The notes beneath the pieces were generated by a model that worked only from the letters and a program-made list of their open reading frames with translations, ran no database searches and was not told where the DNA came from. The translations under genes and the position numbers were made by a program. 64,000 bases of DNA from Candidatus Krumholzibacteriia bacterium (lineage in GTDB: Bacteria > Krumholzibacteriota > Krumholzibacteriia > LZORAL124-64-63). Where the stretch lies: positions 3,192 through 67,191 of the forward strand of contig JAWKQQ010000022.1 of assembly GCA_041390065.1 (NCBI GenBank), read 5' to 3'. Shown here one piece after another: positions 1 through 64,000 of this stretch (positions are counted from its first letter, which is position 1; each line of letters opens with the position of its first letter).

Positions 1-2
1 TC

Positions 3-1703
<1,701 letters not shown>

Positions 1704-1833
1704 GGGGGAGCTCCTCTCGGGGGACACATCGGGTCTGGGTGGAAATGTACGAGCCCCGGCGCGGGGTGTCAGCCTTTTTGGCCGACGGCGATGGCGGCTT
1801 GGCGGCGGGGGCCGCGCCTGCTAGTTTCCCGCC

Positions 1834-2515
1834 ATGTCGATACCCGACCTGCACGTCCTGCACGAGGACAATCATCTGCTCGTGGTGTGCAAGCCCGCGG
1901 GCCTGCTGACGCAGGGCGACCGCACCGGCGACCTCACCCTGCTCGACCTGGCGCGGGCGTACCTCAAGCAACGCTACGCCAAGCCGGGCAACGTGTACGT
2001 GGGGCTGGTGCACCGCCTGGACCGTCCTGGTATCGGGCGTGGTCGTGCTGGCGCGCACGAGCAAGGCGGCGGGACGGCTGTCGGCCCAGTTCCGCGACGG
2101 CACGGTGGGCAAGCGCTACCTGGCGGTGGTCGAGGGCGTGGTGAGCCCGCCGGGCCTGGTCCTGCGCCACCACCTCGCGGCCACGGGCGACGCGGACGGC
2201 GTCACCCGCGCCGCCGGCGAGCCGTTCGAAGGCTCCAGGGTTGCGGAGTTGCGCTATTTCGTGCAGGATTCCCGGCACGATCGCAGCCTCCTGGAGGTCG
2301 AGCTGGTGACCGGCCGTCGGCACCAGATCCGCGCCCAGCTGGCCCTGGTCGGCCATCCCGTGTGGGGTGACGTCAAGTACGGCGCCCGGCGCCGGGCGGG
2401 CCGCGAAGGCATCGGACTGCACGCCCGGACCCTGACCCTGGCGCACCCCGTGGGGGGCGCGCCGCTCACCATCGAGGCGCCGCTGCCGACCGACTGGCCG
2501 TGGCCCGCTAGCTGA
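1834..2515 (+). CDS. RluA-family pseudouridine synthase, reading frame broken once near 2029
   Basis: Track ORFs 1834..2370 (LLVVCKPAGLLTQ...GLVHRLDRP) and 2039..2515 (VVLARTSKAAGRLSAQF...TGRRHQIRAQLALVGHPVWGDVKYG) are the two halves of one enzyme. HRLDRP continues as VSGVVVLART in the next frame, consistent with one extra G near 2029. Confidence 0.85.
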
Positions 2516-2524
2516 GGAGAGACC

Positions 2525-2977
2525 ATGCGACGGATGCCGACCACCCTGCTGGCCCTGACCATCCTCGTGAGCCTGGCCGGTCTGGCCGCCGCCGGCGACC
2601 TGGTGTGGCGTAGCCACGCCGAGGCCCTGCCCGAGGCCGCGCGCACGGGCAAGCCGGTGATCATCCACTTCACCGCCGACTGGTGCAGCTGGTGCACCAA
2701 GATGAAGAAGGAGACCTACACCGACCCCGCGGTGGCCCGCCTGATGACCGAGGACTTCATCACCGCGATGGTCGACTCGGATGACAACCCGCTCCTGAAC
2801 TGGATCTACGGCGTCCAGAGCCTGCCCACGATCTGGATCGTCGACAGCGACGGCCAGGGGATCACCAAGATCGCCGGCTTCCGGGATGCCCGGGCGTTCG
2901 CCAAGCAACTGGAGTGGGTGGCCAGCAAGGCCTACCTGACGCAGAGCTTCAACGCGTACGCGAACCTCGGCCAGTAG
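2525..2977 (+). CDS. Secreted thioredoxin-fold protein (WCSWC motif)
   Basis: Track ORF. Signal peptide MRRMPTTLLALTILVSLAGLAAA, then PVIIHFTADWCSWCTKM, a typical thioredoxin-like CxxC context. Confidence 0.7.
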   Translation: MRRMPTTLLALTILVSLAGLAAAGDLVWRSHAEALPEAARTGKPVIIHFTADWCSWCTKMKKETYTDPAVARLMTEDFITAMVDSDDNPLLNWIYGVQSLPTIWIVDSDGQGITKIAGFRDARAFAKQLEWVASKAYLTQSFNAYANLGQ

Positions 2978-2978
2978 C

Positions 2979-4121
2979 ATGACCGACCTCGACGTCACCG
3001 TCGTCGGCGGCGGCATCGTGGGCTGTGCGGTGGCCGCCCGGGCAGCCACCGCCGGTCTGTCGACCGTCCTGCTGGAGCGCGGTCCCCACCTGGCCGGCGG
3101 CACCACCAGCCGCAACAGCGAGGTGGTGCACGGCGGCATGTACTACCCCACCGGCTCGCTGAAGGCCCGTTACTGCGTGCAGGGCCGACGCCTGCTCCGC
3201 TCCTTCTGCGCCGTGGCCGGCGTGCGCTACCGCGAGTGCGGCAAGCTGATCGTCGCCGCCGCGCAGGACGAGCTGCCCGAGCTCGAGCGGCTGCTCGCGC
3301 TCGGCATGGCCAACGGCGTGGAGGGCTTGCGGCTGCTGGACGCGGCCGAGGTCTGCAGCCTGGAGCCCGAGGTCCGGGCCCTGGCCGCGCTGTGGTCGCC
3401 GGAGACGGCGATCATGGACGCCGAGGGGTGCGCGAAGGCGTTCGCGCGACGCGCGCAGTCGGCCGGGGCGCAGGTGCTCACGGAGTCGGAGGTCACGGGG
3501 CTCGAGCCGGCGGTCGGCGGCGGCTGGCTGGTGTCGGTGAACCCGGCGGGCCTGGGCGTGCGCGAGGGCTGGCGTCACACGTCGCGCTGGGTGATCAACG
3601 CGGCCGGCCTCTACAGCGACCGCGTCGCCGAGCTCGCGGGCATCGACGTCGAGCGGCGCGGCTGGCGCCTGAGCTGGGTCAAGGGCAACTACTTCGGCAT
3701 CTCGCCGCGGCACGACGGCCGCGTGCAGCGGCTGGTCTACCCCGTGCCGCCCCGCGATGGTTCGAGCCTCGGCGTGCACCTCTGCATCGACCTCGCCGGC
3801 CGCATGAAGCTGGGCCCGGACGTCGAGCTCCTGCCCCCGCGCGCGCCGGAGGACTACAAGGTGGATCCCGACCGCGCCGGCGAGTTCTATCGGGGCGCCC
3901 ACCGGTTCCTGCCCTTCCTCGAGCCAGAGGATCTGAGCGCCGACATGTGCGGCCTGCGTCCGCGTCGCGCCGCTTACTGGAAGGACGGCTTCGCCGACTT
4001 CGTGGTCTCACGCGAGACGGGCGATCACGAGGGCCTCGTCAACCTGGTGGGCATCGAGTCGCCTGGCCTGACGAGCGCCCCGGCCATCGCCGACGAGATC
4101 GGCGAGTGGCTCACCGAATAG
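2979..4121 (+). CDS. FAD-dependent oxidoreductase (DAO family, L-2-hydroxyglutarate oxidase-like)
   Basis: Track ORF. N-terminal dinucleotide fold VTVVGGGIVGCAVAARAA, SRNSEVVHGGMYY and C-terminal LVNLVGIESPGLTSAPAIA resemble LhgO/YgaF-type flavoenzymes. Confidence 0.7.
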   Translation: MTDLDVTVVGGGIVGCAVAARAATAGLSTVLLERGPHLAGGTTSRNSEVVHGGMYYPTGSLKARYCVQGRRLLRSFCAVAGVRYRECGKLIVAAAQDELPELERLLALGMANGVEGLRLLDAAEVCSLEPEVRALAALWSPETAIMDAEGCAKAFARRAQSAGAQVLTESEVTGLEPAVGGGWLVSVNPAGLGVREGWRHTSRWVINAAGLYSDRVAELAGIDVERRGWRLSWVKGNYFGISPRHDGRVQRLVYPVPPRDGSSLGVHLCIDLAGRMKLGPDVELLPPRAPEDYKVDPDRAGEFYRGAHRFLPFLEPEDLSADMCGLRPRRAAYWKDGFADFVVSRETGDHEGLVNLVGIESPGLTSAPAIADEIGEWLTE

Positions 4122-4141
4122 CCTGCGTCAAGGAGCGCCCC

Positions 4142-4525
4142 GTGAAGGTCTATCAGAAGGTGACCCTGCTGCCCAAGGATACCAACGGCCAGGGCACCAT
4201 CTTCGGCGGCGTGATCATGTCGCTCATGGACCTGGCGGCTGCCGGCTGCTGCCGCGACCATTTCCGCAACCCGCGGTTCGTGACCCTCGTGGTGCGTGAG
4301 CTCCACTTCCACGAGCCGGTGTACGTGGGCGACGTGCTCACGCTGAGCGGCGAGATGGTGGCGGCCGGCAAGACGTCGGTCACGGTCCACCTGGTGGCCG
4401 ACGCCCTGCGCCGCGACACCTGCGAGACCGTACGCGTGACCGAGGCCGAGCTGGTGTTCGTGGCCGTCGACGAGCGCGGCCGCAAGGCGCCGTTGGTGCG
4501 GTGGGAGTCGGGCGGGTGCGCCTGA
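4142..4525 (+). CDS. Acyl-CoA thioesterase (hotdog fold, YciA-like)
   Basis: This is the C-terminal 127 codons of track ORF 3236..4525, with GTG at 4142. KVTLLPKDTNGQGTIFGGVIMSLMDLAAA ... VYVGDVLTLSGEMVAAGKTSVTVHL is typical of the hotdog fold. The upstream part of the track ORF is a shadow frame over the FAD oxidoreductase gene. Confidence 0.75.
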   Translation: MKVYQKVTLLPKDTNGQGTIFGGVIMSLMDLAAAGCCRDHFRNPRFVTLVVRELHFHEPVYVGDVLTLSGEMVAAGKTSVTVHLVADALRRDTCETVRVTEAELVFVAVDERGRKAPLVRWESGGCA

Positions 4526-5292
4526 TGGCCGCTCGGGAGCGTGGTCCGGCCCTGCTGCGGCACACCGCGCCGCAGTGGCGGCGGGCGTACGGACGGCGCG
4601 CGTTCCTGCGGCTGGGGGTGGCCCTGGGCGCGGCGGCCGTGCTGGCCTACAGCGGCGCCGACGAGGCCTTCGACCGCTGGCACACCGGCCTGCTCGACCC
4701 GCGCGAGGGACGCGCCGAGGCCGCGCGCGAGGCGCTGCGAGCGTCCGGCCGCAAGGCCGAGGCCAAGCATCTGAAGACCGAGTCGTTCCCCGGCAGCGCG
4801 TCCGACCTGGTGGCCCGTGCGTTCAAGCCCTGGGGCGAACGTGAGCTGTTCCTGATCTGGGGGACCGTCGGTCTGGCGGACTGGCTGTGGCGCACCAATC
4901 CGGTCACACGCTGGGGCCGCGCGAACTTCGAGGCCATGTGCGTGGGACTGCCGACGCTGTGGACGGTGCAGCGGGGTCTCGGCGCGAACCGGCCGTCGAG
5001 CCGCGACGGATCGCCCCGCTGGCGGCCGTTGCAACACGCGAACTCGGCCAGCGGACACGCCTTCATGGGCGCCATCCCCTTCTGGAACCTGGCGCGGCGG
5101 CTCGATGCCCGCTGGGCCCAGTGGCTGGCCGCGAGCCTCGGCGCGGTGACGGGCTGGTCGCGCCTCAACGACCGCAAGCACTACCTGTCGCAGGTGCTGC
5201 TGGGCTGGACGATCGCCTGGAACGCGGTCGCGGCCGTCGGCCCCGAGGCGGCAGCGCCGGACGCCGCGGTCGTCGCGGAGGAGGCGTCGTGA
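4525..5292 (+). CDS. PAP2-family phosphatase (membrane)
   Basis: In frame with track ORF 4501..5292. The ATG at 4525 overlaps the thioesterase stop (TGATG). PAP2 motifs are present: RP ... SASGHAF ... SRLNDRKHYLSQVLLG. Confidence 0.65.
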   Translation: MAARERGPALLRHTAPQWRRAYGRRAFLRLGVALGAAAVLAYSGADEAFDRWHTGLLDPREGRAEAAREALRASGRKAEAKHLKTESFPGSASDLVARAFKPWGERELFLIWGTVGLADWLWRTNPVTRWGRANFEAMCVGLPTLWTVQRGLGANRPSSRDGSPRWRPLQHANSASGHAFMGAIPFWNLARRLDARWAQWLAASLGAVTGWSRLNDRKHYLSQVLLGWTIAWNAVAAVGPEAAAPDAAVVAEEAS

Positions 5293-5819
5293 TGGAGCTC
5301 TGGCTTCCGCTCGCGGTGGAAGGCTACCACCTGCGCGAGTTCGACGAGGGCGACCTCGAGCGGCTCGCCCAGCTGGCCGACGACGTGGAGATCTGGCGCT
5401 GGCTGACCGACCTGTTCCCCCGGCCCTACGATTTCGAGGCGGCGCTCAAGTGGGTGGTGCAGCAGGCGGACCACGATCCGCCGCGCAACCTGGTGATCGC
5501 CGGACCCGAGGGGCTGGTGGGCGGCGTGGGCGTGATGCTGTCGAGCGTGCCGAATTTCGCCCATGACGGGGAGCTGGGGTATTGGCTGGGGCGAGAGTAC
5601 TGGGGGCAGGGGATCATGAGCTGCGCGGTGGCCGCGTTCATGGCGTGGGCGGCGGCCGCGCACGGGCTGAGCCGGTTCACGGCCAAGGTGTATGCGGGGA
5701 ACGCGCGGTCGAGCGCGGTGCTGCAGCGGTGCGGATTCGCGCAGGAAGGCGTGTTGCGGGGAGCGGTGCGGAAGGACGGGCGGGTGCTGGACATGGTGGT
5801 GTACGGCAGGGTCGTGTAG
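5292..5819 (+). CDS. GNAT N-acetyltransferase (RimJ/RimL-like)
   Basis: In frame with track ORF 4887..5819. The ATG at 5292 overlaps the preceding stop (ATGA). GYWLGREYWGQGIMSCAV ... VYAGNARSSAVLQRCGFAQEG is typical of GNAT enzymes. Confidence 0.75.
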   Translation: MELWLPLAVEGYHLREFDEGDLERLAQLADDVEIWRWLTDLFPRPYDFEAALKWVVQQADHDPPRNLVIAGPEGLVGGVGVMLSSVPNFAHDGELGYWLGREYWGQGIMSCAVAAFMAWAAAAHGLSRFTAKVYAGNARSSAVLQRCGFAQEGVLRGAVRKDGRVLDMVVYGRVV

Positions 5820-5943
5820 GGCGCCCGGCCGCGAATCCGTCCTCGCGCGGATCCTCGGCGACGGCCGAGGGCGGCCACGCGGCGCCGATCGCCGTTCCCG
5901 CGGCGGCGCGCGGGCCGGGCCGGTTCACCGTCCGCTGAGCGGT

Positions 5944-5971
5944 TTGCATCGCCTCGGCCGCGTGTTATCGT
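5944..5971 (+). promoter_or_regulatory. Candidate sigma70-like promoter for the pentose-phosphate operon
   Basis: TTGCAT (5944-5949), a 16-nt spacer, then TATCGT (5966-5971), about 50 nt upstream of the tkt ATG. Identified by eye only. Confidence 0.3.
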
Positions 5972-6022
5972 GGGCGCGCTTGCCGTCCGTCGTCCGGCCC
6001 TCCACCCCTTGGAGCGATCCCC

Positions 6023-8092
6023 ATGAACCATGCCCAAGATCTCGACCAGCTGTGCATCGCGACCATGCGCACCCTGGCCATCGACGCCATCCAGAAGGCC
6101 AACTCCGGCCATCCCGGCACGCCGCTCGGGGCCGCCCCCGTGGCCTACACCCTCTGGCAGCGCCTGCTGCGGTACGACCCGACCGCGCCCGACTGGTTCA
6201 ACCGCGACCGTTTCGTGCTCTCGGCCGGGCACGCGTCGATGCTCCTGTACTCGCTCATCCATCTGGCCGGCGTCAAGGCGACGTCGCCCGCCTACCGTGA
6301 CCGCGTCGGCGGTCCCGCCCTCACCCTGGACGACCTCGCGAGCTTCCGCCAGCTGCACAGCCGCTGCCCGGGGCATCCCGAACACGGCTGGACGTCGGGC
6401 GTCGAGGCCACCACCGGTCCCCTCGGCCAGGGGGTGGCCATGAGCGTCGGCATGGCCCTGGCCGAGCGTTATCTGGCGGCCCGCTACAACCGGCCGGGGT
6501 TCGACATCATCGACCATCACGTCTACGCCCTGGCCGGCGACGGCTGCATGATGGAGGGCGTGAGTACCGAGGCCGCGTCGCTGGCCGGCCACCTCGCCCT
6601 CGGCAACCTGTGCTGGATCTACGACCGCAACCGCGTGACCATCGAGGGCCACACCGACCTCGCCTTCACCGAGGACGTGGGGGCGCGGTTCCTCAGCTAC
6701 AACTGGCACGTGCTGCACGTCAGCGACGCCAACGACCTCGAGGCCCTCGCCGCCGCCCTGCAGCAGGCCCGCCAGACGTCGGACCGGCCGACCCTGATCA
6801 TCGTCGACAGCAAGATCGGCTACGGCGCGCCCAACAAGCAGGACACCGCGTCCGCTCACGGCGAGCCGCTCGGCGTCGAGGAGGCGCGCCTGGCGAAGCA
6901 GGCGTACGGCTGGGATCCCGACGCGCAGTTCCTGGTGCCCGGCGGGGTGCGCGAGCATTTCCAGGCTCAGCTCGGCGCTCGCGGCCGCGCCGCGCGCGAG
7001 GCCTGGGACCGTCTGCTGGCGGCCTACCGGGTGGAGCACCCGGACCTGGCCGCGGACATCGACGCCATGCGGGACGGCCGGCTTCCCGCCGGCTGGGACG
7101 CGGACCTGCCGACGTTTGCGGCCGACCCGAAGGGCAAGGCCACGCGCGAGATCTCGGGGGTCGTGCTCAACGCCCTGGCGCCGCGTCTGCCGTGGCTCAT
7201 CGGCGGTTCGGCCGATCTGGCCCCGTCCACCAAGACCCACCTCACGGCCGAGGGGACCGGCAGCTTCCAGGCCGACGGCCAGGGCGGCCGCAACCTGCAT
7301 TTCGGCGTGCGCGAGCACGCGATGTGCGCCGTCGCCAACGGCATGGCGCTGTCGGGGCTGCGCCCCTTCGTCGGCGGCTTCTTCATCTTCACCGATTACT
7401 GCCGGGCGGCCATCCGCCTCAGCGCGCTCATGGAGCAGCCGGTCCTCTACGTCTGGACCCACGATTCGATCGGCGTGGGCGAGGACGGCCCCACGCACCA
7501 GCCCGTCGAGCATCTGGCCGCGTTCCGGGCCATGCCCGGCCTGCGGATGATCCGGCCCGCCGACGCCAACGAGGTGGTGGAGGCCTACCGGGTGGCCATG
7601 CAGACCCACGACCGGCCCACCATGCTCATCCTGTCGCGGCAGGCGTTGCCCACGCTGGACCGCGCGCAGACCGGGTCGGCGGCCGATCTGGCCAAGGGCG
7701 CCTATGTTGTCCGGGACGCCGTCGGCGGCGAACCCCAGGTCATCCTCATCGGGACCGGCAGCGAGGTCGCGCTGTGCCTCGGCGCCCAGGCCGCGCTCGC
7801 GGACGAGGGGATCCGGGCGCGGGTCGTGAGCATGCCGTCCTGGGATCTGTTCGAGGCGCAGGACCGCGCCTATCGTGATCAGGTGCTGCCGCCGCGCGTC
7901 GAGGCGAGGGTCGCCGTGGAGATGGGGTCGACCCTCGGCTGGGAGCGATACGTGGGGCGGAGCGGCGCCGTGCTGGGGATGCACTCGTTCGGCGTCTCGG
8001 CGCCCGGACCGGCCGCCCAGGCGCACTTCGGCTTCACCGTGAACCACGTGGTCGAGGCTGCGAAGTCGCAGCTGGCGCTATCTCTGGACTAG
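6023..8092 (+). CDS. tkt: Transketolase
   Basis: Track ORF of 689 aa. AIQKANSGHPGTPLGAAPVAYTLW, GDGCMMEGVSTEAASLAGHL and the HDSIGVGEDGPTHQPVEHL motifs are present. Confidence 0.97.
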   Translation: MNHAQDLDQLCIATMRTLAIDAIQKANSGHPGTPLGAAPVAYTLWQRLLRYDPTAPDWFNRDRFVLSAGHASMLLYSLIHLAGVKATSPAYRDRVGGPALTLDDLASFRQLHSRCPGHPEHGWTSGVEATTGPLGQGVAMSVGMALAERYLAARYNRPGFDIIDHHVYALAGDGCMMEGVSTEAASLAGHLALGNLCWIYDRNRVTIEGHTDLAFTEDVGARFLSYNWHVLHVSDANDLEALAAALQQARQTSDRPTLIIVDSKIGYGAPNKQDTASAHGEPLGVEEARLAKQAYGWDPDAQFLVPGGVREHFQAQLGARGRAAREAWDRLLAAYRVEHPDLAADIDAMRDGRLPAGWDADLPTFAADPKGKATREISGVVLNALAPRLPWLIGGSADLAPSTKTHLTAEGTGSFQADGQGGRNLHFGVREHAMCAVANGMALSGLRPFVGGFFIFTDYCRAAIRLSALMEQPVLYVWTHDSIGVGEDGPTHQPVEHLAAFRAMPGLRMIRPADANEVVEAYRVAMQTHDRPTMLILSRQALPTLDRAQTGSAADLAKGAYVVRDAVGGEPQVILIGTGSEVALCLGAQAALADEGIRARVVSMPSWDLFEAQDRAYRDQVLPPRVEARVAVEMGSTLGWERYVGRSGAVLGMHSFGVSAPGPAAQAHFGFTVNHVVEAAKSQLALSLD

Positions 8093-8104
8093 GAGCGTCT
8101 CGTC

Positions 8105-9121
8105 ATGCAACTGGGGATGATCGGACTCGGCCGCATGGGGGCCAACATGGTGCGTCGGCTGATGCGGCACGGGCACGAGTGCGTCGTGTTCGACCGCGAC
8201 CCCGACGCCGTCAAGTCCCTGGTGGCCGAGGGCGCCCTCGGCTGCGCTTCGGAGGCCGAGCTCGTCGGCAAGCTCACCGGGCCGCGGGCGGTGTGGCTGA
8301 TGGTCCCGGCCGCCGTCGTCGATGCCGCGCTGGCCGAACTGACGCCGCACCTCGCCGAGGGCGACATCGTCATCGACGGGGGCAATTCGTACTACGTCGA
8401 CGACATCCGCCGCTCCGGCGAGCTGAAGGATCGCGGCCTCCACTACCTCGACGTCGGCACCAGCGGCGGCGTGTGGGGCCTCGAGCGCGGCTATTGCATG
8501 ATGATCGGCGGACCGGCCGCGCCGGTGCAGCACCTCGACCCCGTGTTCAGGGCGCTGGCGCCGGGGGCGGGCGAGGTGCCGCGAACGCCCGGACGCGAGG
8601 GAATCGCGGGGACCGCCGAGGAAGGCTACCTGCACTGCGGACCCAGCGGCGCCGGCCACTTCGTCAAGATGGTGCACAACGGGATCGAGTACGGCCTGAT
8701 GGCGGCGTACGCCGAGGGGCTGAACGTCCTCAAGCACGCCAACGTGGGCAAGGCGGGCCGTGAGGCCAACGCCGAGACCGCGCCCCTGCGCAACCCCGAG
8801 GCCCACCAGTACGATCTGGACCTCGCCGACGTGGCGGAGGTCTGGCGGCGCGGCAGCGTGATCGCCTCCTGGCTGCTGGATCTGACGGCGGCCGCGCTGA
8901 TCGCCGACCCGCAGCTCGATCACTTCTCCGGTCGGGTGTCCGATTCCGGCGAGGGCCGCTGGACGCTGACCGCCGCCATCGAGCAGGGCACGCCGGCGCC
9001 GGTGCTGAGCGCGGCGCTCTACGAGCGCTTCACGTCGCGGGGCGAGGGCGACTTCGCCAACAAGGTGCTGTCGGCCATGCGGTTCCAGTTCGGCGGTCAC
9101 CACGAGCTGCCGGGCAAGTAG
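8105..9121 (+). CDS. gnd: 6-phosphogluconate dehydrogenase, decarboxylating (short YqeC/GndA-like form)
   Basis: Track ORF of 338 aa. [45 protein letters not shown] and [16 protein letters not shown] are present. Confidence 0.9.
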
Positions 9122-9146
9122 GCCCCTTCGGGAAGGATGCTCGGCC

Positions 9147-10532
9147 ATGAGCAAGATCGAGTCCGACGCCTTCGTGTTCTTCGGGGCCACCGGGGACCTC
9201 GCCTACAAGAAGATCTTCCCCGCCCTGTACGCCATGGTCGGGCGCGGCAGCCTCACCGTGCCGGTGATCGGCGTGGCCCGCGGCGAGGGCGGCCTCGAAC
9301 AGTTGCAGGCGCGCGCGCGGGCGAGCGTCGGCGAGCAGGGCCCCGTCGACGAGGGCGTGTTCGACCGGTTGATGGCGCTGCTGCAGTACGTCAACGGCGA
9401 CTACAGCGACCCCGACACGTTCAAGCGCCTGCGGGTGGCGCTGGGCGACGCCCGCCACCCTCTGCACTACCTGGCGATCCCGCCCAGCATGTTCGGCGAG
9501 GTGGTCGGACACCTCGGCGCCGCCGGCTGCGCCGCCGGCGGTCGCGTGGTGAACGAGAAGCCCTTCGGCCGCGACCTGGCCGGAGCCCGGGAGCTGAACG
9601 ACCAGCTGCACCGGGTGTTTCCGGAGGAGTCGATCTTCCGCATCGACCACTTCCTGGGCAAGAGCGCGGTGCAGAACATCCTGCACTTCCGCTTCGCGAA
9701 CACGTTCCTGGAGCCGATCTGGAACCGCAACTACGTCGAGAGCGTGCAGATCACCATGGCCGAGAGCTTCGGGGTGCAGGGCCGCGGCAAGTTCTACGAG
9801 GAGGCCGGAGCCGTCCGCGACGTGCTGCAGAACCACCTCCTGCAGATGGTGGCCTACCTCGCGATGGAGGCGCCGGCCATGCAGTACCCCGAGGGCATCC
9901 GCGACGAGACGGCCAAGGTGCTGCGGGCCATCGTACCGCTGGATCCGCAGAACCTGGTGCGGGGCCAGTTCAACGGCTACCGGGCGGAGGCGGGCGTGGC
10001 GCCCGATTCCCACGTGGAGACCTTCGCGGCGGTGCGGCTGGGCATCGATTCCTGGCGCTGGGCCGACGTGCCGTTCCTCATCCGCACGGGCAAGTGCATG
10101 CCGACGACCGTGACCGAGGTCCAGGTGACCCTCAAGCGTCCGCCCATGGCCCGGCTCACCGCCGGCAAGGGCAACCGGATCCGGTTCCGGCTCAGCTCGC
10201 CGATCATGCTGGGCATCGAGGCCCGGGTGAAGGCCGGCGGCGAGGGCGCGGATTCCCAGATCCAGGAGCTGCTCGCCGAGTACCACCCGGGCGCGGCCAG
10301 CCTCGGTGACTACGAGCGGCTGCTCACCGACGCCATGCGTGGCGAGGCCACCCTGTTCGCGCGGCAGGACGCCGTGGAGCTGGCCTGGGAGATCGTCGAT
10401 CCGATCCTGGGCGACGTCGTGCCCGTGCATCCATACGATCCCGGTTCCTGGGGCCCGGATGCGGCCGATGCGATGGCCGCCGCGGTCGGTGGCTGGCACC
10501 ACCCGGGTGACGCCAACCGGCCCTGCTCCTGA
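9147..10532 (+). CDS. zwf: Glucose-6-phosphate dehydrogenase
   Basis: Track ORF of 461 aa. [35 protein letters not shown] and LQNHLLQM are present. Confidence 0.95.
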
Positions 10533-10555
10533 ACGAAGACCTGGAGGCGAGCAAG

Positions 10556-12199
<1,644 letters not shown>

Positions 12200-12220
12200 G
12201 TCCGTGTCCCACGATCGGAG

Positions 12221-12985
12221 GTGCGTATGCCGAAGCTGACCACCTTCCCGGATCCGGCGGCCTTCGCGGTCGGGGCGGCCGAGCTGATCGTCGAGATCGC
12301 CGCCGCGGCCGTCGCGGCGCGTGGCCGGTTCACCGTGGCCCTCGCCGGCGGCGGCACGCCGCAGCCCGTGTATGCGCGGCTCGCCGCCCCGGCGTTCGCC
12401 GGGAGGATCGCGTGGGATCGGACGGACGTGTTCTTCGGCGACGAGCGTTGCGTGCCGCCCGACGACGAGCGCAGCAACTTCCGCATGGCGCGCGAGGCCC
12501 TGCTGGCCCACGTGCCGCTGCGCCCGGACGGCGTCCACCGCATCCGCGGCGAGGACGATCCCGCCAGCGCGGCCCTCGCCTACGAGCAGGAACTGCGGCG
12601 GGTCTTCCATCGCGAGACCGTGCCCGCGCTGGACCTGGTCTGCCTCGGCCTCGGCGACAACGGGCATACGGCGTCCCTCTTTCCCGGGACCGCCAGCCTC
12701 CACGAGCGCGAACGCTGGATGGTGCCCCAGTACGTCGAGGCCCTGGCGAGCTGGCGGGTGACGGCGACCGCGCCGCTCATCAACGCCGCGCGCCACGTCG
12801 TGTTCCTCGTCGCCGGAGCCGGCAAGGCCGACGTGCTGGCGCGCGTCCTCGTCGGCGCGTACGAGCCCGATGTGCTGCCGGCCCAACTCGTCCAGCCCAG
12901 CCGGGGAGAGGTCCGCTGGCTCGTCGATGCGGCCGCGGCCGCGCGCCTGCCGTCCGGATTCGCGGGCGACCGGGAGCCGCGATGA
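12221..12985 (+). CDS. pgl: 6-phosphogluconolactonase
   Basis: Track ORF of 254 aa. LAGGGTPQPVY, FFGDERCVPPDD and LGLGDNGHTASLFPG are present. Confidence 0.9.
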   Translation: MRMPKLTTFPDPAAFAVGAAELIVEIAAAAVAARGRFTVALAGGGTPQPVYARLAAPAFAGRIAWDRTDVFFGDERCVPPDDERSNFRMAREALLAHVPLRPDGVHRIRGEDDPASAALAYEQELRRVFHRETVPALDLVCLGLGDNGHTASLFPGTASLHERERWMVPQYVEALASWRVTATAPLINAARHVVFLVAGAGKADVLARVLVGAYEPDVLPAQLVQPSRGEVRWLVDAAAAARLPSGFAGDREPR

Positions 12986-13722
12986 GCGGCGCCGCCGACC
13001 CCGCCGTCGCCTTGAAGGAGGCGGCGGCCCGCCATGCCGTCGGGCTCGTCGCGAGCGGCATGTCGGTGGGCCTGGGCACCGGCTCGACGGCCGCGTTCGC
13101 GGTCCGCCACCTCGCCGAACGGCTGCGGACCGGCCAGTTGCGTGACATCGTCGGCCTGGCCACGTCGCGGGCGACGGCGGCCGAGGCGCGGCGGCTCGGG
13201 ATCCCGCTGATGTCCGACGACCTGCCGGCCGAGCTCGACCTGACCATCGACGGCGCGGACGAGGTCGACCCTCAGCTCGACCTGATCAAGGGCGCTGGCG
13301 GGGCGCTCCTGCGCGAGAAGATCGTGGCCCAGGCCAGCCGGCGGGTGATCATCGTGGTCGACGGCAGCAAGCCGTCGCCGCGGCTGGGCTCCCGGCGGCC
13401 GGTGCCGGTCGAGGTGGTCGGCTTCGGCAGCGCCTCGCAGATGCGGTACCTGGCCGACCTGGGCGCGGCGTGCACCCTGCGCCTGAACCGGGACGGCAAG
13501 CCGTTCCTGAGTGACTCCGGTCACCTCATCATCGACTGCGATTTCGGCCCGATCGCCGATGCGACACAGCTGGCGGACGCCCTCGAGCGCCGGGCCGGGG
13601 TCATGGGGCACGGGCTGTTCCTCGGGCTGGCCACCGACCTGATCACCGCCACCGAGGCCGGGGTCGTGCACCGCGTGCGCCCGGGTCGGAATCCTGAACG
13701 CACACCGGAGGCTCGACCATGA
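12982..13722 (+). CDS. rpiA: Ribose-5-phosphate isomerase A
   Basis: This is the last 246 codons of track ORF 11230..13722. The ATG at 12982 overlaps the pgl stop (ATGA). GLGTGSTAAF, DGADEVD and KGAGGALLREKIVA are present. Confidence 0.92.
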   Translation: MSGAADPAVALKEAAARHAVGLVASGMSVGLGTGSTAAFAVRHLAERLRTGQLRDIVGLATSRATAAEARRLGIPLMSDDLPAELDLTIDGADEVDPQLDLIKGAGGALLREKIVAQASRRVIIVVDGSKPSPRLGSRRPVPVEVVGFGSASQMRYLADLGAACTLRLNRDGKPFLSDSGHLIIDCDFGPIADATQLADALERRAGVMGHGLFLGLATDLITATEAGVVHRVRPGRNPERTPEARP

Positions 13723-14398
13723 TCGGAGATCACGCCGTCAACGGACGTCAGGTGCTCGTCATCGACATCGGCGGCTCGCACGTCAAGGTGATGCACTCCG
13801 GCGATCCGGAGGAGCGGAAGGCCGCATCCGGTCGGTCGCTGACGGCCGCGCAGATGGTGGCTGCGGTGCAGGCCATGACCGCCGATTGGTCCTACGACGT
13901 GATCGCCATGGGGTATCCGGGCCCTGTGCTGCACGGCAGGATCGTGCGGCCGCCGCACAACCTCGGATCCGGCTGGGTGGGATTCGACTTCGCCGCCGCG
14001 TTCGGCAAGCCCGTCCGGATCATCAACGACGCCGCCATGCAGGCCCTCGGCAGCGACGAGGGCGGCACGATGCTCTTCCTGGGCCTGGGGACCGGCCTGG
14101 GGACGGCCCTGGTCCAGGATGGCCACGTGCAGCAGCTGGAGCTCGGGCACCTGCCCTACCGCAAGGGGCGCACCTACGAGGACTACGTGGGCGAGGCCGG
14201 GCTGAAGCGCCTGGGGCGCAAGAAGTGGCGCAAGCGCGTGGCCGAGGTGGTGGCCGAGTTGCAGGCCGCCCTCGAGCCGGACTACGTCGTCCTCGGCGGC
14301 GGCAACGCCCGGCTGCTGGAGGCGTTGCCGCCCGGCTCCGCCTGGGCGACAACGCCAACGCGTTCGCGGGGGGCTTCCGGCTGTGGCGCGACGGCTGA
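13719..14398 (+). CDS. ROK-family (polyphosphate/ATP) glucokinase, frame broken once near 14338
   Basis: The ATG at 13719 overlaps the rpiA stop. LVIDIGGSHVKV ... IINDAAMQALG ... FLGLGTGLGTAL ... ELGHLPY ... PDYVVLGGGNA are present. The natural C-terminus RLGDNANAFAGGFRLWRDG* lies in the frame of track ORF 13886..14398, which implies one missing base in a C-run near 14338. Confidence 0.8.
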
Positions 14399-14516
14399 TG
14401 CCGGCCGCTTGACACCCGCCACCGGGATCCACTACGGTGCGGCCACGGGATCGGCGCCTGCCTCGCCCCGCAGCGGTGCCTCGCACCTGCAGCGCCCCCG
14501 GGGAGCACTGCACATC

Positions 14517-15661
14517 ATGCACGATCGGCAGCAGACCCACTTCGCGCCGGCCGAGCGCAAGTCACCCGACGCTCTCCGTCGTGATGTCGCCGCCGTGGCC
14601 GCCAGCCCGGTCGTCGAGGCCATGCTGCAGGCATGCGGCGGGCTGGTGGCCGTCCTCAACGTCGAGCGGCAGGTGGTCGCCCTCAACCATGCGCTGCTCG
14701 ACACGCTCGGCGTGCAGGATCCGGCGCGGTGCTCGGCCTCCGGCTGGGCGAAGCGCTGCAGTGCATCCATCGCGACGACGTGGCGTCCGGCTGCGGTTGC
14801 AGCGAGGTCTGCCGCACCTGCGGGGCGGCGATCGCCATCGTGGCGGCCCTCGACCGCGGGCGGTCGCAGGAGCAGGACTGCCACGTCAGCGCCGTACGTG
14901 ACGGACAGACGCTCGACCTCACCTTCCGCGTCAAAGCCGTCCCCATCCATCTCGCGGGCCAGGATTTCGTGCTGGTGTTCCTGCAGGACGTCACCTTGAA
15001 CCGGCTGCAGGCCGAACTGTCGCGGGTCTTCTTCCACGATGTCGCCAACCTGGTACAGGCGCTGCAGGGCGCCTGCGACATGTTGCCGGACGCGAGCCCC
15101 GGCGAGCGTGCGGTGCTCACCAAGCGGGCCGGCTCCCTGGTGCGGCGGCTGGCCCGAGAGATCACGATCCAGCGCGCGCTGGCCGACACCGACGGCACGA
15201 CCATTCCCGTGCACATGACGACGCTCGCCGCCGTCGCCGTGCTCGACGAGGTGCGCCTGCGGTTCGCCGACCACCCGCTGGCGTTCGGCAAGATCCTTGC
15301 CGTGACGCCGCCGGACGCCGATTGGCACGTGGTCAGCGACCGCTCGCTGCTCGTGCGGGTTCTGGGCAACATGGTGGCCAACGCCCTGGAGGCCACCCGT
15401 CGCGGTGGGACCGTGCACCTGTGGTGCCAGCGGACGGGCGGCCGGATCCGGTTCTGCGTCCACAACGACGGCGCCATGCCCCGCGACGTCGCCTTGCGCG
15501 TCTTCCAGCGGCGCTTCACCACCAAGGACGGGCTCGGCCGCGGCCTGGGGACGTTCGCCATGAAGCTGCTGGGGGAGCGCCATCTCGGCGGGACGGTGGA
15601 TTTCGAGTCGGATCCAACGACGGGGACGGTCTTCCGGATCGCGTTGCCGTCCGGCGGCTAG
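14517..15661 (+). CDS. Cytoplasmic sensor histidine kinase with N-terminal Cys-cluster sensor, frame broken once near 14726
   Basis: The N-terminus is in the 13719 frame (MHDRQQTHFAPAERKSPDALRR...VVALNHALLDTLGVQDPA). It continues in track ORF 14633..15661 (VLGLRLGEALQCIHRDDVASGCGCSEVCRTCGAAIAIV ... H-box FFHDVANLVQAL ... N-box LGNMVANALEAT ... G-boxes DGLGRGLG, GGTVDFESD). Confidence 0.8.
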
Positions 15662-15666
15662 CCGGC

Positions 15667-16056
15667 TCAGAAATCGAGGTCGCCGTCGCGTCGCTCGACC
15701 CCGAGCCATCGGTACGCGGGCTCGGCGCTCGTGAAGATCTCCACCGTGATGCCGTCCGGCAGCCAGTTCTTCCACAGCAGCAGGATGGCCGTGGGGTGCG
15801 GATCGACCACGATCTCGGCGTGGCGGGCGCCGGCGTACTCGTCTTCCGGGAGGTCCGCCTCGTAGGCCCTGAGGGTCTCGATGTCGAAATCGAACCGGGC
15901 GCGCCGGAAGTCGGTCAGCGTGTTGGCCACCCGGCGCGGGACTCCGGCCCGGCGGCGTTCCTCGCGCAGGTCCTTGATGTCCTCGATGCCCACGTGGCCC
16001 TCGCCGATGTGGATCAGCAGGTCGCGTTCGACGTCGTAGCGAAAGCGGATGGGCAT
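15667..16056 (-). CDS. Small conserved hypothetical protein, paralog A (possible STAS/SpoIIAA-like fold)
   Basis: This is the last 129 codons of track ORF 15667..18105, with ATG at 16056. MPIRFRYDVERDLLIHIGEGHV...DPHPTAILLLWKNWLP...AYRWLGVERRDGDLDF. It is about 60 percent identical, by hand alignment, to ORF 18715..19104. Confidence 0.7.
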   Translation of the reverse strand: MPIRFRYDVERDLLIHIGEGHVGIEDIKDLREERRRAGVPRRVANTLTDFRRARFDFDIETLRAYEADLPEDEYAGARHAEIVVDPHPTAILLLWKNWLPDGITVEIFTSAEPAYRWLGVERRDGDLDF

Positions 16057-16305
16057 GGCACACTCCCGGAATCCGTTCCAAGAACCACGCCGCGGCGCCT
16101 CCCGGACGCCGGCGATTCGCCTGGTCATGGTGGGGGAAGCCCGTCGGCGATGCAACCCTGGAATTGGGCGGTACGCGAGCCCGATGCTCGGGCGCCCGCG
16201 CCCCCACCGTGGTATCTTCTGGGCCCGGGGCCTGGGCCGTTGCCGCCGGACCCGCCGCGGCTCGCCTGGTTGTGGCGAGACGTTCGCTTCCCTGAAGGAG
16301 TACAG

Positions 16306-18687
16306 GTGACCTCGATCCCGACGAAGCTGGTCTCTGCCCGGGGCTGGAGCCGCAGGTTGCCGATGACGTGCGTCCTGGCGACCGGGATCGTGGTCGTCGC
16401 CATCCTGAACGGCACGCTGCGCCACCCCTTGCCGGCGGAGAGTCTCGAGCGCTGGGGTTTCGGCCTGCGCGACCTGATCCACGGTGACCTGTGGCGGTTG
16501 GCCACGGCGCCCTGGCTGATCCTGCGGCCGGTCATGGCCCTGACGATCGTGGCCTCCGTGCTCTTCTGCTGTGGGATCGCGGAGTGGCTGGCCGGAACGC
16601 GCCGGGCGTTGATCGCGGCTGTCCTCGGACACGTCGCCGGCTACGTGCTGGCGCCCCTGCTTCTGACCGGACTGGGAGCGGTCGGCGTGGACGCCGCGGC
16701 CCGCATGGCCGCCATGCGGGATGTCGGCGCCTCGAACGCCGTGTTCGGCGCCGCGGGGCTGGCGGTGGCCTGGCTGCCGCGGCTCGTCCGCCGGCGCGCG
16801 CTGCTGGCGGTGAGCGGCTTCCTGGTCGTGGCCCTGGTGGTCTCCTCGCGGCGCTGGGACGTCGAGCACGCGATCGCGTTTCCCATGGGGTATGCGTGCG
16901 GTCTGGCGATGCTGCGCGTGAGCGGCGCGGTCGGCAGCGCGACCAGGCGGCGGCCGGAACGGCATCAGCGACCGCTGCTGATCGCCTGGGTGGTGACGAT
17001 CGCCGGCCTGGTGAACGTGCTGAGCGCGTTGTCCCACCACCACGCCCCGTCGTTGATCCAGCTCGAAGCGTGGCTCCCGATCGTGGCCGGCCAGCCGCCG
17101 CGGATGCTCGTCCTGGCGAGCGGTCTGGCCTTGCTCTTGCTCGCGCCCGCCATCGCGCGGCGTCGGCGAGCCGCCTGGACCGTCGCGGTGTTGCTGCTGG
17201 TGGGCGGTTTCCTCCTGCACCTGCCCTGGCAGGCGCATCGGATCGAGGCCCTGCTGACGCTCGGCCAGCTCGGGGTCTTGCTGATCTGGGCTCCGGTCTT
17301 CTCGGTGCCCTCCGACCTGGCCGCCGTGCGGCGCGGTCGTCTGCTGCTGCTGGCGGTCCTGATCGCATTGCCCGTGCTCGGCGTGCCGGGTGTCTGGCTG
17401 ACGCGATCCGGCTTCGCCGGCGCGGTCGACCTCGAGAGCGCCGTGCGGGAAGTGGGGGCGAGCCTCGTCTTCGCCCAGCATGAACGTCTGGTGCCGGAGA
17501 GCCTGCTCGCGCGCGGCGTCGTGGTGGCGATTCCCCTGGTCGGCTGGGCCGGCGTGCTGGCGGCGCTCGCGCTGATCCTGAAGGGCGTCTCGGCCCGGCC
17601 GCGGTCCCGGTCGGACGAGGAACGGGCCCGCAGCCTGGTGATGGAATACGGTGAGACCGGCACCGCCTACATGACGCTCTGGCCAGGCAACTCGTTCGCG
17701 TTCGACCCGCGCCAGCGCAGCTTCGTCGCCTACCGGGTCGCCTCCGAGGTCGCCGTGGTGCTCGGCGAGCCGGTCGGCGCTCCGGACGCCCGCGCGGGGA
17801 TGATCGTCGACTTCGCCGCGTTCGCGTCGGCGCACGGCTGGGACCACGTCTTCTACGCCGTGACGGCAGCCAGTCGGGACATGTTCATGGCCGCGGGCTA
17901 CGACCTCATCCAGATCGGCGAGGAGGCCGTGATCCCCCTTGGCCAGCTGGCCTTCAAGGGCAAGGAATGGCAGGACATCCGCTCCGCGGTCAATCGGGCC
18001 GGGCGCGAGGGCCTCAGCTTCGCCTTCTACGAGGGCGGCTCCGTTCCGGCGGCGATCCGTCGTCAGTTCGACGAGATCAGCGCCGAATGGGAAGCGAGCC
18101 AGCACCTGCCGCCCATGGAGTTCACGCTCGGTCGGACGGCCGACGTGGATGATCCGGAGGTCTACGTCGCGGCCGCGGTCGACGCCACCGGTCGCGTCCA
18201 GGCCTTCGTGGACTGGCTGCCGGTTCCGGCGCGACGAGGCTGGGTCATCGATCTGATGCGGCGGCGCGACGATGCCCTAGGTGGAATCATGGACTTCCTC
18301 ATCGGCATGTCGCTGCTCGCCTTCCAGGAACGTGGCCAGAGCCAGGCGAGCCTGGCCACCGCCCCGCTGGCCGCCCGGGAGCGTGAAGGCACCGAATCAC
18401 CGCTGGCCCGTCTGCTCGACTTCGTCTACCGGAACTTCGACGCCTTCTACCATTTCCAGACGCTCTTCCGGTTCAAGCAGAAGTTCCAGCCGCGTTGGGA
18501 GCCCATCTACCTCGCCTACCGTGGCGAGGACGCCCTGCTGCGGGCGACCCAGGCGATCGCGCGGGCGCATCTGCCGGACCTGAATCTCGTGACGATCGCC
18601 CGGGCCGTGAGCCGGGCCGTCGGCGAGCGATGGCAACCGGAGGTCGGGAAGCCCGGGGGCACCGACGCGGACCGCGCGCCGTCCTGA
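16306..18687 (+). CDS. Membrane fusion protein: rhomboid-like N-terminal domain, polytopic middle, and aminoacyl-phosphatidylglycerol synthase C-terminal domain (MprF/DUF2156-like)
   Basis: In frame with track ORF 15322..18687. GTG at 16306 lies 5 nt after GAAGGAG. Rhomboid-like motifs: DLWRLATAPW, GASNAVFGAAG, EHAIAFPMGYACG. The C-terminus is colinear with MprF synthase domains (VAYRVASEVAVVLGEPVG ... FKGKEWQDIRSAVNR ... WVIDLMRRR ... FYHFQTLFRFKQKFQPRWEPIYLAY). Confidence 0.75.
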   Translation: MTSIPTKLVSARGWSRRLPMTCVLATGIVVVAILNGTLRHPLPAESLERWGFGLRDLIHGDLWRLATAPWLILRPVMALTIVASVLFCCGIAEWLAGTRRALIAAVLGHVAGYVLAPLLLTGLGAVGVDAAARMAAMRDVGASNAVFGAAGLAVAWLPRLVRRRALLAVSGFLVVALVVSSRRWDVEHAIAFPMGYACGLAMLRVSGAVGSATRRRPERHQRPLLIAWVVTIAGLVNVLSALSHHHAPSLIQLEAWLPIVAGQPPRMLVLASGLALLLLAPAIARRRRAAWTVAVLLLVGGFLLHLPWQAHRIEALLTLGQLGVLLIWAPVFSVPSDLAAVRRGRLLLLAVLIALPVLGVPGVWLTRSGFAGAVDLESAVREVGASLVFAQHERLVPESLLARGVVVAIPLVGWAGVLAALALILKGVSARPRSRSDEERARSLVMEYGETGTAYMTLWPGNSFAFDPRQRSFVAYRVASEVAVVLGEPVGAPDARAGMIVDFAAFASAHGWDHVFYAVTAASRDMFMAAGYDLIQIGEEAVIPLGQLAFKGKEWQDIRSAVNRAGREGLSFAFYEGGSVPAAIRRQFDEISAEWEASQHLPPMEFTLGRTADVDDPEVYVAAAVDATGRVQAFVDWLPVPARRGWVIDLMRRRDDALGGIMDFLIGMSLLAFQERGQSQASLATAPLAAREREGTESPLARLLDFVYRNFDAFYHFQTLFRFKQKFQPRWEPIYLAYRGEDALLRATQAIARAHLPDLNLVTIARAVSRAVGERWQPEVGKPGGTDADRAPS

Positions 18688-18714
18688 GCCGCGGACGGCC
18701 GTCGGCAGCGGAGC

Positions 18715-19104
18715 TCAGAACTCCAGGTCGCCGTCCCGCGGCTCGACGCCGAGCCAGGCGTACGCGGCCGGCACCGTCGAGAACACCTCCACCACCACGC
18801 CTGCGGGCAGCCACGTCTTCCAGAGCAGCAGGATCGCGGTGGGGTGGGGGTCGTCCACCAGCTCGGCGTGGCGCGTGCCTCCGTAGTGGTCGCTGGAGCG
18901 GCCCTGCTCGTTGGCCTTCAGCGCGGCGGGGTCGAACGCGAAATGGGCGCGGCGCATGTCGGTCAGCGTGTGCGCCACGCTGGCGGGAACGCCGGCCTCG
19001 CGGCGTTCGCGGCGGAGCGCCTCGATCTCCTCGATGGTGACCGCGCCCTCGCCGACGTGGATCAGGAGGTCGCGGTCGGGATGGTAGCGGAAGCGGATGG
19101 GCAT
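18715..19104 (-). CDS. Small conserved hypothetical protein, paralog B (possible STAS/SpoIIAA-like fold)
   Basis: Track ORF of 129 aa. MPIRFRYHPDRDLLIHVGEGAV...DPHPTAILLLWKTWLP...AYAWLGVEPRDGDLEF. Confidence 0.7.
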   Translation of the reverse strand: MPIRFRYHPDRDLLIHVGEGAVTIEEIEALRRERREAGVPASVAHTLTDMRRAHFAFDPAALKANEQGRSSDHYGGTRHAELVDDPHPTAILLLWKTWLPAGVVVEVFSTVPAAYAWLGVEPRDGDLEF

Positions 19105-19189
19105 GGGCTGCCTCCGGGAACCGGACCCACCGTGGTGCCGACGAACGCTGCAATATCGGCTCGCGAACGGCGCCGCTCAACCGGAGATT

Positions 19190-22409
<3,220 letters not shown>

Positions 22410-22423
<14 letters not shown>

Positions 22424-23568
22424 GGGCAGTCTTCCTCGTGGTGTCGATGAGCTCGATGAATCGGTCGAAGAGGTGGTCGGAATCGTGAGGGCCGGGGCTC
22501 GACTCGGGGTGGTACTGCACCGAGAACGCGCGCAGGGCCGGCGCCGCTGACGCCCTCGCAGCGGCAGCCGTCGTTGAGGCTCACGTGGGTGACGCGGGCG
22601 GCGTGGCAGGCGGGAAGCCAGCCTCGACGCGGCGAACCCGTGATTGTGGGCGGAGATCATGACGGCCGGTGTCCAGCTCGCTGCAGGTGGTTGCCGCCGC
22701 GATGGCAGGCTTCAGCCGGTAGGTGCGCGCGCCCAGAGGCCCAGGCCGGATCTGGCCGAGACAGATGCCGAAGATGGGCACCCGGCCGAGCAGCGCCTCG
22801 ACCGTGGCGGTGAGGTCGGCGACGGCGGCGGGGTCGCCGGGGCCGTTGCTGAGGTACGCCGTCGGGAGCGAGGGCGAGGACCTCGACGGCCGGGAGTGGT
22901 CGCCGGAACCCACCGTCAGGCGGCAGCCGCGGGCCGCGGGTGACGCAGGATGATGTGGCGCTTGACCCCGCCGTCCAGCACGACCACGTGGCGATGGGGC
23001 GGGTCGATCCGGCCGCCGGGGTCCTGGGGCTGCCACCAGCGCGCGCCGTCGCCCCAGGGATAGGGTTCGGCGGTGGTGACCTCGCGGGCCAGGTTGCGGC
23101 CGTTCATGTCGGGCGGGGCCCGAGCGGCGGTCTGCAGGGCGTCCGGGTCCAGGTCCGCGCCGGCCGCCATGGCGCCGCGCAAGGAGCCGTGCTCGCGCAG
23201 ATGGAGCACCAGGGCCCGGGTGTCGAGGCCCGTGAGGCAGGGGACCTCCTGGGCCGCCAGCCACGAGGGGAGATCCTGCTCGGCGCGCCAGCTGCTCGCC
23301 AAGGGGCTGAGGCTGCGGCAGATCAGGCCCGCGGCCCGGATGCGGCCGCTCTCGTCGTCCAGGTCGCAGACGCCCGTGTTGCCGATGTGGGGCATGGTCA
23401 GGGTGACGAACTGTCCGTGGTAGCTGGGGTCGGTGAGGATCTCCTGGTAGCCGGTGAGGCTGGTGTTGAAGACGACCTCGGCGGCGGCGAGTGCGAACGG
23501 GCGGGGGCGCGCGCGGAAAAAACGCGCCCGTCTTCGAGGACGAGCAGCGCCGGCGTGTTCAGGCTCAT
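22410..23568 (-). pseudogene. carA: Carbamoyl-phosphate synthase small subunit, fragmented by many frame breaks
   Basis: CarA-colinear pieces are scattered over all three minus frames: [17 protein letters not shown] | [43 protein letters not shown] ... [16 protein letters not shown] | RGCRLTV | VPATTP | [12 protein letters not shown] | [11 protein letters not shown]...PIFGICLG | HRGGNH | ISAHNHGFA | VTHVSLNDG | [30 protein letters not shown]...AHAQA*. The stop overlaps the carB start. Confidence 0.85.
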
Positions 23569-23671
23569 GCGGGGGCTCCCGGTCGGGGGGCAGTGGGTGA
23601 CCGGGAGGGCATGTTAACCAGGATGACGGCGGTCGTCTAGATGTTAATTGGCTGGCGGGGTCGCCGGGCCG

Positions 23672-24117
23672 TCAGCCGCGCTTGATCGCGTTGACCAGCT
23701 GGTCGAGCTGTTGCAGGAACAGCGAGCGATCCTTCTTCTCGAACGGTGCCGGGCACGCCCATCATGATCCCCCTGGTCGCGCAGCTGCTGCGCGGCTGCC
23801 GCAGGCCGCCCACGTTCTCGCGGGTGAACGGGCGGCCCTTGTGTCCAGCGTGGGCGCCCTCGTCGAGGCAGCGGGCGGCCAGGGGGATGTCGCCGGTGAT
23901 GACGATGTCGTCCTTCGCGACCCGTTCGACGATCACGTCGTCGGCCTCGTCGAGGCCCTGATCCACCACCACCAGCTCGAGCCACGGCCCGCTCGGCACA
24001 CGCATGAAGCTGTTGGCCACGAGGGTGACCTGCAGGCCGTAGCGCTGGGCGACCCGGTAGACCTCGTCCTTGACGGGGCAGGCGTCGGCATCGACGCTGT
24101 AGACGTGCCTGCAGCAC
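23672..24117 (-). pseudogene. yaiI: YaiI/YqxD (UPF0178, DUF188) family protein with several frame breaks
   Basis: VYSVDADACPVKDEVYRVAQRYGLQVTLVANSFMRVP...ADDVIVERVAKDDIVITGDIPLAARCL (partly track ORF 23637..24020). The C-terminus PAPFEKKDRSLFLQQLDQLVNAIKRG* is found in another frame, ending at 23672. Confidence 0.75.
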
Positions 24118-24119
24118 GG

Positions 24120-24764
24120 CTAGCCGCGCCAGGGCAGCTCGGCCAGCTTGTTGCGCAGCTTGGATCTTGCGCCGGTGAAGGAGGCGCGCACGGCGCGGGC
24201 CCAGACCCCGTCGTCGAACCGGCGGTCCACCAGCACCTCGCCGTCGACGCCCACGTAGCCGAGCCAGAGGGTGTCGCCGTCGATCCGGTAGAGCAGCTGG
24301 TCGCCGCGCGGACGCCACGCTCGGCGTACGGGGCCATGGCCGCGCGGTAGGCCTCGGCCACGCCGGCGGGCCTCGACTTCGGTCAGCTCGTCCGCTTCGA
24401 CGGCGCGCTGCATGTTGCCCAGCGCGCCCTTGAAAGCGGCCGTGGTCGTGTCGCGGCGGAAGGTCGACCACGGTGACGATCGGGTCGCCGGACTGGAGGA
24501 TGGCCGCGGCCCGCTTGCGGCGGTCGTCGTTCGCTTGCCCTCGGCCACGAGGGGCTCTCCATGGCCGCAGCGCGCCAGGCCAGCACTCGGCATCGGCCAC
24601 GTGCTGATGCTCATGAACGTGACCTCGAGGAAGCCCATGGGCCCGCCGGGGCCCTCGCCGAGGCCGGCGGTCAGTCGGCCAACCTCGTCTGCCGTGGGCT
24701 GGGCGGCGGCCGTCATCGGCAGGCCGACGACCAGGCAACCGAGCAGGATCATGCGAAGCATCAT
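24120..24764 (-). pseudogene. Secreted hypothetical protein, frame-broken
   Basis: Signal peptide MMLRMILLGCLVVGLPMTAAAQ (Met41 of track ORF 24120..24884). The plausible continuation switches between three frames (AFKGALGNMQRAVEADELTEVEARR | AEAYRAAMAPYAERG | DQLLYRIDGDTLWLGYVGVDGEVLVDRRFDDGVWARAV). No family was recognised. Confidence 0.4.
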
Positions 24765-25115
24765 GGGCCTTCCGTCGGGTTGTACGTCCGCGCGGGGGGC
24801 GGGTGCCACCTGGCCCGGACGCGGACCCTTCTCCGCCGACCCCGGATCAGGCAAGATCATCACCGGAACGGATCGGGGACCCATTCCCCGGCATCCTAAA
24901 CGATCTGGTCTGGAGGGGAATCACGATGTGGATGCCGACGCTGGCCGGTGGGCTCATGGTGGCCGCCGCGACTCCGCACGCCGTGCCCAGGGCGATCGCG
25001 CCCACCCAGGTCGTCGCCCGAGATCCCTGCCGCGCGATCGACCGACGGCGATACGGCCCGCGGAGGCGGGCCGGGCGGATCCGAGGGTCGACGATCGCTC
25101 CGACGGGGCGCCGGA

Positions 25116-26329
25116 TCACTTCGCCAGCATCATCCGGCCGCTCTGCACGCCCTCGTCCAGGGTCACGCGGTAGAGGTAGATCCCCGAAGGCGAGGCCGTC
25201 GCCGTTCCAGGGCAACCGGTCCTCGCCGCCGCCGCCGTGAACGCCTGCCGCGCGACCTGCCGGCCCCGCACGTCGAACGCATCGAGCAGGCCGCGCCCGC
25301 CCGCTCGCTGCAGGAAGCGGATGACGGTGGCGGATTGAACGGGTTGGGCGCGTTGCCCAGCAGGGCGAACGTCGCCGACGCGGGCAGCACCGGCGTGGTG
25401 CCCTGCTCGTCCATGTCCCAGTTGTCGCCGTCGACCACGTAGGTCTGGTAGCCGGTGGTCTGGATGACCACGTGGCCGTTGGCCACGCTCAGGTTCGACG
25501 CCGGCAGCACGTAGCCGCTGCCGGGCGTGGTCTGGTAGACGAAGATGTCGCGGGCGAGCATGCGCTCGAGCGGCTCCTGGTGGGGATGGCCGTAGCTGTT
25601 GGGCGTGCCGACGGAGATCACCGCCACCTCGGGCGTCGTCGCGTTCAGGAAACTGGCGTTGCTGCTCGTGTTGCTGCCGTGGTGGTTGACGTGATAGACC
25701 TCGAGGTCCGCCTTGCCCATGGCCACGAGGTCCTGGGCGATCGACGTCTCGATGTCCTTGTGGCCGCCGTCGTTGGTGCCGATGAGGTCGCCGGCCTGGA
25801 CGTAGTCGAAGTCGCCGCACTCCACGAGCAAGGCCACGCAATACTCGTTCTCGTAGGTGCTGTTGGTGTAGGGCGACCCCAGCTGGCCGTTGCCGTTGAG
25901 GCCGAGGCAGGTCACGGTCACGCCGTCGCCGAGGTCGAAGACCTGGCCGTCGACGAGGGTGTACCGGTTGCCCGCCGTGGCGCTGGCGTAGTCGCTGTAG
26001 GTGACGGTGGTGTAGGTCCAGCCACGGTCCCAGACGCCGAAGACGGCACCGGTCTGACTGTAGACCTCGTCGAGACCGCCGATGTGGTCGGAGTGGTAGT
26101 GGCTGGCCACGATGTAGTCGAGGCTGGTGATGCCCTGGCTGGCGAGGTAGGGCAGCACAACGCCGTTGCCCTTGCCGTTCTCGCCGCCGTCGAACAGCAG
26201 GGTCATCCCGCTGGAGGAGCGGATGAGGGTGGCGTCGCCCTGGCCGACGTTGAGCACGGTGATGGTGACCCCGGCCGAGGCCCCGGTGGCCAGTCCGAGC
26301 AGGAGCCAGACGGCGAACAGTCGACGCAT
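25116..26329 (-). CDS. Secreted MBL-fold metallo-hydrolase (ComEC-type lactamase domain) with FlgD-Ig/T9SS-like C-terminal domain; the C-terminal domain is frame-broken
   Basis: Track ORF 25163..26329. Signal peptide, then VLNVGQGDATLI, ASHYHSDHIGG and VNHHGS. After NAPNPFNP the sorting domain continues in other frames (ATVIRF...FDVRGRQV...SGIYLYRVTLDEGVQSGRMMLAK*), ending at 25116. Confidence 0.75.
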
Positions 26330-26383
26330 GTGCCACCTCGTTGAGGAGATCAGTCCGGAATTCGATCCGGCAAATATGATAAC

Positions 26384-26416
26384 AAAAAGTCGGCCGCCGG
26401 GAAAGGGCGGCCGACT
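26384..26416 (-). terminator. Rho-independent terminator of citrate synthase
   Basis: On the minus strand: AGTCGGCCGCC, a loop, GGCGGCCGACT (11-bp perfect stem), then TTTTT. It starts about 24 nt after the gltA stop, in an AT-richer gap. Confidence 0.8.
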
Positions 26417-26439
26417 CTTCGTTACGGAAAACCTTCAGA

Positions 26440-27741
26440 TCAGCTGTTCTTCACGAAATCCTGCAGCCACTTGATGGTCACGGACTTCGGGCGCTCGATG
26501 GGCGCCATCATGGCCCGGTTCCAGACCAGCTGGGCGCACATGCCCATCACGCGCGAGACCGAGAACATCACCGTGTAGTAGGGGAACTCGGTCATGCCGT
26601 AGTGGTAGAGCAGGGCGCCGCTGGCCGCATCCACGTTGGGCCAGGGGTTCTTGGCCTTGCCCTGCTCCTTGAGCACCTCGGGCACCACCTTGAAGACGCG
26701 GTCGACGATCTGCACGATCTCGTCGTCCGGGAAGTGCTTCATGCCGAAGTCCTTCAGGGCGGTGAAGCGCGGGTCGGTGATGCGCAGCACGGCGTGGCCG
26801 TAGCCCGGGATCACGCGGCCGGAGTTGAGGGTCTCCCAGGCCACCTCGCGCAGCTGCTCCTCGGTGGGCAGGCCGCCGAACTGCTCGCGCACCTGCAGCA
26901 CCCAGTTCAGGCACTCCTGGTTGGCCAGGCCGTGCAGCGGGCCGGAGAGCCCGTTGAGGCCGGCGGACACGCTGTAGAAGGCGTCGCTCAGGGCCGAACC
27001 TACCAGCGAGCAGGTGTGCGCCGACACGTTGCCGCCCTCGTGGTCGCAATGCAGCACGAGGTAGAGGCGGATCATGTCGGCGGCCTCGGGGTTCTTCTGG
27101 CTCAGGCCGAGCATGTGGGCGAAGTTCTGCGAGTAGTCGTACTCCGGCTTGGGCTCGATCCGGGGGCCCTTGTTGAAACGCTTGCGGTAGATGGCCGCCG
27201 CCAGGGTGGACATGCGGGCCTGCAGGGTCAGGCAGTCCTCGAGCATGGGCTTCCAGAACTCGTCCTTCGCCATGCCCGCGTTGTAGGCCTCGACGAACTT
27301 GCTCTCGCCCTGCATGCTCAGGATCGCGGTGTCCAGCATGCACATGGGGTGCGAGTCGGCCGGCATGGCGTCGAGCACCTGCCACACGTACTGCGGCACC
27401 ACCGCGCGCTTGGCGAATTCCGTGCGCAGGTGCTCGTGGGCCGCCTTGTCGGGGAGCGCGCCGGTGCAGAGCATGTAGAAGATGTCCTCGGCGGTCCGGT
27501 CGGTGAGCTGTGCGAGCGGGGTGCCGCGGATCAGCAGGCCCTTCTCCGGCGGGACCTCGCTGGTGTCGCAGACCATGCTCTTGACGCCGCGGGCTCCACC
27601 CATGGCCTGGGCCACGGTCACCTGGCTGATGACCTTGTCACCGTGATTCTTGGCCAGTTCGGTCAGCTGACCCCGCCAGACGGGGATCTGCTGCTCCAGA
27701 CGTTCAAAGAGATTCGCCATGCCTCGTGACTCCCTCGTCAT
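26440..27741 (-). CDS. gltA: Citrate synthase
   Basis: Track ORF of 433 aa. GGARGVKSMVCDTS, HCDHEGGNVSAHT and GYGHAVLRITDPR are present. The start may instead be the second ATG at 27720 (MANLFERLE), which has a GAGGGA upstream. Confidence 0.95.
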   Translation of the reverse strand: MTRESRGMANLFERLEQQIPVWRGQLTELAKNHGDKVISQVTVAQAMGGARGVKSMVCDTSEVPPEKGLLIRGTPLAQLTDRTAEDIFYMLCTGALPDKAAHEHLRTEFAKRAVVPQYVWQVLDAMPADSHPMCMLDTAILSMQGESKFVEAYNAGMAKDEFWKPMLEDCLTLQARMSTLAAAIYRKRFNKGPRIEPKPEYDYSQNFAHMLGLSQKNPEAADMIRLYLVLHCDHEGGNVSAHTCSLVGSALSDAFYSVSAGLNGLSGPLHGLANQECLNWVLQVREQFGGLPTEEQLREVAWETLNSGRVIPGYGHAVLRITDPRFTALKDFGMKHFPDDEIVQIVDRVFKVVPEVLKEQGKAKNPWPNVDAASGALLYHYGMTEFPYYTVMFSVSRVMGMCAQLVWNRAMMAPIERPKSVTIKWLQDFVKNS

Positions 27742-27790
27742 CCCCGGGAGTGGCCGCCGGGGCGTGGATTGCCTGCCGATTCCTTTGGAT

Positions 27791-27818
27791 ATACTAATTG
27801 AGTCGACGGTTGCGGCAA
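27791..27818 (-). promoter_or_regulatory. Candidate promoter of gltA
   Basis: On the minus strand: TTGCCG, a 16-nt spacer, then TAGTAT, in the AT-rich divergent region 27742-27905. Identified by eye only. Confidence 0.3.
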
Positions 27819-27905
27819 GATGGTAACTTGTTGTTGCATCGCCGAGAAGAGCCTATTTTGTTTGGCGAGCGAACGCCACCCCATCGAGACCGAGGAGGAC
27901 CCTGG

Positions 27906-28439
27906 ATGAACGACGACGTGCGGGAGTGCCTGGAGATCCTGGACAAGGCCGTGAAGTTCGAGGAGACCGGCATGAGCTTCTTCCTCGATCGCGCCGAGAA
28001 CGCACCCAGCGAGCTGGAACGCAACCTGTTCCGCTCCCTGGCCGAGGACGAGAAGGGCCACAAGGCCTACCTGCTGCAGCTCAAGGCCCAGCTTCTGGCC
28101 AACAACAACCCCGATGACATGCAGCCCGACGATGACGACGACCACAGGACGGCCCGGCAGATCTTCGAGGACGCCCTCGAGCGGGCCAGCGATCCCTACC
28201 ACGCGGAGTCCACCGAGCTCGAGATCATCAAGGGCGCCATGGACGTCGAGCGCAAGGGCTACACCATGTACACGGCGGCGGTCGCGTCGGTGAAGTCCGA
28301 GCGCGCCAAGGCCATCTTCGGCGCCCTCGCCCGCGAGGAGCAGCACCACTACAGCCTGCTCAAGAACACGTACGACTACATGGCCGACCCCGAGGCCTTC
28401 AATGGCTTCGACGAGAGCCCGATGCTCGACGGCGGCTAG
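27906..28439 (+). CDS. Ferritin-like diiron protein (rubrerythrin-type four-helix bundle, no rubredoxin domain)
   Basis: In frame with track ORF 27798..28439, ATG at 27906 after GAGGAGGA. It has two ExxH pairs (LAEDEKGH, AREEQHH). Confidence 0.65.
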   Translation: MNDDVRECLEILDKAVKFEETGMSFFLDRAENAPSELERNLFRSLAEDEKGHKAYLLQLKAQLLANNNPDDMQPDDDDDHRTARQIFEDALERASDPYHAESTELEIIKGAMDVERKGYTMYTAAVASVKSERAKAIFGALAREEQHHYSLLKNTYDYMADPEAFNGFDESPMLDGG

Positions 28440-28524
28440 GCCGGCGGCGCCGGAGCACCGCGAGCCACGATCCGACGGCCGCCTCTGCGGGGCGGCCGTC
28501 CCCTTGAGCCCCGAGAGGACCAGC

Positions 28525-29556
28525 GTGAGCGCAGCCCAGGATCTCTTCCGCGACGTGGTGGCCATGGCGCCCATGGCCCAGGGCGGCAACCTGCCGTACC
28601 GACGCCGCAGTACCGCGAGTACGGCGCAGCTCACCTGCAGCGAGATGGTGGTGGCCGACAAGCTGGTCAAGGGCGGCGAACGACCGCTCCTGCGCCACCA
28701 CGAGTCGGAGGACGTTCGGGATCCAGCTCTGCGGCAAGCATGCCGACACCCTGGCCGAGGGCGCCCGCATGGCCCGTCCGATGCCGGCGCCGCGTTCATC
28801 GACCTCAATTTCGGTTGTCCCATCGACCTCATCGTGCGGCGGGGCGGCGGGGCGGCCCTCCTGGAAGCCCCACCAAGCTGGCCCAGCTCGTGGCCGCCGT
28901 GCGGAGGCCGTGGACCGCTGTCGGTGAAGATCCGCAGCGGCTACAGCCGAGGACCGCATCAACGCCGTGGAGGTGGCCCAGCTCATCGAGGCCGAGGGCG
29001 CCGACGCGGTCGGCGTGGTGCACGGCCACCCGCGCCAGCGCTACAAGCGCAACGCCGACTGGGGGAAGATCATCGCCGCCGTGGCCGACGCCGTCGATCC
29101 CGGTCGTCGGCAACGGCGACTACGCCCTGGGACCTCGCGCGCCGGCGACGCGAGACCCGCGTCAGCTCCTTCCTCGTGGCCCGCGGCTGCCTCATCAAAC
29201 CCTGGGTGTTCCGCGAGCTCGCCACCGGCGAGGCCTGGTATCCCACGGTGGCCGAACGCTGGGGTGTCATGCGACGCTACCTCGACTTCGCGCTGGAGTA
29301 CTTCGGCGAGGACGAGAAGGGGCGCCAGCGCGCCCGCCGTTTCCTCCTCTGGCACCTTCATTTCTGGCACCGCTGGCGGCCCTACACCGAGGCCGATTTC
29401 GCCGCCCAGCTACCGGACTCGCTCATCCAGAGGCGCGAGGACGACCCGACGGACGACGATCCGGAGGCGGGGCTGCTCATGAGCCCGGACGAGGCCCAGC
29501 ACGAGGTGATCTGGGAACGGCTGCTGGTCGGGGATTTCCCGGGCGCCGAGCGTTGA
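28525..29556 (+). pseudogene. tRNA-dihydrouridine synthase (Dus3-like), N-terminal two thirds frame-broken
   Basis: Pieces across three frames: MAPMAQGGNLPYRR | QLTCSEMVVADKLVKGGERPLLRHHESEDV | FGIQLCGKHADTLAEGARMA | FIDLNFGCPIDLIVRRGGGAALLE | PTKLAQLVAAVRR | LSVKIRSGY | INAVEVAQLIEAEGADAVGVVHGHPRQRYKRNADWGKIIAAVADAV | VGNGDY. It is intact from SSFLVARGCLIKPWVFREL...RFLLWHLHFWHRW to the stop at 29556. Confidence 0.8.
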
Positions 29557-29663
29557 CGCCTGGCCGGCCTTGCCGCGCCGCCGGTTCCGACCGATACGTG
29601 GGAGCGCGACGGACACCGTGCCGGTGCCTCGTCGTCGACCGTCACCACGAGAGGACCCACCCC

Positions 29664-30551
29664 ATGGCCAACGTGCTCATCACCGGCGCCAACGGCGGCT
29701 TCGGCCGGCTCGCCGTGCAGGAACTCCTGGACCGCGACCACGCCGTCGTGGCCACCATGCGCGACACGACCGGACGCAACGCCGTCGCCGCGCGCGATCT
29801 CACGGACCTGGGCGCCATCGTGGAGGACCTCGACGTCACCGCCCAGGACAGCGTCGACCGGGCCGTGGCCGCGGCCATCAGCCAGCTGGGCTACCTGGAC
29901 GCCGTCGTCAACAACGCGGGCGTCGGCACCCTTGGCGTGCAGGAGGCCTTCACGGCCGATGACTGGCGACGTCTCTTCGACGTCAACGTGTTCGGGGTGC
30001 AGCGCGTGGTGCGGGCCGTCTCGCCCCACTTCCGCCAGCGGCGGACCGGACTCATCCTGCAGATCTCCAGCCTGCTCGGCCGCGTCGCCCTGCCGTTCTA
30101 CGGCCCCTACAACGCGTCCAAGTGGGCGCTCGAGGGCATGACCGAGAGCTACCGCGTGGAACTGGCGGGATTCGGCGTGGACGTGGCGATCGTCGAGCCC
30201 GGCGGCTATCCCACCACCTTCGTCGAAGGTCTCATGCGGCCGTCGGACACCCGGCGCACGGCGGACCTCGCGGCGATGTCGGCGGCGGCCGACCGCATGC
30301 TCGAGGGCTTCGAGCAGACCATGGCCGGCAACCCCGCCCAGGATCCGCGCGCGGTGACCGCGGCCATCGCCAAGGTGATCGAGACGCCGGCCGGTCGGCG
30401 CCCGTTCCGCACGGTCGTGGACTTCCTCGGCATGGGGGACAGGATCCGGCCGTACAACGACCAGCTCGAGACGCTCACCGACGGCCTCTACACCGCCTTC
30501 GGCATCGGCCACATGCGCAGGCTGGCGACGGGCGCCGAGGGCAAGGGCTAG
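29664..30551 (+). CDS. SDR-family oxidoreductase
   Basis: In frame with track ORF 28740..30551, ATG at 29664. TGANGGFG, NNAG and YNASKWAL are present. Confidence 0.85.
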   Translation: MANVLITGANGGFGRLAVQELLDRDHAVVATMRDTTGRNAVAARDLTDLGAIVEDLDVTAQDSVDRAVAAAISQLGYLDAVVNNAGVGTLGVQEAFTADDWRRLFDVNVFGVQRVVRAVSPHFRQRRTGLILQISSLLGRVALPFYGPYNASKWALEGMTESYRVELAGFGVDVAIVEPGGYPTTFVEGLMRPSDTRRTADLAAMSAAADRMLEGFEQTMAGNPAQDPRAVTAAIAKVIETPAGRRPFRTVVDFLGMGDRIRPYNDQLETLTDGLYTAFGIGHMRRLATGAEGKG

Positions 30552-30552
30552 C

Positions 30553-31038
30553 TCAACGCAGCGGCCGCTTGATCGCCGACCAGGTCGTCCCCTGCACGGG
30601 GGCGCCCTCGACCGCGAGCCAGCCGGCGATCTCACCCTCGGGGTCGAGGTCGGTGTGGATGACCACCGACCCGTATCCGTCGAGCAGCTCGGCCACCCGC
30701 CGCTCGCTCGGCTCCCAGGAGCCGATCTTCGGCGTGCCCAGCGGCAGGTGATGGATGATGGCGCCGAAGTTCCCCGCCGGGCCCGAGTGGATGTGGGCCG
30801 CGAATTCCTCGCCCTGCAGGTCGGTATAGGTGATCTCGTACGTGATGGTGGTCCGGGAGTCGTCGAGGACGAGGCGCGCGAACCCCTCGGCGGGCGAGTC
30901 GCTCGCCAGGGCGCTGCTGTCGAGGACGGCGGTGAGGACGGTCGCGGCGGAGGCGGAGCCCGTCGCCGCCAGCATGGCCAGGAGGAGGCCGAGCGGTCGC
31001 CGGATACCGGGCGCGACGGATGATCGATGGCGGTTCAC
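30553..31038 (-). CDS. Secreted CHRD-domain protein
   Basis: In frame with track ORF 30553..31122. GTG at 31038 is preceded by AAAGGAG. Signal peptide present. AAHIHSGPAGNFGAIIHHL and VVIHTDLDPEGEIAG are typical of CHRD. Confidence 0.7.
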   Translation of the reverse strand: MNRHRSSVAPGIRRPLGLLLAMLAATGSASAATVLTAVLDSSALASDSPAEGFARLVLDDSRTTITYEITYTDLQGEEFAAHIHSGPAGNFGAIIHHLPLGTPKIGSWEPSERRVAELLDGYGSVVIHTDLDPEGEIAGWLAVEGAPVQGTTWSAIKRPLR

Positions 31039-31115
31039 GGCGGCTCCTTTCGCCGCGGCACACGTAAGCCGGGAATCGGTCCGGCCGCGATCCGTCCTTC
31101 CCGGCCACGATCCCT

Positions 31116-31144
31116 TTGACACGATCGGCGGTGGCGCGTACTAT
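31116..31144 (+). promoter_or_regulatory. Near-consensus sigma70-type promoter driving the cobalamin riboswitch
   Basis: TTGACA (31116-31121), a 17-nt spacer, then TACTAT (31139-31144). Confidence 0.55.
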
Positions 31145-31149
31145 CGGCG

Positions 31150-31350
31150 CTGTCCGTCCGGCGTCGTGTCCGGCCGGGCACACAACAACGGCGGCTCGAT
31201 GATCAGCGGAAGCCGGTGTGATTCCGGCGCGGCCCCGCCACTGTGAGCGGCGACGAACCCCGCACCATGCCACTGAGGACCCTCTCCCGGCTGGAGACGA
31301 CCTCGGGAAGGCGCGGCCAGTAGGACGACCCGCGAGCCAGGAGACCGGTC
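31150..31350 (+). promoter_or_regulatory. Cobalamin (B12) riboswitch
   Basis: The core GGAAGCCGGTGTGATTCCGGCGCGGCCCCGCCACTGTGA (B12 box GCCACTG) is followed by GCCACTG...GGGAAGG...GAGCCAGGAGACC. It lies directly upstream of a TonB-dependent receptor gene. Confidence 0.85.
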
Positions 31351-31390
31351 CCGAGCCCTTGTCCGTCACCTTCGTGGGAGAGGTACGGCA

Positions 31391-33517
31391 GTGTCGGTCC
31401 AGGGGACCGGGAGCCTCGCGCACCCTCGGGTGGCGCGTATCTTCCGACCGCATCGTCGTTTCCGGTTGCCGGCAAGCTCGCTCGCGTTCGCGTTCGCGCT
31501 CGTGGGCCTGGTCCGCGCCGTGCCCGCCGGGGCGGACCAGGCCCCGATCGCCGATCCGCCGCTCATGGCCGAGGCCGCCGCCGCCACCGTGGTGCTCGAC
31601 TCCATGGTGGTGCATGGCCGCGGCGTGGCCGAGCGCTTCTTCCCGATCGCGCCCGGCGTGGTGACGGTGGTCGAGCTGGACGACGAACGCGGCGGTGCGG
31701 ACCTCGGCGAACTGCTGGCCCGCGTGGCCGGCCTGCAGGTGCGTCGCTACGGCGGCCTCGGCGCCCAGGCGGTGCCCTCGATCCGCGGCTCGAGCGGCGC
31801 CCAGGTGCAGGTGCTGGTGGACGGCCTGCCGCTGGCCGATGCCCAGAACGGTGCCGTCGACATCTCGCTCTTGCCGCTCGAACGTTACGCCACCGCCGAG
31901 ATCCACCGCGGCCTCGTGCCGGTCGGCTTCGGCGGCATCGGCGGCGCCGGCGCCGTCGACCTGCGGACCCGGCCCGATGCCCATGGCACGAGCGTGCGGC
32001 TGTTCACCGGCAGCTTCGGCGACCTGGGCGGCCGCGTGTCCCACGGTCTGCGGTCGCGAGGCGGCCACCGGCGCCTGCTCGTGCTGGCCCACGGCCGCCG
32101 GCTCGACAACCGCTACGGGTTCACCCCGCGCATCCCCGCCGCCCAGGTCGACCTGTATCCCGACACCACCTGGACCCGCGCCAACGCCGACCTCGAGGAA
32201 TGGGGCTGGCTGGCGAGCGGCGAGCTGGAGGGTGCGCCGGGCCTCCTGCGCGCCTCGGTGGGGAGCTTCCGGCGCGACGGCGGCCGCCCCGGACCGTTCA
32301 ACCTTCCGTCGCCCCACGCCCGCGTGCGCCACGAGCGTCTGGACGCCCGCCTGGGGGCCGTCACGCGTGATCGCGACTGGACGGCGGACCTGAGCCTGGC
32401 GCGGGATCGGGGCCAGCTCATCGACACCGCCCGCGAGGTGGGGCACGACCCGGCCGGCGTCAACACGAGCGAGTCCGACGACGTGCTGGCGCGTGCGATC
32501 TGGTCGCCCTTGTGGCGCCTCGGCGCTGCCGACCTGGGCGTGACCGCCGGCGCCGAAGGCCGCCTGCAGTGGTACCGCGAATCCATCGCGGGCGACGCGC
32601 AGCCCCGGCGCAATCGCCGCAGCGTCGGCGCGTTCGCGAGCGCCAGCGTCGACCTGCCGGCCTGGCGGCTGGGTCTGACCCCGCAGTGGCGCTGGCAGCG
32701 CGTGCGCGACGACTTCCCGCCGGTGCCGAACCTGCCCTGGCTGCCGGAGGAACTGGGCGTGGTGCACCGGCAGGACGCGGTCTCGCCCGCGGTGAACGCC
32801 ACCGTCGCCATCCTGCCCGAGTCGCTCATCCTGCAGGCCCACTGGCACCACAGCGTGCGCCAGCCCACCTGGGTCGAACTGTTCGGTCAGCCCGGCGGCC
32901 TGGTGGGCAACCGGGAGCTCGTGCCCGAGGAGATCACCGGCCGCGACGTGGGCCTGCGCTGGACCCTGCCCGGCCGCAACGGCGTCCTGCGCGCCACCTG
33001 GTTCAGCCAGGTCACCGAGAAGACCATCCTCTGGTACGTCAGCGGCCTGGGACAGAGCAAGCCGTACAACGTCGGCCGGACCCGAGCCGCGGGCGTGGAG
33101 CTGGAGGGCGCGTGCACCCATCGGGCCGCCGAAGGCTACGTGGCGGCCACCTACCAGGGCGCCCATCACGGGCACGGCCAGGATCCCGTCTACCACGGCA
33201 AGCAGCTGCCCTTCCTCAGCGACTGGACCGTGTTCGCGGATCTCGGCCTGCGCCTGGACGCCTGGCGACCCGGCCTGCGTCTGCGTCACGAATCCGCGTC
33301 GTTCACCGATCTGTTCAACGACCCCGACGCCCGCGTGGCGCCCCGCACCAGCCTGGACCTGTCCCTGGCCCGCACCTTCGAGGGCGGCGTCTGGGGCGAC
33401 GGGCGGCGCGCCACCGTCACCGCCGAGGCCATCAACGTCACCGACCGGCAGCTCCACGACGTCGAAGGCTACCCCTTGCCGGGTCGGAGCCTGCGGCTGT
33501 CGCTGCACTGGCAATGA
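31391..33517 (+). CDS. btuB: TonB-dependent outer-membrane receptor (BtuB-like, riboswitch-controlled)
   Basis: Track ORF of 708 aa with GTG start after GGGAGAGG. Signal peptide present. Plug motifs: LARVAGLQVRRYGGLGAQAVPSIRGSSGAQVQVLVDGLPL. The C-terminal barrel ends in LRLSLHWQ. Confidence 0.85.
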   Translation: MSVQGTGSLAHPRVARIFRPHRRFRLPASSLAFAFALVGLVRAVPAGADQAPIADPPLMAEAAAATVVLDSMVVHGRGVAERFFPIAPGVVTVVELDDERGGADLGELLARVAGLQVRRYGGLGAQAVPSIRGSSGAQVQVLVDGLPLADAQNGAVDISLLPLERYATAEIHRGLVPVGFGGIGGAGAVDLRTRPDAHGTSVRLFTGSFGDLGGRVSHGLRSRGGHRRLLVLAHGRRLDNRYGFTPRIPAAQVDLYPDTTWTRANADLEEWGWLASGELEGAPGLLRASVGSFRRDGGRPGPFNLPSPHARVRHERLDARLGAVTRDRDWTADLSLARDRGQLIDTAREVGHDPAGVNTSESDDVLARAIWSPLWRLGAADLGVTAGAEGRLQWYRESIAGDAQPRRNRRSVGAFASASVDLPAWRLGLTPQWRWQRVRDDFPPVPNLPWLPEELGVVHRQDAVSPAVNATVAILPESLILQAHWHHSVRQPTWVELFGQPGGLVGNRELVPEEITGRDVGLRWTLPGRNGVLRATWFSQVTEKTILWYVSGLGQSKPYNVGRTRAAGVELEGACTHRAAEGYVAATYQGAHHGHGQDPVYHGKQLPFLSDWTVFADLGLRLDAWRPGLRLRHESASFTDLFNDPDARVAPRTSLDLSLARTFEGGVWGDGRRATVTAEAINVTDRQLHDVEGYPLPGRSLRLSLHWQ

Positions 33518-33543
33518 CCCGAATCCGCCACGGAGGCACCAGC

Positions 33544-34938
33544 ATGCGCACCATCCTATTCGTTCTCCTGGCCCTGATGCTCGCCGTCGGCGCGCGCGCC
33601 CAGTCGCAGGGCGCCGTCATCGCCACCGACTACGCCACCACCGCCTACGTCGCGGGCCTCGGCCTGGCCGCGCCCTGGGCCGTGGGGCCGGTGCCCGGCG
33701 AGCCGGTCTACAACGACGCCGTGGCACGTTGGCACGCGGGGCTGCTCTACGTCGTCAACCGCGGGGGCGCCGACAACGTCCAGGTGCTCGATCCCGCGCA
33801 GGGCTTCGACACCGTGCGCCAGTTCAGCCTGGGCCTCGGGCGCAACCTGCAGGACATCGGCTTCGCCACGGACGGCACGGCCTACGTCAGCTGCTACGAC
33901 ACGGCCGAGTTGCTCCACATCGACCCCGCGACGGGCCAGCTGCTGCAGGTCATCTCGACGGCCGGGTTCGCCGACGCGGACGGGCTGCCGGAGACCGGCT
34001 GGCTGCTCGTGCATGACGGCCGCCTGTTCCTGAACTGCCAGCGCCTGGACCGCGACGGCTGGTACGCCCCGGTGGGCGACAGCTACCTGCTGGTGCTCGA
34101 CACGGCCACCAACCAGTGGCTCGACGCCGATCCCGCGACGCCGGGCACGCAGGGGATCCGCCTGGGCGCCACCGACCCGATCACGCCCATCCAGCGTCGC
34201 GATGGCCGGCTGTACGTCGGCTGCGTCGGCTACTACGGCGTCAACGACGGCGGCGTGGCCGTGGTCGACCCCGTGACGCTCGCCCCGCTGGGCCTGGAGA
34301 TCACCGAGGCCGTCCTCGGCGGCGACCTCGTGTCCCTGGCCGTCACCGGCGAGACGCGCCACCTGATCGTGTCGGACGGCTCGTGGGTGACCCACGTCAT
34401 GGAATACCTGCCCGGACACATGCCCACCACCGTGGCCTCGGGCGCCGCCTACGACCACGCCGACCTGGCCTGGGACGGCGGCTTCCAGTAACTTCGTGGC
34501 CGACCGGCGCCTGGAGTGCGAGCGGCATCCGCGTGTACGACGTCGAGACAGGACAGGAGCTCACCAGCGGCCCCATCGCGACCGGCCTGCCGCCCGCCCT
34601 GGTGGTGCTGCCCGCCGCCGAGGGCGCCGTGGATGTCGAGACGCCGTCGCTGGGGGGGCTGTCCCTGGCTGCGCCGTGGCCCAACCCGGCCAATCCCACC
34701 ACGCAGGTGGCGTTCACCCGCCGCGCCGCGCGAGGCGGTCGAGCTGCGGCTCGTGGACCTGCACGGGGCCGCCTGGTCCGCCGCGCCAGGCTCGAGGCCG
34801 GCCTTGCGGGGGCGGGGCCGCTGGACCTTCGACGGCCGCGACGATCAGAGGGCCGCACGGTGGCGTCGGGTGTGTACCGCTGCGTGGTGCAGTCAGCGGG
34901 GAGGGTTCGCGGCGCGCAGCCTGACGGTCGTTCGCTAG
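33544..34938 (+). CDS. Secreted beta-propeller-like repeat protein with FlgD-Ig/T9SS-like C-terminal domain; an in-frame stop at 34489 and frame breaks lie in the last 450 nt
   Basis: The ATG at 33544 follows GGAGG. Signal peptide MRTILFVLLALMLAVGARAQ. Blade-like repeats are present (LYVVNRGGADNVQVLDP, AYVSCYDTAELLHIDPATGQ, SYLLVLDTATNQ, VAVVDPVT). After the TAA at 34489 the protein plausibly continues in other frames (GIRVYDVETGQELTSGP...LAAPWPNPANPTTQVAF | VELRLVDLHG | RLVRRARLEAGLAGAG | RWTFDGRDD | GRTVASGVYRCVVQS...LTVVR*). Confidence 0.6.
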
Positions 34939-35176
34939 GTCGTCCGGAGATGATCCGTGCCGCGTGTGATTCCGGCGTCATGGATGCGTCTCTCCCCACG
35001 ACGCCGGCCATCCGCCGATACGTCGCGGCTGGTGCGCCAAATCATCCATCGGATGGACCACCATAGCCACCATGCCGCCCCATGCCGGCCCGGAGCATCC
35101 CGCCACGCCCGATTCTGGTTGCTCCCTCGCCGCACTGCGCTAGTATTCAGCCGGTCGCCACCCTGGAGGAACGACC

Positions 35177-35750
35177 GTGCCCGTATCTATACCCGCACCG
35201 GAGACCGCGGCGAGACTGGCCTCGTCGATGGGTCGCGCACCCTCAAGTCCGACCCTCGCGTCGATGCCTACGGGGATGTCGACGAGCTCAACAGCGTGAT
35301 CGGTGGCGCTCGCTGCCCTGCCCGCCGACGTGGACGGCCTGCGGGCCGACCTCGGCGCATCCGGTCAGATCTGTTCGGCTCGGCGCCCTGCTGGCCGACC
35401 CGCCGCGGTGCGAGGCGCTGGTGGCCGGTGCGGCGGACGCGCTGCCCCTGGATGGCGGCGCCCTCGAGCCGGTGATCGATCGGCTCGGTGAAACACTGCC
35501 GCCTTTACGTGCGTTCATCCTGCCCGGTGGCATCCGGGTGCGGCGGCCTGCGTCGCGCACAGTCTACCGCCGCGTCGAGCGCCACGTGGTGGCGCTGCGG
35601 GCAGCTCAGGTGGCCATTCCCGACCCCGTGGTGGTGTACCTGAATCGCCTCAGCGACCTGCTCTTCGTCGCCGCCCGGCACGTCAACCGGGCCGCCGGCC
35701 GCGACGACGTGCTCTGGCCCGGACGCCGGGATCGCAAACCCGCGGAGTAG
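35177..35750 (+). pseudogene. pduO: PduO-type ATP:cob(I)alamin adenosyltransferase, several frame breaks
   Basis: [41 protein letters not shown] | [16 protein letters not shown] | IRSDLFG | LGALLADP...LRAFILPGG...VYRRVERHVVAL...YLNRLSDLLFVAARHVN. The GTG at 35177 after GGAGGA is out of frame by one base with the following codons. Confidence 0.8.
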
Positions 35751-35752
35751 CC

Positions 35753-36412
35753 GTGTTGCTGCGTGTCCTTTCGCCTGCCACTTTCCGTCGCCTGACCGCG
35801 AATAGCGAGGCGGGCGGTGGGGTATCCCCCCTGTCCGACCCGTCCGCCGACCTCGGTACTCCGGTGGACCCCGATCAACAGGACATCGTCCGCTTCCAGG
35901 ACGGTGATGGCGAGGGATTCGCGGCCCTGATGGAACGTTATCGGCATCGCGCCTACGGCCTGGCCCTCGGCTTCTGCGGCAACCATGACGATGCCATGGA
36001 CGCCGTGCAGAAGTCGTTCATCCGGATCCACCGCTCGCTGGGCGGCTTCCGGGTGGGCGAGCCGTTCTTCCCCTGGCTGTACCGGATCGTGCGCAACACG
36101 TCGTTCAACCAGCGGCGGGACGAGACGCGCCATCGGGGCGACTGTCCGCTGGAGTGGGTGACCGAGCCCGCCAATCTGCCCTCGCCGTTGCAGATGGCGG
36201 AGGCGGAGGAGCTGCGCCGCCGCCTCTGGGAGGCCGTCGACGGCCTGCCCGTCGAGCTGCGCGAGGTCTTCCTGCTCTACACGTTCCAGGGCCTGAAGTA
36301 CCGAGAGATCGCCGACGTGATGGCGATCCCGCTGGGCACCGTCATGTCGCGCCTGCACAGCGCGCGTCAGAAGATCCGCAAGCACCTGGGGGAGGAGGAG
36401 GTGACGGCATGA
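35753..36412 (+). CDS. ECF-type RNA polymerase sigma factor
   Basis: Track ORF. Region 2: AMDAVQKSFIRIHR...FFPWLYRIVRNTSFNQRR. Region 4: LREVFLLYTFQGLKYREIADVMAIPLGTVMSRLHSARQKI. Confidence 0.9.
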   Translation: MLLRVLSPATFRRLTANSEAGGGVSPLSDPSADLGTPVDPDQQDIVRFQDGDGEGFAALMERYRHRAYGLALGFCGNHDDAMDAVQKSFIRIHRSLGGFRVGEPFFPWLYRIVRNTSFNQRRDETRHRGDCPLEWVTEPANLPSPLQMAEAEELRRRLWEAVDGLPVELREVFLLYTFQGLKYREIADVMAIPLGTVMSRLHSARQKIRKHLGEEEVTA

Positions 36413-36870
36413 CCGACCGTCGACCCTACGACCCCGAACGCGACGGACCGCTGCTGTCGGCCTATGCCGACGGCGAGCTCGACCTCGCCGACCGCGCGCT
36501 GGTGGAGTCGTGGCTGGAACTGGACGAACGGGCCCGTCGCGAGCTTGACCGCATCGTGCAGATGAAGGCGTTCACCGACCACCTGGCCCTGCGGCCCGCG
36601 CCCCGGGAGGCCTGGGAGGAGTTTCACCGCAAGGTCTACAACCGCTCCGAGCGCAGCCTCGGCTGGAGCCTGTTCTGGATCGGCGCCGGGTGCGTGGCGC
36701 TCTACGTCGCGGTGCGCCTGCTGATCGCCATCGTGGCGCTGGCGGTGCCGGTGCTCGTACGCCTGGGGTTGCTGGCCGCGGGCCTCGGCCTGCTCATCCT
36801 GCTCGTGTCGGCCATCCGCGAGCGGCTCTTCACCCGGAAACGCGACCGTTACGACGACGTTCGCCGCTAG
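36409..36870 (+). CDS. Anti-sigma factor (single-pass/multi-TM)
   Basis: Met86 of track ORF 36154..36870; the ATG overlaps the sigma stop (ATGA). LLSAYADGELDLADRALVESWLELDERARREL is followed by hydrophobic segments. Confidence 0.7.
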   Translation: MTDRRPYDPERDGPLLSAYADGELDLADRALVESWLELDERARRELDRIVQMKAFTDHLALRPAPREAWEEFHRKVYNRSERSLGWSLFWIGAGCVALYVAVRLLIAIVALAVPVLVRLGLLAAGLGLLILLVSAIRERLFTRKRDRYDDVRR

Positions 36871-36882
36871 CGGAGGTTCGGC

Positions 36883-37203
36883 ATGCTGGTCACCACCCTG
36901 GAACAGGTTCCGGGCAAACGCATCGTCAAGGTGGTGGGCCTGGTCAAGGGCAACACCATCCGGGCGCGAGACATCGGCCATGACATCATGGCCAGCCTGA
37001 AGAACCTGGTCGGCGGCGAGATCAACGACTACACCAAGATGATCGCCGAGAGCCGCGAGCAGGCCCTCGACCGCATGGTGGCCGAGGCCCGCGCCAACGG
37101 CGCCAACGCGGTGGTCGGCATGCGCTTCGCCACCTGCGAGATGATGGAACATGCGGCCGAAATCCTGGCGTACGGGACGGCGGTGGTGCTGGAAGACGCG
37201 TGA
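36883..37203 (+). CDS. ybjQ: YbjQ/UPF0145 family protein
   Basis: Track ORF of 106 aa. LVTTLEQVPGKRIVKVVGLVKGNTIRARDIGHDIMASLKNLVGGEI...ANAVVGMRF is present. Confidence 0.85.
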   Translation: MLVTTLEQVPGKRIVKVVGLVKGNTIRARDIGHDIMASLKNLVGGEINDYTKMIAESREQALDRMVAEARANGANAVVGMRFATCEMMEHAAEILAYGTAVVLEDA

Positions 37204-37204
37204 C

Positions 37205-37298
37205 GGGGCGGCGCGAGGGGTGCGCTGGGTCCTCGCGAACGGCGGTCCTGGACGGACCGCCGTTCTGCTGCGGAGCCGTTTACCCCTCGCGCCGCCCC
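37205..37298 (+). repeat. Structured 3-prime element, copy 1: a 17-bp outer stem enclosing a conserved 49-nt core with an 11-bp inner hairpin
   Basis: GGGGCGGCGCGAGGGGT (37205-37221) pairs with ACCCCTCGCGCCGCCCC (37282-37298). Core (37227-37275): GGGTCCTCGCG AACGGCGGTCC TGGAC GGACCGCCGTT CTGCTGCGGAG. It begins 2 nt after the ybjQ stop. Confidence 0.75.
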
Positions 37299-37348
37299 GC
37301 CACGGGTCCTCCAGCACCACGGTTCCCCGCGCCGCTTCCGCCAGGCAA

Positions 37349-37450
37349 GGGGTCGGGTGGATGTCCGGGGTGCGACTCCGCAGCAGCCGGGCGGCCCGTC
37401 CAGGGCCGCCTGGCGCGAGGACCGAGCACCCCGGACATCTACCCGACCCC
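37349..37450 (-). repeat. Structured 3-prime element, copy 2 (inverted): a 25-bp outer stem enclosing the same core
   Basis: 37349-37373 pairs with 37426-37450 (one G-T pair). The reverse complement of 37376-37424 is CGGTCCTCGCG CCAGGCGGCCC TGGAC GGGCCGCCCGG CTGCTGCGGAG, which matches 40 of 49 positions of the copy 1 core by hand alignment. The outer stem overlaps the last codons and the stop of the CheA-like gene. Confidence 0.75.
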
Positions 37451-39556
37451 GTCCTTGTAGGCGAAGATCGTCGTGGGGATGGAGCGATGCTCGCCGAGGT
37501 GATAGAGCGGGGCGAGGCGCTCCAGCAGGGCGTCCACCTCGGGCTCCCGGATGGGCGTGGCCCAGAGGATCTTGACCTCGCGGCCGCAGCGGCCCTGCTC
37601 GATGTCGGCAACGCTCGGCAGGGTGGCGAGGATCTTGCCCGTCTTGCCGACGCGGCGCAGCAGCAGATAGGCGGCCAGGAAGGCGGGCTGGCGGCCCGGA
37701 TCGAACTCGAGGTAGGTCTCGTAGGTCCGCTCGCCGCGCTTGAGGGCGCTGAGGACCTGCAGCTGGGCGGTCGGCGTGAGGTCGAAGGGCTGGCGCACGA
37801 GGGCGGCGTAGTCCAGGCCGTCCTCGGCGGCCACGGTGTCGCTGTCGGTGAGCTCCTGCAGCTGGGCGAGCAGCTCGGTCGGGGGCGTGTCCGGCGCCGC
37901 GGGCAGGGTGGCGGCGGAGGCGATCAGGTAGCTGACGCCGTCGAGCAGCAGGTCCATGCGCTCGGAAGTCATCGCGAGCCGCCCCGCGCGCAGGTAGTCG
38001 AGCGCCGTCTCGAGCTGATGGGCGAAGGCGGCCTGGAGGTCGGCCTCGAGCACCGAGAAGTGGCCCTTGGCGGCGTGCAGGCGGCGGAAGGCGCGGTTCA
38101 GCTCGTCCTGCAGGTCGGGATTCTGTTCGAGGGTGAGCAGGGCGTCCTGGAGCTCGGCGAGACTCGCGGCGAGCTCATGGTGCAGGCTGCCCACGTCGTC
38201 GCCGAGGGCGCTGGCGTTGCGACGGCGCCCGACGTCGTCGGCGGATCCGGCGTCGGGGGCCTGCGGCGGCGAACTCGGGCGGGCCGCCTCCGTGGCCGCG
38301 GCCACCAGCGCCTGCGCCGTGGCGGCCTCCGGTTGGATCCCCATCGCCGCGGCGACCAGGGTGTCGACGTCGATGGTCAAGCCCAGCTTGCCGCCGGTGA
38401 AGACGGCGGTGCCGGCGACGGCGGCGTGATGACGGAGCCCCGCGTCGAGGGGGATGTTGACCAGCTTCTGGGGCCCCAGGAATTCGCTCACGATGAAGGC
38501 CACGTCGCCGGCGCGACCGTGCAGGATGATGACGGGCAGCGTGCCCGCCGGCGTGGTCGCGGCTGGCTCGCCGAGCACGGTCTCGAGGTCGTGCAGCGGG
38601 ATGATCCGGCCCTGGTAGGTGATGTGGCGGCCTCGATCGAAGGCGGTGTTCACGTCGGCGGGGTCGAGGCCGAGGTTGGCGATCACCTTGTCGATCGGCA
38701 GGGCGTAGAGATTGCTGGCGGCCCTCAAGGTCAGGGCATCGATGATGTTCACGGCGCGCAGCTTGGGCACCCGCAAGGTGAAACTGGAACCCTGGCCCGG
38801 GGCGGTGTCGAGGCTGAGCTCGCCGTCGAACTCATCCAGCACCGTGTGCACGAGGTCCAGGCCGACGCCCCGGCCGCTGGTGCCGGTCACCTGGTCGGCC
38901 GTGGTCAGGCCCGGGCGGCAGATCAGCTCGAGCAAAGGCCGCGTATCGGCGTCGGGAACTGCCAGCTTCCGGGCGGCCTGGCGGACGGCGGCCTCGTCGA
39001 TGCCGGCTCCGTCGTCGGCTACGGTGATGACGGTCTCGTGTTCACTGTCGCTGGCGCTGATGCTGACCCGGCCTTGCAGGGGCTTGCCGGCCCGTTTGCG
39101 ATCGATGGGGCTCTCGATCCCGTGGTCGATCGCGTTGCGCAGCAGATGCAGCAGCGGGTCGACGAGGTGCTCGGCCAGGGCCTTGTCGATGAGCACGTCC
39201 TCGCCCTTGAGCACGATCTCCGCGTCGCGGCCGAGGTTCCGGCACAGGTCGCGGGCGGGCCGTCGCAGCAAGCGGTAGGTCTCGTCGATCTCCACCAGGC
39301 GGATGGCCATGACCAGGTCGTGGAGCTCCTGGCTGATGCGCCGTGTGGACTGGTTGCAGGTCTTGATCAGATGCAGGCTCGCGCTGTCGGTGGTCGTGCC
39401 GGCCGCGCCATGGCCGCCGGCCCGGCGTTCGAGGTCCTGCAGGTTGGCCGCCGTGATGATCACCTCGCCGGCGAGGGAGAGGAGCGTGTCCAGATGGGCG
39501 ATGCGGACCTGCATGCGGTCGAGCGTGCGCGTCTGCTGCGTGGCGATCTCAGTCAT
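37439..39556 (-). CDS. cheA: CheA-like histidine kinase with circularly permuted domain order (P3 dimerization, P4 HATPase, P5 CheW-like, P1 HPt, then a C-terminal tail)
   Basis: Track ORF of 705 aa. VRIAHLDTLLSLAGEVII (P3); HLLRNAIDHG, DDGAGID, GRGVGLD (P4); ALPIDKVI...VAFIVSEFLGPQKLV (P5); then LNRAFRRLHAAKGHFSVL (HPt, His494, codon at about 38075-38077). Confidence 0.85.
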   Translation of the reverse strand: MTEIATQQTRTLDRMQVRIAHLDTLLSLAGEVIITAANLQDLERRAGGHGAAGTTTDSASLHLIKTCNQSTRRISQELHDLVMAIRLVEIDETYRLLRRPARDLCRNLGRDAEIVLKGEDVLIDKALAEHLVDPLLHLLRNAIDHGIESPIDRKRAGKPLQGRVSISASDSEHETVITVADDGAGIDEAAVRQAARKLAVPDADTRPLLELICRPGLTTADQVTGTSGRGVGLDLVHTVLDEFDGELSLDTAPGQGSSFTLRVPKLRAVNIIDALTLRAASNLYALPIDKVIANLGLDPADVNTAFDRGRHITYQGRIIPLHDLETVLGEPAATTPAGTLPVIILHGRAGDVAFIVSEFLGPQKLVNIPLDAGLRHHAAVAGTAVFTGGKLGLTIDVDTLVAAAMGIQPEAATAQALVAAATEAARPSSPPQAPDAGSADDVGRRRNASALGDDVGSLHHELAASLAELQDALLTLEQNPDLQDELNRAFRRLHAAKGHFSVLEADLQAAFAHQLETALDYLRAGRLAMTSERMDLLLDGVSYLIASAATLPAAPDTPPTELLAQLQELTDSDTVAAEDGLDYAALVRQPFDLTPTAQLQVLSALKRGERTYETYLEFDPGRQPAFLAAYLLLRRVGKTGKILATLPSVADIEQGRCGREVKILWATPIREPEVDALLERLAPLYHLGEHRSIPTTIFAYKDGVG

Positions 39557-39962
39557 GGCTCAACACCCGTTCGATGATCTGGGCGAGGTCCTCGCGGTTG
39601 AACGGCTTGGGAATGAAGTCGTCGGCACCGAGCTTGAGCACCCGGATCACGCTGCTGGCGTCGCTCAAGGTGGAGACCATCACGAGCGGCGTGCCGTCGT
39701 ACCAGGGGGCTTGCTGCAGTCGCCAGCAGAACTCGAAGCCGTCCATGCTGGGCATCTGGATGTCGCTGAAGATGATCGTGGTGCCGTCGATCGTGGATTC
39801 CAGGGCGAGGAGGGCCTCGCGGCCGTCGTTGTAGGCCTGGACCGCGAGGCCGAGGCCGCTCAGCTCGCGCTCGAAGATGCGCCGCATGGTGGCGCTGTCG
39901 TCGATGACGACCGCCCGGGCGCCGCCGGGCAGGGAGGTCTGCAGGCTCTCGACGTGGCTCAT
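39549..39962 (-). CDS. cheY: CheY-like single-domain response regulator
   Basis: This is the last 137 codons of track ORF 39549..40367, ATG at 39962. It has VVIDDS, FSDIQMPSMDG, MVSTLS and IPKPF. Its stop overlaps the kinase start by 8 nt. Confidence 0.85.
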   Translation of the reverse strand: MSHVESLQTSLPGGARAVVIDDSATMRRIFERELSGLGLAVQAYNDGREALLALESTIDGTTIIFSDIQMPSMDGFEFCWRLQQAPWYDGTPLVMVSTLSDASSVIRVLKLGADDFIPKPFNREDLAQIIERVLSHD

Positions 39963-40063
39963 GGCTCCATCCTTGAGGTCGGGTCCGGTCACCGGGCAGT
40001 CCTGGATATCGGCAGCATACGGCCTGCCTTTAGTCGGCCCGCGCCGTTCCGGAGCAGACGCAA

Positions 40064-40092
40064 GAGGGCCGGAGGCATGGCCTCCGGCCCTC
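40064..40092 (-). terminator. Strong GC hairpin downstream of the ferredoxin gene (terminator or attenuator candidate; no U-tract)
   Basis: GAGGGCCGGAGGC, a 3-nt loop, GCCTCCGGCCCTC (13-bp perfect stem), 22 nt after the ferredoxin stop. It is followed only by TT on the minus strand. Confidence 0.4.
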
Positions 40093-40113
40093 GAGTCTGC
40101 GTGCAGGACGCGA

Positions 40114-40287
40114 CTACTGCATGGTGATGGCCGACTCCGGGCAAACATCCACGCAGGCTTCGCAGTCGGTGCACTCATCCTGATCCACCACGGCCTTGCC
40201 GTCGACGAGGCTGATGCACTCGGTGGGGCAGGTCTCGATGCAGTCTTCGCAACCAGTGCACTTGGCGGGATCCACGAACGCGGGCAT
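40114..40287 (-). CDS. 2x[4Fe-4S] ferredoxin, 57 aa (below the ORF-track length cutoff)
   Basis: Hand translation: MPAFVDPAKCTGCEDCIETCPTECISLVDGKAVVDQDECTDCEACVDVCPESAITMQ*. It has two CxxCxxCxxxCP motifs. The ATG at 40287 is preceded by GAGGAGG. Confidence 0.85.
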   Translation of the reverse strand: MPAFVDPAKCTGCEDCIETCPTECISLVDGKAVVDQDECTDCEACVDVCPESAITMQ

Positions 40288-40343
40288 GAGGTTCCTCCTC
40301 GACTGAAAAACGGTGGCGGCCGCCCCGGCGGCGTCATGGGCGA

Positions 40344-40372
40344 ATAATGGCCCGCTCTCCGGAGCAAGTCAA
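40344..40372 (-). promoter_or_regulatory. Candidate promoter of the ferredoxin gene
   Basis: On the minus strand: TTGACT, a 17-nt spacer, then CATTAT, about 55 nt upstream of the ferredoxin ATG. Identified by eye only. Confidence 0.3.
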
Positions 40373-40425
40373 ATCACAACTCGACGGGACAGCGACTCGG
40401 AACGCCGGCGCGCTGAGGCCGGATA

Positions 40426-40878
40426 TCAGCGTTCATGACGGCGCGCGGCATCGAGCGACCAGCGGTCGCTCCGGAGGGCGAACGGCAGCAGCGCCACCAG
40501 CAGCAGGACCACGTCGCGGATCAGCAGGTCGCGGCCGACCGCATGGCCATTGCCGGTGTCGAAGCAGCCGCAGGAGATGTCCAGGTTGCGGATCAGGGCC
40601 GCGGCGATGGCCACCATGAACACCAGCAGCATGGCCGCGGCCAGGATCAGGGCGCCGCGGCGCTGCCAGCCGCAGATCAGGGCGACGGCCACCACCGCCT
40701 CGGCCACCGGCATCAGCCAGGCGAACGGATGCAGCAGGGCCATGGGCACCAGGCGGTAGTTGGCGATGTTCTGGGCGAACGCCGCCGGGTGCGCCAGCTT
40801 GTCGATGCATGCGTACAGGAAGACCGCGCCCACGCCGAGGCGGCAGAGCAGCGAGAGGGCGTCGCGCCAGCGGCTCAT
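40426..40878 (-). CDS. MauE/DoxX-family redox-associated membrane protein
   Basis: Track ORF of 150 aa. It has four hydrophobic helices and the CGCF motif (NLDISCGCFDTG) typical of MauE-like proteins. Its ATG overlaps the rhodanese stop (ATGA). Confidence 0.7.
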   Translation of the reverse strand: MSRWRDALSLLCRLGVGAVFLYACIDKLAHPAAFAQNIANYRLVPMALLHPFAWLMPVAEAVVAVALICGWQRRGALILAAAMLLVFMVAIAAALIRNLDISCGCFDTGNGHAVGRDLLIRDVVLLLVALLPFALRSDRWSLDAARRHER

Positions 40879-41375
40879 GGCGTGGCTCCGCCGGGGTTCG
40901 CCACCGGGCCGCCGGCCGCCCGCCAGGCCTCGAGGCCACCCTGGAGGATGCGCACGTCCGTATGACCGCGGGCCTGGAAGAGGACGGCCACGTCGCCGAC
41001 GGGTACGGGCGAGCCCTCGCCGTAGAGGATCAGCGGATCCTCGGGAAAGATGAACTCGCGCACCGCGTCCAGGTCGGCGGCGAAGCTGGCCGCGCGGATG
41101 ACGAACGCGCCGGGGATCGCATTGGCGAGGGTGGCTTCGGGCCGGGTATCGATGAAGACGTGCCGGCCCTCGTCGTAGGCCGCGCGGGCCTCGTCCACCG
41201 AGACCAGCGGCGCGGGCAGGTCCAGGGCGTAGAACTCGGCGTCGGCGCGCAGGGGCAGTCGGTCCGGGCGCACGAGCCAGGTGACGATCCCCACCGCCAG
41301 GATCGCCCCGACCAGGCGCAAGGCCTCGGTCACGGGCGTCGGATGGACGCGGCGGGTGCGGGTCGTGGCGGTCAC
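40875..41375 (-). CDS. Membrane-anchored rhodanese-like domain protein
   Basis: Track ORF of 166 aa. An N-terminal TM helix is followed by VFIDTRPEATLANAIPGAF ... LILYGEG ... ARGHTDVRILQGGLEAWRAAG. Confidence 0.7.
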   Translation of the reverse strand: MTATTRTRRVHPTPVTEALRLVGAILAVGIVTWLVRPDRLPLRADAEFYALDLPAPLVSVDEARAAYDEGRHVFIDTRPEATLANAIPGAFVIRAASFAADLDAVREFIFPEDPLILYGEGSPVPVGDVAVLFQARGHTDVRILQGGLEAWRAAGGPVANPGGATP

Positions 41376-41385
41376 GGCGCCAGGC

Positions 41386-42381
41386 TCACGGACGCAGGAC
41401 GTAGGTCACGGGCACCTCGAACAGCGGCGACGACGGCAGGTTCGTATGGATCCGCAGCGTGCCGGCGATCCGACCGTGCGCCGCCTGCGCGAAGGGATGA
41501 TCCATGGCCAGGGCCACGCCCTCCAGCACGGCGAACGACTCGCGCGTTCCGTTCTCCACCCTGGCCGTCAGGCCCGGGATGTCGACCTCGGCGCCGGTGA
41601 GCTTGAACTCGATGCCGGGCTCGGCCGGCGCCACGCGCACCCGCGTGCCGAGCTTCTGGCCCGACCGCGGCCGCATCAGGTTCACGCGATCCATGCCGAG
41701 GATCAGGTCGGTCACCACCCGCACGTCGGCCTCGAGGTTGACGACAGGCACGTCGGGCACGTTGGTGCGCAGCTTCAGGGGCTCGCGCCAGGTGCCCGGG
41801 GGGCTGTCCGCGCGGACGGTGAAGTCGACGTCCACGCTGTGGGGGTCGCGGCTCGGCCGCACGGCGATGTCCAGCCAGCCCTGCGGCCAGCTCACCGGCT
41901 CGATCTCGAGGGGCGAGACGTCCTTGGCCACGAAGGTGTAGGTGAGGGTCGAGGTGGCGCCGCCGCGCACCATCGGGAACCGCAGCAAGGTCTGCGCGGG
42001 CTCCATGCTCAGGGCGACCTCGATGTTGGCCTGGATCTGGAAGTCGACCACCTGGTGCCGGGGGTCATCGGTGTAGATCTTGATGAACTTGAGCTGGTGG
42101 CCCTGGAAGTGCTGGCTGTTGAACTGCACCTCCATCACCGTGCTCGCGCCGGGGCCCAGGGTGGTGACCTCCAGGTCGGGCACGGTGCAGCCGCAGGTGG
42201 CCTCCACCTTGGTGATCTCCAGCGGCGCGTCGCCCGTGTTGCTGAGCATGACGGTGGCGTCGCGGGTCTGCTGCTGGGCGAGGGTCCCGAAGTCCAGGCT
42301 CGCGGGCTCCAGCACCAGGTTGGGCTGGGACAGCGCCACCAGGGGCGCGAGCAGCATCAGGCAGGCGATGATCCGGCGCAT
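41386..42381 (-). CDS. Secreted DUF1573-like Ig-fold repeat protein
   Basis: Met86 of track ORF 41386..42636 (ATG at 42381). Signal peptide MRRIIACLMLLAPLVALS. LDFGTLAQQQTRDATVMLSNTGDAPLEITKVEATCGCTV is typical of DUF1573. Confidence 0.65.
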   Translation of the reverse strand: MRRIIACLMLLAPLVALSQPNLVLEPASLDFGTLAQQQTRDATVMLSNTGDAPLEITKVEATCGCTVPDLEVTTLGPGASTVMEVQFNSQHFQGHQLKFIKIYTDDPRHQVVDFQIQANIEVALSMEPAQTLLRFPMVRGGATSTLTYTFVAKDVSPLEIEPVSWPQGWLDIAVRPSRDPHSVDVDFTVRADSPPGTWREPLKLRTNVPDVPVVNLEADVRVVTDLILGMDRVNLMRPRSGQKLGTRVRVAPAEPGIEFKLTGAEVDIPGLTARVENGTRESFAVLEGVALAMDHPFAQAAHGRIAGTLRIHTNLPSSPLFEVPVTYVLRP

Positions 42382-42550
42382 GGACGACCTTCCGGTTGGA
42401 GTGCGGGCCGCGGCGGCTGAAGGTCCTGGAACCCGGCCCGCGGCCGCAGGTTCCCGCCGCCGGGACGATCCGTGCGGCCACGCCCAAAATTGCCCCTTTC
42501 CGGCCGGACGGCAAGCCCTTAACCTCCTGGCCAACCCGCTGGAGGCGAGC

Positions 42551-43573
42551 ATGGATCTGGAGACCGGCCTCGGCAACGTCGCGCGCGGACTGGCGCTCCT
42601 GCTGGGCGTGGTGATCGTCGGAACCATCGGTTTCATGCTGATCGAGGACTACCCCTTCCTCGACGCGGTCTACATGACCATCATCACCATCAGCACCGTG
42701 GGCTACGGGGAGGTCCGCCAGCTCGACTCCGCCGGGCACGTGTTCGTCATCGTCCTCATCGTCCTCGGCATCATGGTGGTGGGCTACACGCTGACCGCGC
42801 TCGGACGGGCGGTGGTCGAGGGGTCGCTCCAGAAACTCGTCGGGAGGAAGCGCATGCTGCGCGAGATCGGATCGATGCGGGGCCACGTGATCGTGTGCGG
42901 CCACGGACGGGTCGGGCGGACCATCTGCGAGGAGCTGCGGACCGAGGGAGTGCCGTTCGTGGTGGTCGACCGCGACCCGGAGTGCGCCGAGCAGCTGGCC
43001 GCCAAGGGCTACCGCGTGGTGGTGGGCGACGCCACCGAGGACGAGGTCCTGCTGACGGCCGGGGTGCTGCGGGCGCGCGGCCTGGTGGCCGTGGCCTCGC
43101 GTGACGTCGACAACCTGTACATCACCCTGTCGGCCCGGGAGATGTGCGCCTCGGAGAACCCCGGGCTGATGATCGTCAGCCGGGCCAGCGACACCCGGGA
43201 GCTTCGCAAGATCCGGGCGGCGGGGGCCGATCAGGTGCTCTCGCCCTACGCGATCGGCGGCGTGCGCATCGCGCAGGCGTTGATCCGGCCCGCGGTGTAC
43301 GAGGTGATCGACCTGTTGACCCGCAGCGGCGAGATGGAGCTCAGCCTGGAAGGGGCCACCCTCGGCGAAGGCTGCCGCCTGGCCGGCAAGGCCTTGCGTG
43401 ACACGAACATCCGCAGCCAGTTCAACCTCATCATCATCGGGGTCAAGAAGCCGGATGGTCACCTCCGGTTCAACCCGGGACCCGAGCACGTGCTCGAGGT
43501 CGGCGACGAGCTGATCATGCTCGGCAGCCGCGAGCAGCTCGAGCGCTTCGGTGGCAGCATCCGGACGGCCTGA
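42551..43573 (+). CDS. Two-TM potassium channel with RCK (TrkA-N/TrkA-C) domains
   Basis: In frame with track ORF 42080..43573, ATG at 42551 after GGAGG. It has the selectivity filter TISTVGYGE and a Rossmann motif VIVCGHGRVGR. Confidence 0.85.
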   Translation: MDLETGLGNVARGLALLLGVVIVGTIGFMLIEDYPFLDAVYMTIITISTVGYGEVRQLDSAGHVFVIVLIVLGIMVVGYTLTALGRAVVEGSLQKLVGRKRMLREIGSMRGHVIVCGHGRVGRTICEELRTEGVPFVVVDRDPECAEQLAAKGYRVVVGDATEDEVLLTAGVLRARGLVAVASRDVDNLYITLSAREMCASENPGLMIVSRASDTRELRKIRAAGADQVLSPYAIGGVRIAQALIRPAVYEVIDLLTRSGEMELSLEGATLGEGCRLAGKALRDTNIRSQFNLIIIGVKKPDGHLRFNPGPEHVLEVGDELIMLGSREQLERFGGSIRTA

Positions 43574-43669
43574 CCGGTAGCGGTCCGGCGCCGTGGGGTG
43601 TTATGTTGGCGGTATACATGACACCGACGGTCGAGTTTTCCGCTCGTCCGCAACCCGAGGAGTCCCGTC

Positions 43670-44647
<978 letters not shown>

Positions 44648-44717
44648 GCGACGTGGGCCTCATGCCCGGGCGATTCTTCGGCGGGGCGGACCGAGCGCCG
44701 CCCCGCGAGGTGAAACG

Positions 44718-45668
44718 ATGACCGAGAGCGAGCGCAGCCGCGCGATCTGGGATCTGGCCGAGCAGGTGGCCGGAACCTACCGCAACGACGGCGTCATCAA
44801 CCGCATCGGCGAGAAGAACCTGCCCTCGCAGCCGGCCATCCGCCGCATCCTCGAATGCCTGCTCACGCTGGTGTTCCCCGGCTACCACGGCGAACCGGTG
44901 CGTCGCGACGCCGACCTGCGGCTGTTCGCCGCGTCGCACCTCGAACGGCTGCACGGCGCGCTGCGCGACGTGCTGTCGCAGTCCCTGCAGTTCAGCCGGC
45001 GCCACGGGTGTTCCTGCGCAGCCCTCTGGGCCGACGCGCCCGGTCAGGATGCCGGCACGGCGATCGGCGAGCTGTCCGGTCGCCTCGCCCTGGAGTACCT
45101 GCAGCACCTGCCGGCCATCCGCGGCATCCTGCGCACCGACGTCAACGCCGCCTACAGCGGCGACCCGGCCGCCGGCAGCACCGACGAGGTGATCCTCTGC
45201 TATCCCGGGGTGTATGCGATCGCGGTCCACCGGCTGGCGCACCCGCTGCAGCGGATGGGCATCCCGCTGGTGCCGCGCATCATGAGCGAGTGGGCGCATC
45301 ACCGTTCGGGCGTCGACATCCACCCCGGCGCCGAGATCGACGAGAGCTTCTTCATCGACCACGGCACCGGCGTGGTGATCGGCGAGACCGCGCGGATCGG
45401 CAAGCGGGTCAAGCTCTACCAGGGCGTGACCATCGGCGCGTTGAGCTTCGCACGCAACCCGGACGGCAGCCTGGTCAAGGGCGGCAAGCGCCATCCCACC
45501 CTCGAGGACGACGTCACCGTGTACGCCGGCGCCACCCTGCTCGGCGGCGAGACGGTGATCGGCCGCGGCGCGGTGATCGGCGGCGGCGCCTGGATCACCG
45601 CCTCGGTCCCGGCCGGCGCGCGCGTGGCGGCCAAGCGCCGCTCGGTGATGGTGGCGGAGGACGACTGA
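44718..45668 (+). CDS. cysE: Serine O-acetyltransferase (long form)
   Basis: Track ORF of 316 aa. GVDIHPGAEIDESFFIDHGTGVVIGETARIGKRVKLYQGVTIG hexapeptide repeats are present. Confidence 0.9.
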   Translation: MTESERSRAIWDLAEQVAGTYRNDGVINRIGEKNLPSQPAIRRILECLLTLVFPGYHGEPVRRDADLRLFAASHLERLHGALRDVLSQSLQFSRRHGCSCAALWADAPGQDAGTAIGELSGRLALEYLQHLPAIRGILRTDVNAAYSGDPAAGSTDEVILCYPGVYAIAVHRLAHPLQRMGIPLVPRIMSEWAHHRSGVDIHPGAEIDESFFIDHGTGVVIGETARIGKRVKLYQGVTIGALSFARNPDGSLVKGGKRHPTLEDDVTVYAGATLLGGETVIGRGAVIGGGAWITASVPAGARVAAKRRSVMVAEDD

Positions 45669-45743
45669 CCCGTGGTATGCTCCCTGGACTCCGGCCGGGG
45701 GACGCGCCGGAGGTTGCCACCCCGCCTGCCTCGAGGAGCCCGC

Positions 45744-47771
45744 ATGCCGCGCATCCTGGTGTCTCTGTCTGCGTTGACGGTGGTCTGCGCCTGCCTGGCC
45801 GCCGCTGCGATCGCCGCGCCTGACCGACCGCTGCCCCATGGCCCGCTCACCCGTCTGGACTGGGAGGGCAAGGCCCTGTCCGACAAGGGGCCGGAGGAGG
45901 GCGACTTCACCCCCGGCAGCGAACGCTACGATATCCTGCGCACCACGCTGCGCCTGCGATTCGAGGTGCCGGAGCCGGGCGTGGGCCGGATCGCGGGCGA
46001 GGTCACCCACGTGTTCGCCAGCCTCGACGACACCCTGCAGACGGTGATCCTCGACCTCGCCAGCGGCTACGGCCTGACGGTCGGCGAGGTCACGCGCAAC
46101 GCCCTGGCGTTGCCCTTCGTCCATGCCGACGATGCGCTCCTGATCCGTCTGCCGGCGCCCCTGGCCGCCGGGACCGAGGACAGCCTGACCGTACGCTGGG
46201 AGGGCATCCCGTCGGCGCCGCAAACGCGCCGCGGACTCTGGCTCGAGAACCACGCGCCCGGCGACGAGAACTGGACGATGGCCACCATGAGCCAGCCGGC
46301 CTACGCCAAGTACTGGTGGCCGTGCAAGGACCGTCCCGACGACAAGATCGACCAGCTTCTCGAGGTCTACACCGTGCCGGAGCCGCGGCTGGCCGCCGGC
46401 CAGGGCCTGCTCGTCGGACAGGCCGCCGCGGACCCGGGGTACACCACCTTCACCTGGTTCTCGCAGTACCCGATCGCCAGCTACCTGGTCTCCGCGGCCG
46501 TGAGCAACTACGTCCTCTGGCAGGAGACCTGCACCACCACCGGCGGCACCAGCCTGCCGATCCTGAACTTCGTCTATCCCGAGGACGACGCCGACTCCCG
46601 CGTCGACTTCGCTCCCACCTGCGAGATGATTCAGCTGGGCGAGGACCGCTTCGGCGTCTATCCGTTCGCCCTCGAGAAGTACGGCCACGCGCAGTTCGAG
46701 TGGTCCGGCGCCATGGAACACCAGACCTGCACCAGCTACGGCATCAACCTCACCGGCTTCGGCCTGGCCGAGAACATCGTCATGCACGAGCTGGCTCATC
46801 AGTGGTTCGGCGACAGCCTGACGCCCCGCACCTGGGCCGACATCTGGCTCAACGAGGGCTTCGCCACCTACAGCGAGGCCCTGTGGGTCGAGGCGCAGGA
46901 GGGGGCCGACGCCTACTTCGCCTACATGCGTGACGCGCGCGGCGCCTTCGACTGGGTGGGCGCGGGCCCGGTCTACGACCCGGTGCCCGTGTTCCCGGGC
47001 CGGGTGATCTACGACAAGGGCTCGCTCATCCTCCACATGCTGCGCGGACGCCTCGGCGACGCCGACTTCTTCGACCTCCTGCAGGACTGGGCCCAGGCTC
47101 CCACGCGCCGTCTGCGGACCGTCACCACCGAGGAGTTCATCGCCCTGGCCGCGGCGTACGCCGGCGAGGACCTCGACCCGTTCTTCTGGCCCTACCTGAC
47201 GACCGACGTGGTGCCCGAACTGGTGCTCACCGACCGGATCACCGGCGGACCCGCCGTGCCCGACACCGTGCGCGTGACCGTCACCCAGACCCAGGAGCCG
47301 CTCTTCGACCTGAACGTGCCGGTGCACCTCGACCTCGGCGCCGAGACCCTCGTGCGCACCGTCGAGCTGCGCGGCGCCGAGGCGACCGCCACGTTCGTCC
47401 TGCCGACCGCCGACCAGACGGTCCGACGGGTGCTGCTGGATCCCGAAGGCTGGCTGTTCGCCAACACCCGCGTGGCGGCGGCCGAGCAGCCGGGCCTGGT
47501 GCGGGTGTACCCCAACCCGGCCCGCGACGACTGGGTCGTGTTCCGCTACCGCCTGGCCACGACCGCCGACGTCGGCGTGAAGGTCTACGACGTGCGTGGG
47601 CGGCTGGTGTTCGAGCGCGACCTCGGCCTCGTCGTCCCCGACGCGGCGGGCAATCAGTTCGCCTGGGATTGCCACGCCTCGCGCGGCGGACGGGCCGCCA
47701 GCGGCGTCTACTGGGCCGCCATCACCATCGACGGGCGTCGGACGGTGCAGAAGTTCACCGTGTTCCGCTGA
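45744..47771 (+). CDS. Secreted M1-family zinc aminopeptidase with FlgD-Ig/T9SS-like C-terminal domain
   Basis: Met25 of track ORF 45672..47771, after GAGGAG. Signal peptide present. GAMEHQ, HELAHQWFGD...WLNEGFATY are present. The C-terminus is VYPNPARDDWVVFRY...VKVYDVRGRLV...SGVYWAAITIDGRRTVQKFTVFR. Confidence 0.88.
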   Translation: MPRILVSLSALTVVCACLAAAAIAAPDRPLPHGPLTRLDWEGKALSDKGPEEGDFTPGSERYDILRTTLRLRFEVPEPGVGRIAGEVTHVFASLDDTLQTVILDLASGYGLTVGEVTRNALALPFVHADDALLIRLPAPLAAGTEDSLTVRWEGIPSAPQTRRGLWLENHAPGDENWTMATMSQPAYAKYWWPCKDRPDDKIDQLLEVYTVPEPRLAAGQGLLVGQAAADPGYTTFTWFSQYPIASYLVSAAVSNYVLWQETCTTTGGTSLPILNFVYPEDDADSRVDFAPTCEMIQLGEDRFGVYPFALEKYGHAQFEWSGAMEHQTCTSYGINLTGFGLAENIVMHELAHQWFGDSLTPRTWADIWLNEGFATYSEALWVEAQEGADAYFAYMRDARGAFDWVGAGPVYDPVPVFPGRVIYDKGSLILHMLRGRLGDADFFDLLQDWAQAPTRRLRTVTTEEFIALAAAYAGEDLDPFFWPYLTTDVVPELVLTDRITGGPAVPDTVRVTVTQTQEPLFDLNVPVHLDLGAETLVRTVELRGAEATATFVLPTADQTVRRVLLDPEGWLFANTRVAAAEQPGLVRVYPNPARDDWVVFRYRLATTADVGVKVYDVRGRLVFERDLGLVVPDAAGNQFAWDCHASRGGRAASGVYWAAITIDGRRTVQKFTVFR

Positions 47772-47859
47772 CCGACGGGGTTTGCCTGGACGCCACGCTC
47801 TCCGTAATGTCATGCGCCCCAAGGATGACATTCAGCCCACCGCGCCGAGGAGGGAGAGC

Positions 47860-50262
47860 ATGGTGCGATCGCTGAGGTATCTCCTGGTGTGCGCGACGGT
47901 CGGGAGCGCGGCGCTCGTCGCCGGCTGTTCCGTACGCCACCATTCGTTCCTGTCCGAGACGGACCTGGCCGCGGCCAGCGTCGATTCGGTTTCCCTGGAC
48001 GACTTCCTGGCGCTGGCGCCGGCCGACCGGGCGCTTCGCGCCGAACGGGCCGAGGCCGCGCTCAAACCGCTGGCCGAGATCGAGTCAGCCCAGGCTGCCC
48101 TCGATCGGCTGCTCAGCGCACCTCTGGTGCACACCCCGTCGCCTCAGTACCGCAACCTGCCGGCCCTCGGCGACGTGATCGAGCACCTCGACGCGTCGAT
48201 CGGGCTGGACCCCTCGCGCGCCGATCTCTGGCTCGTCCGCGGTCGCTTGCTCGACCTGGCGGGCGACCGCCGCCGGGCGCGACAGAGCCTCGCCATGGCC
48301 TGGGAGGTTCAGACCCGGGTGCCGGAGCAACGGCGCGATGCCGGGGTTCTCCGGCGCGATATCGCGGTCACCGCGGCCTGGATCGAGCGCGACGCGGGCT
48401 GGTGGGACCCGGGCCTGGCCTGGCTGGACCGGGCGGCCGACGACTTCGGGACCGACGACAGCGAGGCCATCTTGCTGCGCGGGCTGCTGCTGGCCGGCCG
48501 GGGCGACCTCGAGGAGGCCATGCGCCTGTCGTACCGGCTGCCGCCCGTCGAGCTGCCGGTCGTCAGCGACCTCGGCCTCACCGGCTTCCTGGGTCTGAAG
48601 CGACAGAAGAGCGACATGCTCAAGCGCTGGCTCCAGGCCGAGGTCTGGATGCGCCGCGGCGAGCCCGACCTGGCCTGGAACGTGCTCGGCGAGATCCCCT
48701 ACTGGCGCCGCATCACGGTCATCCCGCACCGGCTGTACCAGGATATCGGGTTGTACTACGAGCTCGGCGGCCTGCCCGACCGGGCCAACTTCTTCTACGC
48801 CCTGGCCTACGTCCGCCGCGAGTACCGGCGGTCCACCATGCCCGTGCCGCTGGCCTGCGATCCGGTCATCCGCGGCCTCCCGGACGCGAGGCTCAACTTC
48901 TACCGCCTGGATTCGGGCGCCTTCCACGGCGGTTCGCTGACCGCCTTCGCGGCGTCGACGACGATGCTCGCGCTCGTGCGCGGCGAAGGTGGTGCGAGCG
49001 ACCAGTCCTACCTGCTGGCCACCGAGGCGCTGGAGACCTGCCTGCGGCGCGGCATTCACCCGGCCGAGGCCCTGGCCCTGCGGGGGCGCTTGCGATTCTC
49101 GCGGGGACACTACGTCCTGGCGGAGATGGACCTGGCCGAGGCCCGAGCCCGCTTCGCCGGGCAGAACGAGATCGAACCCTGGACCAGCTACCTCCTGGGG
49201 CTGATCGCCATGGGCCGCGATCGGGCCGAGGAAGCCACGGGGTTCCTGGAGGAGAGCCTGGCCGTCGACGACCGTCGCGCCGGCGCCTGGGACGCGCTCG
49301 GGGTGGCCCGCCTGCAACTCGGCAAGCGCGCCGAGGCCCGCGCCGCGTTCGACCGCGCGGTCGAGCTCGATCCGCAGCTCGCGACCGCCTGGTTCAACCG
49401 CGGGCTCCTGCGGAGCCAGGAGGGCGACCTCGCCGCCGGCGTGGCCGATTTCGAACAGGCCGCCCAGCTGGCGCCGGACAATCCGGAGATCGGCCGGATC
49501 ATCCAGCTGGCGCGCCTCGCCCAGCGCGAGGGTCGCAGCTTCCTGCCCGGGCTCGGCCCCGGCGGCCGCTGGCAGCCGGCCGAGGTCGAGGTGATGGCTC
49601 ACGAGGGCAGCAGGTTCGCGCCCGCGGCCGTGGGCGGCCGCGAGGCCTGGCGTGGCCGTCTGGGCGAGTTGATCGACGACATCATGGCGGAGACCGGCCA
49701 GCAGGCCCGGGCCGACGGACTGGATGCCGCGGCCCTGCGCACCCTGTCCGCGGCCTACGATGCGGACCCGACGCCGCGGCGTCGCAAGCTGCTGGCCCAC
49801 GCCCTGGTGTGGCTCGACCTGCCGGAGGCGGCGCGGGATCTGCTCGCGCCGTTCTGGGGCCGCGACCTGGACAACGACGAGGTCTTCCTGCTGCTCTGGC
49901 TCGATCAGCGCGCCGGTGAACAGTCGCGCCTCCGCGAGCTGGCGGCGGCCATGGGCAAGACGCTCGACCTGGAGGTCGGCCGCTTCGACTGGCAGGGGCT
50001 CTTGAGCTTGCTCAACGAGCGGGACGATCCGGTCTACACCGGCCCGACCACCTTCGCCCGGTACGACGTGGAGCAGATGTCCACGTCCTACGGCGCCCTC
50101 TGGAACGTCTGGCTCAACCGCCAGGCGGACGCGATCCTGCTGGGCTACGGCGACCGCGACGGCAACCTGCTCGTCGATCCGCGCGGCCGTAGCTACAGCT
50201 TCCCGCGGGGCGGCGAGGGCCGCCACCGCGCCAACGCTTCGGCGCAGAGCCTGGGCAAGTGA
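47860..50262 (+). CDS. Large TPR-repeat lipoprotein of unknown function
   Basis: Met89 of track ORF 47596..50262, after GAGGAGGGA. Lipobox LVAGCS. TPR-like segments are present (GAWDALGVARLQLGKRAEARAAFDRAVELDPQLATAWFNRGLL...). Confidence 0.65.
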   Translation: MVRSLRYLLVCATVGSAALVAGCSVRHHSFLSETDLAAASVDSVSLDDFLALAPADRALRAERAEAALKPLAEIESAQAALDRLLSAPLVHTPSPQYRNLPALGDVIEHLDASIGLDPSRADLWLVRGRLLDLAGDRRRARQSLAMAWEVQTRVPEQRRDAGVLRRDIAVTAAWIERDAGWWDPGLAWLDRAADDFGTDDSEAILLRGLLLAGRGDLEEAMRLSYRLPPVELPVVSDLGLTGFLGLKRQKSDMLKRWLQAEVWMRRGEPDLAWNVLGEIPYWRRITVIPHRLYQDIGLYYELGGLPDRANFFYALAYVRREYRRSTMPVPLACDPVIRGLPDARLNFYRLDSGAFHGGSLTAFAASTTMLALVRGEGGASDQSYLLATEALETCLRRGIHPAEALALRGRLRFSRGHYVLAEMDLAEARARFAGQNEIEPWTSYLLGLIAMGRDRAEEATGFLEESLAVDDRRAGAWDALGVARLQLGKRAEARAAFDRAVELDPQLATAWFNRGLLRSQEGDLAAGVADFEQAAQLAPDNPEIGRIIQLARLAQREGRSFLPGLGPGGRWQPAEVEVMAHEGSRFAPAAVGGREAWRGRLGELIDDIMAETGQQARADGLDAAALRTLSAAYDADPTPRRRKLLAHALVWLDLPEAARDLLAPFWGRDLDNDEVFLLLWLDQRAGEQSRLRELAAAMGKTLDLEVGRFDWQGLLSLLNERDDPVYTGPTTFARYDVEQMSTSYGALWNVWLNRQADAILLGYGDRDGNLLVDPRGRSYSFPRGGEGRHRANASAQSLGK

Positions 50263-50269
50263 CGGTCCT

Positions 50270-51814
50270 TCACGACGCGTCGGCCGTCGAATCGGCCGGC
50301 GCGTCGGCCACCGCCCAGGCGGTGCGGAAGGCCAGGCGCACCAGCTCGGTGTAGAGATCCCGGTTGAGCGTCTCCGGCGTGTCGCTGGGCTGGTGCAGGT
50401 GCGGGTAGCTGTTGGTGGTCACCCAGTAGAGGGTCGGGATGCCGGCCTCGTAGAACGGGGTGGCGTCGGCTCCGCCGCCGCTCCAGGTGTCGGCGACCAT
50501 CAGGCGGGCGCCAGCACGATCGAGGTCGCGGGCCAGCTGCCAGTGCGCCGGGTCGCTCTCGCCGCCGCCCACGCGGATCGAATCGCCGCAGGCCACGCAA
50601 TCCAGGTTGAACATGGCGGTGACGTGGTCGGCGGCGACCGTCGGATGCCCGACGTAGTAGCGCGCGCCCACGAGCCCGGATTCCTCACCGGCGAACAGCA
50701 CGAAGACCACGCTCCGGCGCGGGCGCACCTGCGCGCTGCTGAAGGCCTCGGCCAGGCGCAGGACGGCGGCGGCGCCGCTGGCGTTGTCGTTGGCGCCGGG
50801 AAAGTAGAGGTACGGCCCCTGGCGGCCGACGTGGTCGAGGTGGGCGCCGATCACCAGGACCTCGTCCTTCAGCAGCGGATCGCGGCCCGGCAGGCGGGCG
50901 ACGACGTTGCAGGTCTGGCGGGCGGGGTCGTAGCTGGCCTCGACGGCGATCGCGGCCCGTGCGTCGAGCGGACGGGAGGCGGGAACACGGGTCGAGTCGA
51001 TGCGGGCCTGGAGGCGGGCGCCGGCGCCCGTACCGCCGAGCAGGCGGTCGGCCAGGGCGTGGTCGATCTCCAGCTGCGGCAGGTCGGGCAGGTGCTCGCC
51101 CGGGCCATGCAGGACGCTGCCGATGGGGCCGTGGTCAGGACCGTCCTGGGCCTCGGCGTGCGGCACCTCGAACCACAGCATGGCCAGCGCACCGTGGTCG
51201 CCCGCCGTCCGGGCCTTGGCCCGCGGCGTGCTGCTGGCCCAGTCCCAGGCCACGGAGTCGGGCGACCACTGCGGGTTGCGCTTGAACACCAGCACGACCT
51301 TGCCGGCGACGTCGAGGTCGGCGTAGTCGTCGTAGCCGCGGGCGGGGGCGCTCAGGCCGTAGCCGGCGAACACGACGGGCGCGGTGACGGTGCCGCTGCC
51401 GGTGAAGCCGCGGCAGACGAAGTCTCGCCCCAGCACGGCGGCTTCGGTCTCGCCGCCGACGGTGACCGTCAGGCGCGGGGTGCCGAGGATCGCGTTGTGC
51501 TCGATGGGCAGCCGCTGCAGGTAGCCGCCGTCGTCCCCGGCGGGACGCAGCTTGAGCCGGTCGAAGCGGCGTGCGGCCCAGCGGGCGGCGGCTTCGTAGC
51601 CGGGGTCGCCGGCCAGGCGGCCCGCGAACGCGGGCTGGGTCAGGGTGGTGACGTCGGCCATCAGGGCCTGGCCGGTGATCGTGGCCAGGCCACGGGAGAC
51701 CGCGTCGGTGCGGGTGGACTGGCAGGCGGCCAGGACCAGCAGGCAGACCAGCACGGACGTCAGCGGGCGGACAACGGACCATGGACGCACGGGGCACCTC
51801 CAGGGAGCTGGCAC
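50270..51814 (-). CDS. M28-family metallopeptidase lipoprotein (PA domain plus aminopeptidase domain)
   Basis: Track ORF of 514 aa. Lipobox LLVLAACQ. VIGAHLDHVG, NDNASGAAAVL, FAGEESGLVGARYY and HQPSD are present. Confidence 0.85.
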   Translation of the reverse strand: MPAPWRCPVRPWSVVRPLTSVLVCLLVLAACQSTRTDAVSRGLATITGQALMADVTTLTQPAFAGRLAGDPGYEAAARWAARRFDRLKLRPAGDDGGYLQRLPIEHNAILGTPRLTVTVGGETEAAVLGRDFVCRGFTGSGTVTAPVVFAGYGLSAPARGYDDYADLDVAGKVVLVFKRNPQWSPDSVAWDWASSTPRAKARTAGDHGALAMLWFEVPHAEAQDGPDHGPIGSVLHGPGEHLPDLPQLEIDHALADRLLGGTGAGARLQARIDSTRVPASRPLDARAAIAVEASYDPARQTCNVVARLPGRDPLLKDEVLVIGAHLDHVGRQGPYLYFPGANDNASGAAAVLRLAEAFSSAQVRPRRSVVFVLFAGEESGLVGARYYVGHPTVAADHVTAMFNLDCVACGDSIRVGGGESDPAHWQLARDLDRAGARLMVADTWSGGGADATPFYEAGIPTLYWVTTNSYPHLHQPSDTPETLNRDLYTELVRLAFRTAWAVADAPADSTADAS

Positions 51815-51978
51815 GGGATCCTCGGGTCGACGCGCTCAGATATAGCGGCCACGGTTCTCGCGGTCAAACCTGCTCGCAGATGGATCCGTGGAGGATCGGG
51901 TTCCCGGATCGGCCCGGAGCGTGCTATCCTCGTGACGATCGATCAAGAAAACCGACTCCCGGCGTTCCGGAGACCCAC

Positions 51979-54210
51979 ATGCGCCGCATCATGTCCGCCG
52001 TCCTCGCCGTCTCGCTGCTGGCCGCCGCCACGGCCCTCGCCGTCCCGGTCACCTTCCAGGTCCGCATGGCCTATCAGGTGGAGCTCGGCGTCTTCGATCC
52101 GGCCGTGGACTCGGTCGATCTGGCCGGCACCTTCAACGGCTGGGGCGATCCCCTGATCCCGCTGGCCGACGCCGACGCCGACACCACCTACTCCGTCACC
52201 GTGGACGGCTTCGCGGCCGGCCAGGCGATCGAGTTCAAGTTCCGCATCAACGGCCAGTGGGACGGCAGCGAGGAGTTCCCGGGCGGCGGCCCCAACCGCC
52301 AGTACACGGTGCAACCGTCGGACAACGAGATCCTGGTCTGGTACGGCGACCAGGTGTCCCACGAACTCGAACTCGGAGAGCTCGCCTGGTGGAACGACAC
52401 CGTCTTCTACGAGCTGTTCGTGCGCAGCTTCCACGACTCCGACGGCGACGGCATCGGCGACTTCCAGGGCCTCATCCAGAAGCTCGACTACCTCAACGAC
52501 GGCGACCCGGCCACCGACACCGACCTCGGCGTCACCGGCCTGTGGTTGATGCCGATCAACGACTCGCCCAGCTACCATGGCTACGACGTGACCGACTACC
52601 GCGGCGTCAACCCGGACTACGGCACCCTGGCCGACTTCGAGGAGTTCCTCGCGGCCGCCCATGCGCGGGGCATCAAGGTGATCATCGACGATGTCATGAA
52701 CCACTGCTCCAGCCAGCACCCGTGGTTCACCGCGGCGGCGGCCGGCAATCCGGCCACCCGCGACTGGTTCCGCTGGTCCGCCGGCAATCCCGGCCAGACC
52801 GGGCCCTGGGGGCAGGTCGTCTGGCACTGGCACCCTTCGGGCTACTACTACGGCCTCTTCGGAGACGGCATGCCCGACCTCAACTACGAGACCCCCGCCG
52901 TCAAGGCCGAGATGTTCGACACCGCCGCCTGGTGGCTGGACACCGTGGGCGTGGACGGCTTCCGGCTCGACGCCGTCCTCTACATCTTCGAGGACGGCGA
53001 CCAGTTGCAGAACACGCCGGCCACCTTCCAGTTCTGGCACGACTTCAACGCGCACATCAAGGCCGTGGCGCCGGACGCCCTGTCCGTGGGCGAGGCGTGG
53101 ACGAACACGGGCACGGTGCTGCAGTACGTCAGCGACGATCGCCTCGACCTCTGCTTCGAGTTCGAGCTGGCCGGCGCCACCCTGGGCGCCGTCAACGCGG
53201 GCGACGCCGGCTACCTCGCCGCGAAGGCGCGCAGCGTCCACGACGTCTACCCCTATCTGCAGTTCGCCACCTTCCTGACGAATCACGACCAGGACCGCGT
53301 CTTCACCGTCCTCGGCGAGGATGAGGGCAAGAACCGCGTGGCGGCCGGCATCTACCTCACCTTGCCCGGCGTTCCGTTCCTCTACTACGGCGAGGAGATC
53401 GGCATGGTGGGCAGCGGCGCCCATGAGTTCATCCGCAGCCCCATGCAGTGGGACGGCGGTCCGGGTGCCGGGTTCACCACCGGCGTGCCCTGGCAGCCGC
53501 TCAACGGCAACTACCCGCAGTACAACGTCGCCGACGAGCAGCAGGATCCCGGGTCGCTCTGGCGCTGGTACCGCCAGCTGATCGACGTGCGGCGCGCGAC
53601 GCCGGCCCTGCGGCGCGGGGAGTTCCTGGCCCTGGAGAGCTCGGCCGGGGCGGTGCTCGCGTTCCTGCGGCGAGACGCCGGGCGGACGGTGCTGTGCGTG
53701 GCGAACACCGGCGCCGCCGCGCAGCCGTCGCTGGCGTTGACCGGGTCGGCCGACGCGCTGACGCCCGGCGAGCACGGGCTGATCAACCTGCTCGACCCGG
53801 ACGACACGCCGCTGGTGTCGGTGAGTTCGGCGTTCGCGTTGACCGGGCTGTCGCTGGCGGGCTACGAGGTGGCCGTCTACCGGTTCACGAGCGCCACCGG
53901 GGTGCAGCCGGACGGGAGCCCGCTGCCGGGTGCGCGGATCCGCCTGGAGCAGAACGTTCCGAACCCCTTCAATCCGGCCACCCGCATCCGCTACGCGCTG
54001 AGCGACGCCGGCAACGCGCGCCTGGCGGTCTTCGACCTGGCTGGCCGGCAGGTGGCCGTGCTCTGGGATGGGGTGCAGGCGGCCGGGACGCACACCGCGC
54101 GCTGGGACGGCCGTGACCACGCGGGGCGGTCGGTGGGCGCGGGCGTCTACCTGGCCCGCCTGGAAGCTGGCGGCGAGACGACGTCCATGAAGCTGGTGCT
54201 CGCGCGATAG
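51979..54210 (+). CDS. Secreted GH13 alpha-amylase-family enzyme with N-terminal carbohydrate-binding module and FlgD-Ig/T9SS-like C-terminal domain
   Basis: Met67 of track ORF 51781..54210. LWLMPINDSPSYHGYDVTDY, DVMNHCS, GFRLDAV, VGEAW and FLTNHDQDR are present. The C-terminus is NVPNPFNPATRIRYAL...LAVFDLAGRQVAVL...GVYLARLEAGGETTSMKLVLAR. Confidence 0.9.
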   Translation: MRRIMSAVLAVSLLAAATALAVPVTFQVRMAYQVELGVFDPAVDSVDLAGTFNGWGDPLIPLADADADTTYSVTVDGFAAGQAIEFKFRINGQWDGSEEFPGGGPNRQYTVQPSDNEILVWYGDQVSHELELGELAWWNDTVFYELFVRSFHDSDGDGIGDFQGLIQKLDYLNDGDPATDTDLGVTGLWLMPINDSPSYHGYDVTDYRGVNPDYGTLADFEEFLAAAHARGIKVIIDDVMNHCSSQHPWFTAAAAGNPATRDWFRWSAGNPGQTGPWGQVVWHWHPSGYYYGLFGDGMPDLNYETPAVKAEMFDTAAWWLDTVGVDGFRLDAVLYIFEDGDQLQNTPATFQFWHDFNAHIKAVAPDALSVGEAWTNTGTVLQYVSDDRLDLCFEFELAGATLGAVNAGDAGYLAAKARSVHDVYPYLQFATFLTNHDQDRVFTVLGEDEGKNRVAAGIYLTLPGVPFLYYGEEIGMVGSGAHEFIRSPMQWDGGPGAGFTTGVPWQPLNGNYPQYNVADEQQDPGSLWRWYRQLIDVRRATPALRRGEFLALESSAGAVLAFLRRDAGRTVLCVANTGAAAQPSLALTGSADALTPGEHGLINLLDPDDTPLVSVSSAFALTGLSLAGYEVAVYRFTSATGVQPDGSPLPGARIRLEQNVPNPFNPATRIRYALSDAGNARLAVFDLAGRQVAVLWDGVQAAGTHTARWDGRDHAGRSVGAGVYLARLEAGGETTSMKLVLAR

Positions 54211-54274
54211 GGCGAAGAACGGCGGCGGGAATCCTGACGACCGCAAGCTCCGCCCGCCGGAGCGGCCCTCCCGG

Positions 54275-54745
54275 TCACGCTCGTGGTCGCGTCGGCGTAG
54301 CCTGGACGAGCGACCCCACCGTCTCCCGCAGTTCCAACGGCTGCCGGGCGCCGGACGGTCCGACGGACTCGGACCACGGCACGGTGCCGTCCTTGCCGAT
54401 GAGCACGGTCGCACGGTCGGAGATGGAGGCTTGCCCGAGCCAGACGCCGTACTTCCGGGAGACCTCGCCCTTGGGGTGGAAATCGGCCAGCAGCGGGACG
54501 TCGATCCGCTCGAAGCTCTTGGGCCGCGCCATGGGTCCTTCCGCGACGATCTCGGCCAGACCTCGGGCACCGCTCGGGGCCTGGCGTCTCCCACCGCATG
54601 CCGCAATTCATGCCGCCGGTTGATCGTCAGCCGGGGCTGATGGTGGAGCCGCGAGCCGGCCATGCCGCGCGGCGTAAGCCCGTCGGCGTCCAGACTCCTC
54701 GGCCCGGCGCAGCGTGGCCAGCCTGCGGTGTCGTCGCGGGGGACC
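54275..54745 (-). pseudogene. bcp: Bcp/AhpC-TSA-type peroxiredoxin, frame-broken N-terminal half; 5-prime end not resolved
   Basis: Track ORF 54275..54532 gives the C-terminal half (IDVPLLADFHPKGEVSRKYGV...DRATVLIGKDGTV). Upstream pieces in other frames read LDADGLTPRG, PADDQP and GGMNC, resembling the FYPxDDTPGC region. No start codon could be assigned. Confidence 0.5.
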
Positions 54746-54757
54746 GGGGGCCGCCGC

Positions 54758-54919
54758 TCAGCTCTTCGGTTGCTCGGCGCCGGCCGCCAGGCTCCGCTGG
54801 TAGGCCTTCCAGCCCGGGCACCAGGTGGTGTGCCATCGCCAGAGCCGGGCCAGCAACGACCCGGGCCTCGCCTCCGCCCGTCGGCGCCACCTGCAGGCCT
54901 CGCAGCCGGATGCCGCCAT
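54758..54919 (-). CDS. Small Cys/Trp-rich hypothetical protein, 53 aa (below the ORF-track cutoff)
   Basis: Hand translation: MAASGCEACRWRRRAEARPGSLLARLWRWHTTWCPGWKAYQRSLAAGAEQPKS*. The ATG at 54919 lies 5 nt after GGAGG and 9 nt after the gatD stop. No family was recognised with confidence. Confidence 0.4.
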   Translation of the reverse strand: MAASGCEACRWRRRAEARPGSLLARLWRWHTTWCPGWKAYQRSLAAGAEQPKS

Positions 54920-54928
54920 GACCGCCTC

Positions 54929-56317
54929 CTACTTCCAGTGCTCGGAGATGAACGTGTCCACCTCGGGCAGGCCGCCCTGCATCACGAGGTAGCCGTTGTG
55001 GGGCTCGCGCTCGGTGATCTCGCCGCAGATCGGCGTGAGCATCAGGCGCTTGACCTCGTCGCGGTCGTGGGTCTGGCCCAGCACCCAGCCCAGCTTCACG
55101 TAGGCCACCTCGGGGGTCATGTTGGCGGCCGGCACCACGCCGAGCTCCATGATCTCGCGGCCGGTCTCGTAGACGTACATCTGCACGTAGCCCCACAGGG
55201 TCTGTACGGTCATGTAGACGTGGACGCCGGCCGCGCGGGCGCGGTCCAGCGCCGGGTAGAGGGGCTTGTTCACGTGGCCGAGGCCGGTGCCGGCGATCAC
55301 GATGCCCCGGTAACCGTTGGCCACCAGGCTGTCGATGATGTCGGGCTTCATGTTCGGGTAGTAATAGACCAGCGACACGCGGTCGTCGAAGCAGGCGTTG
55401 AGCTTGACCCTGCGCTCGGGATCGCGTCGGCGGTAGGTCGGGTTGATGGGGGTCACGCCGGAGGGATCGACCTTGGCCAGGGGCACGTCGCTCAGGGTGC
55501 GGAAGGTGCTGCGGTAGCTGCTGTGCATCTTGCGGACGCGGGTGCCGCGATGCAGCAGACCGTACTGGTCGCTCGTGGGGCCGAACATGCAGACCATCAC
55601 CTCGGCGATGTCGCTGGTGGCGGCCGTCCGGGCGGCGTTGATGAGGTTGATGGCGGCGTCCGAGCTGGGCCGGTCGCTGGAGCGCTGGCTGCCCACCATC
55701 ACCACGGGCACGGGCAAGTCCTGCAGCATGAAGGTGAGGGCCGCGGCCGTATGGTGCATGGTGTCGGTGCCGTGACCGACCATGATGCCGTCGACGCCCT
55801 TGTCGATCTCCGCGGCGATGGCCCGCGCCGTGCCCATCCACTGCTCGGGCCCCATGTTCTCGGAGAACACGCCGTAGATCTTCTCCGTCTCCATGTTGCA
55901 GACGTCGGCCAGCTCGGGCACCGAGCCGTAGAGCTCGCCGGGCGAGAAGGCCGGGATGACGGCGCCGGTGCGGTAGTCGAGCCGCGAGGCGATGGTGCCG
56001 CCGGTGCCGAAGAGCTTGACCCGGGGCTTCCCGGGATCGTAGGGGAATTCCTTCTCGGGGATCTTGTAGTTGGCTTCCTTGCGGCCGTGGATGGTGATCC
56101 GCTCGACGGTGTCCGACCGCACGCCGATGTTGTAGCCGGTGTCGAGCTTCAGGACGATGTGCTCGGCGTCGGCGGTCTCGCTGCGGGGCATGACCAGCCC
56201 GGTGAAGTCGCCGCGGGTGGTGTGCAGGGTGGCCTGGCTCCAGACCCGGGCGTTCTCGCGTTGGAGCACGTCGAGGGTGGGAGACCGGTAGCCGGGGAAG
56301 TCGTTCTGCGTGCTCAT
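54929..56317 (-). CDS. gatD: Glu-tRNA(Gln) amidotransferase subunit D (archaeal-type, asparaginase-like)
   Basis: This is the last 462 codons of track ORF 54929..59410, ATG at 56317. KLFGTGGTIASRLDYRTGAV, GIMVGHGTDTMHHTAAAL and VVMVGSQRSSDRPSSDA are present. It overlaps the gatE stop (ATGA). Confidence 0.88.
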   Translation of the reverse strand: MSTQNDFPGYRSPTLDVLQRENARVWSQATLHTTRGDFTGLVMPRSETADAEHIVLKLDTGYNIGVRSDTVERITIHGRKEANYKIPEKEFPYDPGKPRVKLFGTGGTIASRLDYRTGAVIPAFSPGELYGSVPELADVCNMETEKIYGVFSENMGPEQWMGTARAIAAEIDKGVDGIMVGHGTDTMHHTAAALTFMLQDLPVPVVMVGSQRSSDRPSSDAAINLINAARTAATSDIAEVMVCMFGPTSDQYGLLHRGTRVRKMHSSYRSTFRTLSDVPLAKVDPSGVTPINPTYRRRDPERRVKLNACFDDRVSLVYYYPNMKPDIIDSLVANGYRGIVIAGTGLGHVNKPLYPALDRARAAGVHVYMTVQTLWGYVQMYVYETGREIMELGVVPAANMTPEVAYVKLGWVLGQTHDRDEVKRLMLTPICGEITEREPHNGYLVMQGGLPEVDTFISEHWK

Positions 56318-58215
56318 GCGAGGGCCTCCTTCACCCAGCCGCGCACCGTGCGGCCGGGCACCCGGCCGCGCAGGCCGGTCATCACGTGAGCCATCACGAA
56401 CGCCTCGCCATCGGGCCCGGTGCGGGGGCCGTCGGGCACGGTCGTCAGGGCCTGGTCGAACCTGCGTCGGGCGTCGTCCTCGGCGAGCGCCGTGAGCGGC
56501 TCGTCCTCGGCCAGGTAGACGCCCTCGGGCAGCAGCTCGCCGCTCGCCAGACGGCGGCATACCCGGCGCCACCAGTCGCCGGCGGCGGCGAGGCTCGCGG
56601 GTCGGGGGCAGCTGCGGTCCAGCAGCAGGCTGGCCAGCGTGTGCGGGGTCAACGAGCCGCCGATCTCGTCCTGCAGGTCGAGGAACAGGGGGTAGGCGCG
56701 GTGGATGCTCAGGCGCTGCGCCAGGTCGCGGCCCACGCCCAGGTTCTCGAGGCGGCTCCGCCGCTCCCAGGGACGCTCGGGCAGGGTGGCGAAGATGGCC
56801 TCCAGGCGCGCATCGGGGATGCCGATGGGCGGCAGGTCGGTGTCCGGGTACATGCGGTCGGCGCCGGGCAGGATGCGCTCGAAGCCGTTGGTCCCGTCGT
56901 CGAGGGCCTGGCGGGTCTCGCTCGGCACGCCGCCGACGGCGTCGCGGGCGCGGATGACGATTTCCCGCGCGGCGGTCTCGGCATCCTGCCGCCGCCCCCA
57001 GACCACCAGGATCGGCACGGTCGGTTCGACGGCGCAGACGCCGCAGATCTTGTCCCACTCCGCGCCCGAGAACGTATGGGCATCCTGGGTGGAGCAGGCC
57101 ACGTTCGGCAGGTCGTCGATGCAGGCGATGACGCGGATCCGGTCGGAGAACTCCTTGAGCATGGTGGTGCGCGGCTGCGTGGGCGCGGTGACCAGACCCT
57201 CGAAGCCCGGCAGGGGGACGGCCAGCACGGTGGCGCCCTTCTCGACAGCCTTGCTGACGTTGCGGAACTCGGTGCCGCGCACGTTGGGCGTCACGTCGTA
57301 CCAGCGCTCGGGTAGGTCGGCGACGGTGACCCTGCGGCGCTGCAGCTCGCGCTGGATCGCCACCAGGCTCGTCTGGCGCAGGGCCTCGTTGTGCACCAGG
57401 CGGGGAATGTCGCGCAGGCTGGGGACGCCCTTGATCTCGATGCGGGTGCCGCCGGTCACCGACACGTTGACGTCCTGGCGGCCGGCGCCGGGTCCGGTGC
57501 GCACCAGGCCCGACACGCGGGCCAACCAGCGGATCAGCTGGCCCACCTCGGCCACCTCCCAGGGCGTCATCATGTCGGGGTCGGTGACGGTCTCGATGAG
57601 CGGCATGCCCAGGCGGTCGGTGCGGTAGTGGCGCAGGTGGCCGCGGTCGGAGACCTCGCGGCAGCTGTCCTCCTCGATGGAGATCTGCCGGATGCGGATC
57701 GTGCGTCCCTTGTAGGGGATCGCGCCGTCGGTGTCGACGATGGCCGTGCGCTGGAAACCGGTCGGAATGCTGCCGTCGAGGTACTGCTTGCGGGTGATGT
57801 GCACCTCGCTGACGATGTTGCAGCCCAGCAGGCGGGCGATGCCGAAGCTGCGATCGAGGGCCAGGTCGTCGATCTCGAACGGCGGCGCGTCGTCCATCTC
57901 GTAGGTGCAGACGGTCTCGTTGTTCAGCAGGTAGACGATGTCCTTCCTGGTCTTGAACTCCATGAGCGCGGTGCCGTCGTACTCGCCCATCTCCGACAGG
58001 GTGGGCCGCATGTGGCGCAAGACCTCGGCGTGGTGCTCGGTGCTGTAGCGGCCGGCGGGGCAGCGGCAGAAGAGCTTGCGACGGGTGAGCAGCTGCTGGT
58101 GGACCTCGAGGCCGGACATCAGTCCGAGGTCGGCGTAGCCGGCGGCGTCGAGCTCGCCGAACAGGGGCAGGGGCCTCAGCAGCCAGGGCTCGGTGACCGA
58201 GTGGCGAGGGGACAT
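56314..58215 (-). CDS. gatE: Glu-tRNA(Gln) amidotransferase subunit E (archaeal-type GatB paralog with insertion domain)
   Basis: Met46 of track ORF 56314..58350 (633 aa). GLMSGLEVHQQLLTRRKLFCRCP, TYEMDDAPPFE, ITRKQYLDGSIPTGFQRTAIV, DRLGMPLIETVTDPD and GRQDVNVSVTGGTRIEIKGV are present. Its length and its pairing with gatD argue for GatE rather than GatB. Confidence 0.85.
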   Translation of the reverse strand: MSPRHSVTEPWLLRPLPLFGELDAAGYADLGLMSGLEVHQQLLTRRKLFCRCPAGRYSTEHHAEVLRHMRPTLSEMGEYDGTALMEFKTRKDIVYLLNNETVCTYEMDDAPPFEIDDLALDRSFGIARLLGCNIVSEVHITRKQYLDGSIPTGFQRTAIVDTDGAIPYKGRTIRIRQISIEEDSCREVSDRGHLRHYRTDRLGMPLIETVTDPDMMTPWEVAEVGQLIRWLARVSGLVRTGPGAGRQDVNVSVTGGTRIEIKGVPSLRDIPRLVHNEALRQTSLVAIQRELQRRRVTVADLPERWYDVTPNVRGTEFRNVSKAVEKGATVLAVPLPGFEGLVTAPTQPRTTMLKEFSDRIRVIACIDDLPNVACSTQDAHTFSGAEWDKICGVCAVEPTVPILVVWGRRQDAETAAREIVIRARDAVGGVPSETRQALDDGTNGFERILPGADRMYPDTDLPPIGIPDARLEAIFATLPERPWERRSRLENLGVGRDLAQRLSIHRAYPLFLDLQDEIGGSLTPHTLASLLLDRSCPRPASLAAAGDWWRRVCRRLASGELLPEGVYLAEDEPLTALAEDDARRRFDQALTTVPDGPRTGPDGEAFVMAHVMTGLRGRVPGRTVRGWVKEALA

Positions 58216-58358
58216 GGCAACCACCAGGGGCTCGAGGATGGACGGGGCGCCGCGTCGGGGCGGTCGGGAAGCGGGGCAAATATAGGTTTTCGCCGGGAAC
58301 CACGCACGAAAAAACGACTTGCAGGTCATACCGCGGTGATCCGGGAGCAAGCGGGGGG

Positions 58359-58387
58359 TTGCAACCTGCTGAAAATCGCAGTAATCT
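58359..58387 (+). promoter_or_regulatory. Candidate sigma70-type promoter of rex
   Basis: TTGCAA (58359-58364), a 17-nt spacer, then TAATCT (58382-58387), in an AT-rich island. Confidence 0.45.
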
Positions 58388-58406
58388 GTTCAAAATATCA
58401 CAGATT
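58383..58406. promoter_or_regulatory. Rex-box-like palindromic operator
   Basis: AATCTGT-N10-ACAGATT is a perfect 7-bp inverted repeat. The inner TGTTCAAAATATCACA resembles the Rex operator TGTGAA-N4-TTCACA. It overlaps the -10 and the expected transcription start of the rex promoter. Confidence 0.5.
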
Positions 58407-58480
58407 AAAGGTCGGTCAGCGACGGTTCGATCGACCGCGCACGCATGCCGGCGCCCCAACCAGCCGCGGGAGACAGGGTC

Positions 58481-59161
58481 ATGGAACGGACGATCCGCAG
58501 TTGCGATGTGCCCGAAGCCACCATCCAGCGCCTGCCGCTCTACCTCGAGAAGCTCAAGCTGCTGCAGGGGATCGGCGTGGAGGATGTGTCGTCTCGTCAA
58601 CTCGCCGAGTCGTTGGACATCAAGGCCAGCCAGTTGCGGCACGACTTCCACTACTTCGGCGGTTTCAGCCGGCCGGGGCGCCCCTACCGCGTCGCGATCC
58701 TCGTCGATGCGCTCGAGCAGATCATCGGCGTCGATACGCCCGTGCCCACGGTCATCGTCGGCGCCGGCCATCTCGGCCAGGCCCTCGCCAACTATCCGGG
58801 ACTCGAATTGCAGGGCTTTCCGATCCGCGGCATCTTCGACGCGAACCCCAAGCTGCAGGGGCTGGAGATCCGCGGCCAGGCGATCCGCGACCTCGATGAA
58901 CTGGAAACCGTCTGTCGGAAAGAGGGCGTCAAGATCGGCGTGATCACCGTTCCGGCCACCTCGGCCCAGGATGTGGCCAACCGCCTGGTGGCCGCCGGGG
59001 TGACCGGACTGATGAACTTCGCGCCGACGGAACTGAAGGTACCCGCCCACGTTTCCGTGCGGCACGAGCGGCTCTCTGTGGGGTTCATGGCGCTGAGCTT
59101 CAAGGTCAAGTGCGGACAGAGCGCTCGGGCCAAGACCGAGATCGTCACCGACAAGGACTGA
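58481..59161 (+). CDS. rex: Redox-sensing transcriptional repressor Rex
   Basis: Met13 of track ORF 58445..59161. IPEATIQRLPLYLEKLKLL, SSRQLAESLDIKASQLRHDFHYFG and VGAGHLGQALANY are present. Confidence 0.9.
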   Translation: MERTIRSCDVPEATIQRLPLYLEKLKLLQGIGVEDVSSRQLAESLDIKASQLRHDFHYFGGFSRPGRPYRVAILVDALEQIIGVDTPVPTVIVGAGHLGQALANYPGLELQGFPIRGIFDANPKLQGLEIRGQAIRDLDELETVCRKEGVKIGVITVPATSAQDVANRLVAAGVTGLMNFAPTELKVPAHVSVRHERLSVGFMALSFKVKCGQSARAKTEIVTDKD

Positions 59162-59184
59162 GCGGACGGCGGCCCCGCCGCGGT

Positions 59185-59880
59185 TCACCGATGGACCGGG
59201 TAGGCCTCGCCGATCCGGTCCTTCTGCTGCCTGGCGAAGGCCTGCGCGTCGTCGCGCGTCGCGAACCAGCCGATCCAGACCCGGTGGATCATCTCGCCGC
59301 CGCTGGTGTTGGCCGCCCGCACGGTGGCCGCGATGCCCTTGGCGGCCAGGTCGGACACCACCGCGTCGGCGCCGGTCCGGGTGCGGAACGCGCCCACCTG
59401 GACGGCCCACACGCCGGTGGCCGCGGGTTGGACGACCGCCGGCGGCGTTTCGCTCGCCTTCCGGGCGGGTTCGGCAGCGCGCGGCCGGGGTTTCGCGGCC
59501 GGCGGGGTCGTGGCCTGTGGCGTGGCGGCCGCAGGTTCGGAGAGCTTCAGGGGCTGGCGCGACGCGGCCTCGGCGTGTGTGTCGCCGGCCGGTGGTTCGG
59601 GCACGAGGGTGTCTCGCTCGGCGGTGATGTCCACGCTGCCGGATCGCGGGACGGCGTGGTCGGTGCTGTCGGTGGTGACGACCGAATACTGCTCGCCGAT
59701 CCCGGTGGGGACGCCGCCGCCGCGCGGCCAGAACAGGTAACCGCCCCCGACCACCACCACGAGCAGCGCGATCAGCAGGGGTCGCGAAAGCTGGCGCGAG
59801 CCGCTGTCACCGGCTAGACTCTTGCGCCGGCGGGTGGCCGTTCCGGCCGGCTTCGACGCCGGCTCCTTCTTCTCTGCCAT
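59185..59880 (-). CDS. SPOR-domain membrane protein
   Basis: In frame with track ORF 59185..59904; Met9 (MAEKKEP) is the likely start. It has a TM helix, a Pro/Ala-rich linker and a C-terminal WAVQVGAFRTRTGADAVVSDLAAKG...VWIGWFATRDDAQAF. Confidence 0.8.
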   Translation of the reverse strand: MAEKKEPASKPAGTATRRRKSLAGDSGSRQLSRPLLIALLVVVVGGGYLFWPRGGGVPTGIGEQYSVVTTDSTDHAVPRSGSVDITAERDTLVPEPPAGDTHAEAASRQPLKLSEPAAATPQATTPPAAKPRPRAAEPARKASETPPAVVQPAATGVWAVQVGAFRTRTGADAVVSDLAAKGIAATVRAANTSGGEMIHRVWIGWFATRDDAQAFARQQKDRIGEAYPVHR

Positions 59881-59960
59881 GGTCGCCTCCTTGCCTGACC
59901 TCATTATGGCGCGGCGGGCCGCGGGTGCAAGCCCGGGTTTCTTTCCCTGGAGGATGCGAC

Positions 59961-60662
59961 ATGCCTCAGCTGCCAGCCTCGTCGGCGCCCGTCGGCATCC
60001 TGTTCGATCTCGACGGCACGCTGGTCGATTCGCGGGCCGATCTGGCGGCCGCGGCCAACGCCGTCCGCCGGGCCTGGGGGCGGCCGCCGCTGTCCGATCC
60101 GGTCGTGGCCGGCTACGTCGGCGATGGCGCCCGGGCGCTGCTCACGCGAGTCCTGACGCACGTCGATGATCCGGCCTCGCCGCCGGCCTCGCCCGGCGCC
60201 GAGGTTCTCGACCGCGCGTACGAGGTGTTCCGCGAGCACTACGCGGCCCACCTGCTCGACCGGACCGTCCTCTATCCGGGGATCGCCGATCTGCTCGCCG
60301 CGCTGGCCGGCCGCAGCCTGCTGGTGGTGACCAACAAGCCTCGCGAGTTCACCCTGCCCATCCTGGCGGGCCTCGGCGTGCTCGACCGCTTCGCGGCCGT
60401 GGTCGCCGGGGACGACGTCGTGCGGCGAAAGCCGAATCCCGATCACCTGCGCGCCGCCATCGAGGCGGTGGGACTGCCGGTCGGGTCGTGCGTCATGGTG
60501 GGCGACAGCCCCAACGACGTCGTGGCGGCCCGCAAGCTCGGCATGGCCAGCGTGGCGGTGACCTGGGGGCTGGTGGCGGCCGCCACCCTGCGTGCGGCCG
60601 GGCCCGACCAGGTGGCGACGACGGTGCCGGAGCTGGCGGACGCGCTTCAGGCCTCGGCGTGA
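59961..60662 (+). CDS. gph: HAD-family phosphoglycolate phosphatase-like hydrolase
   Basis: Met13 of track ORF 59925..60662. ILFDLDGTLVDS, VVTNKP and MVGDSPNDVVAARKLG are present. Confidence 0.8.
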   Translation: MPQLPASSAPVGILFDLDGTLVDSRADLAAAANAVRRAWGRPPLSDPVVAGYVGDGARALLTRVLTHVDDPASPPASPGAEVLDRAYEVFREHYAAHLLDRTVLYPGIADLLAALAGRSLLVVTNKPREFTLPILAGLGVLDRFAAVVAGDDVVRRKPNPDHLRAAIEAVGLPVGSCVMVGDSPNDVVAARKLGMASVAVTWGLVAAATLRAAGPDQVATTVPELADALQASA

Positions 60663-61141
60663 GCGCGGGCCTGCGCCAGCAGGCGGGTCAACGTCGCGCC
60701 GACGCCGCGGAGGGTGTAGGGATCGTCGACGTCGGGTTCGGTTCCCGGACGCTCGAAATGGGGACGCTCGTCGTTGAGCCGGCCCCATGCCATGTCCACT
60801 TCCCGCACCAGATCCTCCAGCCATCCCATCGCCTCCAGCCGACCCGGCAACCAGACGGCGAGCAGGCTCGCCGGACGGTCGACATGCGCCTCGAGGAGTT
60901 CGGGGGCAGCTTCGAGATGCCGCAGCAGCACCGTACGGAGCGAGGAATCAGGCGCCTCGAGGTGCTGGCGTAGCCACAGGTCGGCCGCCAGCAGGGCGCG
61001 CTGGATCACCGGCGTGGGGCTCGCGCCGCGCAGGTTGTCGCCGCCGTCACGGCCGGCCAGCGCGCCGGCCAGGCCGGTGCGGCGACCCAACCGGGCTTCC
61101 TGCTCGATCCGGCGTTTCTCGTCGTCGGAGAAGTCGGGCAT
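60647..61141 (-). CDS. Hypothetical protein, 164 aa
   Basis: This is the last 164 codons of track ORF 60647..61669 (MPDFSDDEKRRIEQEARLGRR...). The composition is coding-like but no family was recognised. Its 3-prime end overlaps gph by 16 nt (convergent). Confidence 0.5.
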   Translation of the reverse strand: MPDFSDDEKRRIEQEARLGRRTGLAGALAGRDGGDNLRGASPTPVIQRALLAADLWLRQHLEAPDSSLRTVLLRHLEAAPELLEAHVDRPASLLAVWLPGRLEAMGWLEDLVREVDMAWGRLNDERPHFERPGTEPDVDDPYTLRGVGATLTRLLAQARAHAEA

Positions 61142-61151
61142 CGCGGAACGG

Positions 61152-62275
61152 TCAGCGCACCAGGCGGTGCGGGGCGGTCGGGCCGGTCCAGCTGGCGGCT
61201 TCCATGCTCTCGAGGCAGCCCACGTCGAGGGCGCCGATGAGGCCGCAGTCGCTGCCGGCCGACAGGCCGGCGGCCGGCGAGTTGCGCCGCAGGGTGAGGT
61301 CGAGGCCGCGGAAGTCGCAGAACTCGGGATTGGCCACCAGCTCCTCGGGGCGTCGGTTCGCTGTTCAGCAGGGGGCCGTCGTAGTTGTCGTAGAAGAGGT
61401 TGCAGCTGCGCTCGACCGACTGGGCATCGTGCCGGCTCCCTCGAGGTCGCCGCAGAAGATGTTCCGCAGGACGGTGACGTCGTGGTCGGATGTGGCGGCG
61501 GCCAATGACAATGGCCGCTCCGCTGAGGCTCAGGTTGCGGAAGAAGGTGTTGCCCTCGAGGACGACCGGGCCGCCGGCGGTGCGCAGCCCTCCGGCCGCC
61601 AGCCCTCGTTCTCGATGAACAGGCAGCGCTCGACGACCAGCGGCGAGACTGACGCGACGTCGACCGCACCGCAGGCCCTGTCGGCCGTGTTGGCGAAGAA
61701 GGTGCAGCTGCGGAACGTCAGTTCGGCGCTGAACTGGGCGCTCACGGTGCCGCCGTCGCCGGCGGTCCGGTTGCGCTGGAAATGGCAGCTGACGAACTGG
61801 CCCACAGACCCGCGCCGGTCAGGGCGAGGGCGCCACCTCGCGGGCGTGCTGCCGTGGAAGGTGCAGTTGAGGATCCTCGGCCACCGCCGCCGACAGGTGC
61901 GGCCGACCCCTGGTCGGCGTGGGGCTGCCGCGGAACCAGATTCTCGCAGCGGAGGACGGCGGGGCCGATCACCTTGACGATCGCGCGACGGTTCTCGCCG
62001 TCCAGGATCGTGGACTGGTCGGTGGCGAAGCCGACGAGGGTGAGGTTCTTCGTGACGACGACGGTCTCGCGGTAGATTCCGACGCACGCGGATCACGCTG
62101 TTGGAGCGGCCACGGCGACGGCGCCGGAGATGGTCGAGAACGGCGCGCCGCCATCGGCCGCTACCAGCAGTTCCCGCGACCCCGCTCCGGGTGGCGCGGC
62201 CTGGGCTGCCAGCGCCAGCAGCACCCAGCATGCCACGACGGAGGGTCGGAATGCTGATGTCGGGCAACTGTTCAC
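61152..62275 (-). pseudogene. Secreted right-handed beta-helix repeat protein, heavily frame-broken
   Basis: GTG at 62275, then a signal-like FRPSVVACWVLLALAAQAAPPG...LLVAADGGAPFSTISGAVAVAAP. Beta-helix-like pieces are spread over three frames (TVVVTKNLTLVGFATDQSTILDGENRRAIVKV; ILNCTFHG; FVSCHFQRNRTAGDGGTVSA...LTFRSCTFFANTA...VVERCLFIENEG; C-terminus in track ORF 61152..61337). Confidence 0.55.
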
Positions 62276-62294
62276 ACCGTCACGATACACCATA

Positions 62295-64000
62295 TCAACG
62301 CGTCTTGAAGGGCTGTCTTGGGGTGGCGCGAGGCCGTCGAGCAGGGCCTGCTGCTGGTAGCCCGCGGCGGCCGCGAGCTCGATGAGCCGCCCTGCGCACG
62401 CCGCCGCGCCCGCCGCCGTCACGGCGCCCAGCCGAGGCAGCACCCTCGGCGAGCCGCACAGAGGGTGTCCCAGCGCTTCCTTGTGGAAATACCAGATACC
62501 TTCGAACTGGTTGGCATGCAGGAACTTGCGCGCATTCTCGTCGGTGAACACGGCCGCCCAGGCCCGATGCACGCGCGGTCCCAGGAGGCCGCCGTGGCGG
62601 GCCAGCAGATCGGTGGCGGCCAACCACTCGTCCACCGGACGGTCGCCCGTCGACGCGGGCGTCAGGGCCGGGCGGATATGGTCGTGCAGGATATCGAGAT
62701 CATCGCGGTCCAGGCGCCAGCGGTCCGCGTCGAGACCGTCCGTCTCGGCGCCTGGCTCGGGCGCCACCGCGGTCCCCATCGCGGCCGTCAGATGGCGCTG
62801 GGCCCAGACGAGGTAGGCGGCGACGAGTCCGGGCGCCGGCGCGACCTCGTCTGCGGGATCCCGGACCACCGGGCCGGTCGCGGCCGTGGCCGGGTCCGTT
62901 CGGAGCGGTCGGTCCGCCATCAGTTCCTGCAGCTCCTTCCGCAGGTCCGTCGCCGTCGGGCAGGAGGTGGCGGCGGCCGGCCGGGCCACCTGAGCCGCGG
63001 TGCTCAGCACCGCCTGCCACGACGCGCCCAGATCGGCGATCGCGCCGCCGGCCAGAGCCGTCAGGGCGTCCGCCCCGAAGACCTCGGGCAGGCGTGCGAG
63101 CAACGGCGTCAGCTCGCGCTCGCGCTGGGCGCGGCGCAGGGACGGCACCCCGCGTCCGGCGAGATGGTGGTGGAGCGCGCCCCAGCGGCCGTCGTGGTCG
63201 CGCAGCTCACGCCAGTCGAGGAAGGTCTGGTACTGGTAGCCGTGCAGGCTGGCGTGCAGGCCGTTGCGGGCGAGGTCCTCGCCGTTGCGCAGGAACTCCA
63301 GGCCGCTGACCGTCTCGCGGAAGCTGTAGTAGACGCCGGGCGAGGCGTCGAGCCCGAGGGCCTCGACCAGGCTGCGGCGCTCATGCCGCGGGTCGTGGTC
63401 GGCCGGAGCCACGTTGATCGGCGTGCTCGTGTGCAGGTGCCCGCGCGTCCCTTGATAGGCGTTGTTGTAGAGCACGAGGGCGCGCTCGGCGTCGTGGCGG
63501 TTGGTGTAGGCGAACACGTTCTCGTCGACATGGCCGTCGGGAGCGATGAAGTCGTAGAGGGCGAAGTTCTGGGCGCCGGAGAAGAGCGAACGCCGACGCA
63601 TGAGCGGGAACACGTCGCGTTCGTGGCGCCGCACCATGTCCTCGTCGACGGGCTCGTCCCAGTAGGCTCGCTTGTATTCCATGCCGTACTTCTCGGCGAA
63701 CCCCTCGACCTGGCCGTGGCCGACCATGGGCAGCCCGGGCATGGTGACCAGCATGACGGCCACGCCGAAGTACTTGTCGCCCTTGCCGAACTGCTCGACG
63801 GCGGTGCGTTCGTCCGGGTTGTTCATGAAGTTGACGAAGCGCTGCAGGACGGCGGGGCTGAACTCCAGCACGTTCTTGATGGTCTGCCGGTACTTCTGGT
63901 TCTCCTCCATCTTCAGCATGTTCATGAAGGCGCTGTTGTACACCCGGTGCATCCCCAGGGTGCGCACGAAGTAGCCCTCCATGAGCCAGAACGCCTCGGC
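62295..64000 (-). CDS. Alpha-amylase-family (GH13-like) protein, C-terminal part; the N-terminus lies beyond the window end and the 3-prime end is uncertain
   Basis: Track ORF 62093..63982 continues without a stop to position 64000 (AEAFWLMEGYFVRTLGMHRVYNSAFMNMLKMEENQKYRQTIKNVLEF...FVNFMNNPDERTAVEQFGKGDKYFG...PGLPMVGHGQVEGF). No in-frame stop separates it from the next gene. Confidence 0.55.

Follow-up and report, generated by a model that had tools for sequence, protein, structure and literature searches.

The two hairpins found between the convergent ybjQ and CheA-like genes are members of a small, low-copy and previously undescribed family of long palindromes restricted to Krumholzibacteria. 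Within the window, i.e., the entire 64-kb stretch of DNA analysed here, one palindrome is associated with each of the two genes, and other genomes and metagenomes yielded more than 20 copies that follow unrelated genes. We favour viewing them as a new REP/MITE-like palindrome family, which is maintained by intra-palindrome template switching and whose members probably act as transcript 3'-end hairpins devoid of a U-tract. The family adds a structured repeat to the uncultured phylum Krumholzibacteriota, none having been found in Rfam or in a limited literature search.

Anatomy of the two palindromes

The sequence-only reading of this locus had described two long hairpins in a gap of 235 nt, and both elements of that description hold: this is the distance between the ybjQ (37201-37203) and CheA (37439-37441) stop codons, and RNA folding recovers the hairpins (copy 1, -129.3 kcal/mol, z -10.9; copy 2, -97.4 kcal/mol, z -8.6), with none of 200 shuffles giving an equally stable fold. 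Folded as DNA, copies 1 and 2 have z-scores of -12.9 and -8.5, and their opposite strands -11.8 and -9.6, respectively; the covariance model assigns them 77.8 and 86.6 bits. As had been noted, the core of copy 2 is the reverse complement of that of copy 1, an inverted-repeat search aligning arms of 60 nt (37219-37278 and 37373-37432) at 80% complementarity. The TGGAC loop and the CTGCTGCGGAG arm do not differ between the copies, and the inner stems (AACGGCGGTCC/GGACCGCCGTT in copy 1 and CCAGGCGGCCC/GGGCCGCCCGG in copy 2) show full compensation at three pairs, plus a single A.C mismatch. In the 64-kb window a 46-nt pattern derived from the two copies matches nowhere except at these two sites, and 0/100 dinucleotide-preserving shuffles gave a match.

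The outer stems turned out to be longer than the 17 and 25 bp initially attributed to them, extending over 39 bp in copy 1 (92% complementary) and 32 bp in copy 2 (88%), and both run about 20 nt into the coding sequences, stop codons included. The three mismatches of copy 1 comprise an A.C on the TGA stop, an A.C in a GAA codon and a G.G; in copy 2 an A.C mismatch likewise sits on the stop codon. These stems had been described as unrelated in sequence, which is not wholly the case: about 11 nt beyond the core are common to both copies, and homology within the family extends over the proximal ~15 bp. The VVLED ending of YbjQ is kept in orthologues without the element, and a homologue search finds the CheA-like protein to be 100% identical to one from a MAG named Candidatus Krumholzibacteriia bacterium. 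An alternative pairing of CCTCGCG with CGCGAGG, also put forward earlier, is present in copy 1, but only there in the window; the orthologous YbjQ copies of L004 and L013 lack it, and in L048 the pairing is no more than approximate (CGCGAAGG). The corresponding alternative fold was rejected as copy 1-specific and not conserved, and the MFE fold of copy 1 is the same as its centroid. The absence of a T-tract 3' of either hairpin, correctly recognized from the outset, rules out a classic intrinsic terminator.

Table 1. Features of the ybjQ/CheA convergent gap, in window coordinates.
Feature	Coordinates	Strand	Basis or remarks
ybjQ CDS, 106 aa	36883..37203	+	Pfam YbjQ_1 E = 3e-38; ORF list
ybjQ last 21 nt, GTGGTGCTGGAAGACGCGTGA (VVLEDA*)		+	Base of copy 1 left arm
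Copy 1, whole palindrome, 138 nt, behind ybjQ	37183..37320	+	Inverted repeat, folds, covariance-model match
Copy 1 left outer arm, 39 nt	37183..37221	+	Native CDS end, stop codon and 18 nt; pairs with right outer arm
Copy 1 right outer arm	37282..37320	+	Distal 21 nt (37300-37320) repeat the ybjQ coding end in inverted form
Copy 1 conserved apex	37230..37275	+	Invariant columns, alignment of 19 copies
Copy 1 apex parts: TCCTCGCG; inner stem; TGGAC; CTGCTGCGGAG	37230-37237; 37238-37248 with 37254-37264; 37249-37253; 37265-37275		
Spacer between palindromes, 21 nt	37321..37341	.	No feature found
Copy 2, whole palindrome, 116 nt, behind CheA-like gene	37342..37457	-	Inverted repeat, folds, covariance-model match
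Copy 2 conserved apex	37376..37421	-	Pattern match, inverted repeat
Copy 2 apex parts: TCCTCGCG; inner stem; TGGAC; CTGCTGCGGAG	37421-37414; 37413-37403 with 37397-37387; 37402-37398; 37386-37376	-	
Copy 2 arm	37426..37457	-	Last 16 coding nt of CheA-like gene and TAG stop (37439-37441); 5' arm in CheA transcript orientation; pairs with 37342-37373
CheA-like histidine kinase CDS, 705 aa	37439..39556	-	Pfam H-kinase_dim, HATPase_c, CheW, Hpt, P2

A dispersed family behind stop codons

Copies outside the window were found in the Krumholzibacteria MAG CAZWYF01 and in a few metagenome contigs. An exact-pattern scan covering 185,579 species genomes gave matches in this one MAG only, which carries 10-11 copies (among them nine exact-pattern matches on eight contigs and one loop variant), and JGI metagenomes contribute about 11 true copies, the remaining ~22 matches lacking stems. 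These counts are underestimates because contigs break at palindromes. Searches of viral contigs with the pattern (0 matches), of plasmids with BLAST, and of about 125 kb of unselected sequence detected no copies beyond the two in the window; further, no Rfam 15 family matched positions 36000-39000 on either strand at E <= 1. Many copies are situated at contig ends, and the palindromes appear to break short-read assemblies, a property that matters for MAG completeness.

The unifying feature of the family is an asymmetric 46-nt apex (46-60 nt as shared by the two window copies), consisting of TCCTCGCG preceded by G, a variable stem of 9-12 bp, a TGRRS loop, the second stem arm and CTGCTGCGGAG, with xxTG set before TCCTCGCG and GGAG before T at its flanks. 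Its fold is a helix interrupted by a U.C mismatch and, on the 3' side, by two bulged U/T residues; beneath it lies a locus-specific, almost perfect stem of 21-50 bp. The loop variants seen are TGGAC, TGAGC, TGAAC, TGGGC and TGAAG, most copies having a GGA-containing loop. Conservation of the apex is partly ascertainment, since the pattern scans required it; copies located by synteny, with no use of the pattern (L009, L010, L046, L013+, L048), retain it too. Tandem G.A pairs are missing from the apex alignment, and a K-turn or other named internal-loop motif was rejected on this basis.

As in the window, copies elsewhere lie right after stop codons, the base of the hairpin being 0-27 nt past, or over, the stop. 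The preceding genes code for CheA, YbjQ, GuaB, MFS, RNase E/G, SDR and GH-like proteins, and the downstream gene is convergent at every copy where it is visible. Most copies are singletons (L006, L009, L010, L019, L038), pairs occurring only behind two convergent genes, where the members are 146-275 nt apart and each folds on itself. Both TGA and TAG stops are used, at 13-58 nt from the apex and without fixed phase, and a SECIS/PYLIS-like recoding signal was rejected on these grounds. A small ORF starting at an ATG before TCCTCGCG was likewise discarded, as this ATG is missing in all CheA-class copies.

In phyletic terms, the element is present behind CheA in the window, L009, L010, L046, L004/L026 and L013/L034, and behind YbjQ in the window, L004/L026, L013 and L048, with empty sites in L045, L047, L011 and L012. 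The CheA and YbjQ copies thus recur, patchily, at matching sites among relatives with as little as ~63% CheA identity, and each is closer to its own orthologues in other lineages than to the other. As judged from these comparisons, the family is shown to have persisted at the 3' ends of CheA and YbjQ from a time preceding the divergence of two CheA clades, with repeated losses. For example, L009 has the CheA element and L045, at 88.5% CheA identity, is without both elements; such patchy presence among close relatives indicates that the element is dispensable. The GuaB copy is found in L049/L051 and is absent in L050, the lineage of which has a YbjQ copy, suggesting that it is a later gain.

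Origin of the covariation and competing explanations

Covariation across the copies is massive: 34 of the 41 pairs change on both sides, the seven invariant pairs being those of the apex, and 92% of cells are paired, as against 64.6% in shuffles and <=52% with slid partners. The stem pairs are almost purely Watson-Crick, G.U being no commoner than A.C and A.C mismatches equalling or exceeding G.U, i.e., wobble pairs are not favoured. Sense and antisense folds differ by a mean of -0.47 kcal/mol (p = 0.20), which amounts to no strand bias, and DNA folds are likewise free of it. A G-rich 5' arm was rejected as a strand signal, given that the 5' arm of a palindrome reads alike on both strands.

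Comparison of close relatives illuminates how these stems change. They diverge roughly as fast as the DNA next to them and are still Watson-Crick paired. Between L001 and L033, at 94% CDS identity, all four stem substitutions are compensated, two of them as transversion pairs, and between L049 and L051 an indel in one arm of the inner stem has its compensating counterpart in the other; hence, compensated transversion pairs and indels are already observed at 94-95% flanking-gene identity, with almost no intermediates. The 51-nt centre of L046 is the reverse complement of that of L010 (47/51 identical) on an identical outer stem, i.e., its apex is inverted, and its right flank now reads as the complement of CheA codons at nearly unchanged length (gap of 116 vs 114 nt). 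At ybjQ, the right arms of the window copy and L013 follow their own ybjQ codons, CTG vs CTT, the L013 copy containing a perfect reverse complement of the CDS end peculiar to its lineage. Together, the compensated transversions and indels, the length-neutral inverted copies of CDS ends and the apex inversion point to palindrome dynamics at the DNA level. A template-switch mechanism has been described in which one-step reverse-complement copies produce perfect stems and apparently compensatory changes (PMC8794818). The alignments show changes with the hallmarks of such switching within the palindrome, one arm having seemingly been copied from the other, and the "compensatory covariation" seen here very probably stems from it and not from selection on RNA pairing. 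The earlier argument that compensatory changes reflect selection on RNA structure is accordingly undercut by the almost exclusively Watson-Crick pairs, the lack of strand bias, the near-identical strains, the flipped apex and the rewritten arms. This calls for caution in covariation-based RNA discovery; additionally, the family is a clean model in which to follow the growth, flipping and loss of palindromes and their intrusion into coding ends.

These observations bear directly on whether the element could be a cis-acting structured 3' UTR RNA with a regulatory or stability role, bound by an RNA-binding protein, with its stems kept by selection on pairing in the sense transcript. Its location directly after stops, the very strong covariation, the conservation of the apex at orthologous loci over deep divergence and the GGA in most loops are all consistent with this proposal, as is the presence of one copy per convergent gene in that gene's own sense. 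The last point was made by the sequence-only reading and stands as an observation; as an argument it is weakened by the L046 flip and by the genomic contexts, because all those visible are convergent and any orientation is sense for one gene. The missing strand signature, the A.C mismatches at least as common as G.U, and the compensated transversions and indels with few intermediates further speak against it, as does the lack of an Rfam match, and we consider it unlikely. Moreover, the loop varies without conserving GGA, which argues against CsrA-type recognition; a CsrA/Rsm binding hairpin was rejected on account of the loops TGAGC, TGAAC, TGGGC and TGAAG. A somewhat better, albeit still doubtful, candidate is a selfish REP/REPIN-like DNA element, whose apex would be a single-stranded DNA hairpin nicked by a domesticated HUH/Y1 transposase (RAYT-like), any RNA effect being incidental. 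Dispersal would be the work of the same enzyme, whose nicks would also favour snap-back synthesis, flip-flop of the apex and palindrome growth. This would account for an irregular extragenic hairpin with bulged bases in convergent gaps, the DNA-level dynamics, the presumed later gain behind GuaB, and vertical persistence at orthologous sites, as reported for REPINs in 10.1101/2021.07.10.451892 and 10.1101/2022.05.22.493013. However, the GTAG/CGTC tag that serves as a criterion in PMC3733652 is absent, there are ~11 copies in a MAG and not hundreds, and these are singletons or variably spaced pairs and not fixed-spacer doublets. Its conserved apex and variable stem are the reverse of a REPIN, a non-systematic look at ~270 kb saw no RAYT gene, and, unless every copy has a function of its own, it is difficult to see why individual old copies should have been retained across ~63% CheA identity.

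The remaining possibilities carry far less weight. An attC-like site, used by an integron-type recombinase or another site-specific one, would resemble the element in being an imperfect palindrome at the 3' end of an ORF with extrahelical bases on one strand; it is very improbable given that conserved outer R''/R' boxes are missing, the outer part being the variable one, and that syntenic housekeeping genes in convergent orientation are found in place of cassette arrays. A single recent local inverted duplication without wider significance, which the adjacent, inverted and 80% complementary copies and the lack of a third one in 64 kb might have suggested, is refuted by the copies behind unrelated genes elsewhere and by the greater resemblance of the CheA and YbjQ copies to their own orthologues; there is scarcely any probability left for it. 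The chance that chimeric inverted junctions arose in assembly or amplification is negligible: many copies do lie at contig ends, but contigs from independent projects and assemblers (NCBI MAGs, JGI, Logan) also carry the same apex internally, in syntenic places and with compensated differences that are specific to the lineage.

Under the favoured explanation, namely a REP/MITE-like family maintained by template switching, a palindromic unit of ~80 nt (apex and ~15 bp of stem) would once have been dispersed to the 3' sides of genes, mostly into convergent gaps, and the dispersed units would then have grown outwards. The one line of evidence for this dispersal is the proximal stem similarity among paralogues, neither a target-site duplication nor a donor gene having been seen. 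The transcribed hairpins would set or shield the 3' ends of the mRNAs from both convergent genes, serving as terminators that lack a U-tract or as blocks to exonucleases; with their long, perfect duplexes they are likely RNase III substrates. This terminator or stabilizer role is one that we infer purely from position and stability; this genome region shows no enrichment of canonical terminators made of a hairpin and a T-tract (one found vs 3.4 expected). A stem of 10-15 bp would suffice for a terminator, and neither the extreme stem length nor the invariant apex is explained by this role. Further, arm-to-arm copying should erase the apex bulges, yet these are invariant, and hence an additional putative factor is needed; the conserved, bulged and asymmetric apex would be the recognition module for such a predicted trans-acting protein. 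More speculatively, and with little expectation of its being correct, the apex could be the recognition or nicking site of a structure-specific enzyme (HUH/RAYT-like or of a new type) that acts on the hairpin in extruded or single-stranded form and drives snap-back synthesis within the chromosome, with actively self-extending, flip-flopping palindromes overwriting gene ends with inverted copies, or the handle of a lineage-specific, protein-dependent 3'-end formation replacing U-tract terminators in Krumholzibacteria.

Comparison with known systems

MITE-type repeats such as ERIC and the Neisseria Correia/nemis elements have conserved terminal inverted repeats and target-site duplications, and their long RNA hairpins affect mRNA processing, through RNase III for nemis and RNase E for ERIC. 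The Krumholzibacteria palindromes resemble them as units of ~100-150 nt forming long RNA hairpins in transcribed intergenic regions. Their ends are locus-specific and their conservation is central, inspection of the flanks by eye revealed inverted copies and no direct repeats at the hairpin bases, and we know of no parent IS element. With intrinsic terminators, including the U-tract-less versions of high-GC bacteria, they share a GC-rich hairpin directly past the stop in a convergent gap. They differ in having stems several times longer than needed and a sequence-conserved apex common to unrelated genes; no T-run follows any copy, and a consensus scan finds none at this locus. The terminal hairpins of parvovirus type exist in flip and flop forms and are processed by HUH Rep nucleases. 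By analogy, the L010 and L046 elements could be likened to these as an asymmetric apex on a constant stem in two inverted orientations, though the element is chromosomal and internal as opposed to a replicon end, and no Rep gene accompanies it. This apex inversion can equally be explained by recombination or by template switching between the arms. Template-switch hairpins (PMC8794818) account for the compensated transversions and indels and for the length-neutral rewriting of the L046 flank; however, they represent a general mutational mechanism and not a repeat family, and leave the conserved apex and the dispersal unexplained.

The REP/BIME/REPIN group offers the most extended comparison. 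According to PMC3733652, REPs are imperfect palindromes of 20-40 bp with GTAG or CGTC at one end, and PMC3337134 describes a REPIN as a single hairpin made by a pair of REPs in inverted orientation, set apart by a short spacer of fixed length. The family considered here has a 46-nt imperfect hairpin without this tag, GTAG occurring only where a TAG stop follows G (the CheA copies, and upstream of the L008 hairpin), and its copies, mostly singletons or variably spaced, each fold on themselves. REPIN stems are conserved and their spacers variable, whereas here the apex is conserved and the stem, which at 21-50 bp reaches into the CDS, is locus-specific. REP/REPIN elements number tens to hundreds per genome, in contrast to the 10-11 copies in CAZWYF01. 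They go with a cognate single-copy RAYT (Y1 HUH) gene flanked by the repeat; the genes adjoining the palindromes of the present family are housekeeping genes. Like REPs, BIMEs and REPINs, the palindromes are dispersed, extragenic, imperfect hairpins with conserved irregularities, frequently placed between convergent genes just past the stops, probably transcribed into mRNA 3' ends, and, as described in the REPIN literature, vertically inherited and persistent at orthologous sites.

Hairpins between ybjQ and the CheA-like kinase gene

No inverted repeats in the 64-kb window are stronger than the three in the 235-nt gap between these genes. A 46-nt pattern drawn from the two cores finds no site in the window besides them, with none expected from shuffles. 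As RNA, the copy behind ybjQ (copy 1) and that behind the CheA-like gene (copy 2) each form one long hairpin (-129.3 kcal/mol, z -10.9, and -97.4 kcal/mol, z -8.6, respectively), and as DNA both fold equally well on either strand. The sequence-only reading was thus right to place two hairpins with a mirror-image shared core here, and also to set them apart from classic intrinsic terminators, there being no T-tract 3' of either copy. Its outer stems require revision: the true stems are about twice as long as it gave, covering the last ~20 coding nt and the stop codon of each gene, and, rather than being unrelated in sequence, they have ~11 nt beyond the 49-nt core in common. The alternative pairing it proposed, CCTCGCG with CGCGAGG, is available in copy 1 but is peculiar to that copy and not conserved in its orthologues.

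Features of the ybjQ/CheA gap in the window
Feature	Position	Strand	Details
ybjQ	36883-37203	+	Pfam YbjQ_1 3e-38
Outer arms around copy 1	37183-37221 with 37282-37320		39 nt, 92% complementary
Shared core, mirror orientation	37219-37278 with 37373-37432		inverted repeat, 60 nt, 80% complementary
Outer arms around copy 2	37342-37373 with 37426-37457		32 nt, 88% complementary
CheA-like kinase gene	37439-39556	-	other border of the 235-nt gap

In both copies an outer-stem A.C mismatch falls on the stop codon (37201-37203; 37439-37441), where the gene arm has TGA or TAG and its mirror has TGG; at the related loci L004, L009, L010 and L013 the stop codon is mirrored perfectly. The kinase itself has a permuted order (dimerisation domain, HATPase_c, CheW, then C-terminal Hpt and P2) relative to the classical Hpt-P2-dimerisation-HATPase-CheW; the same Pfam domain set, as an unordered list, is given for its orthologues.

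The wider family and its anatomy

Beyond the window, which belongs to a MAG labelled Candidatus Krumholzibacteriia, the pattern TCCTCGCG N9-13 TGGAC N9-13 CTGCTGCGGAG was run against 185,579 species, each represented by a single genome, and returned nine copies on eight contigs, all from one other MAG, CAZWYF01, which is labelled Fibrobacteraceae yet has a GC content of 71% and a CheA 64.7% identical to that of the window; a fuzzy search added a tenth, with the loop TGAGC. A relaxed scan of JGI metagenomes yielded 32 stretches, ~11 with paired stems, the others being stemless chance matches expected from the pattern's information content. The pattern had no matches in viral contigs, the element none in plasmids, and Rfam gave nothing at E <= 1. 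A covariance model built from 19 copies recovered every known copy and one divergent new one (L013 2578-2674), and gave no other hit, whether in the window or across ~125 kb of related, unselected sequence. On the basis of these scans the family is real, lineage-restricted and of low copy number. The further copies sought after the sequence-only reading thus exist, and the single recent local inverted duplication that it had itself considered is effectively excluded, as are an artefact and an attC-like site. A large proportion of the copies are found at the end of a contig or no more than ~250 nt from it (L049 and L051, both at the end itself, L008, L007, L003, L019, L026, L033, L031). The palindromes probably break short-read assemblies, and MAG copy numbers are therefore underestimates.

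All copies are built alike. The outer stem, specific to its locus and close to perfect, runs for 21 to ~50 bp; a 2x2 mismatch follows, in most cases TG/GT, and then the invariant half-sites TCCTCGCG and CTGCTGCGGAG, which pair as UCC/GGA, U.C mismatch, C-G, bulged U, GC/GC, bulged U and G-C. The inner stem (9-12 bp) varies in sequence between copies, and the pentaloop is mostly TGGAC (variants TGAGC, TGAAC, TGGGC, TGAAG). In a gapless alignment of 19 sequences, 92% of cells hold standard pairs, a share that drops to 64.6% when columns are shuffled and does not exceed 52% when partners are slid by 1-3 columns; both sides change in 34 of the 41 pairs, the seven invariant ones being the apex helix. 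Across the family, too, the outer stems are related: homology between paralogues can be recognised in the proximal ~15 bp (consensus ..CCCTCTCATCGCGCA followed by TG) and fades outwards, suggesting that the ancestral unit was ~80 nt long and either mobile or duplicated.

The genes upstream of the copies are housekeeping genes with no relation to one another (CheA, YbjQ, IMP dehydrogenase, MFS transporter, RNase E/G, short-chain dehydrogenase, glycosidase-like and others). Wherever it could be checked, the base of the hairpin is 0-27 nt past a same-strand stop codon or covers it. The downstream gene is, however, convergent wherever visible, so the shared sense noted in the sequence-only reading is much weaker evidence than it looks at first. 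Canonical hairpin-plus-T-tract terminators are not in excess in window 28000-47000 (one found versus 3.4 expected from shuffles), which suggests that the organism uses other termination modes.

Presence and loss at orthologous loci

Nine further CheA loci, together with the window and L004/L026, make eleven, which the CheA identity matrix divides into clades A and B.

The element behind CheA and YbjQ at the eleven loci
Locus	Clade	CheA copy	YbjQ copy
Window	A	present	present
L013/L034	A	present	present
L009	A	present	ybjQ not adjacent
L010	A	present	absent
L046	A	one element, apex flipped	none of its own
L045	A	absent	absent (13-nt gap)
L004/L026	B	present	present
L048	B	absent	present
L047	B	absent (plain 11-bp hairpin, 32-nt gap)	absent
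L011	B	absent (58-nt gap)	absent
L012	B	absent	absent (two genes overlap)

In orthologous copies the apex is almost unchanged and the stems differ, their arms changing together; the stem motif GGCCGGT(G/C)GGGG is still common to the YbjQ copies of L013 and L048, of different clades. The simplest history would have both copies predate the clade split, at ~63% CheA identity, with four or more losses since. L049 and L051 (95% aa identity) have a copy behind GuaB, and L050 (89%), whose source organism carries the L048 YbjQ copy, has none; hence, either gains also occur or there was one further loss.

Several element-less or disrupted loci have features of their own. Directly past the stop codon of the L050 GuaB orthologue (3989-4010) is a short palindrome, GCGCTCC-C-GGAGCGC, similar to the outermost arms (AGCGTTCC.../...GGAACGCT) of the L049 element; this palindrome is either a scar left by deletion or the empty target hairpin. 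At L047 (5131-5162) the CheA/YbjQ gap, lacking the element, contains only the plain hairpin GGCTGGGCCCC-TTCGTC-GGGGCACAGCC, which may be a simple bidirectional terminator in place of the element. The CheA and YbjQ ORFs of L012 share ~40 nt; in this overlap (~12140-12160) is GGTCGTCCTGCAGGACGACC, a palindrome of 20 nt without a mismatch. Two substitutions separate it from the native ybjQ end, a quasi-palindrome that reads GTCGTCCTGGAGGACGAG in L045, and the L012 version may represent a template-switch "perfection" event inside coding sequence. In L009 (11200-12308), ybjQ synteny is broken past the CheA element, where a lower-GC segment with BrnA/CopG-type antitoxin genes follows, the palindrome thus marking a rearrangement or insertion boundary.

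DNA-level palindrome dynamics and possible roles

The element is a palindromic repeat family at gene 3' ends, and palindrome dynamics at the DNA level account for its maintenance, extension, inversion and loss. Stem pairs are almost exclusively Watson-Crick, wobbles accounting for 3.9% of those in RNAfold structures and often lying at the periphery; in confidently defined stems A.C mismatches, which wobble on the antisense only, are at least as frequent as G.T, and sense and antisense RNAs of 21 copies are equally stable (mean difference -0.47 kcal/mol, Wilcoxon p = 0.20). Between close strains with flanking CDS 94-95% identical, L001/L033 show four of four changes compensated, two of them transversion pairs, L006/L044 two compensated and one uncompensated, and L049/L051 a 1-bp indel compensated on both arms. 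As strains this close already differ by compensated changes, stems change at about the rate of the surrounding DNA, without visible intermediates. The sequence-only reading took compensatory changes as the mark of an RNA element under structural selection; the covariation is indeed strong, but with no strand bias and with compensated transversions it is read here as a DNA-level process, leaving that interpretation unlikely.

Arms have also been overwritten with inverted conserved coding sequence. The right arm of copy 1 mirrors the ybjQ codons VVLEDA*, and that of L013 is a perfect mirror of its own VVLEDE*, including a lineage-specific CTT Leu codon. L046 and L010 (CheA 89.9% identical) have the same outer stem and 57/60 identical positions in the left flank; the 51-nt centre of L046, including the junction nucleotides, is the reverse complement of that of L010 (47/51 identical, versus 33/53 on the same strand). 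In L046, ~50 bp of the right flank are a mirror of the CheA codons for TTIFRYEGG, as against only 27 bp in L010, and, the intergenic length being unchanged (116 versus 114 nt), templated replacement rather than insertion is indicated. Arm rewriting, flips and compensated changes are all expected products of intra-strand or inter-arm template switching, which has been shown elsewhere to produce, in a single step, both perfect stems and substitutions that look compensatory (PMC8794818).

The apex is the exception, apparently still under selection: it is asymmetric (8 versus 11 nt, two bulged T, a U.C mismatch) and nearly invariant in paralogues and in pattern-independent syntenic copies (L009, L010, L046, L013+, L048). 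Because arm-to-arm copying should symmetrise it, this argues for a putative trans-acting factor that would read it as an RNA hairpin, single-stranded DNA hairpin or cruciform. The loop lacks a conserved GGA, which argues against CsrA, and the apex has no K-turn-like tandem G.A.

As the element would be transcribed at the ends of the two convergent mRNAs, and U-tract terminators are not in excess in the region around it, its most plausible role would be that of a terminator-like, exonuclease-blocking 3' hairpin, whose 21-50 bp perfect duplex would likely be an RNase III substrate and whose apex may be a protein handle. We moderately favour this combination of a DNA-level palindrome family with an RNA 3'-end role; its descriptive part is nearly certain, and an RNA 3'-end function is about as likely as not. 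A purely selfish REP/RAYT-like DNA element appears somewhat unlikely, and the missing GTAG/CGTC tag argues against a classical RAYT-type REP.

Limited literature searches found no published description of the element. It is a new family in an uncultured phylum and a clear natural example of strong covariation that alone does not demonstrate RNA-level selection. Unlike intrinsic terminators, it lacks a U-tract. It fails the defining tests of REP/BIME and ERIC/Correia-type repeats, having no tag, a low copy number and no doublet architecture, and differs from them in its conserved centre, as opposed to conserved termini, and in the absence of target duplication. In their working, however, these repeats are its closest counterparts: they too lie outside genes, occupy gaps between convergent genes and form RNA hairpins where mRNAs end.

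Follow-up and report, generated by a model that had tools for sequence, protein, structure and literature searches.

The cheA' locus and its domain order

The analysed stretch of DNA (64 kb, hereafter the window) carries on its minus strand a gene for a stand-alone CheY-like receiver and, overlapping its end, a second gene, cheA', with the uninterrupted ORF that the initial annotation had described. The features of both genes are listed in Table 1. The cheA' product (NCBI MEZ4389087.1) is annotated only as 'ATP-binding protein', and homologs are variously annotated as 'ATP-binding protein', 'chemotaxis protein CheW' or 'Hpt domain-containing protein'. Elsewhere in the window, a strong AT skew at 16-18 kb and a GC dip at 26-28 kb coincided with ordinary genes, for an MprF-like membrane protein and for citrate synthase, respectively.

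Table 1. Coordinates of the cheA' gene, its encoded domains and the adjoining receiver gene in the window.
Feature	Residues	Position	Strand	Remarks
cheA' ORF, circularly permuted CheA (P3-P4-P5-tether-P1-P2)	1-705	37439..39556	-	705 aa, uninterrupted
P3 dimerisation domain	16-85	39302..39511	-	Pfam H-kinase_dim 16-85, 2.2e-9, above cutoff
P4 ATP-binding kinase domain	87-268	38753..39298	-	Pfam HATPase_c 134-265, 4e-16
P4 N box, HLLRNAIDHG	137-146	39119-39148	-	
P4 G1 box, DDGAGID	181-187	38996-39016	-	
P4 G2 box, GRGVGLD	228-234	38855-38875	-	
P5 CheW-like domain	269-408	38333..38752	-	Pfam CheW 274-403, 1e-12
Flexible P5-P1 tether	409-455	38192..38332	-	47 aa, Ala/Pro/Asp/Ser-rich
P1 (Hpt) phosphotransfer domain	456-560	37877..38191	-	Pfam Hpt 465-544, 2.6e-6
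Predicted phospho-acceptor of P1	His494	38075-38077	-	aligns to E. coli H48
P2 response-regulator docking domain	586-700	37457..37801	-	extreme C-terminus; Pfam, profile and fold
cheY-like stand-alone receiver gene		39549..39962	-	137 aa; Response_reg 1.9e-23
Overlap of receiver stop codon with kinase start codon		39549..39556	-	8 nt, ATGACTGA
Candidate sigma-70-like promoter match, TTGACT-17-CATTAT		40344..40372	-	consensus match only; weak

The cheA' gene encodes a chemotaxis-type histidine kinase with five intact domains in the rotated order P3-P4-P5-P1-P2 instead of P1-P2-P3-P4-P5. Pfam, comparison of a family profile (built from 22 family members) with PDB sequences, and AlphaFold2 (AF2) models searched with Foldseek agreed on this order and upheld the single-chain permutation, with P1 after P3-P4-P5, that had been proposed from the sequence alone. 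The protein shows the features of the CheA class, namely P3 next to P4, the N, G1 and G2 boxes, P5 after P4 and a P1 with the H/K/H/E residues. It departs from the canonical N-to-C order, in which P1 and P2 lie N-terminal of P3, by having both after P5. The best NCBIfam matches were far under their equivalog cutoffs (CheA_Halo, 286 bits against 950; PRK10547, 189 against 793). The full-length AF2 model had a pTM of 0.54, and its inter-domain arrangement is unreliable; the model of residues 440-705 had a pLDDT of 89.6 and matched the E. coli P1-P2 structure 2LP4.

Only about 15 residues precede P3, for which AF2 predicted a helical hairpin (H19-49/H58-86), in line with the dimerization-type helix said to open the protein. 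Profile positions 15-401 matched the P3P4P5 portion of CheA (1B3Q, 7e-79). The three boxes of P4, as well as His494 of P1, were found at the expected positions, and the key residues of the boxes were invariant among 90 family members. The P4 fold resembled CheA P4 structures with TM scores of 0.8-0.88 (Foldseek). P5 matched 1B3Q, 2CH4, 3UR1 and 4JPB in the profile comparison and in Foldseek, and its mean pairwise identity within the family was 0.50 with many invariant positions. Contacts with CheW and receptors are made by P5. Both the complete HATPase core and the CheW-like domain read from the sequence were recovered by Pfam (Table 1).

The Ala/Pro-rich linker noted at 38192-38344 corresponds to residues 405-455, of which 425-451 were disordered in the AF2 model (pLDDT <50); Ala and Pro make up 14 and 5, respectively, of the 47 residues 409-455. 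Among 42 family members, the gap between P5 and P1 measured 44-82 aa and was sequence-variable and rich in S/A/E/D/T/G. This tether stands in for the canonical P2-P3 linker. The textbook HPt domain reported to follow it was found by Pfam (28.0 bits, cutoff 24.6), by the profile (positions 475-572 against CheA P1, 1TQG/2LD6, about 1e-17) and by the fold of the 440-705 model (TM 0.84-0.86 to 1I5N/1TQG). Its tetrad H494/K497/H513/E516, which aligns to H48/K51/H67/E70 of the E. coli protein, was invariant in all 42 permuted sequences.

The last ~155 residues, which had been likened to the segment that normally follows P1, proved to be a P2 domain by sequence and predicted fold. The Pfam match to P2 at residues 612-678 (1.3e-4, 22.4 bits) was just below the cutoff of 23, and PF07194 (P2) is precomputed for most homologs. 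Moreover, profile positions 630-699 matched P2 of T. maritima (1U0S_A, 2.5e-3), to which the 440-705 model could be superimposed with a TM score of 0.85 and an rmsd of 2.0 Å. Since the C-terminal tail is P2, the order is an exact rotation. Within the family the mean pairwise identity of P2 was 0.51, compared with 0.49-0.63 in the core domains; conservation equal to that of the core fits a dedicated docking partner.

The coupled receiver and the permuted family

The 8-nt overlap ATGACTGA bore out the reported translational coupling of the kinase gene to a CheY. The CheY active site is complete in the receiver (D21/D22, D67, S/T, F116 and K119 in the alignment to E. coli CheY), which is the presumed phosphoryl acceptor of the cheA' kinase. 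Receiver orthologs lie directly upstream of the kinase gene in 28 of the 42 non-redundant permuted loci, and the exact 8-nt overlap (ATGnnTGA) is kept in 23 of these 28 related loci (24/29 including the window), in both subgroups and several phyla. The upstream receiver is absent in a termite-gut Planctomycetaceae clade, and the loci of subgroup B encode a second, larger receiver protein downstream. The receiver is the sole conserved neighbour of the permuted kinase genes. Upstream of the receiver gene, a gap of 433 nt contains one sigma-70-like match, against 0.1 expected in shuffles.

The same collinear order was found in at least 120 protein clusters from NCBI, JGI, ENA and Logan assemblies; sequence identity ranges from 43 to 100%, and coverage from 95 to 100% apart from one cluster at 57%. 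It occurs in 41 GTDB species representatives, one of them a complete 6-Mb chromosome (L044), and the family spans Krumholzibacteria, Eisenbacteria, Planctomycetota, Sumerlaeota and one Ca. Adiutrix MAG. P1 and P2 follow P5 in 42/42 non-redundant family members, whereas P1 comes first in 39/39 of the next-closest relatives. The permuted kinases form one clade (198/200 bootstraps on P4-P5, 142/200 on P1), and the family has a single origin. The permuted form is rare: it makes up 18 of the 150 top-ranking representatives from about 25,000 CheA-like clusters. Neither these 150 representatives nor 80 genomic loci included a split relative or intermediate. A search for homologs of the C-terminal half (residues 440-705) returned three fragments and was uninformative, as the low-complexity tether swamped the word prefilter.

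Proposed mechanism and alternative readings

Most likely, the permuted kinase works like CheA, except that its substrate domains hang from P5 and not from P3. Judging from sequence and predicted fold, we assign a probability of about 0.8 to the reading that cheA' encodes a functional CheA-class kinase whose P1-P2 module was moved from the N- to the C-terminus, which acts via the tethered P1 and the coupled receiver, and whose permutation arose once. For phosphoryl flow and dimerisation we infer the following. The dimer would be formed through the N-terminal P3 hairpin, and P4 would bind ATP and phosphorylate His494 of P1, which would reach the active site on the flexible tether of 44-82 residues from the P5 end and not on a P3-anchored P2-P3 linker. 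P2, at the free C-terminal end, would dock the CheY-like receiver from the overlapping upstream gene, and the phosphoryl group would pass from His494 to Asp67 of the receiver. That P1 could reach the ATP site is argued from the length of the tether.

Canonical CheA (E. coli, T. maritima) and the permuted kinase share all five domains by sequence and fold, the P1 tetrad, the P4 boxes, the P3 hairpin and a CheY-like receiver partner. They differ in that the order is rotated by two, P1-P2 hangs from the P5 end on its tether with P1 nearer the core than P2, and a surrounding che operon is missing. Experimental work cited by Berry et al. 2023 describes a liberated Hpt domain as fully functional (PMC10782961), so the attachment point of P1 would not be critical in principle. 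Split CheAs, whose Hpt is encoded by its own gene within the operon (R. sphaeroides CheA3/CheA4), as treated in the same source, make the shared point that attachment of P1 to the P3 N-terminus is unnecessary for phosphorylation (PMC10782961); in contrast to these, the permuted kinase is one polypeptide. The permutation may have arisen by an in-frame tandem duplication from which both ends were lost, or by fission, as in the split state, and refusion in swapped order; it probably spread thereafter within Planctomycetota and within the Krumholzibacteria/Eisenbacteria/Sumerlaeota lineages. The multi-Hpt CheAs of the Tfp and ACF classes (ChpA, FrzE-like) likewise depart from the canonical architecture in how many Hpt and REC domains they have or where these lie (PMC10782961). 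All their Hpt domains are N-terminal of P3, and a receiver usually stands at the end. The permuted family differs from these classes in its single Hpt after P5 and in having no fused receiver.

We further infer that the kinase remains coupled through P5 to CheW and to chemoreceptors encoded elsewhere in the genome. In agreement with the initial annotation, which had noted no MCP, CheW, CheB or CheR in the 64 kb, a phmmer search (E <= 1) of the six frames of the window revealed none of MCP, CheW, CheR, CheB methylesterase, CheZ or MotAB. Nor were CheW, CheR and CheB found in the 534 kb that surround 44 permuted loci, whereas the same queries, as a positive control, detected che genes at 22-29 of the 39 canonical loci (CheR 22/39, CheB 29/39), and the nearest canonical relatives are located in full che operons. 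Array coupling is unproven because of these absences. They favour a soluble, receptor-independent two-component pair that has left the chemoreceptor array and is constitutive or controlled by an input other than MCP/CheW, in which P5 would be kept for a structural or novel regulatory role such as positioning the tethered P1. The receiver as only conserved neighbour, joined in subgroup B by the larger downstream receiver protein, points in the same direction. We nevertheless regard such a pair as unlikely. The conservation of P5 is what would be expected if its partners were still bound, and MCP genes lie within 8 kb in 5 of the 44 permuted loci (4 non-redundant) and immediately adjacent in 2, both from Thermoguttaceae (divergent in L001; co-oriented and directly upstream in L022). 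It is also common for an orphan cheA to rely on cheW and MCP genes at distant sites. Flagellar and chemotaxis genes have been reported in at least one Krumholzibacteriota MAG (10.1101/2023.07.10.548433), so partners of the permuted kinase may be encoded elsewhere.

It is highly improbable that the C-terminal Hpt serves as the relay station of an ArcB/BarA-like phosphorelay with His21 in the P3 helix as the primary site. Hybrid kinases of the ArcB/BarA/TorS type do carry an Hpt C-terminal to the catalytic domain, as the permuted kinase does, but they have a DHp His and an intervening receiver domain and lack P5 and P2. In the permuted kinase, Pfam detected neither a HisKA nor a REC domain, no receiver domain lies between P5 and Hpt, and the Hpt is CheA-P1-like, with the full H/K/H/E tetrad, is followed by P2 and holds the only conserved phospho-acceptor. 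Throughout subgroup A, P3 helix 1 has an invariant His21 at the position taken by Lys or Arg in canonical CheAs; however, the residues around His21 (EHLDKL) are unlike an H-box, and the histidine is replaced by Ser or Arg in subgroup B (8/42 sequences). His21 is therefore not a family-wide feature, and its interpretation as a regained DHp-like phospho-site was rejected.

Finally, a chimeric join or lost stop codon fusing a P3-P4-P5 gene to a separate P1-P2 gene has a vanishingly small probability: although the source is a metagenome-assembled genome, a frameshift splits another gene of the window and the kinase is broken into two ORFs at one related locus (L042), that break lies inside P5 and not in the tether, and mis-assembly is excluded by recurrence, not by read mapping, because the same single collinear full-length ORF recurs across the clusters, genomes and phyla described above.

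Novelty and significance

CheA is the paradigm of a multi-domain signalling kinase, and the access of P1 to P4, as well as its gating by receptors, is still debated. The permuted kinase is a real and apparently undescribed variant of this known kinase, rare and conserved in several phyla. Literature searches yielded no paper naming or characterising a permuted CheA class. The broadest genome-wide survey of CheA architectures, Berry et al. 2023, makes no mention of a permuted order in its running text (PMC10782961). The 'circular permutation' of Hamer et al. 2010 was set aside, as it concerns the order of genes in operons and not of protein domains. The architecture is thus certainly present in databases but appears to be undescribed. 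The gene is currently mis- or under-annotated, and an architecture-based classifier that expects Hpt at the N-terminus may take the kinase for a split or truncated CheA.

A possible but rather doubtful extension is that the permutation is not neutral and that P1 on the P5 C-terminus gives a different control logic, with cheY-cheA' in the absence of CheW, CheB and CheR forming a distinct non-adapting module with its own input. If so, access to the ATP site could be set by the conformation of P5, autophosphorylation could switch between trans and cis, or the kinase could operate outside receptor arrays, and this distinct module would be conserved across Planctomycetota, Krumholzibacteria, Eisenbacteria and Sumerlaeota.

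The re-anchoring of P1-P2 from P3 to P5 represents a natural evolutionary experiment on P1 access and shows which connectivity is dispensable. The permuted family provides a ready-made construct for studies of cis versus trans phosphorylation, of tether-length dependence and of array control via P1 mobility, and, in phyla that have been little studied, it delineates a compact cheY-cheA' module with deep conservation.

Domain order of the kinase

The uninterrupted 705-aa ORF described in the initial annotation was confirmed, and Pfam placed its Hpt domain (P1, phosphotransfer) behind the CheW-like domain (P5), as had been claimed. The tail following Hpt, which had been likened to the segment that follows P1 in conventional CheAs, corresponds to the CheY-docking domain P2 according to Pfam, PDB profile and fold. 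The best NCBIfam models were CheA equivalogs, which matched the kinase over residues 13-402 only and far below their cutoffs, as expected for a CheA core without the usual N-terminal part.

A family profile of 22 members was run against all PDB sequences. Positions 15-401 matched the P3-P4-P5 core of CheA (dimerisation, ATPase and CheW-like domains; 1B3Q, 7e-79), positions 475-572 matched CheA P1 (1TQG, 2LD6, ~1e-17) and positions 630-699 matched P2 of T. maritima (1U0S, 2.5e-3). A full-length AlphaFold2 model, generated with a 90-sequence alignment, was confident (mean pLDDT 85.1) and resembled as a whole the CheA core structures 6S1K, 3JA6 and 1B3Q (about 1e-27). It contained a P3 helical hairpin (H19-49/H58-86), disordered residues 425-451, a helical bundle (446-550) and an alpha/beta domain (610-694) at the C-terminus. 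Residues 440-705, modelled separately (pLDDT 89.6), matched the P1-P2 chain of E. coli (2LP4), the CheA P1 structures 1I5N and 1TQG (TM 0.84-0.86) as well as T. maritima P2 (1U0S_A, TM 0.85, 2.0 A). Because the Pfam, PDB profile and AlphaFold2 fold matches concur, the kinase represents the canonical arrangement P1-P2-P3-P4-P5 rotated exactly into P3-P4-P5-tether-P1-P2. In composition it agrees with a canonical CheA in every respect, and only the order of its domains departs from it. Both the observation and its interpretation as a single-chain circularly permuted CheA were thus upheld.

Features of the window, the kinase and related loci (nucleotides of the window unless residues or a locus are named)
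Feature	Position	Strand	Remark
Kinase ORF	37439-39556	-	705 aa
H-kinase_dim (P3)	residues 16-85		Pfam, above curated cutoff
HATPase_c (P4)	residues 134-265		Pfam, above curated cutoff
CheW (P5)	residues 274-403		Pfam, above curated cutoff
Hpt (P1)	residues 465-544		Pfam, above curated cutoff
P2	residues 612-678		Pfam, 22.4 bits (cutoff 23)
His21 codon	39494-39496	-	first P3 helix
Receiver ORF	39549-39962		137 aa; stand-alone Response_reg, 1.9e-23 (Pfam)
Gap upstream of receiver	39963-40425	-	433 nt, non-coding
Sigma-70-like match	40372-40344		single match in gap
Histidine-kinase-like ORF	14729-15661	+	HATPase_c 4.8e-16; overlaps end of ROK-family ORF
MprF-like lysyl-phosphatidylglycerol synthase gene	15796-18687	+	strong negative AT skew at 16-18 kb
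Citrate synthase gene	26440-27741	-	GC dip at 26-28 kb
Cobalamin riboswitch	31208-31345	+	Rfam RF00174, 88.5 bits
TonB-dependent receptor	31391-33517	+	Plug and beta-barrel; downstream of riboswitch
325-aa ORF	33514-34491	+	no Pfam match
PduO-type cob(I)alamin adenosyltransferase	34957-35750	+	split across two reading frames
 first ORF	34957-35475		Cob_adeno_trans (Pfam) positions 1-66
 second ORF	35082-35750		Cob_adeno_trans (Pfam) positions 94-170
'tRNA-???' (ARAGORN)	60666-60756	+	91 nt, two-base anticodon; within predicted ORF 60659-60973
Subgroup B downstream protein	L044, 10146-11090	+	314 aa; also in L037, L039, L041
Permuted kinase without upstream receiver	L015-L017, L020, L021, L026, L028-L031, L033, L034, L036		termite-gut Planctomycetaceae MAGs

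Recurrence and conservation of the permuted family

The kinase is NCBI entry MEZ4389087.1 from a Candidatus Krumholzibacteriia MAG. A word-indexed search yielded 1,295 relatives, and the best 120 of these clusters were 43-100% identical to it and 686-764 aa long, with a query coverage of 95-100% in all but one (57%). They originate from NCBI, JGI, ENA and Logan assemblies labelled Krumholzibacteria, Eisenbacteria, Planctomycetaceae, Thermoguttaceae and 'Deltaproteobacteria'. Among the GTDB species-representative genomes 578 relatives were confirmed, the best 80 of which were retained, and loci were classified with HMMs from five blocks of the family alignment. The order P3-P4-P5-P1-P2 was present in the fetched loci L005-L045 and in those fetched earlier, except for L042, where the kinase gene is broken within P5; in the next-closest relatives (L046-L084) P1 came first in all. 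The permuted type is represented by at least 120 clusters and 41 GTDB species representatives. An assembly artefact is ruled out by this recurrence of the collinear order.

An exhaustive hmmsearch over 1.84 billion cluster representatives (E <= 1e-30) returned 25,073 CheA-like proteins. The best 150 of them comprised 18 permuted proteins (15 full length), 5 fragments of permuted members and 127 canonical proteins; none had a P1 both before and after the core, and all full-length permuted members scored above all canonical ones. Judged on these best 150, the permuted family accounts for far less than 0.1% of the CheA sequence diversity (clustering at 50%), and more distant permuted forms may rank below them. 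Two permuted cluster representatives are enlarged: in P0140 (830 aa) ~190 residues, possibly an additional domain, separate P1 from P5, and P0128 (771 aa) has a ~60-residue insertion inside P5.

Subgroup A is 43-73% identical to the window kinase and subgroup B, with members from Phycisphaerae, Pirellulales, Sedimentisphaerales, Sumerlaeota and the complete 6-Mb chromosome OW818685.1, is 33-35% identical. In NJ trees the permuted sequences formed one clade (bootstraps 198/200 for P4-P5 and 142/200 for P1), which argues for a single origin, with the P1 half and the core half inherited together. One family member, carried by a Candidatus Adiutrix MAG, hints at horizontal transfer.

Across 90 aligned members the N box (H137, N141), the G1 (D181, G183, G185) and G2 (G228, G230, G232) residues and His494 (in FRRLHAAKG) were invariant. 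The residues H494, K497, H513 and E516 align with H48, K51, H67 and E70 of E. coli CheA, and this tetrad does not vary in any of 42 permuted or 39 canonical sequences. The tether (P5-P1 envelope gap) comprises 44-82 residues (median ~70) and is enriched in S, A, E, D, T and G, and the P1-P2 gap comprises 21-27 residues. Since the mean pairwise identity of P2 is 0.51, versus 0.63 in P3, 0.56 in P4, 0.50 in P5 and 0.49 in P1, P2 of this family is under as much constraint as the core domains. Whereas P2 is generally far less conserved than the core in CheA at large, according to the text of a genome-wide architecture survey (PMC10782961), it is close to the core in the permuted family, a narrower group than CheA in its entirety. 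All parts that CheA chemistry requires are present and under selection. His21 is invariant in subgroup A and replaced by Ser or Arg in subgroup B, whereas canonical CheAs have Lys or Arg at the position of the subgroup A residue.

Receiver gene and genomic neighbourhood

The CheY-like receiver encoded upstream of the kinase possesses the CheY active-site residues D21/D22, D67, S/T, F116 and K119. An 8-nt overlap (ATGACTGA) joins its stop codon to the kinase start, as originally noted. Of 42 non-redundant permuted loci, 28 encode an orthologous receiver immediately upstream in the same orientation; over all 44 loci the count is 30, two of them duplicates. Of the 28 related loci, 23, from both subgroups, overlap by exactly 8 nt (ATGnnTGA, once ATGnnTAA) and one by 4 nt; four Thermoguttaceae loci have gaps of 63-88 nt. 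Translation of the kinase is coupled to that of its dedicated CheY-like receiver. In the termite-gut Planctomycetaceae clade the upstream receiver is missing, even where the upstream sequence exceeds 1 kb. The sigma-70-like match in the gap upstream of the window receiver would imply a ~380-nt 5' leader, and the gap gave no Rfam match. Downstream of the kinase, subgroup B encodes on the same strand a 313-321-aa protein with a C-terminal receiver domain and ~190 N-terminal residues without Pfam or NCBIfam match; this protein may act as output regulator in the subgroup.

The module is flanked by genes unrelated to chemotaxis, with a TonB-dependent receptor, an ECF sigma/anti-sigma pair and YbjQ on one side and MauE/DoxX, rhodanese, DUF1573 and a K+ channel on the other. 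Six-frame phmmer of the 64 kb with E. coli CheW, CheR, CheB, CheZ, Tar, Tap and MotAB and a Thermoguttaceae MCP revealed nothing beyond receiver and kinase, in agreement with the earlier statement that MCP, CheW, CheB and CheR are absent. The small histidine-kinase-like ORF is the sole other weak match to E. coli CheA in the window. With the same queries, the 39 canonical loci (471 kb) gave CheW in 22, CheR in 22, CheB in 29, MCP in 22 and receiver in 30, the nearest relatives having operons such as cheR-cheW-cheW-MCP-cheA-cheB-REC; the 44 permuted loci (534 kb) gave no CheW, CheR or CheB, MCP in 5 and receiver in 30. The permuted kinase may still join receptor arrays, as P5 is conserved, MCP genes occasionally adjoin the module (in divergent orientation in L001, immediately upstream in L022; both Thermoguttaceae) and most flagellar and chemotaxis genes have been reported from at least one Krumholzibacteriota MAG (10.1101/2023.07.10.548433). 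However, CheW and adaptation genes accompany the module nowhere in the window or in the 44 permuted loci.

Elsewhere in the window, the riboswitch, the TonB-dependent receptor downstream of it and the 325-aa ORF probably constitute a B12-regulated uptake operon. The adenosyltransferase is split by a frameshift, which reflects either a pseudogene or an error in the MAG consensus, and the 'tRNA-???' is probably a false positive. The AT skew and the GC dip coincide with ordinary genes.

Proposed mechanism and significance

The structural models indicate that the parts occur in rotated order, linked by a disordered tether. P3 would mediate dimerisation, P4 would phosphorylate His494 in an ATP-dependent manner, and the receiver would dock on P2 and accept the phosphoryl group at Asp67. 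The survey text (PMC10782961) reports both liberated Hpt domains and bipartite CheAs as functional, so that the attachment site of P1 is in principle not critical. This, together with a tether of ~70 residues that is estimated to span the kinase core, makes the mechanism plausible. P2 is proximal to the core in canonical CheA, whereas P1 is proximal in the permuted kinase; likewise, P5 contacts CheW and receptors in canonical systems, whereas here it is the anchor of P1.

The initial annotation knew of no described single-chain permuted CheA, and full-text literature searches likewise yielded no description. The text of the CheA survey (PMC10782961) covers missing P2, added receivers, also N-terminal ones, bipartite forms, duplications and fusions and makes no mention of Hpt after CheW; a survey of CheW-domain architectures is confined to the 16 most abundant. 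The architecture is certainly already deposited in databases under generic names. The permuted CheA is a clean and widespread case of natural circular permutation in a textbook kinase, one that apparently has not been described before. It is surprising in form and unsurprising in its chemistry, which is likely conventional, and it is of direct relevance to the debate on how access of P1 is controlled.

Follow-up and report, generated by a model that had tools for sequence, protein, structure and literature searches.

The closest described systems are the archaeal GatDE amidotransferase (M. thermautotrophicus, PDB 2D6F; Pyrococcus abyssi, 1ZQ1), the bacterial GatCAB (S. aureus, 2DF4/3IP4; Thermus thermophilus, 3KFU; Aquifex aeolicus, 3H0L) and, for one subunit, the type I L-asparaginases (Pyrococcus/Thermococcus, 1WLS and 5OT0). 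Reviews up to 2022 describe GatDE as exclusively archaeal (PMC2811023, PMC8762117, PMC9499178), and arguments on the entry of glutamine into the genetic code, on archaea never having acquired GlnRS and on the contents of LUCA build on its presumed lack in bacteria (PMC2330236, PMC9499178). In the literature that we searched, we found no discussion of bacterial GatDE genes. Archaeal GatDE reads the A1-U72 pair of its tRNA, whereas bacterial tRNA(Gln) normally has U1-A72, a pair that it has in common with bacterial tRNA(Asn) (PMC2330236). Two features of archaeal GatE have been connected with its choice of substrate: a GXXAXGX tail motif, implicated in rejecting Asp-tRNA(Asn) and favouring Glu-tRNA(Gln) (PMC2811023), and the AspRS-like insertion domain, for which a clash with ND-AspRS has been suggested (PMC2330236).

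The DNA examined here, referred to as the window, is a stretch of 64,000 nt from a metagenome-assembled genome (MAG) of a Candidatus Krumholzibacteriia bacterium. It contains the following features:

54929-56317, minus strand: gatD, 462 aa, glutaminase subunit with a GatD N-terminal domain and an asparaginase-type fold (TIGR02153, Pfam)
56314-56317, minus strand: ATGA, shared by the stop codon of gatE and the start codon of gatD, translational coupling (read from the sequence)
56314-58215, minus strand: gatE, 633 aa, kinase/transamidase subunit (open reading frames with TIGR00134, Pfam, phmmer and Foldseek)
56325-56331, minus strand: AAGGAGG, Shine-Dalgarno sequence for gatD, located within the gatE 3' end and spaced 7 nt from the gatD ATG (read from the sequence)
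58277-58284, minus strand: TATATTTG, candidate Bacteroidetes/FCB-type -7 promoter element (TAnnTTTG), starting at -69 relative to the gatE ATG
58382-58407, no strand assigned: perfect 8-bp inverted repeat TAATCTGT-N10-ACAGATTA, operator-like, between gatE and rex
58445-59161, plus strand: rex, redox-sensing repressor (Pfam Put_DNA-bind_N and CoA_binding), divergent from gatE

The first-pass annotation had described a gatE of 633 aa and a gatD of 462 aa joined by an ATGA overlap, and had read them as an archaeal-type GatD/GatE amidotransferase operon. Both reading frames and the overlap are present as described, the start of gatE being an ATG 45 codons inside a longer reading frame that opens with TTG, and the 4-nt overlap recurs in five relatives (L001, L003 and L086-L088). 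Membership of the two families is supported as well: TIGR00134 (gatE_arch) and TIGR02153 (gatD_arch) score above their cut-offs, and the solved archaeal GatDE structures are the best PDB matches. For GatE, TIGR00134 gives 380.8 bits (cut-off 319.55) and PRK04028 gives 453 bits, three under its cut-off of 456; phmmer finds the archaeal GatE chains 1zq1_C (1.8e-94) and 2d6f_C (6.8e-85), and an AlphaFold2 model of the protein (pLDDT 91.1) has 1zq1_C as its top Foldseek match (E = 1.6e-50).

A GatB-like core carrying an insertion, also proposed in that annotation, is borne out by the domain analysis. Pfam GatB_N matches residues 34-470 (6e-46) with a model of only 277 positions, so that an inserted segment of approximately 160 aa splits the match; in the AlphaFold2 model this segment gives weak Foldseek matches to AspRS (approximately 2e-3). 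Pfam PF02938 is present in other bacterial members of the GatE clade described below, and Pfam GAD gave no match on the window GatE itself. The predicted structure appears to consist of a GatB/E cradle, an AspRS-like insertion, a helical domain and, at the C-terminus, a YqeY-like tail of three helices that has diverged in sequence. The putative Mg-site residues His 39, Glu 181 and Glu 208 align with His 15, Glu 157 and Glu 184 of the M. thermautotrophicus protein and with their equivalents in Aquifex GatB, and the three columns are invariant in an alignment of 46 sequences; conservation also extends to the motifs EEDxxR, RQDxNxS and RMYPDTD. The tail is the least typical part of the protein. 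The alignments to TIGR00134 and PRK04028 both end at about residue 532, these models and the clade profile together losing the window protein past residues ~532-564, and Pfam GatB_Yqey finds no match on it, the Krumholzibacteria tail being too divergent for that model. The AlphaFold2 model nevertheless has three confident helices at the C-terminus (579-591, 600-612 and 621-632), and the terminal M..M..LRGR..G..V motif is retained.

The window GatD scores 516.9 bits against TIGR02153 (cut-off 324) and 505.9 bits against PRK04183 (cut-off 310), and Pfam divides it into GatD_N (9.7e-13), Asparaginase and Asparaginase_C. The asparaginase-like motifs TGGTIAS and HGTDTM named earlier are found within GTGGTIAS at 104-111 and at 182-187, and are followed by RVRKMH at 260-265. 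Within these, Thr 105, Thr 184-Asp 185 and Lys 263, which from the asparaginase and GatD literature we take to be the catalytic residues, all align with P. abyssi GatD.

In make-up the system has the two subunits of archaeal GatDE: GatD_N with an asparaginase fold and the Thr/Thr-Asp/Lys residues on one side; on the other, the cradle, the AspRS-like insertion, the helical domain and a putative three-helix tail, with the His/Glu/Glu of the Mg site and the basic loop at the first tRNA base pair also conserved. Both solved archaeal GatE chains align end to end with the bacterial-clade profile. The differences are that identity to these archaeal proteins is only ~35-38% for GatE, that the bacterial clade has signatures of its own, such as KQYLDGSIPTGFQRT where archaeal sequences have RKxxIDGSNxxGFQRT, that the GXXAXGX tail of archaeal GatE is replaced, and that the host tRNA(Gln) is expected, by inference, to have U1-A72 rather than A1-U72. 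Bacterial GatCAB has the same chemistry and presumably the same cellular job, and its GatB subunit shares the cradle catalytic domain and the YqeY-like C-terminus with GatE; however, GatCAB obtains ammonia from the amidase GatA, whereas the window system uses an asparaginase-fold GatD and no GatC. GatB is without the AspRS-like insertion, and its 3-10 turn and Lys-rich tail motif (PMC2811023) are absent from GatE. Type I L-asparaginases share their fold and catalytic motifs with residues 98-436 of GatD, which differs from them in its additional GatD_N domain and its genetic coupling to gatE.

From these comparisons we hypothesize, with a probability of roughly 0.7, that the two genes code for a genuine GatDE, a tRNA-dependent amidotransferase of two different subunits, belonging to an old clade of mostly bacterial-labelled sequences and vertically inherited within the Krumholzibacteria. 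Family membership, domain architecture, conserved catalytic residues, operon structure, residence in a bacterium and clade structure are what the data show directly. From homology to the solved archaeal enzymes we infer the reaction, the tRNA substrate and any standing of the pair as sole route to Gln-tRNA(Gln); most likely, the enzyme turns Glu-tRNA(Gln) into Gln-tRNA(Gln) with glutamine as the amide donor. The gatDE operon would be transcribed from its own promoter, and translation of the two subunits would be coupled through the ATGA overlap and the Shine-Dalgarno sequence. A non-discriminating GluRS would supply Glu-tRNA(Gln), whose acceptor end the GatE cradle would hold, with the Mg site formed by His 39, Glu 181 and Glu 208. 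The glutaminase GatD, using Thr 105, Thr 184-Asp 185 and Lys 263, would hydrolyse glutamine and release ammonia, while GatE would phosphorylate the γ-carboxyl of the glutamate with ATP and then amidate it to give Gln-tRNA(Gln).

A different role for the same enzyme has to be weighed first. In some bacteria GatDE might be an accessory or re-specified amidotransferase that works beside GlnRS and/or GatCAB rather than the essential route to Gln-tRNA(Gln); its role may then be the amidation of Asp-tRNA(Asn), action on both the Asp and the Glu substrate like that of bacterial GatCAB, or service as a back-up under particular conditions. Across the window and related loci totalling 1.41 Mb, neither gatCAB nor asnS nor tRNA(Gln) was found: an hmmsearch with the GatE profile over six-frame reading frames of the window and 86 loci (1.41 Mb) returned no GatB paralogue, motif scans of the window and related loci found no amidase-type GatA, no gatA or gatC nearby and only one glnS, and ARAGORN, run on the window and 60 loci, detected no tRNA(Gln). 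The supplementary KO table of one Krumholzibacteria paper gave no match. The single glnS (TIGR00440, 715.7 bits; cut-off 425.8) is convergent to gatD in L060, a Bacteroidota MAG. It is a genuine glnS adjoining a gatE-gatD pair, from which it follows that GatDE is not always the sole possible route to Gln-tRNA(Gln), and it favours an accessory role. The same can be said of a 2014 survey that credits Ignavibacterium album and Phycisphaera mikurensis, cultured members of two groups to which GatDE-bearing MAGs also belong, with GlnRS as well as GatCAB (PMC3927822, Additional file 2), a table that is linked to those MAGs at group level only. However, when GatDE was sought in the cultured I. album and Melioribacter roseus, the profile search returned MAG-derived names only, and actual co-occurrence amounts to one MAG locus.

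The features linked to tRNA choice point both ways. The tail motif implicated in the rejection of Asp-tRNA(Asn) in archaea (PMC2811023) is replaced in the bacterial-clade consensus by an Arg-containing segment, whereas archaeal sequences retain G..A...G; the window GatE has ...GPDGEAFVM... at that place. Together with the U1-A72 pair common to bacterial tRNA(Gln) and tRNA(Asn) (PMC2330236), this would suit a changed specificity. On the other hand, the AspRS-like insertion, with its proposed clash with ND-AspRS (PMC2330236), is kept, and the basic loop by the first tRNA base pair is of equal length and the same type of sequence as in archaeal GatE (KVRRGxG in the bacterial clade versus KVKRGLG). 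The glutamine synthetase gene glnA directly adjoins gatE in 7 of the 86 loci, in several phyla and including the Krumholzibacteriota locus L036; this adjacency fits the use of glutamine and says nothing on which tRNA is the substrate. On balance we hold an accessory or re-specified enzyme to be unlikely. As for the "repurposed enzyme" that the first-pass annotation also offered, the catalytic machinery is intact, but the altered tail motif and the glnS beside gatDE in L060 mean that such a reading is neither established nor rejected.

A profile scan of genome contigs from species-representative genomes returned at least 597 GatE-encoding stretches. Each of the best 80 has 44-55% identity to a member of the bacterial clade, and their titles are bacterial, with many phyla represented, except for two labelled Thermoplasmatota (L030 and L072); Pfam matches on the genes flanking gatE in L030 are not diagnostic of the domain of origin. 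The clade reaches into numerous little-studied phyla; its members include Ignavibacteria/Bacteroidota, Phycisphaerae/Planctomycetota, Aminicenantes/Acidobacteriota, Myxococcota, Fermentibacteria, Marinimicrobia, KSB1, Calditrichia and Krumholzibacteriota, and the usual gene arrangement among them is a gatE-gatD operon. In a neighbour-joining tree whose root was set by three incomplete GatB sequences read off PDB alignments, the bacterial GatE clade is monophyletic in 71 of 100 bootstrap replicates. All of its source-named members are called bacterial, again except L030 and L072, and all named sequences outside it are archaeal. The tree, a check that had been suggested at the outset, places the window protein within a bacterial GatE clade and not with GatB; as far as these sequences indicate, the clade is deep and monophyletic, almost all of its source labels are bacterial, and it stands apart from the named archaea. 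Because archaeal monophyly reaches only 22%, the bacterial clade may be either sister to archaeal GatE or nested in it. The implicit premise that the locus is an oddity finds no support in the number and bacterial spread of these stretches. GatDE has been termed an archaeal signature protein, yet the host of the window is bacterial, as are all but two of the titles among the best 80 of at least 597; the anomaly is the textbook statement, not the contig. Public annotation pipelines already call these bacterial genes GatD and GatE.

A deep, mostly bacterial-labelled clade that extends across the FCB group, PVC, Acidobacteriota and Myxococcota alters the archaeal-signature picture, and several questions can now be put to the test: how GatE recognises a bacterial U1-A72 tRNA(Gln), whether GatDE has displaced GatCAB in these phyla, and why GatDE sometimes adjoins glnS or glnA. 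One bold extension, which we regard as a doubtful but live possibility, is that bacterial GatDE is an ancient domain-specific lineage, which would go back either to the duplication that gave GatB and GatE, ahead of the split between bacteria and archaea, or to a single transfer at a very early date, with tRNA rules of its own (U1-A72, Arg-rich tail segment) and a role in Asp-tRNA(Asn) amidation or dual specificity that replaces GatCAB in lineages encoding GlnRS.

The operon is compositionally ameliorated and long resident in a genuinely bacterial genome. As had been remarked, the window is uniformly GC-rich (0.65-0.74), and the comparison of codon usage and tetranucleotides with the flanks that had been proposed finds gatDE matching them: GC3 is 0.96-0.97, the codon-usage deviation of 0.044-0.045 lies within the 0.027-0.098 of the other window genes, and in tetranucleotide composition gatDE correlates with the window as a whole at 0.971 (mean over all segments 0.979, sd 0.007; 10.7th percentile). 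More than 120 homologues are 64-89% identical, with Krumholzibacteria in every name given, dN/dS is 0.19-0.46, the gene order is repeated on independent contigs of 1.24-3.84 Mb, and the rex-gatE-gatD neighbourhood on independent bacterial contigs of 1.3-3.8 Mb. We consider it very improbable that the genes were recently transferred from an archaeon, or that a mis-assembled or mis-binned contig joins archaeal and bacterial DNA. What speaks for either is just the traditional view of GatDE as confined to archaea (PMC2811023, PMC8762117, PMC9499178), along with the Thermoplasmatota labels of L030 and L072; set against them are composition and codon usage indistinguishable from the flanks, a bacterial gene order shared by those independent assemblies, a best archaeal match of 42% identity compared with 46-89% for bacterial relatives, and the long branch dividing the bacterial clade from all named archaea. 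The chimeric contig with archaeal DNA that had been raised as a caution is accordingly contradicted, and of the "ancient or lateral acquisition" proposed for the locus the ancient part fits best, given amelioration, synteny across megabase Krumholzibacteria contigs and membership in a deep GatE clade, while composition and synteny argue against a recent lateral transfer.

Misidentification of an ordinary GatB (of a GatCAB) and an ordinary type I L-asparaginase can be dismissed: GatE is indeed a GatB paralogue and GatD an asparaginase-fold protein that also passes the subfamily model TIGR00519 asnASE_I (386 bits versus 260.5), but GatB models give the window GatE 57-121 bits against cut-offs of 315-680 (best, 121.1 versus 338), the ~160-aa AspRS-like insertion is absent from GatB, GatD has GatD_N and scores 406 bits against the solved archaeal GatD 1zq1_A versus at most 144 bits against any asparaginase, and neither gatA nor gatC is nearby.

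Scans for sigma-70 promoters and intrinsic terminators over 54500-58700 found no match. We take TATATTTG as a putative promoter element of gatE because it fits the consensus known from Bacteroidetes; the identical motif is found at -69 in the window, -77 in L001 and -63 in L086, and in the window a T-run lies ~25-30 nt further upstream. A CTGTGA...ACAG palindrome occurs at the matching relative position in L001 and is absent from L086. A candidate "tRNA-???" at 60666-60756 was set aside, as it is without Rfam support. Of the bacterial surroundings noted earlier, Rex, a SPOR protein and a TonB-dependent receptor behind a cobalamin riboswitch are confirmed; the window also encodes CheA, CarAB, citrate synthase and pentose-phosphate genes, and Omp85/BamA, TamB and SecA are close to gatDE in the loci of relatives. 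We also observed rex at the equivalent position in L001, L086 and L087, whereas L003 and L088 lack it there; rex is a conserved neighbour of gatDE, not demonstrably part of the system.

The two genes lie on the minus strand and share four nucleotides:

54929-56317, minus strand: gatD, a 462-aa frame, the 3' portion of a long high-GC ORF that is spurious
56314-56317, minus strand: overlap of the gatE stop and the gatD start (ATGA)
56314-58215, minus strand: gatE, a 633-aa frame whose ATG start lies inside a longer TTG ORF

A canonical AAGGAGG is found 7 nt upstream of the gatD ATG. The GatE protein scores 380.8 against NCBIfam TIGR00134 (gatE_arch), above the curated cut-off of 319.55, and falls narrowly below that of PRK04028 (453, cut-off 456); GatD passes both TIGR02153 (gatD_arch; 516.9, cut-off 324) and PRK04183. 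Pfam recognizes GatB_N in GatE, and GatD_N, Asparaginase and Asparaginase_C in GatD. The ORF list, the sequence and these scores agree with the first-pass annotation, which had described a 633-aa gatE and a 462-aa gatD coupled through ATGA.

We reject the ordinary paralogues as identities of the two proteins: GatB models give GatE 57-121 bits, far under their cut-offs of 315-680, and GatD reaches at most 144 bits with any asparaginase, against 406 and 401 with solved GatD. The best sequence matches to GatE are the solved enzymes of Pyrococcus abyssi and Methanothermobacter thermautotrophicus (1.8e-94 and 6.8e-85), with GatB chains matching far more weakly. For GatE, AlphaFold2 gave a confident model (pLDDT 91.1, pTM 0.87) on an alignment of 46 sequences, and the top Foldseek matches of this model are 1zq1_C from P. 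abyssi (E 1.6e-50, TM 0.82 on target) and 2d6f from M. thermautotrophicus, followed by GatB chains; the insertion domain of the model is the source of weak AspRS matches. Residues H39, E181 and E208 align with the metal-site H15, E157 and E184 of M. thermautotrophicus GatE, and GatD keeps T105, T184-D185 and K263.

The bacterial gene context noted in the first-pass annotation is borne out by the window and by synteny. The window encodes housekeeping and envelope functions of a common bacterial kind: a tkt-gnd-zwf-pgi-pgl-rpiA cluster, carA/carB and citrate synthase, together with CheA, an MprF-like protein, a SPOR protein, Rex, a HAD hydrolase and a TonB-dependent receptor whose gene is preceded by a cobalamin riboswitch. 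More than 120 clusters are related to its GatE at 64-89% identity, and all the named ones are Krumholzibacteria. In such relatives the gatE-gatD pair recurs on independent assemblies of 1.24-3.84 Mb, usually with rex, SPOR and HAD genes on the upstream side and, on the downstream side, an M28/M1 peptidase block or a che cluster, with Omp85/BamA and TamB nearby; the order M28-M1-hexapeptide-PALP-TrkA-DUF1573 of the window is repeated in a relative's 2.37 Mb contig (locus L086). Closed or nearly closed records with GatDE include ENA ERZ21831104 ctg97507l (3.84 Mb, Krumholzibacteria) and ERZ25039549 contig_7410 (2.37 Mb). The tetranucleotide correlation of 54929-58215 with the whole window is 0.971, at the 10.7th percentile (average over all windows 0.979, sd 0.007), the GC3 of gatDE is 0.96-0.97, and its codon-usage deviation of 0.044-0.045 is mid-range among the genes of the window. 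From composition, codon usage and synteny on independent assemblies, we therefore exclude both a chimeric contig, named beforehand as grounds for abandoning the finding, and a recent import; a lateral acquisition had been among the suggested origins. Against two relatives NG86 dN/dS is 0.19-0.46, probably an overestimate, since dS is compressed at extreme GC3. The sole compositionally deviant stretch of the window is 25000-29000 (GC 0.65-0.68, lowest tetranucleotide correlation, 0.94), which spans a metallo-beta-lactamase-fold gene, citrate synthase and adjoining ORFs.

An exhaustive search over 1.84 billion representatives with the window GatE returned about 45 full-length clusters at 40-58% identity, after which identity falls to 33-42%. 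In neighbour-joining (NJ) trees these clusters form two groups. The named members of the first are all bacterial (Krumholzibacteria, CSSED10-310, 'Deltaproteobacteria', Calditrichia, KSB1, Aminicenantes and Desulfaltia); those of the second are all archaeal (Heimdall-, Thor- and Odinarchaeota, Thermoprotei and Thermoplasmata/Thermoplasmatota) and are joined by the two PDB enzymes. Scanning GTDB species, one genome each, gave at least 600 pattern matches, and at least 597 stretches (597 of the 600 matches listed) encode a GatE relative. The best 80 of the 597 are all 44-55% identical to a member of the bacterial clade; their sources include Ignavibacteria, Melioribacteraceae, other Bacteroidota, Chlorobiota, Rhodothermaceae, Phycisphaerae, Planctomycetota, Aminicenantes, other Acidobacteriota, Myxococcota, Fermentibacteria/Aegiribacteria, Neomarinimicrobiota and Krumholzibacteriota, some record titles, notably 'binchicken' labels, being doubtful. 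Closed chromosomes are among these 80 (CP070718.1, OY970271.1 and OY760517.1), and a further one with GatE, CP070727.1, was found apart from the scan. In most loci gatD directly follows gatE, and genes for SecA, ECF sigma factors or RND pumps are among the contexts of gatE in the bacterial clade. Within the clade, sequences cluster largely by phylum, a pattern suggestive of largely vertical inheritance and of some exchange across phyla.

We rooted an NJ tree with three GatB sequences, all partial and taken over from PDB alignments. With the full data, the bacterial and archaeal GatE groups are reciprocally monophyletic, and the bacterial clade has a bootstrap of 71/100; on the rooted tree and this value, we regard the clade as real. 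The archaeal group has a bootstrap of only 22/100, so that the bacterial clade is either sister to archaeal GatE or nested inside it; the archaeal GatE most similar to it come from Asgard archaea. Near the base of the clade lie the closely related gatE genes of loci L030 and L072, from species-representative MAGs titled Thermoplasmatales/Thermoplasmatota archaeon. In both, gatD is divergently oriented upstream of gatE, and L030, of about 35% GC, has glnA downstream; the flanking genes of the two loci hold nothing diagnostic of domain. Either the two loci were mis-binned or mislabelled, or they record a transfer between the domains that bears on how the clade arose.

Reviews from 2009 to 2022 place GatDE in archaea only (PMC2811023, 2009; PMC8007984, 2021; PMC8762117 and PMC9499178, 2022), as the first-pass annotation had held to be the general view, and our full-text literature search found no description of a bacterial GatDE. 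Annotation pipelines already name genes of the bacterial clade GatD and GatE, and so the fact itself can be seen in databases. What we describe is a bacterial form, itself new, of a known enzyme; as a system it is of a familiar kind. Specialists would find it surprising, and it lends itself to direct testing.

By homology, we expect the operon to turn Glu-tRNA(Gln) into Gln-tRNA(Gln), glutamine donating the amide. Seven of 86 loci, carrying different phylum labels, have glnA directly beside gatE:

L005:8558-9967, glnA upstream of gatE
L036:8510-9934 (Krumholzibacteriota), glnA upstream of gatE
L025:3485-4954, glnA upstream of gatE
L080:158-1591, glnA upstream of gatE
L054:2-802, glnA upstream of gatE
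L015:2915-5065, glnA upstream of gatE
L030:12026-13327, glnA downstream of gatE

This recurrent linkage is far above chance and provides independent genomic support for the link between GatDE and glutamine. In a Bacteroidota MAG (L060, 1.02 Mb contig), a genuine glutamine--tRNA ligase gene immediately follows gatD in convergent orientation:

L060:9971-11887, gatE
L060:about 11734-13029, gatD
L060:13267-14949, minus strand, glnS (TIGR00440, 715.7 bits, cut-off 425.8)

At least one bacterium thus has both GatDE and GlnRS. In a survey of 2014, Ignavibacterium album and Phycisphaera mikurensis were scored as having GlnRS as well as GatCAB (PMC3927822); a profile search did not find GatDE in those strains.

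Archaeal GatDE recognizes its tRNA through the A1-U72 pair and the D-loop (PMC2330236), and GXXAXGX in the archaeal GatE tail has been implicated in rejecting Asp-tRNA(Asn) (PMC2811023). In the bacterial clade the basic loop facing the first tRNA base pair is retained (consensus KVRRGxG; LVRTGPG in the window), and an Arg-containing segment occupies the GXXAXGX position. Changed tRNA recognition is therefore to be expected in bacterial-clade GatDE, and a changed tRNA specificity is possible. About 200 nt upstream of gatE in locus L006, ARAGORN calls a tRNA Glu(CUC) (9723-9799, plus strand) with a tRNA(Glu)-like D-arm and an anticodon one base from Gln (CUG); it begins with T and has A before the discriminator, giving a U1-A72 first pair. 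In bacteria, such a pair is normally the hallmark of tRNA(Gln) and tRNA(Asn).

Both solved archaeal GatE chains align end to end with a profile of the non-Krumholzibacteria members of the bacterial clade, which often contain GAD and most of which contain GatB_Yqey. For the window GatE, alignment to this clade's profile and to the family models is lost past residues about 532-564, and Pfam GatB_Yqey was detected neither in it nor in its 120 closest relatives. Three confidently modelled helices close the AlphaFold2 model, and the protein keeps the terminal LRGR..G..V motif; we read the tail as divergent, not missing. Residues about 533-633, the helical and tail region, evolve much faster in the Krumholzibacteria subclade of the window than elsewhere in the bacterial clade.

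The gatE-rex intergenic region holds two candidate signals:

58277-58284, TATATTTG, candidate promoter element starting 69 nt upstream of the gatE ATG
58382-58407, perfect 8-bp inverted repeat TAATCTGT-N10-ACAGATTA

TATATTTG also occurs in L001 (at -77) and in L086 (at -63), with a T-run upstream each time, as in the window, and fits the Bacteroidetes/FCB -7 consensus TAnnTTTG; we predict it to be an element of this type. The inverted repeat has the same form in L001, is absent from L086 and differs from the usual Rex box (TTGTGAA...TTCACAA). Sigma-70 promoter and terminator scans around the operon and this region found nothing.

Elsewhere in the window, the tkt-to-rpiA genes form a compact oxidative pentose-phosphate cluster at 5939-13722 (plus strand; transketolase, 6PGDH, G6PDH, PGI, 6-phosphogluconolactonase and RpiA). 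The cobalamin riboswitch at 31208-31345 (plus strand; Rfam RF00174, 88.5 bits) overlaps the listed start of the TonB-dependent receptor ORF (31277-33517), so that the gene probably serves B12 uptake (BtuB type) and truly starts further downstream. Just after the HAD hydrolase gene, ARAGORN calls a 91-nt 'tRNA-???' with a two-base anticodon (60666-60756, plus strand), probably a false positive since Rfam finds no tRNA there. The gene at 16312-18687 (plus strand) has an MprF-like aminoacyl-phosphatidylglycerol synthase C-terminal domain, and its product is potentially another aminoacyl-tRNA-consuming enzyme. Finally, an alpha-amylase-family ORF (51781-54210, plus strand) ends in a C-terminal tail (…NVPNPFNPATRIRY…) resembling the FlgD-Ig/Por-secretion sorting domains with which nearby peptidases of relatives (L086) are annotated, a likeness that may point to type IX-like secretion in the lineage.
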